The notes under the pieces are model-generated. The model was not told the origin of the DNA. It did no database searches and saw only the letters and a list, made by a program, of their open reading frames with translations. Shown here one piece after another: positions 1 to 25,685 of a DNA stretch of 25,685 bases. Position 1 is the stretch's first letter; the number at the start of each line of letters is the position of its first letter. The stretch is from contig JAWODC010000013.1 in assembly GCA_046483495.1 (NCBI GenBank), positions 1 to 25,685 on the forward strand. Reading direction: 5' to 3'. The position numbers were made by a program, and so were the translations under genes. The stretch comes from Desulfobacterales bacterium. Its GTDB lineage: Bacteria; Desulfobacterota; Desulfobacteria; Desulfobacterales; UBA5616.

Positions 1-1242
1 CGGCATTGAAATAGATACACGCACGCCGCCCCCCGAAATGCTTTCAACCGCCAGTGTGCCGCCCAGCAGCGCCAGCCGTTCTCGGATGGAAAACAGCCCA
101 AATCCGGTTTCTTCCGTTTCATCAATAGTTTTTGGGTCGAATCCCGGACCGTTGTCACATACCGCCACCTGAAGCATGTCGTTTTCATCGGACATTTCAA
201 TCCGCGCAGATTCAACGCCGCTATGTTTGACGACATTGAACAGCAGCTCCCGGACGCATTGATACAGTAGGTAAGTGATGTCTTCACGCTCCGGGTCCAG
301 ATCGGTATTGGCTCGCCATTCAACGGTTAAGCCGTGATGTTTCTTCATCCAGTGGGCGAGCCATTCCAGTGCGGCGGAAAGGCGGCCCTGCTGAAGCGCG
401 GGCGGGGAAAGCTCCGCGGTCAAAGTCCGGGAGGCCTGGATTGATTTGTCGATGAGGTCTTTTATTTTTTCCAAAACCCGCCGTTGGTTCCCTTCGAGCT
501 CGGGGACCAGCACCTCGCTGTTCATCTTGGCGCCCACCAGAAGCTGCTGCAGGTGATCGTGCAGAATCTCTGCGATGCGGCGCCGCTCGCGCTGCTCTGT
601 AAGCATCAGTTCGGAGGTCAGCCTGGCGAGCTGTTCCGCTCGCCGGTTCAGCTCGGCCGTTCGCTCCAGCACACGCTGTTCCAGCTCCTTTTTGATCCTT
701 TTGAGTTCGGTCAGATCGGTAACGGCAAAATGCCGGATCTTTTTCCCGCCTTCCAGTTCGGCTCTCGCCTCGAGTCGCACATGGAGAATGTTGCCGTCTT
801 TTCCAACCATCTGCAACTCACAGACCTCGTTTTTCATCAAGCCTGCCTTGTTTAAAAAGCGCATGTAGATCTGCACATCCGTGGCATAAATAAGACTTAA
901 AAAAATATCACCCACCAGGATTTTTCCGGGAGAGGCGAACATCTCCGCAGCCGCCCGGTTGATTCGGGTGATCACCCCCTTGGCATTGACGGATAAAAAT
1001 CCCACCGGGGCGGAATGGTACAGGTCGAGGTATTCGTTCCGGGAGGCTTCGAGCTCCTGTTGAGTCTTCCGGAGCTCTTCGTTTTGAATTTCCAGTTCCA
1101 CCTGGTGGGTCTCGAGTTCATGGAGCAGGTGACGAAGATCCGTTTGGGCGGGTTCAGCCACACCATTGCCGTGCCGCTGATTCAGGACTTCTTCCGCCTG
1201 CTTTCTCAGATTTGTAAACGCAAGGCTGGGCTTTTCAGGCAT
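1..1242 (-). CDS. PAS-domain sensor histidine kinase, HisKA_3/NarX-like; 3' end runs off the window
   Basis: Not in the ORF track; translated by hand from the ATG at 1242: MPEKPSLAF...LHELETHQVELEIQNEELR...YHSAPVGF (PAS)...EQRERRRIAEILHDHLQQLL (H-box)...VRELLFNVVKHSG...DNGPGFD...GFGLFSIRERLALLGG. The start overlaps the stop of the upstream CheR ORF. Confidence 0.92.
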   Translation of the reverse strand, partial: MPEKPSLAFTNLRKQAEEVLNQRHGNGVAEPAQTDLRHLLHELETHQVELEIQNEELRKTQQELEASRNEYLDLYHSAPVGFLSVNAKGVITRINRAAAEMFASPGKILVGDIFLSLIYATDVQIYMRFLNKAGLMKNEVCELQMVGKDGNILHVRLEARAELEGGKKIRHFAVTDLTELKRIKKELEQRVLERTAELNRRAEQLARLTSELMLTEQRERRRIAEILHDHLQQLLVGAKMNSEVLVPELEGNQRRVLEKIKDLIDKSIQASRTLTAELSPPALQQGRLSAALEWLAHWMKKHHGLTVEWRANTDLDPEREDITYLLYQCVRELLFNVVKHSGVESARIEMSDENDMLQVAVCDNGPGFDPKTIDETEETGFGLFSIRERLALLGGTLAVESISGGGVRVSISMP

Positions 1243-3214
1243 ATTTCTTTCCATTCGTTTTATCGGTGATATCTTCGATGGCCATCAGGATCTTCGGCGC
1301 TTCGCTTTCCCGCCCCTGCAGAAGCCGTACGTTGACCAGCATCTGTTTGGTTCCGAGGGTGTCGAACCGATGATCCACCCGGCAGTCTTCAAAATCTTTG
1401 CCCTCCGAGACAACCCGGGTGAGGAGCTCTCGCAGGGCCGGGATGTCCCACTGTCCTTCACCCAGCTCAAACAGCGGATTTGCCTCGACCTGTTCGGGAG
1501 CAAGCCCAAACGTCTCATAAAACCTTCGGTTTGCCGTGACCACTCTAAATTCCTTGTCCAGCACCAGGAGCGATTCCCGAACCGTATCCACGATGCTTTC
1601 GGCGAACCGCTTCTGGGGATCGATATTGATAAACGTGACAACCGCCCCCTCGATCCGGTGTTCACTCCTGCGATGGGTCATGATTCGCATACGGTACCAG
1701 TTCCCGTCTTTTGTGCGTACCTCGTCTTCAAAGGGCTGAAGCGTGTCGAGCACCCCGCGCACCTTTTTTATGAAATCATCATAGACCAGGCGGTGGGAAA
1801 TATGTCCAATCGGACGCCCGATGTCCGTTTCGATGAGGTTGAAAATCCGGGTCGCCTCCCGGGTGAACCGGCTGATGGAAAGATCGGCTCCCAGAAACAG
1901 AATGGCGATCTGCGTGCTGTCCAGCACGCCGGTGATGCTCTCGTAGGACCGGGACAGCTCTTCGGTCTTATTCTGCAGCTCGCTGTTTACCGTGGACAGT
2001 TCTTCGTTTAGCGACTGGAGCTCTTCCCGTGAGGACTCCAGCTCCTCGTTGGTGCTTTGAAGCTCCTCGTTTGACGAGCGCGTCTCCTCGTTTGCCGATC
2101 TGAGCTCCTCGTTCGAGCTTTCAAGCTCTTCCAGAGTTCCCTGGTACTCCTGGCGGACTTTCTGCAGCTCCCGTTCAAGCTCGGGCACCTGCTCAGCTTT
2201 TCCCTGCGCTTCCGGCCGGGGCTCGTCCTGGTCTTCCATGTCTTCGAACAGCACCATGAACGTGTGGTTCAGGGGAGCCGGTTCGGACAAGGACTTCACC
2301 ACCAGATCGAGGTCCTGATGGCCACCATTTGTTTTCACCCGCAGCCGTTTGTGCCGGACCTCCTCTCCGGATGATCGGGCCTTTCGCAGGGCACTGGCAA
2401 GTGCATAGCGGAGGCCCTCCCTGGCTGTGTCGAGGAGATTCAGGCTGGGTTTTCCCTGAGGATGCTCCAGGTACTTGCCCGTCCGGCCGTGGATAAAAAG
2501 GATTTGGCCCTCCGGGTTTACCACCACGCAGGCCGGGGTGTAGGACGTCAGCAGCATATCCCTGGTCGCCCGGGCGATGAGGGTCTCATCCTGACGACCG
2601 GCCGGCATCTTGTCCCCGGTGTAATCGGCATTCTCCAGCTGCGGGGTTCTCGTGGGAAATTCCACGTTCGTCCGGGCGCCTTGTACCGCCTCTTTTTTGC
2701 GGTAAATGCTGAATTTTTTCTGGGCGGTTTCAAACAGCTCGCCGAAACGGCCCACGCTTTCCGATGTCCCCAGAAACAGGACTCCCTTTTCTTTCAGCGT
2801 GTAGTGGAAAAGCGGGATCAGCTTCTGCTGGGCGGCGGGTTCCAGGTAGATCAGCAGGTTCCTGCAGACCAACAGGTCCAGGTTGGTAAAGGGCGGATCG
2901 GTCAGCACATTCTGAACGGCAAAGACGATAGGCTCCCGGACCTCCTTTTTGACGCGGTAGAAATGGTCTTCCCTGGTGAAAAACCGCTTCAGCCGTTCCG
3001 GGCCGACATCGGCGGCGATGTTCTCCAGGTATGCCCCGTACCGGGCTTTGTTGATGGCGTTCTTGTCCAGATCGGTGGCAAAGATCTGCACCCGCTGTTT
3101 GCTTTCCGCCTCATCGAGGGCTTCCTGAAGGATAATGGCCACGGAGTAGGCCTCCTCTCCGGTGGCACATCCCGCAATCCATACCCGAATGGCCTCCTTT
3201 TTTAACGCCATCAA
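1235..3214 (-). pseudogene. cheR: CheR methyltransferase-PAS-coiled coil-PAS protein (CheB/CheR-fusion type), 5'-truncated
   Basis: IRVWIAGCATGEEAYS, IFATDLD and DLLVCRNLLIY CheR motifs; ELESSNEELRSANEE...EELQSLNEEL heptads; PAS domains. The ORF begins at the SAM-binding domain with no CheR N-terminal or CheB domain and no clear RBS, 23 bp after the csbD stop. Confidence 0.8.
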
Positions 3215-3237
3215 ATTCTTTTGACAGGCGTCCCTGT

Positions 3238-3417
3238 TTACTTCCCGACGACGTCCTTGATCTGCCCGACCTTTTCCTGAATCTTTCCGTCAATGTTTTC
3301 GGCCTTACCTTCGGCTTCCAGGTCGCGGTTCCCGACAGCTTTTCCGGTTACCTGTTTGATCTTACCCTTGAGTTTGCGCCACTTGCCTTCCGACTTGTCC
3401 TGGGTGCTATATTTCAT
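3238..3417 (-). CDS. csbD: CsbD family general stress protein
   Basis: MKYSTQDKSEGKWRKLKGKIKQVTGKAVGNRDLEAEGKAENIDGKIQEKVGQIKDVVGK; GGAGG RBS at 3424-3428 before the ATG at 3417. Confidence 0.92.
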   Translation of the reverse strand: MKYSTQDKSEGKWRKLKGKIKQVTGKAVGNRDLEAEGKAENIDGKIQEKVGQIKDVVGK

Positions 3418-3489
3418 GGTAGACCTCCTGTTCAATAAGGGTTGCAGTGAAGTTCACATGCAAAAAATGGAGCTTTTATGGTTTGATAC

Positions 3490-3504
3490 TCAATATTTGT
3501 GCCA
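3490..3504 (-). promoter_or_regulatory. Sigma54 -24/-12 promoter for csbD copy 1
   Basis: Minus strand TGGCAC-AAATA-TTGA versus consensus TGGCAC-N5-TTGC. Confidence 0.72.
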
Positions 3505-3604
3505 GATATCTAGTGCTTTCTGTCAAGACATTTATCATTCTGATATGTTTAGGTATTTAAAAAAGACCAGCATTCCGGCGCGGCCGTTGATGGTCATCTG
3601 GAAG

Positions 3605-3635
3605 GGTCATATGCAACCGGTGGTCACATATAACC
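3605..3635. promoter_or_regulatory. Tandem putative enhancer (UAS) boxes
   Basis: GGTCATATGCAACC (3605-3618) and GGTCACATATAACC (3622-3635), about 100 bp upstream of the -24 box; similar boxes at 9892 and 11057/11075. Confidence 0.6.
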
Positions 3636-3813
3636 CTTTCGTGATGATTGCGACCATGGCAAATCGTTGACTTGTCGTTTGGACAGAACGCCGGTGCGGA
3701 ATAAAAGACGGGAGAGAATATCCTACACTTTTCCGGTCTACACGAGAAGTCTTACCTTGACAAACGGAGGCCAAATAGAGGTTATGTATACTCCTTGTGT
3801 TGGGGCCGGCAAA

Positions 3814-4250
3814 TTATTTTATCATTCCCTGCTTTGCAACTTCGGCCATCGCGTCCTTGAGCATATTCTCATTCGCAAGATAGTAATGACCTACACGCTT
3901 GAGATCAGAATCAAGCTCGTAAACCAAATGAATTCCTGCAGGGATATTGAGTCCAATAATTTCTTTGTCCGTGATTTGGTCCAAATACTTGACGAGTGCC
4001 CGAAGGCTGTTGCCATGTGCAACGATAAGAAGCCTTTTGCCTGATCTTATCTCTTTGGAGAGTTTTTCGTTCCAGCACTCGATTACCCTATCAAGTGTAT
4101 CTTTCAGACACTCAGTTTTGGGGAGTCTGCTCTTCTCAATGCCTGCGTATCGTGGATCGTTGCCAGGGAAGCGATCGTCCTCTTCAGAAACAGGCGGTGG
4201 TGAAATTTCGAGCTTCTTCTCCAAATCAGAACCTGGCCTTCGCCGTGTTT
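3814..4250 (-). pseudogene. gpmA: 2,3-BPG-dependent phosphoglycerate mutase, C-terminal remnant with frameshift
   Basis: KHGEGQVLIWRRS in one frame, then EISPPP...DPRY...LPKTECLKDTLDRV...LIVAHGNSLRALVKYLD...LNIPAG in another (1-nt loss near 4210). The N-terminal RHG catalytic half is missing. Confidence 0.9.
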
Positions 4251-4251
4251 G

Positions 4252-4297
4252 GGGATAGCGGGACGGGATAGCGGGACATTCTCAACATTTAAATATT
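4252..4297 (-). repeat. Putative mobile-element end, copy A1, with a 13-bp tandem duplication
   Basis: GATAGCGGGACATTCTCAACATTTAAATATT (4267-4297) is identical to 6651-6681. GGGATAGCGGGAC occurs twice in tandem (4252-4264, 4265-4277) at the gpmA breakpoint. Confidence 0.75.
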
Positions 4298-4342
4298 CTG
4301 CGTTTTTCCTTGTTCTCAATCTACCGTTTGGATTTTTCCATA

Positions 4343-4376
4343 ATGATGCCCTTCCTTCTATTTTGAAGGGCATCAT
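4343..4376. repeat. Perfect 12-bp hairpin
   Basis: ATGATGCCCTTC-N10-GAAGGGCATCAT. Confidence 0.8.
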
Positions 4377-4419
4377 GCCATATACATCGAGGGCTGTGAA
4401 GAAGGGGTTAATCTGACGC

Positions 4420-4561
4420 TTACAGAGTTTGTATCCGGCGGTATGGGGGCATTGTCCGTTGTTGTGAGATTTTAAGCGGGATTGAGATTTTCAGTGAAGC
4501 CTACATGGTGCCTGTCCGGGTTGGATTTGGACTGGGGGATGTAGACATAGTAGAATTTCAA
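4420..4561 (-). pseudogene. GIY-YIG nuclease family remnant
   Basis: Hand translation from the TTG at 4561: MKFYYVYIPQSKSNPDRHHVGFTENL / frameshift / SRLKSHNNGQCPHTAGYK. This matches the YVYIL..YVG.T.DL..RL..HN.G...HT pattern; truncated. Confidence 0.75.
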
Positions 4562-4719
4562 TTGGTTTTGGGTTTTTTGGTGGTTGATGTCGTTTTATTG
4601 ATTCACGAAGTGTTTGGCTTTCGCTTTCCTTAAGCGAAGGCATCCTTGGGCTTTTCGCTGCGCTCAAAACGAAGGCTGGCGCGCCGATCCGCCGATTTGC
4701 TTTCTTCTGGAAAATATAC

Positions 4720-4951
4720 CAGCCTGGATCGCACTGATCAGTTCAAGCTCTTTTGCTTAAGGATCAATGATGGCCGGCATAAGTGGAATCTGTTTTTGGA
4801 TCTTTTCGCGCATTTTTTGGTGGATCCTATCTTCTCTTTGGCCGTAAAATCATTTGTTTTCGCTTTTGACTTTACTACTTTGAAATTGAAAAGTCCACCT
4901 TAGAATGCGTTTTTTTATCTAATTCAAGAGCTTACGTTTGTGGGTGGACAC
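4720..4951 (-). mobile_element. IS remnant (left end plus transposase N-terminus), probably ISNCY/ISDol1-like
   Basis: ATG at 4813 gives MREKIQKQIPLMPAIIDP*AKELELISAI with an in-frame TAA at 4757-4759. It resembles, from recall only, N-termini of Desulfobacterales ISNCY transposases. Putative terminal sequence GTGTCCACCCACAAACG at 4951-4935. Confidence 0.55.
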
Positions 4952-5205
4952 CTTCTAAGGAAATTTACAGAAATGCGTTGTCTTATCCCCGCAGAGTAGT
5001 TACTATTAAATGCCACGGAAAATTGAAAAGGCGACTCAATGGGGCGGAACAAGAGGGGTAACTGCGAACAGCCGCGCACTTGCCCTGGTGTCCTTTGTTC
5101 GTATTGGTGCCGCTGATGTGTGCGTTATCCAGCCATGCAATCCCTCACCCCAAGCCACCCACGCGGAATCAGTTTTCTGTCAGCGAAAACAAGGAGGGCT
5201 GCTCG

Positions 5206-6591
5206 ATGAATATTCAAAAATCACTTGCCACAAACACGCTGTTGGGGATGTGTATCGCCGTGCTCGCGTTGGGGGGATGCGCCATGCTACAGAGCAGCAC
5301 AATAGAAAAAGAGGAGCGTGCGCGCGGGCTTGATGGTGCGGAGGCCGGCGAACGAGTTACCATGGAGGAGCTGGACGGACTCACCCGCGCCTTCGCCGAC
5401 CGCTACGTCGGCCTGCTCTATTCCGTCTGTGACTCTTTGCAGGAGGATAACCCTGATCCGGGGCAGCGCCAAGCGGCACAGATGCTTCTCGTGGACAACG
5501 CCACCAACGTTTACGACATCGCCAGTAATGCCGACGCGTTCACCCGCGTGCTTGATTTGCTGGTGGTCACGAGATTGGTAAGTCAGGTGTGGGACGATGA
5601 CGGCAGAGCCGTAGCGGTGTTCGGCAAGCGAGGTCAGGCGCTGGCCGCCGCTCTGTCTCAGGCCAGAGCGGAATCACGGGTGCTCGCCTCTCGTGTGCTC
5701 ACCGCCGATCAACTCGGCATTCTTGACTCTCTGCTGCGGGACTGGCGACAGGAGAACCCGAAAGTCGTTCGCGCCTCTTTTGTTCGCTTCTCAAACTTCG
5801 CCATAGGGCGGGGCAAGTCCGCCGCCGAACAGATACTCGAGGCCCGGGGCCTCTTAGCGCCAATCACGGAAGCGGAGCAGGCCGTCGACGAGGTACGACT
5901 GCTCGGCGAGCGAATGTTCTATCGGCTCAAGCGCGAGTCCACACTGCTCCGGTGGCAAGTGGCGGCGATGAAGGGCGATTTGGTCGCCACCCCTGAACTC
6001 AACACCGCTCTTGCCGACGTGCATTCGGTGACCGATCAGATCGAGCAACTACCCGCAAACATCGCGGCTGAGCGGCAAGCCATCCTCACAGGTATCGATG
6101 ACCGTTTGCAGCGTGCGGATGCGACAATCTCCAATGTGCGGGCAACTCTAGACGAGGCAAACATTTTCGTCGCGTCGCTGGAACCAGTGGGCGAATCACT
6201 CAACGAAATGCTCACGACTGCGGATACCCTGTTTGCTCGGTATACGGCCTTGGACCAATCGAAGACGGGCAATGAGGGGCGTCCCTTTGACATCCGCGAG
6301 TACGAGCAGACGGCCGAAGAAGTGACGCTCGCCGTAAAGAGAATGGACGAGTTGCTCACGACGACGGAACACCTGCTAAAATCGCCGGAATTGAGACACG
6401 GGATACAGGAGGTGAATGATTCGGTCGACGGACTGATCATGACGGTGGCCGATCAGAGCCAGGTTGTGATGAATGCATTTTTCTGGCGCGCCTCCGCATT
6501 GCTGGGTGTGCTATTCGTGATGCTCATCTTGTATCGAATAATTTCATTCCTGCTCATGCGGAAATTAGAAAAGGGGCAGGCTGCCCGATAG
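5206..6591 (+). CDS. Hypothetical lipoprotein, helical/coiled-coil, with a C-terminal TM helix
   Basis: AAGGAGG RBS before the ATG at 5206; signal peptide with lipobox LGGC; hydrophobic C-terminal segment followed by a basic tail. Confidence 0.8.
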   Translation: MNIQKSLATNTLLGMCIAVLALGGCAMLQSSTIEKEERARGLDGAEAGERVTMEELDGLTRAFADRYVGLLYSVCDSLQEDNPDPGQRQAAQMLLVDNATNVYDIASNADAFTRVLDLLVVTRLVSQVWDDDGRAVAVFGKRGQALAAALSQARAESRVLASRVLTADQLGILDSLLRDWRQENPKVVRASFVRFSNFAIGRGKSAAEQILEARGLLAPITEAEQAVDEVRLLGERMFYRLKRESTLLRWQVAAMKGDLVATPELNTALADVHSVTDQIEQLPANIAAERQAILTGIDDRLQRADATISNVRATLDEANIFVASLEPVGESLNEMLTTADTLFARYTALDQSKTGNEGRPFDIREYEQTAEEVTLAVKRMDELLTTTEHLLKSPELRHGIQEVNDSVDGLIMTVADQSQVVMNAFFWRASALLGVLFVMLILYRIISFLLMRKLEKGQAAR

Positions 6592-6650
6592 GAAGTAAAA
6601 CACTCCAGCCCGCCGGTTAACGCAAAACGCCGACGCTTTTCCGCAAGTAT

Positions 6651-6681
6651 GATAGCGGGACATTCTCAACATTTAAATATT
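6651..6681 (-). repeat. Putative mobile-element end, copy A2
   Basis: 31-bp identity to 4267-4297 in the same orientation. Confidence 0.75.
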
Positions 6682-6804
6682 TGCACCTTCTAAGCATCAG
6701 CATGTGAGGAGACGCTTTCTGACATGTTATGCGGAAAAAACAAAGTCCAGGCAAATCGCAGGACAAAGTGGCGGTTGGGAACCGGGATACGAATGGGTTG
6801 GTAT

Positions 6805-7039
6805 CTCGGCGTAACGATAACCGCCAGATCCACGCCCGTCTCCAGGGCGGAAACCGATTCGAAGCACGCCTGTCCGTGCATGGTCTTGTATTTGGGGTTA
6901 ACCGGCAGCACGGTTCCGGAAAACCAACGTCGACAAGATTTTTCATCAACGCATTGCCGATAGTGCCCGCTTTTTCGCTGGCGCCTACCACCGCCACATG
7001 TTGCAGTCTAAAGATGCGGTTCAGATTGTATTGGCCCAT
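6805..7039 (-). pseudogene. NDP-forming acyl-CoA synthetase / Pat-type acetyltransferase, N-terminal CoA-binding fragment
   Basis: MGQYNLNRIF...VAVVGASEKAGTIGNALMKNL..GF / frameshift near 6920 / GTVLPVNPKYKTMHGQACFESVSALETGVDLAVIVTP; similarity stops there. Confidence 0.85.
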
Positions 7040-7089
7040 CCGTAGCCTCGCTTTTTAAGTTTTTCTTTCTTGTGCAAACCGCGCGCCGG

Positions 7090-8403
7090 TTAAGCTTCGA
7101 TTATTCTCAGCCGCATCAGATAAGCTTCGATTTTAGCGCGGTCATGGGCGGAATCCACGCTACGCGCCGCCAGTTCTGCAACCTGTTGCATCTGCTCGAA
7201 AAGCGCCCTTCGGCGCCGCGGGCGGGTCGCCAGGCCGGAAAGGATTTGAAGCACTTCCAGTATCCGTAAGAGAATGGTGACATTACCATTGGCGCTGCGT
7301 CGAATCTGGTCGAAGGCGTAGGTCAGCAGGCTTTCAAAATTCGGGCTTTTGGCAATGATGCGCAGTTCCCCTTCCACGTAGCGGTGCGATGAAGGGATCG
7401 GGCGAGGCGCAAGCCGCGCCAGAATCGCCAACAGATAATCCACACAAATCACGGCCGTCGTGGTATCGTTGATGCCGGGAGAAAGGGCTTTCAAAGCAAT
7501 ATCCACGATTTGCCGGATTCCGAAAGCGGCATCCTGTGACACTGTTCGGTGACGGTCGATGTCGTATGCCGCCTGCAAGGCACCGATGATCTCTTTTTGC
7601 GGTGGTTTCTCCAGAGCGACCGAAACGAGTGCGGCCCCTTGGACCACAAACTCGCCGATGGCGTGTTCCATCCTAACGATGGTCTTGTTCTCACATGCCA
7701 AACGCAGCAGCGCCGCGTTGTCCACGCTTTGGATATATCCATTGCCCTTGGCCGGCACGGCCTTCCAGATATGCTCCGGCAAAGGGGGAGGCGTCGGATA
7801 CGCCTCATCGTCGTCAACCCACCCGTCTCCGAGTTTCTTCGGGAAAAGCCGGTCGACAACCAGCATGGTTTCATCGGCTACCGAGGCAATAATGTTGGCT
7901 GCCTGAATCGAAGCGGAGATATGATGAATGAAGAAAATGAGGACGCCGATGCCGCCCATCGCCAGCACGACGCTGAAAGACACGGCCAGGCCCGGCACGA
8001 ATACGCCATCTTCGCCGCCGCGGATGGTCCGCAACACGATCAGGCAATAGGTAAAAATGCCGGCGAAAACACCCAGTACGATCTGTGTGACGCGGTCGCT
8101 CATGAAGTTCCTGAGGATGCGTGAAGTGTATTGACTCGAGGCCAGCGCCAACGTCATCAGAACCATCGAAAACGTGACCCCCACCACGGTAATCATCGAA
8201 CCGGCAATCGTGGACAGCATCCCGCGTGCGCCATCCGCGCCCACGCCGAACAGGCGCGGCCAGTGGGTGAGCCACTGTTCGCTTCCGGTGGAATCCACAC
8301 GGATCAGAGCTACGGCCAGGACGATACTGCCGGTCACAATCAGCGAAGGCAAAAACCAGAAACTCGACCGCAGGATACTCCAGAGTTGTTTTAATCTATT
8401 CAC
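7090..8403 (-). CDS. DUF2254 family membrane protein
   Basis: SFWFLPSL, ARGMLSTIAGSMITVVGVTFS..LALASSQYTSRILRNF and QDAAFGIRQIVDIALKALSPGINDTTTA motifs. Confidence 0.9.
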   Translation of the reverse strand: MNRLKQLWSILRSSFWFLPSLIVTGSIVLAVALIRVDSTGSEQWLTHWPRLFGVGADGARGMLSTIAGSMITVVGVTFSMVLMTLALASSQYTSRILRNFMSDRVTQIVLGVFAGIFTYCLIVLRTIRGGEDGVFVPGLAVSFSVVLAMGGIGVLIFFIHHISASIQAANIIASVADETMLVVDRLFPKKLGDGWVDDDEAYPTPPPLPEHIWKAVPAKGNGYIQSVDNAALLRLACENKTIVRMEHAIGEFVVQGAALVSVALEKPPQKEIIGALQAAYDIDRHRTVSQDAAFGIRQIVDIALKALSPGINDTTTAVICVDYLLAILARLAPRPIPSSHRYVEGELRIIAKSPNFESLLTYAFDQIRRSANGNVTILLRILEVLQILSGLATRPRRRRALFEQMQQVAELAARSVDSAHDRAKIEAYLMRLRIIEA

Positions 8404-8507
8404 GAATCGATATCCATTGCCGCGTTCGATTCGGCCTTGATCATCGTTTCGGCCATGCCAATCATACGAGTTTTACCGAAATGATGATCGTGGCCGTAAA
8501 TCGGGTA

Positions 8508-8921
8508 TCAGGAACCCTTGACGGCAAGGCCGTTTTCGACCGATTTCACATCCTTGATACTACGGGCAATTTCCATCGCCCTGTCGATACTTTGCCGGGA
8601 ATCAACGACGCCGTTCAGCGTGACGACGCCGTTTGTCGTGATCACGTTGATCTGGAACGATTTAAGCAGGGGGTCACTCAAGATATCCGCCTTAATCTTG
8701 GCTGTGATAGCGGTATCATTCATGTATTTTCCAGCTTGTTCGGCTTTGTCACCGATCGCTTCCTTGGCGCCTTCAAATTTTTCACCCATTTTTTCAACTG
8801 CTTGATCAACTTTTTCCCCTGCCTTCTCGGCCGTTCCCTTTTGCTCACAACCGGCTAATGCCAGAAAAAAGGATAAGAGAACAACTATGATGAAACCTCT
8901 GCGCGATAGACTCATTTTCAA
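8508..8921 (-). CDS. BON-domain (OsmY-like) lipoprotein
   Basis: Lipobox LAGC; EKAGEKVD repeats; DTAITAKIKADIL...INVITTNGVVTLNG BON motif. Start is the TTG at 8921 or the ATG at 8915. Confidence 0.9.
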   Translation of the reverse strand: MKMSLSRRGFIIVVLLSFFLALAGCEQKGTAEKAGEKVDQAVEKMGEKFEGAKEAIGDKAEQAGKYMNDTAITAKIKADILSDPLLKSFQINVITTNGVVTLNGVVDSRQSIDRAMEIARSIKDVKSVENGLAVKGS

Positions 8922-8941
8922 TCTCCTTCCGTTAACGATAC

Positions 8942-9226
8942 CTATTTGGCGATCAGATCATTCTTGATGGACTCGATCCCCTTGACAGTGCGAGTGATTT
9001 CGACTGCTTTATCGACGGCCTTTTGAGAATTAACGAAGCCGCTAAGTTGGACGACACCCTTGTAAGTTTCAACACCGATCTGGAACGACTTGAGAAAATC
9101 GTCCGCTGACAGCAACGATTTGACCTTGATCGTGATGACGGAGTCGTCAATGTACTCTCCGGTGCGGGACTTCGTGGCGGTCGATGCGCAGGCCCCAAGT
9201 ATCACGCTAAACATCATCAGAACCAA
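8942..9226 (-). CDS. BON-domain lipoprotein; 5' end possibly frameshifted
   Basis: LGAC lipobox; TGEYIDDSVITIKVKS...VETYKGVVQLSGFVNS. The natural-looking ATG at 9248 is out of frame. Confidence 0.82.
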   Translation of the reverse strand: MVLMMFSVILGACASTATKSRTGEYIDDSVITIKVKSLLSADDFLKSFQIGVETYKGVVQLSGFVNSQKAVDKAVEITRTVKGIESIKNDLIAK

Positions 9227-9302
9227 ACAGGCAACAACATAAGTTCATGGCATTGCTTCCTTTAAGTAAATCCATCGCCTTTTCCGGCAATGGCAGCCAG
9301 GG

Positions 9303-9452
9303 TTACACCCGTTTTCGGCCTTGAATAACCTGGATCACCACCAAAACGATGGCAATCACAAGCAGGACATGAACAACACCGCCCAGCGTGTAGCCTGTCA
9401 ATAGTCCCAACGCCCACAAAACCAGTAGAATCACAAATATAGTCCAAAGCAT
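9303..9452 (-). CDS. lmo0937 family (DUF5670-like) small membrane protein, 49 aa
   Basis: Not in the ORF track. MLWTIFVILLVLWALGLLTGYTLGGVVHVLLVIAIVLVVIQVIQGRKRV*; GGAGG RBS at 9458-9462. Confidence 0.9.
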   Translation of the reverse strand: MLWTIFVILLVLWALGLLTGYTLGGVVHVLLVIAIVLVVIQVIQGRKRV

Positions 9453-9493
9453 GTTGACCTCCTAATAGCCCCTTTTATTGTTGGCGACTGTGA

Positions 9494-9673
9494 TTACTTA
9501 CCGAAAACTTTCTTGATATCGCCGGCTTTCTTTTGAACCTTGCCGGCTGTGTTTTTATCTTTTCCTTCGGTTTCCAGTTCGTGGCCATCGGTTATCTTGC
9601 CGGCGACCTCTTTCATTTTACCCTTGACTTTGTGAAACTTGCCCTCCACTTTGTCTCTTGTGCTGGATTTCAT
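9494..9673 (-). CDS. csbD: CsbD family general stress protein, copy 2
   Basis: MKSSTRDKVEGKFHKVKGKMKEVAGKITDGHELETEGKDKNTAGKVQKKAGDIKKVFGK; AAGGAGG RBS. Confidence 0.92.
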   Translation of the reverse strand: MKSSTRDKVEGKFHKVKGKMKEVAGKITDGHELETEGKDKNTAGKVQKKAGDIKKVFGK

Positions 9674-9780
9674 GGTATACCTCCTTTTGGTCGATGGTTG
9701 ACGCATGTTTACGCATCAAGGCCGGAGATTACTGCCGGTTCTTGCATTCACGGCACATAAGTTCATGGTTGATTTATTAA

Positions 9781-9795
9781 GCAATCTTTGTGCCA
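9781..9795 (-). promoter_or_regulatory. Sigma54 -24/-12 promoter of the csbD-lmo0937-BON-BON-DUF2254 operon
   Basis: Minus strand TGGCAC-AAAGA-TTGC(T), a perfect consensus match. Confidence 0.85.
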
Positions 9796-9867
9796 CGTTT
9801 CCGGTAGGCATCGTTAAGCAACGTATCAAGCTGATATAAAAAACTATTTAAATAATATTTTATGGCA

Positions 9868-9905
9868 GGTTATAAACACCCATACGAAAAAGGTCATATA
9901 ATCTC
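9868..9905. promoter_or_regulatory. Putative enhancer (UAS) boxes
   Basis: GGTCATATAATCTC at 9892-9905, 97 bp from the -24 box, and a weaker GGTTATAAACACCC at 9868-9881. Confidence 0.5.
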
Positions 9906-10128
9906 CCTGTACCGCCCTGCCTGCCGATGACTTCCCGATATCTGCTTTAATGATTTTAATGGCCGGTTATTAGGGTTAAACGCAAGCTTCGTGGCAAATC
10001 CCATCTATGATGGACCGCGTCGATTTTTGCGGCGCCCAGCTGTCTTGAGGCACAGTATTGTGCACATAGTGAACGATTACAGTGAGTGCACGAGGAGCCC
10101 CGCGATGTGCTTATGTCTTCTCTTCAGT

Positions 10129-10695
10129 TCAAGGCTTTTTGATACGGGTAATTTTGGTGCCTTCGATACTGAGGCTTACCATCAGTCCCTGCTGGTCAAA
10201 AATGAAGGCGTAGGCATCGTCTCGCAATGTCGTCGATGACAGATTCTTGGCAATGCCTTCATCGACCACAACCACGGTCGGTCCGACACCGATTGACCAG
10301 CCCTCCGATTTTTCAAGATAGTTCTTGGCCTTGTCGTTCATCAAAAATACGACGTAGGCGTATGACTGGGCGCCAGCCTGCCAGCCCCAGGACGCAGAAA
10401 CGGTATTATAGTAGCCCTCGACATGTGAGCCTTCCATCATAACACCTTCACCATAACTTCCGCCGAAGATGAGCCCTGCCTTGATGACGTTAGGGAACAC
10501 CAGGATTTCCTTTGCGTTCTTGAAAATTGTTTCGGCAACATGATTTTGCTTGTACAAGGTTTGCAGTGCCTGAGCAGCATCCTTGTTTAACTCTTCTACG
10601 CTTGCAGCATTTGTCTGGCTGCTGATCGCAATCAGCGAAAATGTAGCGACAGCCACAAGAAGAAGATAACGTAAAAAGCTTTGGATGGGTTTCAT
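10129..10695 (-). CDS. Ysc84/SYLF-like lipid-binding periplasmic protein
   Basis: Signal peptide; ILVFPNVIKAGLIFGGSYGEG, SWGWQAGAQ and GWSIGVGPTVVVVDEG motifs. Confidence 0.88.
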   Translation of the reverse strand: MKPIQSFLRYLLLVAVATFSLIAISSQTNAASVEELNKDAAQALQTLYKQNHVAETIFKNAKEILVFPNVIKAGLIFGGSYGEGVMMEGSHVEGYYNTVSASWGWQAGAQSYAYVVFLMNDKAKNYLEKSEGWSIGVGPTVVVVDEGIAKNLSSTTLRDDAYAFIFDQQGLMVSLSIEGTKITRIKKP

Positions 10696-10942
10696 GATTT
10701 TTTCCTTTAGTTAAATGAGTAGTGTTGAAATTGTTATCGATTGAGTCCGTGCCCGTTGGAGTTCCTTTTTGAAAAAGCCCAAAACACCATCAGACCATTC
10801 CAAAGGCTTACCGATATAATTAGAGAAGATTATGCCATCCAAATTGATGGCGGACGTTCTTTTATTCGTTAAACTGTTCACCTTGTCCTTCAAATGTTCA
10901 AATGGTTACCCAGCGATTTATCCATTCCCAAAATTTATGTAA

Positions 10943-10957
10943 TCAATTTTTGTGCCA
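10943..10957 (-). promoter_or_regulatory. Sigma54 -24/-12 promoter upstream of the Ysc84-like gene
   Basis: Minus strand TGGCAC-AAAAA-TTGA(T). Confidence 0.7.
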
Positions 10958-11056
10958 AGCTTCAATTAACAGGATGTTGTCACTCATCATAATGATTTAT
11001 ATAGAGAATTGCGCTAAAAGCTTATTCATGTCAGTGATTTAAAGCTATAGAAAAAA

Positions 11057-11088
11057 GGTCATATTTACCAAATCGGTCATATATGGCC
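11057..11088. promoter_or_regulatory. Tandem putative enhancer (UAS) boxes
   Basis: GGTCATATTTACCA (11057-11070) and GGTCATATATGGCC (11075-11088, one mismatch from the palindrome GGTCATATATGACC), 100 bp from the -24 box. Confidence 0.62.
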
Positions 11089-11293
11089 TTTTATTTGGGC
11101 TTTCCTTGATGCTATGAGTTGCAAATGATGATAAGGGAGGCTATGGTACTGCCCTAACATTCCATCTGACCATCATTCCAAATAAAAAAATAAATAAAGA
11201 AAATACATAATATCCCCCATACTTGTTTTCTGCTGTAAATAGTACGTTAGCTTCCGGTAAGTTGGTTGGAAAAATAAATCATGGGGAATAAAG

Positions 11294-11938
11294 ATGGCAT
11301 TCAGCCATGATGAAATTGCCGATATATATCGTAAACGGGCTGGAAATTACGATGTAACAGCGAATCTATATTATTTGTTGGGATTTCGTGAGCAGACATA
11401 CAGAAAGATGGCCGTTGACGAGCTGCGGTTGGACAGGGGGCAAACCGTGGTGGAAATCGGATGCGGCACAGGATTGAACTTTTCTCTCCTGGAAGGGAAA
11501 ATCGGATCGAACGGCAAGATAATCGGCATTGACCTGACAAAAGAGATGCTGGAGCAGGCCCGAAAGAGAACGATCAAAGAAGACCTGGACAACATCGATC
11601 TGGTGCATACCGATGCGGCCGAATACGAATTTCCCCAAGGGGTCAACGGCATCATCTCGACATTTGCCATATCCCTGGTCCCTCAGTATGACACGGTTAT
11701 TCAAAAAGGTTCGGACGTACTGGTGGCTGGAGGCCGGTTCGTTGTCCTGGATCTTAAAAAGCCGGGGAAATGGCCCATGTGGCTGGTCAAGGCCGGCGCA
11801 GCCGTGACCCGTCCATTCGGTGTAACCCTTGATATTACGGACAGGCATCCCTGGGAATCGATAAACAAATATTTCAAAAACTTCAATTATAAGGAACTGT
11901 ATGGCGGCTTCGCCTATATCGCTTCAGGAGAAAAGTAA
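11294..11938 (+). CDS. Class I SAM-dependent methyltransferase (UbiE-like)
   Basis: VVEIGCGTGLN motif I; IIGIDLTKEML. Confidence 0.9.
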   Translation: MAFSHDEIADIYRKRAGNYDVTANLYYLLGFREQTYRKMAVDELRLDRGQTVVEIGCGTGLNFSLLEGKIGSNGKIIGIDLTKEMLEQARKRTIKEDLDNIDLVHTDAAEYEFPQGVNGIISTFAISLVPQYDTVIQKGSDVLVAGGRFVVLDLKKPGKWPMWLVKAGAAVTRPFGVTLDITDRHPWESINKYFKNFNYKELYGGFAYIASGEK

Positions 11939-11983
11939 ACGTTAATAATCAATGCGCGGATACGCGAACACTCGGAGGCAGAG

Positions 11984-12615
11984 ATGTTCGCCGTTTTACA
12001 GGGCGACCGTTTGGAATACCAGACAAGGGAAGGAACCGAGGCCCTGGTCTGGGACGTGCTGGCCTGGATCGGTTCGGATTACCATAAGCTGTATGTGGAA
12101 AGCGAGGGGGCATGGCTGCTGGATGAGGAGAAAATCGAGGAAGCAGGGGACGAGGTGCTGTATGGATACAATTTCGCAAGCTTCTGGGATCTGCAGTTCG
12201 GCCCCCGCTATGACTTCAAGCCCGAGCCGGACCGGACATTCGCCGCTTTTGGCGTTCAGGGACTGGCGCCTTACTGGTTCGAGGTGGATGCCACCGCATA
12301 CGTCAGCGAGGATGGCGATTTTTCTGCAGCTCTCGAAGCCGAATACGATGTTCTGCTCAGCCAACGCCTGATACTCCAACCTCGGTTTGAAACCGCCATT
12401 GCTCTACAGGAAGTCGAGGAAAACGGTGTTGGACAGGGAATCAACGGCATCGAATTGGGTGTGCGGCTGCGCTATGAAATCCGCCGGGAGTTCGCTCCCT
12501 ACATCGGGGTGTCCTGGAGCGCCGGAAATTGGGCATAACCGCGGATTTTGGCGAGGAGGAAGGGGAAGGGATTGGTATCGCATCGTTTGTGGCCGGTGTA
12601 AGGTTCTGGTTTTGA
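11984..12615 (+). pseudogene. copB: Copper resistance outer-membrane protein CopB/PcoB, 5'-truncated and frameshifted
   Basis: DRLEY, GVQGLAPYWFEVDA, LSQRLILQPR and RLRYEIRREFAPYIGVSW motifs. An extra 2 nt near 12521 moves the true end RKLG...FVAGVRFWF* (TGA at 12613-12615) out of frame. No signal peptide. Confidence 0.9.
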
Positions 12616-12662
12616 AAAATGAGGCACAAAGCCTGAGCATGTGAACCATTCAAAGCACTTAA

Positions 12663-12896
12663 ATGGATGTTACCATCGTTGCAACAAAAACATGCCGCCA
12701 TTGTCCGATATTGGAAAAGGAACTGAAGAGCATGAATATTCCCTATAAAATTCAATATGTGGAAGATCATCCTGAAACCGTAAAAAAGTTTAATGTTCAG
12801 CATTCGCCGGTAGTTATAGTGGATGACAAGGTTTTGTTTTACGGAATGCCGGATCTGAATGAATTCAGGAAAATTTTCAAGCATTCGGAAAAATAG
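12663..12896 (+). CDS. Glutaredoxin/thioredoxin-like protein
   Basis: CRHC motif; HSPVVIVDDK cis-Pro region. Confidence 0.85.
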   Translation: MDVTIVATKTCRHCPILEKELKSMNIPYKIQYVEDHPETVKKFNVQHSPVVIVDDKVLFYGMPDLNEFRKIFKHSEK

Positions 12897-12999
12897 GTTT
12901 CATCTGTGTTCTCAATCTTGAATTGCTCAACAGTTAACTCTACCCGACGAGCACAGACAAATGCGAATAGAAAGGGGAAAATATGGACGACCGGAATAG

Positions 13000-13165
13000 G
13001 GCCACTGGCTACAATGCCTTTGCCATTCCATTAGCGGCAGGCGTGCTATACAGCTACGGCGTAATCCTGTCACCGGCTATGGGTGCGGTATTGATGTCGC
13101 TCAGCACGGTGATCGTGGCCGTAAATGCCAAATTTCTTAAAATTCCGGAAATCAAAACGGCTTAA
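13000..13165 (+). pseudogene. P1B heavy-metal (Cu) ATPase, C-terminal remnant
   Basis: [16 protein letters not shown]...[20 protein letters not shown]: the last two TM helices with the YN and MxxS motifs. Confidence 0.88.
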
Positions 13166-13208
13166 ACATGCAAGAATTTAAAAAACCATTTCAATCAGGA
13201 GACATTTT

Positions 13209-13832
13209 ATGAAAGCTTCAGGCAATAAAAGGTTCCGCTCGATCTTTTGTTTTTTAATATTGGCCATTCTTTTAGCGGGGAATCCAATATCCGCCCAGAT
13301 GGGCCATATGATGGATGGTAGCCGCTGCCCCATGTGCGGCCGCGCATGGCAAGACGGGAATACTTATTCTTTGGAAATTCCGGAAAATCTTCAAACACCG
13401 GAAAGCGAGGAGTGGCTGAATCGGATTTACAAGGTGTACGATTTAGAAAAATTGTCCAAGGCTCAGTACGAAAATGACAGCCGAGAATTTAATTTGCATA
13501 TGCCGTATATGCGGGTGATACCGGATGAGAACAACCATATTTCCTGGATCGAGAGTCTGTTTTCGGCATACAGTGTTTCCTATAAACCAGATGTGCCGAA
13601 AATAAGAGTATCAAACAGCGCGAAAGAAGCATATCAGATTGCCAGAGAACTGGAGCAGGATCTTATTCCCAGATATGAATGGTTGATTCAAAACGCTCCC
13701 GATGGAAAGACAAAGCAGGTGATCGAAACCATTCTCTTCCAGACCGACATGCATTATATGATGTTTACCCACGCCCTTCGCATGGGCGGAATGATGGGAC
13801 CCGGAATGGGGCATGGTATGATGGGCAATTAG
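13209..13832 (+). CDS. Exported ferritin-like protein with CPMC and Met/His-rich segments
   Basis: AGGAG RBS; signal peptide; E..ENNH..E..DMH helical ligand pattern; MGGMMGPGMGHGMMG tail. Confidence 0.7.
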   Translation: MKASGNKRFRSIFCFLILAILLAGNPISAQMGHMMDGSRCPMCGRAWQDGNTYSLEIPENLQTPESEEWLNRIYKVYDLEKLSKAQYENDSREFNLHMPYMRVIPDENNHISWIESLFSAYSVSYKPDVPKIRVSNSAKEAYQIARELEQDLIPRYEWLIQNAPDGKTKQVIETILFQTDMHYMMFTHALRMGGMMGPGMGHGMMGN

Positions 13833-14034
13833 ATCGGCAGCGGCACTTTCGAAATAGAATTATGCCAAAAGCAATAAGGGAGCATTCGGACACCAGCATT
13901 GCGTGTTGATAATCTTTCCGACCTCGACCTTCGGGCGTTGATTTGGTATTGAAGTCCAGTATCTTGGGGTATGAACTTTTCTACAAACTCCTATGATATC
14001 ATCACCATATTGACCATACCAAAACCTGCGATCC

Positions 14035-14163
14035 ATAGATATCACCTCCGAAAATATCGCCGGTATTGCCCGGCATACCATGACACCGGAAGAAGTGCTG
14101 GAACGTCTGGAAACCAGCGAGCACGGCCTTGACCCGGAAACGGCCGAACAGCGGTTGCAAACA
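14035..14163 (+). pseudogene. Cation-transporting P-type ATPase N-terminal remnant
   Basis: Hand translation IDITSENIAGIARHTMTPEEVLERLETSEHGLDPETAEQRLQ matches the WH...EEVL..L.TS..GL....A..RL pattern of Cation_ATPase_N. Confidence 0.7.
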
Positions 14164-14306
14164 AGTTGGAAAATTTGATACAGTGCCGCTTCGAAACCCG
14201 AACGCCCGGCCTGTATTCATGCGTACTGTCTCGGTCCTTTACGGGCTAAACGGGCCCGGTACGCCAAGCGCACGAGATTGTTCAACGACCAAAAGCGAAG
14301 GAGATC

Positions 14307-15581
14307 ATGACATTTTTTAAAGAGCTTCAGTGCTGGCTTGAACGGTTGCCCATCGGTGACAACCACGCCGCCGCCATTACCGCAATAATTGCTGTATCGG
14401 TGGTCTCCACGCTTGCGGTGGTCGCTTTTATGATCAGCCGCCGCATCGCCAACCGCACCATTCCCCGCGTGTTTCAGTTCACCGGCCACCGTTGGGGCCA
14501 GGTGCTGGTGGAGCACAATGTGTTCCGGCATGCCGCCCTGCTGGTGCCGGCCCTGGTGGCTCTTCTTTTCATTCCTGTCGTTCTGGAAGCCTATCCAAAG
14601 ATTACGACGGCCGCCATGCGGGTGCTGTCCATCTACTTGATCGGTTCATCGCTGATTACTCTCGATGCCTTGATCAATGGGCTGCACGCCATCTACAATC
14701 AGTTCAATGTCTCCAAAGAAATTCCGTTGAGCAGCCTCGCACAGGTGGTCAAAATCGTGCTCTACTTCGTCGCTTTCATTTTGCTGTTGGCGGTGCTGTT
14801 CGACCGTACACCGCTCTACCTGTTCAGCGGTCTGGGGGCCATGACAGCCGTTCTCATGCTGGTATTCAAAGACCCCATCCTTGGATTCGTCGCCGGTATT
14901 CAGCTGATATCCAACCGGATGCTCAAGCAAGGGGACTGGATCGAGATGCCCAAGTACGGCGCGGACGGAGACGTTCTCGAGATCACCCTGGCTACGGTGA
15001 AGGTACAGAACTGGGACCGCACCATCACCACCATCCCCACATATGCCCTGATCAGCGATTCCTTCCGAAACTGGCGCGGCATGCAAGAGTCGGGCGGACG
15101 GCGCATAATGCGGTCGATCCATATCGACATGCGCACCATCCGTTTTTGCACGTCCCGAATGCTGGAACGCTTCTCGAAGATTCGCTACATTGCCGATTAC
15201 ATCGACCGCAAGCACCGGGAAATAGATGCGCACAACGCCGCCCTGGGGGCGGCAGCCCGGGATGGGGCCAATCGCCGTCGACTGACCAATATCGGCACGT
15301 TTCGCGCCTATGTGGATTCTTACCTGAGAAATCACCCGATGATCAACGCGCAAATGATCGTGATGGTGCGCCAACTTGAACCCACCGATCACGGTTTGCC
15401 CCTGCAGGTTTACGCGTTCTGCCGGGACAAGGCATGGGTCAACTACGAAGCCGTGCAATCGGATGTCTTCGATCACCTCCTGGCCATCTTGCCGGAATTC
15501 GATTTGCGGATTTTTCAGAACCCATCCGGCCACGATATGACCCTGCTGGGCGAGCGGTTTGCCGGCGCACGGACTGATTAG
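14307..15581 (+). CDS. mscS: Small/miniconductance mechanosensitive channel, YbdG/MscM-like
   Basis: GLGAMTAVLMLVFKDPILGFVAGIQL, GDWIEMPKYGADGDV, NWRGMQESGGRRI; AAGGAG RBS. Confidence 0.93.
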   Translation: MTFFKELQCWLERLPIGDNHAAAITAIIAVSVVSTLAVVAFMISRRIANRTIPRVFQFTGHRWGQVLVEHNVFRHAALLVPALVALLFIPVVLEAYPKITTAAMRVLSIYLIGSSLITLDALINGLHAIYNQFNVSKEIPLSSLAQVVKIVLYFVAFILLLAVLFDRTPLYLFSGLGAMTAVLMLVFKDPILGFVAGIQLISNRMLKQGDWIEMPKYGADGDVLEITLATVKVQNWDRTITTIPTYALISDSFRNWRGMQESGGRRIMRSIHIDMRTIRFCTSRMLERFSKIRYIADYIDRKHREIDAHNAALGAAARDGANRRRLTNIGTFRAYVDSYLRNHPMINAQMIVMVRQLEPTDHGLPLQVYAFCRDKAWVNYEAVQSDVFDHLLAILPEFDLRIFQNPSGHDMTLLGERFAGARTD

Positions 15582-15590
15582 AAAGGTTCA

Positions 15591-15616
15591 TTTCAACCGC
15601 CTTATGGCGGTTGGAA
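15591..15616. terminator. Hairpin after mscS (terminator or REP-like)
   Basis: CAACCGCC-TTAT-GGCGGTTG; no long T run. Confidence 0.5.
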
Positions 15617-15684
15617 CAATGGAACCTTATGAAAACGATGGCTTCAATGGCCCTGCTTTATAAAGCCATCAGAAAGAAATTGAA

Positions 15685-16638
15685 ATGAACAAAAGAGACA
15701 CGGTTCTGGGTTTGCTGGACAAAAGCAAGGAACAGGAATACATACCAGCAGGCTTTTTTTTGCATTTTGAAAAGGCATACCATAAGGGACAGCCGGCAAT
15801 TGACAAGCACATGGAGTATTTCCGATACACGGGAATGGATTTCGTAAAGATTCAATACGAGGCGGTGTTCCCCCCCAACCCCGACATAAAAAAGCCGAAG
15901 GACTGGCTGAACATGCCCTTTTTCAAAAAAGATTTTTATCAGAGCCAACTAAACATCGCAGAGGGCCTGGTGAAGGCGGCGAAAAACGAGGCGCTGGTCA
16001 TCATGACCCTTTATTCGTCCTTTATGATGACCCAGTATACAACGCAGAACCTTCAACTGCTCACCGATCATATGAAGGCGGATCCGGAGTCTTTTAAAAA
16101 GGGAATGGAGATCATAACGGACAGCCTGATGATATTCGTGAAAGAGTGCATCCGGCTGGGTGTGGACGGTTTTTATACTTCCACACAGGGATATGAGAGC
16201 TTCAGAGCCCTGGGGCTCGACCTTTTTTCAGAATGCATCAAGCCCTTCGATCTCGCTCTGATGGAAGAAGCGGACCGGTCCTGCATCTTCAATATTCTCC
16301 ATATCTGTGATTACATCGGTGAATACGGGGACTTGGCGCCTTTTGGAGATTATCCGGGCCATGTCATCAACTTCGGCTACAGGCTGGGTTCAAAAGAAGT
16401 CACCGGCAGGGAAATATCCCGGATATTCGGCAGACCCTTCATGGGCGGTCTGGACAGAAACGGCGTCATGGCAACGGGCGGTGAGGCGGATATCAAAAAG
16501 AGCGTAGAAAAAGTGCTGGCAGACAAGCCGGAAAAATTCATCCTGGGTGCAGACTGCACCCTCCCGGAAGAAATTGACCGGAAAACGCTCTGGAGAAATG
16601 CAAAAACGGCAATTGCCGCCGCCCATGGGTATAAATAA
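15685..16638 (+). CDS. Uroporphyrinogen decarboxylase (URO-D/MtaA-CmuA) superfamily protein
   Basis: FNILHICD, PFMGGLDR and FILGADCTLP motifs. Confidence 0.82.
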   Translation: MNKRDTVLGLLDKSKEQEYIPAGFFLHFEKAYHKGQPAIDKHMEYFRYTGMDFVKIQYEAVFPPNPDIKKPKDWLNMPFFKKDFYQSQLNIAEGLVKAAKNEALVIMTLYSSFMMTQYTTQNLQLLTDHMKADPESFKKGMEIITDSLMIFVKECIRLGVDGFYTSTQGYESFRALGLDLFSECIKPFDLALMEEADRSCIFNILHICDYIGEYGDLAPFGDYPGHVINFGYRLGSKEVTGREISRIFGRPFMGGLDRNGVMATGGEADIKKSVEKVLADKPEKFILGADCTLPEEIDRKTLWRNAKTAIAAAHGYK

Positions 16639-16647
16639 AAGGGCTTG

Positions 16648-16815
16648 CTGTAACGACATACCCGAAGAGCGACAGGTTTGCCACTTCCTTCTCTTAGCTT
16701 ATCCAGTTTCTGCTCAACACTTTGTTGCAGCCGACGAAAGCGACTCGCGTGAATTCGGTTGTTGATTTCCTCTAACGGGCCGGCGGAAAGGACTCACATG
16801 AATTCACTATTAGCC
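16648..16815 (-). repeat. Two degenerate attC-like sites (16648-16767 and an internally deleted copy at 16770-16815)
   Basis: Minus strand AATCAAC...GTTACAG and GGCTAAT...GTTAGAG boundaries. They share an imperfect repeat, GAATTCACGCGAGTCGCTTTCGTCGGC / GAATTCATGTGAGTCCTTTCCGCCGGC. Confidence 0.45.
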
Positions 16816-16848
16816 CATCGCCGGGTTCGATTCACTTTCATTTCGCGA

Positions 16849-16974
16849 GCCCAGCGACCGAACTCACCAGCGGCGTGTAAAAGGGAACAACCTTCTGAAT
16901 TCAAAAAATGTTAAACAGCAGTTATTTACAAACTGCACCGCATTTAGCCGTCTGCGTTTAGTGATTCGTTGGGC
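16849..16974 (-). mobile_element. Integron attC-like recombination site (126 bp) directly downstream of mazF
   Basis: Minus strand R'' GCCCAAC 5 bp after the mazF stop. Arm GCCCAACGAATCACTAAACGCAGACGGC pairs with GCCGCTGGTGAGTTCGGTCGCTGGGC with two bulged bases. R' reads GCTGGGC (GTT to GCT). Confidence 0.65.
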
Positions 16975-16979
16975 CGTAG

Positions 16980-17309
16980 TTAAAATGCAAACATGCGCTG
17001 CAAAACTGAAACGACATCTGATTGGGCCTTGGAGTCGATCGTCCCAAGTCTTCTGATAAGTCGTGATTTATCTATCGTTCTAATTTGATCCAGTACGATT
17101 TGGCCTGATTTTTTTCTAAACCGGCAAGAGACTCTGGTAGGGTATTCCTTTGTCGCAGATGTCATTGGTGCGACAATGATTGTTCGAATGTTTTCATTCA
17201 TTTCGTCTGGAGAGACAACCAGGCATGGCCGGGTTTTCTGAATTTCAGATCCCATAGTAGGATCAAGCCCCACCAGGAAAACATCAAAACGTTTCACTAC
17301 CACTGCCAT
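16980..17309 (-). CDS. mazF: PemK/MazF family toxin
   Basis: LDPTMGSEIQKTRPCLVVSPDEMN...VLDQIRTIDKSRL. Confidence 0.95.
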   Translation of the reverse strand: MAVVVKRFDVFLVGLDPTMGSEIQKTRPCLVVSPDEMNENIRTIIVAPMTSATKEYPTRVSCRFRKKSGQIVLDQIRTIDKSRLIRRLGTIDSKAQSDVVSVLQRMFAF

Positions 17310-17551
17310 TCTTCCTCATCCCATGAATGTGAAATGTCTTTATCAGTAATGATTAGCTCGTCATCACCGTTTTCCGCCATCATCTTAAAGGCTTTATCCC
17401 ACCTATCGCGAGCTTTTTGAACGGGTCGTATAATGATCTGATTTTTTTCCAGTTCTATCTCGACATCATCTATGATACCAGTTTGTTCCAAAATGGGCTT
17501 TGGGATGCGTAACCCTTTCGAATTACCTATTTTTATTATACGTGCTCTCAT
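17297..17551 (-). CDS. mazE: AbrB/MazE family antitoxin
   Basis: MRARIIKIGNSKGLRIPK...WDEEEWQW; GGAGG RBS at 17559-17563; overlaps the toxin start. Confidence 0.93.
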   Translation of the reverse strand: MRARIIKIGNSKGLRIPKPILEQTGIIDDVEIELEKNQIIIRPVQKARDRWDKAFKMMAENGDDELIITDKDISHSWDEEEWQW

Positions 17552-17578
17552 GGTGACACCTCCTATATGGGTGGACAC

Positions 17579-17607
17579 ATTGTAATTACATTGAGAAAGT
17601 ATGTCAA
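17579..17607 (-). promoter_or_regulatory. Sigma70 promoter of mazEF with an overlapping palindromic operator
   Basis: TTGACA (17607-17602), 17 bp, TACAAT (17584-17579); perfect palindrome TGTAATTACA at 17581-17590. Confidence 0.85.
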
Positions 17608-17631
17608 ATGAAAAGACAAATGGGTTATAAA

Positions 17632-17964
17632 TTATAAAAAAAACGCCCCGTACACCATTCCGGCGATGGTGGACATGATCACGATGGTCCCGCTGAAGAC
17701 GGCTGTTTTTTTAACACCCGGGACGCCGGCGATCACCAGCATGTTGGGCAGGCTCAAGGCGGGTCCGGCAGGCAACAATGCCAATGCCGGACCTTGTCCC
17801 ATGCCTGCGCCGATCGGTCCCTGCAAAATAGGCACCTCGGTCAGGTGGCAAAATACATCAATGCGCCCGCCATGGAAGCGAACAGGTTCGCCCAAATCGA
17901 GTTTCCCCTCAAGAGTGCCTGGATGTAGTGCTCCGGAATCAGCATTCTATATTTTGTATTTCAT
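17632..17964 (-). pseudogene. arsP: ArsP/DUF318 permease with a large internal deletion and frameshift
   Basis: ATG at 17964 just after arsR gives MKYKI*. Then LIPEHYIQALL.GNSIWANLFASMAGALMYFAT / frameshift / LTEVPILQG..GAGMGQGPALALL.AGPALSLPNMLVI. Confidence 0.85.
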
Positions 17965-17968
17965 CGAT

Positions 17969-18346
17969 TTACCGGCCGCTTGCAGGTGCGATGTTTTCCG
18001 GATCGATGCCGCAGATGATTTCACGGCGAATCTCAGGCAGCCGGGCTGCGATGTCCATGACGCGAGGCTCCTGCTCCAGCCAGTGCCGAAGATTGCCGAG
18101 AAGGCAGGCGGCGTAAGCGCTCCGGCTGCCATCGGACAGCCGGTAATTCACCCACAGCCCGTCCTTGCTGTGCGTGACCAGACCTGCTTCCTCCAGGATT
18201 TTCAGATGCTTGCTAACGGTCGACTGTGCCAGGCCCAGGGCTGTCTGTATCTCACAGACGCACATGCTTTTCCGCTGAAGCAGCTTGGCGATTAACACCC
18301 GGTTTTCATCGGAAAGCGCCTTCATTACCCTGATAAACTCTTCCAT
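17969..18346 (-). CDS. arsR: ArsR/SmtB family metalloregulator
   Basis: KALSDENR, MCVCEI, AQSTVSKHLKILEEAGLV; GGAGG RBS. Confidence 0.92.
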   Translation of the reverse strand: MEEFIRVMKALSDENRVLIAKLLQRKSMCVCEIQTALGLAQSTVSKHLKILEEAGLVTHSKDGLWVNYRLSDGSRSAYAACLLGNLRHWLEQEPRVMDIAARLPEIRREIICGIDPENIAPASGR

Positions 18347-18358
18347 AAGATTGCCTCC

Positions 18359-18403
18359 ATATCGTTAAAATGGAATATAGTCACGCCGACCGGTTATTGT
18401 CAA
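18359..18403 (-). promoter_or_regulatory. arsR promoter/operator
   Basis: TTGACA (18403-18398), 18 bp, TATATT; imperfect palindrome ATATCGTTAAAATGGAATAT overlapping the -10 region. Confidence 0.55.
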
Positions 18404-18719
18404 ACAAAAAAATCGCCTGTCTTTTTCAGGCCGGACCAGTACGATTACGAGTACATCGGGGGTCGAAGCTCTAAGGTCCCGGGTATTAAGGTTTCGGATA
18501 ATGTGCTGTTTTAATACATTTAAATGAAGATCTGAAAAATATTTTAAAAAAAACAAATATTTAGCTTGCTTTATGGATAAATATGAACTATTAAGAGACA
18601 AATCAATTAAATTCCGCCGAAAATGTGGGATAGTTTATCTCTGAAGGAAGAATCCATTGCCAAAATGGCACTCCTCCAGTTTGCGACGTTGAAATTTATT
18701 AAGGAAGGAGGATGTTATT

Positions 18720-18923
18720 ATGACAAATGGAACTGTAAAATGGTTCAGCAACCAAAAAGGTTTTGGGTTCATCGAGCCGGAAGATGGCAGCAAGGATGTA
18801 TTCGTTCATCATTCCGCGATCAATTCCACCGGATTTAAATCGCTTAATGACGGTGACCGGGTTACCTTTGACATTGAGCAAGGCCCAAAAGGCCCCGCTG
18901 CTGTAAATGTGACTCTGGTTTAA
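18720..18923 (+). CDS. cspA: Cold-shock protein (CspA family)
   Basis: GTVKWF, KGFGFI (RNP1), DVFVHHSAI (RNP2); AGGAGG RBS. Confidence 0.95.
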
Positions 18924-18939
18924 TCTGCTTTTGATTGTA

Positions 18940-18983
18940 AAAGGGCATTCCTTCCAAGGTGAGGGGGTGCCTTTCTTTTTTTT
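18940..18983 (+). terminator. Rho-independent terminator after csp
   Basis: AAAGGGCATTCCTTC...GAGGGGGTGCCTTT followed by a T run. Confidence 0.75.
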
Positions 18984-19031
18984 AAATCCATTTCCTTCCT
19001 CGTTATTTACACCCAATCAAGGAAACAAAAA

Positions 19032-19196
19032 ATGGCCAGATCACATTTTCAACATAAAAAACGCCAAAAGGAATTAAAAAGAAAAACCAAGAAAGATCAA
19101 AAACGGCAACGAAAATTAGATAAAAAAATTATGGAATCAGAAGAGGGTCAAAATCACTTTTCGGATGAAAAAGAGAATGATTCCGAAAAAACGTAG
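19032..19196 (+). CDS. Small Lys/Arg-rich hypothetical protein, 54 aa
   Basis: Not in the ORF track. MARSHFQHKKRQKELKRKTKKDQKRQRKLDKK...; AAGGA upstream. Confidence 0.65.
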   Translation: MARSHFQHKKRQKELKRKTKKDQKRQRKLDKKIMESEEGQNHFSDEKENDSEKT

Positions 19197-19213
19197 CAGA
19201 TAAGGCAAACGGT

Positions 19214-19552
19214 ATGCTTCAAAAATATATAATTTCCATTGATAGAATCAAAAACATTCTTAAAATCGCGGAATATGCAATCATCGATAAATTTCCGAAA
19301 AAAGAACTGGCCTCAATGCAAAATACGAGCAGCTTTTCATTGCTCTGCGAGGAAACCTATAAAAGTGAAATGATCGAGCCTTCCATCTCTGAGGGAATAA
19401 GCGCTGTGGTTGCTTCCCTTCGAACCCCCAATTTTTTTCCTGTAGGACTATTTGCCATCAAAATCGCCGAATCAGTCACAGCTTTGTACAATTCACAAGA
19501 AGTTGATTCGATGGAGGTTTTATTAAACGACAATGATTTAATAATGGGTTGA
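19214..19552 (+). CDS. Hypothetical protein
   Basis: 112-aa ORF following the small basic ORF; no recognised motif. Confidence 0.6.
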   Translation: MLQKYIISIDRIKNILKIAEYAIIDKFPKKELASMQNTSSFSLLCEETYKSEMIEPSISEGISAVVASLRTPNFFPVGLFAIKIAESVTALYNSQEVDSMEVLLNDNDLIMG

Positions 19553-19805
19553 TATGGTTTAGGTAATTCCGGTGGAATCTTTTATTTTGGCGGTGTTTGG
19601 CTTTCAATTATTACGCACATGATCAAGCCGGCTAAGCGACAACTACATGGATTTTTAATTTTTTTTGGGATTAAAAAGAAAAAATCAGATGGCGGGAATC
19701 AAAAGACTGGTAATGGATGGGAGTGTAACCGATTAAATGTATGAGAATTAAGTCGCTGATCACAGTTCGATGCAACAAGTTCGGGCCTTAAAAAATGCCT
19801 AAACT

Positions 19806-19847
19806 TGTGTCCAAATGTAAGGTACTTTCTGCACCAATGTCCCCTAC
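19806..19847 (+). repeat. Putative mobile-element end, copy B1
   Basis: TTTCTGCACCAATGTCCCC-TAC shared with 24149-24171, plus partial similarity about 20 bp upstream. Confidence 0.7.
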
Positions 19848-20212
19848 CTTAATCCTATTAGTGACGAAGACGACCCGAATACTCTGTAGACCCTATTAGA
19901 TGTAAGGCCGGAAGATGCTATTTCAGGTACATTGGAATTGGCCGATTATTCGGATATCGAATGAGCAAACCGTCTATCATGGCGTTCACGATATTAGGTG
20001 CTTATAACTCGGTCACGTTTGGTTATGATCAAACGAACACTTTAATCCCCATCCAGAAATGAAAATTCGATTCGGTTCGGAAATCTTAATATCAGGGATA
20101 CTCCAGGTGTTTTGGTGATGATACGTTTCAGGCCGGCGCAGGTGTGAATAATCCATTTTTGCATGGGTGTCTATTAATCGGGACATTATGCTTGGAGAAA
20201 GGATCGTGCAGC

Positions 20213-22312
20213 ATGAAAGTATGGCCTGGTTTAATGTATCCACTGGGTGCCACTTACGATGGGTCCGGGACAAATTTTTCCTTGTTCTCTGAAGTTGCCG
20301 AACATGTCGAGCTCTGTCTTTTCGACGAGAATGGAAATGAATCGCGCGTAGACATGCCGGAGGTTACAGGCTTTTGTTGGCACGCCTACCTGCCTTTGGT
20401 CGAACCCGGTCAGCGATATGGTTACCGTGTTCACGGCCCTTGGGATCCATCCAAAGGCCATCGGTGCAATCCATCGAAATTGCTGCTCGATCCCTATGCC
20501 AGGGCGATCGACGGTCAGGTCCAATGGGACGAGGCGATGTTTCCATACCGTTTCGAGGATGGTCCTGAAAGCCGCAATGACAGCGACAGTGCACCGTTTA
20601 TGGCCCATTGTGTGGTCCACCAGCCCCATTTTGACTGGAGCGGCGACCGCCGTCTGCAACTGCCCTGGCACGAAACCATCATCTATGAAACCCATGTCAA
20701 AGGGTTTACCGCCAGGCATCCCGACATACCGGAAAACCTGAGAGGCACCTTTGCCGGGTTCGCACATCCTGCGGTCATCGAGTACTTAAAAGAACTCGGC
20801 ATTACTGCGCTCGAGCTGATGCCCGTTCATCACTTCATCCATGACAAGCATCTTTTGGAACGGGGGCTGAGCAATTACTGGGGCTACAACTCGATCGGCT
20901 ATTTTGCGCCGCACAGCGAGTATGCGTCGGATAAACGTCCCGGTTCGGTGGTGGCGGAGTTCAAGCAGCTTGTCAAATCCCTGCACCAGGCAGGCATCGA
21001 AATCATTCTGGATGTCGTTTACAACCATACGGCGGAAGGCAATCACTTAGGGCCGATGATTTCCTTCAAGGGCATCGACAATGCCTATTACTACCGTTTG
21101 ACGGAAGATGCGCGCTACTATATGGATTACACGGGCACCGGCAACAGCCTGAACATGCGCAACCCCCATGTTTTGCAGCTGCTCATGGACTCGTTGCGCT
21201 ATTGGGTTCTGGAAATGCATGTGGACGGCTTTCGTTTCGATCTGGCTTCCACGCTGGCTCGCGAGCTGCACGATGTGGATCGACTGTCGGCCTTTTTCGA
21301 TATTATTCAGCAGGATCCGGTCATCAGCCAGGTCAAGCTCATCGCCGAGCCATGGGATGTGGGCGAGGGCGGGTACCAGGTGGGCAATTTCCCTCCGATA
21401 TGGTCCGAATGGAACGCCGGATACCGCGACATCGTGCGCGATTTCTGGCGCGGAGAGGATCAAACGCTCGGAAACTTCGCCTCCCGTTTCACCGGCAGTT
21501 CAGACCTCTACGAAGATACCTCGCGTCTGCCGTATGCCGGCATCAATTTCGTCACCGCCCATGACGGCTTTACGCTCAACGACCTTGTCTCCTATAACGA
21601 GAAGCACAACGAGGCCAACGGCGAAGAAAATCGGGACGGCGAAAGCCACAACCGATCATGGAACTGCGGCGAGGAGGGGCCCACGGACAACCCGGACGTC
21701 CGGCAGTTGCGGGACCGTCAGAAACGCAATTTTCTATCCACCCTGTTTCTGTCTCAGGGCGTGCCCATGCTTTTAGGCGGCGACGAGTTCGGACGCACCC
21801 AAAACGGCAACAACAATGCCTACTGCCAGGACAACGAATTGTCCTGGTACGACTGGGAGAGAGTTGACGACGAACTGCTCGCTTTTTGCCGCAAAGTTAT
21901 CGGTTTCAGGAGAGAGCACCCGGTATTCCGGCGGCGGGGGTGGTTTCAGGGCAGGCCGATCCATGGCAGCGAAGTCAAGGACATCGCCTGGTTTTCGCTC
22001 GAAGGCCGGCAAATGGATGAAGAAAACTGGGGTGAGGGTTATGCCAAATCGATCGGCATCTTCCTGAACGGTGCTACCATCCCGAACCCCAATCTTCGCG
22101 GCGAACCCGTGTTCGACGACAGTTTTTACATCATGTTCAACGCCCATTACGAGCCGCTGGATTTCTCGCTGCCCGATGAAAAATGGGGCGTTCAATGGAT
22201 AAAGGAATTCGATACGGCCGCCGGTTGGCCGGAAGAAAAAAAATCGTTCAAGGCCGGGGAGCGGATCGGCATAGAAGCCCGCTCCCTGGCAGTCTTACGC
22301 CTTGAACGCTGA
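20213..22312 (+). CDS. glgX: Glycogen debranching enzyme (isoamylase, GH13)
   Basis: YPLGATYDG, NYWGYN, DVVYNHTAEG, DGFRFDLA, AEPWD and FVTAHDGFTL motifs; start at MKVWPG after GGAGAAAGGA. Confidence 0.97.
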   Translation: MKVWPGLMYPLGATYDGSGTNFSLFSEVAEHVELCLFDENGNESRVDMPEVTGFCWHAYLPLVEPGQRYGYRVHGPWDPSKGHRCNPSKLLLDPYARAIDGQVQWDEAMFPYRFEDGPESRNDSDSAPFMAHCVVHQPHFDWSGDRRLQLPWHETIIYETHVKGFTARHPDIPENLRGTFAGFAHPAVIEYLKELGITALELMPVHHFIHDKHLLERGLSNYWGYNSIGYFAPHSEYASDKRPGSVVAEFKQLVKSLHQAGIEIILDVVYNHTAEGNHLGPMISFKGIDNAYYYRLTEDARYYMDYTGTGNSLNMRNPHVLQLLMDSLRYWVLEMHVDGFRFDLASTLARELHDVDRLSAFFDIIQQDPVISQVKLIAEPWDVGEGGYQVGNFPPIWSEWNAGYRDIVRDFWRGEDQTLGNFASRFTGSSDLYEDTSRLPYAGINFVTAHDGFTLNDLVSYNEKHNEANGEENRDGESHNRSWNCGEEGPTDNPDVRQLRDRQKRNFLSTLFLSQGVPMLLGGDEFGRTQNGNNNAYCQDNELSWYDWERVDDELLAFCRKVIGFRREHPVFRRRGWFQGRPIHGSEVKDIAWFSLEGRQMDEENWGEGYAKSIGIFLNGATIPNPNLRGEPVFDDSFYIMFNAHYEPLDFSLPDEKWGVQWIKEFDTAAGWPEEKKSFKAGERIGIEARSLAVLRLER

Positions 22313-22359
22313 AACTTGAGCTGGGAAAAGTATCGGCAATACCGGGGCTCAGGACCAGA

Positions 22360-22392
22360 AACAGGCCGGCGGTTTAATGCCGCCTGCCTGTT
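22360..22392. terminator. Hairpin between convergent genes (bidirectional terminator candidate)
   Basis: AACAGGCCGGCGG...CCGCCTGCCTGTT. Confidence 0.6.
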
Positions 22393-22406
22393 GATAATTT
22401 TAATCT

Positions 22407-23855
22407 TTAATTCCCGAATATGCCGGATATGAAGCAATGCGGCCAGTTTGAATTGGAGCTGCTGTCTCCAGGATCGTAGCCGGGATCACCGGCAACACCC
22501 TCAGCGTTCACTCCCTGCATGAATACGTCGTATTCCTTGCTTTCAGCCACCAGGATCATCGGCTCGGATGCCATATCGACCCACACGGCCACAGCACCGC
22601 CTTGACCGTTTGTCGTAAGCTGCGGGTCACGAATTATATTGTTGCCGGCGGCAAGCACGGTACCATCCGTCCCCCAGAGTACGGCTCCCGTTGCATCCAC
22701 TTTTTGAGCTTTTATCTGATCGTTTATGTCCGTCCAGGCGGTGATGAAACCGCCCTGTCCATCCGGTACGGTATTGTATGGACGACGGGCCATATCATCA
22801 AAATCACCCGATGTAAGGGACACCGGGTTTTCCCATACGAGACTGCCGTTCACATCAACATACTGAGCGCTGACGATGCTGTTCGTTTCATCGATGTATT
22901 CGCCCCAGGCAATGAAGGTGCCGCCCGACCCATCCGGTGCCAAACCTAAAGGCCAAAGATTATTCGGAGAACCGGTAAGAATTTCTTTAGCTTCGCCCCA
23001 GACAAATTCCCCTTGATCGTTGATTCTCCGGGCTTCTATCGTAGTTAAACCATTATTATCATCATACTGAAACCAGGCCGCGATGACACCCTCATCACTC
23101 GGGATCAACCGCGGACAATACAGATAGATATCATCGACCACAAAATTTTCAGAATCCAACACCAGAGGCTCCCCGTAAAATTCCCCGCTGCTGTCGATTC
23201 GGTTCAAAAGAATACTATCGATGGAATCCGCAGATGTCATCCAAAGAAGAATCGCCCCTCCCTGATCATCAGGAACAATCTTGGTTGCCCACGTATTGGT
23301 GCCGAACACCAACGGACTGTCCGCATCGGCCCAGGGCAAAGTGCCGTCGGCGGCTACACGATTGACATAACCGTCATACGTCATGACGATGGCTCCCCCC
23401 GTACCATCGGGAGTGATCCAGGGACGGTCATCATTGATTGCCGCCGCGCCGCCTTCAGCCCAGGCGAGGCTGCCGTCTGAATTGATGCGCTGGACGCGGA
23501 TATAGGAACAGTCGTAGTACGCAACAAGAAGGCCGCCGCTGCCGTCGGGAACCGATTGCTGACCAAAATTACAGGTTCCGCTGCCCACTTGTACCGGGTC
23601 ATTCCACATCGGATCGCCGGCGGCATTGTAATGCTGAGCGAAAACACTCTCGGCTTCGAAATCCTGCCAAACGACATAGTAGCCGCCGGATTCATCATAA
23701 ACCACCTGCGGCCGGCACTGTTGGCCAAGTTCTGTTGATACCGCAATGGGTTCGCTGCTCCATGCTGCAAATCCCACTTGGGGAAACAGCAATCCAAAAC
23801 AGGTGAAAAAAACCGCAGCTGATAACAACGACCTCTCTGAACCAAAAAACTTCAT
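22407..23855 (-). CDS. Secreted beta-propeller-like repeat protein with a C-terminal CFI motif
   Basis: AAGGAGG RBS before the ATG at 23855; signal peptide ending GFA-A; repeated PDGxGG..xxW...AQ..D..G...W units; ends DSSSNSNWPHCFISGIFGN. Confidence 0.82.
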   Translation of the reverse strand: MKFFGSERSLLSAAVFFTCFGLLFPQVGFAAWSSEPIAVSTELGQQCRPQVVYDESGGYYVVWQDFEAESVFAQHYNAAGDPMWNDPVQVGSGTCNFGQQSVPDGSGGLLVAYYDCSYIRVQRINSDGSLAWAEGGAAAINDDRPWITPDGTGGAIVMTYDGYVNRVAADGTLPWADADSPLVFGTNTWATKIVPDDQGGAILLWMTSADSIDSILLNRIDSSGEFYGEPLVLDSENFVVDDIYLYCPRLIPSDEGVIAAWFQYDDNNGLTTIEARRINDQGEFVWGEAKEILTGSPNNLWPLGLAPDGSGGTFIAWGEYIDETNSIVSAQYVDVNGSLVWENPVSLTSGDFDDMARRPYNTVPDGQGGFITAWTDINDQIKAQKVDATGAVLWGTDGTVLAAGNNIIRDPQLTTNGQGGAVAVWVDMASEPMILVAESKEYDVFMQGVNAEGVAGDPGYDPGDSSSNSNWPHCFISGIFGN

Positions 23856-24128
23856 CTTTTCCTCCTTGAAATGTGTCGGGGAAATCATTCCCGGTTTACA
23901 GTGAATCGTGTTCGACAACTCAGTAATCGTAACTCTCTGTGAATGTTCATTTATCTGCAAATGTTCAAGATTATGTGCCGGCCGAATTATGTAACCGCTC
24001 TGCAATCGGTTAAAAAGCTGCTTGGGTGAAATTTGTGAGGCATTTCTATAAGGTTCTTGAGGTGTATATTTTAGGAGACGAACAGAGTCAAGAATAATTA
24101 TAAAAACTATTTTTATCAAGTGCTGTAG

Positions 24129-24171
24129 TGTATCCGAAATTAAAGCATTTTCTGCACCAATGTCCCCCCTA
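24129..24171 (+). repeat. Putative mobile-element end, copy B2
   Basis: TTTCTGCACCAATGTCCCCCTAC, a direct repeat of 19826-19847. Confidence 0.7.
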
Positions 24172-24479
24172 CGGAATTTTGATTTTCTTAATTGACTTGA
24201 CAAATCGACCCCCCTTATCTATAGGAATGCTTCCTGATTTAAAAGACGTGCGAAATGCTCGATATGGAGAGACTTGAAGCGATCACCGGTTGCAGGCGCA
24301 TGCATGATGCAAAAGGAATGCCCGATTTCCTCATCCCCAATCCCCTTAACACTATTGATTTTTATATGGCCGGCAGGCAAGCGATACGGCTGATGCACGG
24401 GCCCTGCCAAGAGTGTGCGCAGTGTTTCACATTGGCTGCCAAACTGCAAACTGAGCTGAAAATTGGAGAGGAGTTACAG

Positions 24480-25346
24480 ATGAAGAGAGCGATTATGGTA
24501 TGTATGGCATTGCTTCTGTTGCTGCCGATTACTTCTTATGCCGCAAGCATCGGAGGTGCGGAAACAGCGGGGCAAGGAAAATTCAGGACGACTGTGGACG
24601 TCGAGTTCGGTTTCGACCGGGATCTCGACCTGGACAGTGCAACGGAAAAAGCTTATGAAAACGGTAATCTCAAATGGAAAGATGATATTGAAGATTATCA
24701 AGATTTCGACGATGCCGAAATCAGCGAATTGAACCGCGTTATGGTTAAAATCAGCTACGGAATAATCGATTATCTCGATGTGTACGCGAGGATCGGGTAT
24801 GCTTGGTATGATAGTGAAGCGGACTTCTCGAACCTGGTGCAACCGGCAGAATTCACGGTGATGAACGGTGGAGCGGCGGAAACCACCTTTGGAGCCGATG
24901 GGGATTCGCCGGTGTGGGGCATCGGTCTCAAGGGCGCCTATGAGTTCGGGAATAACTGGTTGGTCGGAGCCGATCTTCAGTACCTGAGCCAGCGGGGTGA
25001 AAATACGTTTAAGAGAAGCTATGATGACTATATTGAATCCTGCACTTTAGAAACAACGATTGACGAGTGGCACATTGCGCCCTATGCGGGCAGAAAAATG
25101 GGAAATTTTACTGCCTATGCCGGTGTAAAATACAGTGATATCGACGTGGAAAACGAAATATCTTTTAAAGAAAAATACCCTGGAGGCTCTTACAAAGAAA
25201 AAGAGACTATAGAGCTTGAAGCCGATGACAATGTAGGTGTGTTTCTCGGTCTTGACTACAAGTTGGCAAACCGTTTTGCCTTCAACATCGAAGGCCGGTT
25301 CATCGACGAATCGGCTATGAGCCTTGGCGCCGCCTACCTTTTCTAA
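24480..25346 (+). CDS. Outer-membrane beta-barrel protein
   Basis: GAGGAG RBS; signal peptide ending SYA-A; amphipathic beta strands; C-terminal AAYLF. Confidence 0.85.
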   Translation: MKRAIMVCMALLLLLPITSYAASIGGAETAGQGKFRTTVDVEFGFDRDLDLDSATEKAYENGNLKWKDDIEDYQDFDDAEISELNRVMVKISYGIIDYLDVYARIGYAWYDSEADFSNLVQPAEFTVMNGGAAETTFGADGDSPVWGIGLKGAYEFGNNWLVGADLQYLSQRGENTFKRSYDDYIESCTLETTIDEWHIAPYAGRKMGNFTAYAGVKYSDIDVENEISFKEKYPGGSYKEKETIELEADDNVGVFLGLDYKLANRFAFNIEGRFIDESAMSLGAAYLF

Positions 25347-25403
25347 AGGGACGGGTTGGTGCGTAAAGATTGTTTGTTGGTTGATTAATGTAACCCGGTG
25401 CAG

Positions 25404-25436
25404 AATAACCGTCCACGCCCAGCGTGGACGGTTATT
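25404..25436. terminator. Perfect 15-bp hairpin (terminator or REP-like)
   Basis: AATAACCGTCCACGC-CCA-GCGTGGACGGTTATT. Confidence 0.7.
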
Positions 25437-25439
25437 GTA

Positions 25440-25587
25440 TAGAAGTGGTTTCAAAACCTCCCCTCAGGCCCCAATATCGGCGTTGGGAGGAAGGATTTAA
25501 TGCTCAAAATACGTTATGTATTCCTGCGCTTGAATCCTTCCTCCCGCCTTGATCTTGGGCCTGATTGAAGGTTTAAAACCACTTCTA
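25440..25587. mobile_element. MITE-like non-autonomous element, 148 bp
   Basis: Terminal inverted repeats TAGAAGTGGTTT...AAACCACTTCTA bounded by TA. Nested internal arms TCAGGCCC/GGGCCTGA and GGGAGGAAGGATT/AATCCTTCCTCCC. Confidence 0.8.
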
Positions 25588-25685
25588 GTGTTTTCAATCC
25601 GGTGTTCTGTTTTTGCCCATTCTCAACGGCTTCCCTTAAGGAAGTAAATGCCATAGCTGACCGAATTTCAGTAGTATTTGGCCGG

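Follow-up and report, generated by a model that had tools for sequence, protein, structure and literature searches.

A Probable Sigma-54 Promoter Family with a Doubled Palindromic Enhancer, Its Candidate Activator and a Putative ABM-Fold Partner on a Stress-Type Gene Island of Desulfobacterales

Introduction

The target families CsbD, OsmY-like BON, lmo0937 and SOD are shared by the RpoS, SigB and EcfG regulons. How CsbD- and OsmY-type genes are controlled in sulfate reducers lacking RpoS, SigB and EcfG is a question to which no answer was found in the searchable papers, and it is raised by the window analysed here, a stretch of 25,685 nucleotides from a Desulfobacterales bacterium (contig JAWODC010000013.1). 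A first-pass annotation of this window had proposed that three promoters of one three-part architecture, with an unassigned enhancer motif, are driven by sigma-54 and an NtrC-family activator encoded elsewhere, and that this arrangement runs the general-stress gene set.

Promoters and Downstream Genes

The pattern TGGCAC-N5-TTG(C/A) was found only three times in the window, always on the minus strand, at 3490-3504 (P1), 9781-9795 (P2) and 10943-10957 (P3). By pattern search, these -24/-12 boxes read GG-N10-GA in P1 and P3 and GG-N10-GC in P2, with GG and TTG in register throughout and the -12 base being A in P1 and P3 and C in P2. Starts at about 3478, 9769 and 10931, respectively, are predicted from the standard sigma-54 spacing (12 nt past the -12 base). 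The common architecture was recovered as proposed, each box being accompanied at fixed spacing by ATCA-N3-TGAT (starting at 3534, 9825 and 10986, that is, 29, 29 and 28 bp from the sigma-54 boxes) and by upstream sites, all located where they had first been placed. A fourth ATCA-N3-TGAT, at 8641, is intragenic. The sequence motif also supports the reading of P1−P3 as sigma-54 promoters, which is regarded as very likely, and RpoN is encoded in the genome (TIGR02395, 460 bits, above the cut-off). The search for sigma-70 promoters returned 11, compared with 8.3 ± 2.6 expected by chance, and no structured RNA was matched in Rfam. Eleven RNA runs contained 7–13% of the sampled words, and the four that were examined gave short contig pieces only.

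Two further promoters of the same build are located on neighbouring contigs, giving five in the genome. In the scan for the motif near sigma-54 boxes that had been suggested, these five ranked 1–5 among 1302 candidate boxes, with scores of 85, 81, 79, 78 and 44, followed by 24 for the next box of the genome and 22 for the best box in two block-shuffled genomes; the ranking model was trained on 54 promoters, all from other genomes, and the test is not fully independent, since the matrix used in first collecting those promoters had been seeded from this genome. If the contig joins hold, all five promoters fall in a stretch of about 23 kb that surrounds the activator described below. The DNA between their boxes is dissimilar, as originally remarked, with spacer identities among the five of 27–38% over a 45-bp stretch and 18–54% over a 28-bp stretch, and recent promoter duplication was therefore ruled out. 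Among the member promoters of this build collected across genomes, the -12 base was A rather than C in 47 of 64, compared with 4 of 25 AT-rich non-member boxes.

The stress-type targets expected downstream were confirmed by profile matches (CsbD twice, lmo0937 family, BON twice, DUF2254 and Ysc84), all on the minus strand. The first gene of P1 is csbD-1 (3238-3417; PF05532, E = 1.8e-17), with a ribosome site and an ATG. Behind it lies a 5'-truncated CheR-PAS_10-PAS gene (1235-3214, minus strand), characterised by profile search and homologue comparison, whose product lacks residues 1–387 of a full CheB-CheR-PAS homologue. A PAS-HisKA_3-HATPase kinase (1-1254, minus strand) continues into a receiver domain on contig C43, with which window bases 1-191 are an exact overlap. 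Behind P2, csbD-2 (9494-9673), the lmo0937-family gene (9303-9452), two BON genes (8942-9226 and 8508-8921) and the DUF2254 gene (7090-8403) are probably co-transcribed (7090-9673). An ORF at 9262-9447 was rejected as the lmo0937 gene, its frame being wrong. The first large gene of P3 encodes a Ysc84/SYLF-domain protein (10129-10695; PF04366, E = 2.2e-08; NF049970 below the cut-off).

Possible Stress Role and Sigma Factors

Neither RpoS nor SigB was found in the genome, in which the sigma-70 family is represented by four matches: RpoD, an RpoH-like factor and two ECFs (ECF group not assigned). None of 41 relatives, whether they carry the island or lack it, gave an RpoS match above the cut-off, which argues against an order-wide replacement of RpoS by the island. 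A role in stress is considered somewhat more likely than not for the island. The proposal that it runs the general-stress gene set held for the type of target but was overstated in scope, given five promoters in about 23 kb and the absence of motif, activator and ABM partner alike from 97 of 150 order genomes. Judged from its distribution in sequenced genomes, the system is an accessory island present in about 30% of the order and not the whole general stress response. The same wiring could also serve a narrower job, responding in a Psp-like manner to a single kind of stress, be it membrane protein quality, oxygen or salt, while the broad programme is run elsewhere. This carries appreciable though lesser probability and agrees with the small number of member promoters, with the targets and neighbours seen across genomes (band-7 pairs, FtsH, GroEL, BON, OmpA, a phospholipase D-family enzyme and SOD) and with the window genes glgX and mscS, neither of which, like a BON gene on contig C27, has a motif promoter. 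It is countered by target functions that span envelope, sugar-transferase, oxidative, chaperone and RNA-binding roles, and by the presence among the targets of CsbD, lmo0937-family, DUF3309 and PRC-barrel genes, which are members of general stress sets elsewhere.

Candidate Activator and Putative ABM-Fold Partner

As first noted, no activator gene is present in the window. A PAS-AAA+-HTH protein is encoded on contig C28, about 11 kb to the left of the window if the contig joins are correct; the C43–C28 join is a fork, C76 joining C28 too. PF00158 (E = 1.6e-70) and PF02954 (Fis-type HTH, E = 1.1e-09) were matched, and Walker A and B motifs and a GAFTGA loop are read in the translation. This protein agrees with the predicted NtrC-family activator in being an enhancer-binding protein (EBP) with AAA+ domain, GAFTGA loop and Fis-type HTH, but differs from it in having no receiver domain, a PAS standing in its place; without a receiver, the protein is not NtrC-type in its input. 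Some more distant relatives (P0009, P0012 and P0016) do have an N-terminal receiver domain. The AAA+ domain is most like that of FhlA, which gave the best NCBIfam score, but this score is far under the cut-off (396 of 830 bits) and a GAF domain is absent; scores for NifA (371 of 529 bits), NorR (359 of 476) and PspF (293 of 444) were also below their cut-offs. For the PAS domain no solved structure was found, and a search of the genome matched only the CheR fusion, whose last PAS is 42.5% identical to it. Searching plasmids for the activator retrieved only general EBPs with less than 60% identity. The genome encodes 24 EBPs (sigma-54 activators), and the RSTLRAR helix occurs only in the C28 protein among the EBP C-termini listed. 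A cultured carrier is Desulfatitalea alkaliphila M08but (locus L029). Input from a Kai clock was rejected for this genome, in which kaiC-kaiB-kaiB lie on contig C12 ahead of a non-EBP PAS protein and without a motif promoter; kai genes were present in one orthologue locus examined (L039).

Of the 138 genes in first or second position, more belong to the ABM family (22) than to any other. Among 150 order genomes, the ABM gene was found with the activator in 39, alone in 5 and missing beside the activator in 6, with neither gene in 100; it therefore accompanies the activator in 39 of 45 activator genomes, the other six giving no match at the threshold used. The predicted complex of the ABM protein with the AAA+ domain of the activator scored 0.76, compared with 0.00 for the best of three controls, against a mark that 116 of 157 solved complexes attain, as do 2 of 215 mismatched pairs, and that is only roughly valid for the alignments made here. 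Contacts agreed 100% between runs, with a partner pLDDT of at least 89. The predicted interface takes in Tyr186 of the activator, which none of the other EBPs among the 19 parsed from the genome shares, and K14, E17, Q20 and G76 of the ABM protein, each conserved in 95% or more of the 39 ABM rows, together with EBP residues 339–347, which are presumably common to most EBPs. No ABM–EBP complex was present among the PDB matches by molecule name, and the link between ABM and activator, through co-travel and predicted binding, is new here. The model suggests with moderate likelihood that the ABM protein binds the AAA+ domain; it gives no direction of effect.

That the ABM protein inhibits the activator can be put forward only tentatively. 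The alternative, an ordinary co-regulated enzyme or a positive cofactor or sensor, is far from negligible: the family carries the annotation quinol or antibiotic-biosynthesis monooxygenase, six activator genomes have no match, and the prediction is compatible with either direction. Inhibition is favoured by the occurrence of the gene with both Arg-helix and Pro-helix activators, by the location of the most conserved ABM residues in the predicted interface and by the inhibitory action of the known small partners of EBP central domains, FleN, PspA and NifL (PMC8528422).

Enhancer Site and Middle Box

A 14-bp palindrome, GGTCATATATGACC, forms the enhancer; it is present in two copies whose period is 17–18 bp. 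In the window, GGTCATAT occurs at 3605, 9892, 11057 and 11075, and GGTCACAT at 3622. The tandem sites near a palindrome that had been described are present at P1 (3605-3618 and 3622-3635, with 11 and 12 of 14 consensus matches and a period of 17) and P3 (11057-11070 and 11075-11088, with 10 and 13 of 14 matches and a period of 18), but P2 has a single half-degenerate site without a partner box (9892-9905; 10 of 14 matches). The period was 17 in 50 and 18 in 13 of the 64 member promoters, and the proximal site begins 110–117 bp ahead of the sigma-54 box; 5 of 71 promoters, each having one weak site, were removed before the 64-promoter logo was made, and a loose motif pattern was too noisy for counting.

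The palindromic reading of the middle box, ATCA-N3-TGAT, is true of only 18 of 64 promoters. From the sequence, IHF-like boxes may be assigned on the minus strand at 3533-3545 (P1; WATCAR-N4-ATA), 9824-9836 (P2) and 10985-10997 (P3), and an IHF site is a probable identity, more so than a palindrome. The box fits the relaxed WATCAR-N4-WTR in 41 of 64 promoters and is placed 40–41 bp from the sigma-54 box in 56 of 64 members. Against IHF, the strict WATCAR-N4-TTR is matched in only 5 of 64, and a middle box at -40/-41 accompanies only 2 of 58 non-member sigma-54 boxes. Six HU/IHF-family genes, not typed further, are present in the genome. Binding by a separate palindrome-reading regulator is considered improbable. 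Conservation is seen in the GAT half (G 50, A 52 and T 60 of 64), which differs from the E. coli TTR, and the box is rare at the other sigma-54 boxes of this genome, as such a regulator would lead one to expect, but the T required for the palindrome carries only 0.2 bits, TTR is present in 10 of 64 boxes, a T-tract lies 10–12 bp upstream, and the box occupies the usual IHF position in the enhancer–promoter interval (PMC7962754). A further point against IHF is that in Desulfovibrio the most similar site, orp1 IHF1, was not the functional one (PMC3897727).

Recognition Helix and Co-Occurrence

With Arg-helix activators, the outer site bases were G...C in 65 of 67 sites (34 loci), and with Pro-helix activators G...C in 1 and C...G in 6 of 14 sites (9 loci), the count leaving out 55 of 108 EBP tails, which have no box within 650 nt, and sites below 8.5 of 12.5 core matches. 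The Arg-helix proteins are largely one clade, with three changes in a quick tree, which leaves one or two events as the basis of the covariation. The Fis helix has the same register, N/D-R-x-T-L-R, and its Arg85, which matches the helix Arg, reads the outer guanine opposite it, the Fis core being 15 bp and the island core 14 bp (PMC4784862).

Motif and activator were found together in 35 of 150 order genomes, the motif only in 6, the activator only in 10 and neither in 99, related genomes in these counts not being independent of one another; a reversed-pattern control gave 0 matches in all 151 genomes. The matrix scan found a promoter in 5 of the 10 activator-only genomes (G006, G015, G359, G377 and G398). 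In 23 of the 35 genomes with both, the motif begins 36–460 nt past the last codon of the activator. A phylum sample of 250 genomes gave both in 2, the activator only in 2 and neither in 246. Motif promoters were present in 28 of 40 orthologue loci and in 0 of 22 other EBP loci, the remaining 12 orthologue loci having no promoter within the locus DNA examined. It is very improbable that a different member of the 24 EBPs recognises the site and that the C28 gene is just a passenger on the same island: five genomes (G318, G373, G382, G009 and G007, the last with a remnant) carry promoters without an intact orthologue, and co-occurrence is expected for genes of one mobile island whatever their function, but the site lies close behind the activator stop codon in those 23 genomes, changes along with the recognition helix and is missing from the other EBP loci. 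The motif left unassigned by the first-pass annotation thus acquires, on the strength of these sequence comparisons, a very likely cognate activator in the C28 protein.

Comparison with Known Systems

The PspA and FleN genes are themselves targets of their activators. The pairs PspF–PspA, FleQ–FleN and NifA–NifL likewise have a separate partner on the central AAA+ domain, as is predicted here (PMC8528422; see also PMC12998190); the island partner has an ABM/ferredoxin-like fold, whereas PspA, FleN and NifL are coiled coil, P-loop ATPase or kinase-like, and the C28 activator differs from PspF and NifA in its N-terminal PAS and in scoring under their cut-offs. The Desulfovibrio vulgaris EBP regulons (OrpR/DVU2106 with IHF, DVU2894 and DVU3305) also come from a sulfate reducer and have tandem palindromes and PAS one-component EBPs, with IHF between enhancer and promoter as is proposed here (PMC4641369 and PMC3897727). 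In the site table of PMC4641369, all 13 matches to TGACC, ATATGA and GTCATA differ from the motif, the nearest being DVU2894 (GTCA-N6-TGAC, flagella regulation) compared with GTCA-N4-TGAC on the island, and 'CsbD' was absent from its text and supplements. Among searchable Desulfovibrio EBP sites, the motif thus remained without a known regulon, as had been supposed. The COG-level sigma-54 survey PMC12316311 gave no CsbD/OsmY match in its text or 11 supplements, and no description of the regulon was found in the literature searched, most subscription papers and RegPrecise lying outside the search. Compared with RpoS, SigB and EcfG, no dedicated sigma factor was found, control being assigned to sigma-54 and an ATPase activator instead, and the system is small, clustered and patchily distributed.

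Proposed Mechanism and Implications

The reading considered likely is that of five promoters, probably assisted by IHF, at which the C28 activator on the doubled palindrome switches on a stress-type island, the activator being predicted to be bound, and perhaps restrained, by the ABM protein. Activator dimers would occupy the two enhancer sites (about -157 to -127), a bend would be introduced by IHF between about -67 and -55, and the sigma-54 closed complex would be opened by the activator ATPase, as in the standard mechanism. From the promoter on contig C43, transcription would cover khpA, ABM, a radical SAM gene and two band-7 genes and continue in the direction of ptsP and the activator; such readthrough would give positive feedback, and ABM on the AAA+ domain negative feedback. 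An envelope or oxidative/osmotic stress cue is the best guess at the signal; it would reach the activator through its PAS, which appears to be of the same kind as the terminal PAS of the CheB/CheR fusion of the island. In a bolder form of this proposal, rather unlikely as a whole, anaerobes that lack RpoS would have in the island a general-stress switch that is portable and self-contained, amplifies itself, and has a two-letter helix–DNA code, a CheB/CheR-type PAS input and a non-enzymatic ABM anti-activator of a new class.

The pairing of helix Arg with outer G...C offers a single residue–base pair open to swapping in a reporter, and a possible output is suggested for orphan CheB/CheR-PAS fusions. 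If the ABM protein binds and inhibits the activator, regulation would become a function of a large family annotated as monooxygenases, and the known anti-activators of sigma-54 activators would be joined by a new kind. For the control of CsbD- and OsmY-type genes in sulfate reducers without RpoS, SigB or EcfG, a candidate activator, its site and a candidate partner can now be named.

Promoters and their genomic setting

A re-scan of the window confirmed the three sigma-54 promoter motifs of the first-pass annotation as a real observation, with all coordinates correct. TGGCAC-N5-TTG(C/A) has three matches in the whole window (3490–3504, 9781–9795 and 10943–10957, termed P1–P3), all on the minus strand, directed into csbD-1, the csbD-2/lmo0937/BON/BON/DUF2254 run and the Ysc84 gene, respectively. 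The enhancers of P1 and P3 consist of two 14-bp sites each, and that of P2 of one half-degenerate site. The window genes for MscS (14307–15581), a GlgX-like protein (20144–22312) and CopB (11984–12538) are without a motif promoter. In the source assembly (4.19 Mb, 94 contigs, the window being C50), exact-match scanning of 129 sigma-54-like boxes yielded two further promoters of the same build, at C28:+9008 and C43:-2350. When 1302 boxes were scored with a model trained on 54 promoters of other genomes, the five occupied ranks 1–5, a test only partly independent because the training set was seeded from the source genome; four scored far above the null, and P2 scored 44 against 22–24. No tandem sites were found elsewhere in the genome.

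The genome contains RpoN, 24 strong sigma-54 activator matches, six HU/IHF genes and four sigma-70-family factors (RpoD, an RpoH-like factor and two ECFs), and the regulatory logic is standard sigma-54 control. The element between enhancer and sigma-54 box, aligned on its first five columns in 64 dereplicated promoters, gave the consensus WATCAR-NNN-GATR with an upstream T-tract, and lies 40–41 bp from the sigma-54 box in 56/64. Its earlier reading as an ATCA-N3-TGAT palindrome holds in 18 of the 64 promoters, WATCAR-N4-WTR in 41 and the E. coli IHF consensus, taken strictly, in 5; an IHF site is the likelier reading. IHF binding between enhancer and promoter is common (PMC7962754); counted against an IHF reading are the presence of the element at that position in only 2/58 non-member boxes and a report that the site most like it in Desulfovibrio was not the functional one (PMC3897727). 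At the -12 position, 47/64 members have A, compared with 4/25 AT-rich non-member boxes of the source genome.

The first-pass annotation had called the enhancer motif unassigned; it now has a likely activator, encoded on C28. None of the sites searched for the Desulfovibrio vulgaris enhancer-binding proteins (EBPs) equals the 14-bp site, as far as the text and supplements of PMC4641369 go. Neither the regulon nor an ABM-fold EBP partner was found in the freely accessible literature searched.

The probable activator

The probable activator, P0001 (481 aa, on C28), comprises PAS, AAA+ with GAFTGA and a Fis-type HTH; no receiver domain was found, and it fell under every cut-off of the named NCBIfam families. 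Its close orthologues occur mostly in Desulfobacterales-type genomes. Motif promoters were found at 28/40 orthologue loci and 0/22 other EBP loci. Across 150 genomes of the order, motif and activator occurred together in 35, motif only in 6, activator only in 10 and neither in 99, with zero matches for the reversed pattern; as related genomes are not independent, counts are reported without a P value. A matrix scan detected a promoter in five of the ten activator-only genomes, and in one motif-only genome (G029) the orthologue is present but cut by the contig end, leaving five genomes with promoters and no intact orthologue. Among 250 genomes across the phylum, both were present in 2 and the activator alone in 2. 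An internally deleted activator remnant (L130:6186–6572) lies in G007, which retains several motif promoters. Orthologues with motif promoters were also seen on contigs labelled Sumerlaeota, Alphaproteobacteria, Planctomycetota and Myxococcota (L022, L026, L027 and L039), by either transfer or mis-binning. Behind the activator tail promoter, 8/138 downstream genes are a lysine-rich ORF of 40 residues that has no Pfam family (L001 ~9174–9299, L005:2503–2673).

With sites placed without using the outer bases, these were G...C in 65/67 sites of activators with an Arg recognition helix; with Pro helices, G...C occurred in 1/14 and C...G in 6/14. The outer guanine is contacted in Fis by Arg85, the first recognition-helix residue (PMC4784862). 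Activators of the Arg type fall mostly in a single clade, so the covariation represents one or two events, not many. Other helix changes in sister activators pair with other cores, RSR with GTGA..TCAC and RFR with CTCAA..TTGAG (L174, L189, L194, L042), hinting at a wider helix-to-site code; L047 and L045 are exceptions.

A predicted ABM-fold partner

The ABM-fold gene was the commonest family behind motif promoters (22/138 first and second genes) and comes after Pro-type activators as well. In the 150 genomes it accompanied the activator in 39, was alone in 5, was missing in 6, and neither occurred in 100. The predicted complex of activator residues 1–425 with the ABM protein scored 0.76 (best control 0.00), a mark reached by 116/157 solved and 2/215 mismatched pairs and roughly valid here, with our own alignments. 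The co-folding runs agreed in all contacts (AAA+ 181–193, 320–323 and 339–350; ABM 13–24 and 69–80), with partner pLDDT of at least 89. Tyr186 of the activator interface is unique among the 19 parsed EBPs of the genome, and mean ABM conservation is 0.73 at the predicted interface versus 0.63 overall. The PDB hits of the ABM family included none named as an EBP complex. The modelling supports a probable binding of the ABM protein to the AAA+ domain and is neutral on the direction of the effect; inhibition is tentatively favoured by analogy with FleN, PspA and NifL (PMC8528422).

Island assembly and gene order

An exact 191-base overlap joins C43 to the left end of the window, and another of 191 bases joins its other end to C28, where C76 also joins; the fork stems from a second copy of the C43 radical SAM gene that carries an internal deletion (C76:2437–2878). 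If this path holds, the five promoters lie within 23.3 kb, and the start of the activator is 10.7 kb beyond the left end of the window. The order across C43–C28 is supported by the same order at homologous loci L023 and L029, where a promoter, the ABM gene, two band-7-size genes, GroEL or FtsH and the activator follow on a single strand. In two near-complete genomes, G231 and G282, six and four motif promoters, respectively, cluster round the activator, also with csbD, BON, DUF2254, ABM and radical SAM genes. The C43 promoter precedes khpA, the ABM gene and the B12 radical SAM gene; that on C28, 200 bp behind the activator stop codon, precedes two glycosyltransferase and two GH130 genes.

There are signs of decay within the island, in window fragments 3814–4224 and 6617–7039: one is the C-terminal part of a phosphoglycerate-mutase-like gene, the other a CoA-binding-like start that goes out of frame. 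A self-reverse-matching repeat of ~150 bp (25440–25590), MITE- or REP-like, recurs on about twenty other contigs at 75–94% identity. A MazE/MazF-type toxin–antitoxin pair (16980–17578, minus strand) was also observed, as was a 503-aa ORF (5080–6591) with a lipoprotein-like start and a hydrophobic C-terminal stretch, without a Pfam or NCBIfam family, related sequence of which was found in RNA contigs.

Input and biological role

The activator PAS matched, in the whole genome, only the last PAS of the window CheR fusion (42.5% identity). The cheR gene (1235–3214) begins mid-domain directly behind csbD-1, without CheB, CheR_N or an evident ribosome site, probably through deletion within the island, and no other copy was found in the genome; lacking the CheB part, the fusion may not work. 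Kai clock genes were considered and are not linked to the regulon here; kaiC-kaiB-kaiB and, after them, the gene of a 549-aa PAS protein lie at C12:16144–20234 (L120, L121).

Among the targets in the various genomes are CsbD, BON, lmo0937/DUF5670, DUF3309, PRC barrel, SOD, GroEL, band-7, OmpA and glycosyltransferases, a set that would fit stress protection. RpoS above cut-off was found in 0/41 relatives, with or without the island, and in 97/150 genomes motif, activator and ABM gene are all absent. The candidate sigma-54 general-stress regulon of the first-pass annotation is thus read as an accessory stress regulon, for which a general and a specific role are both possible.
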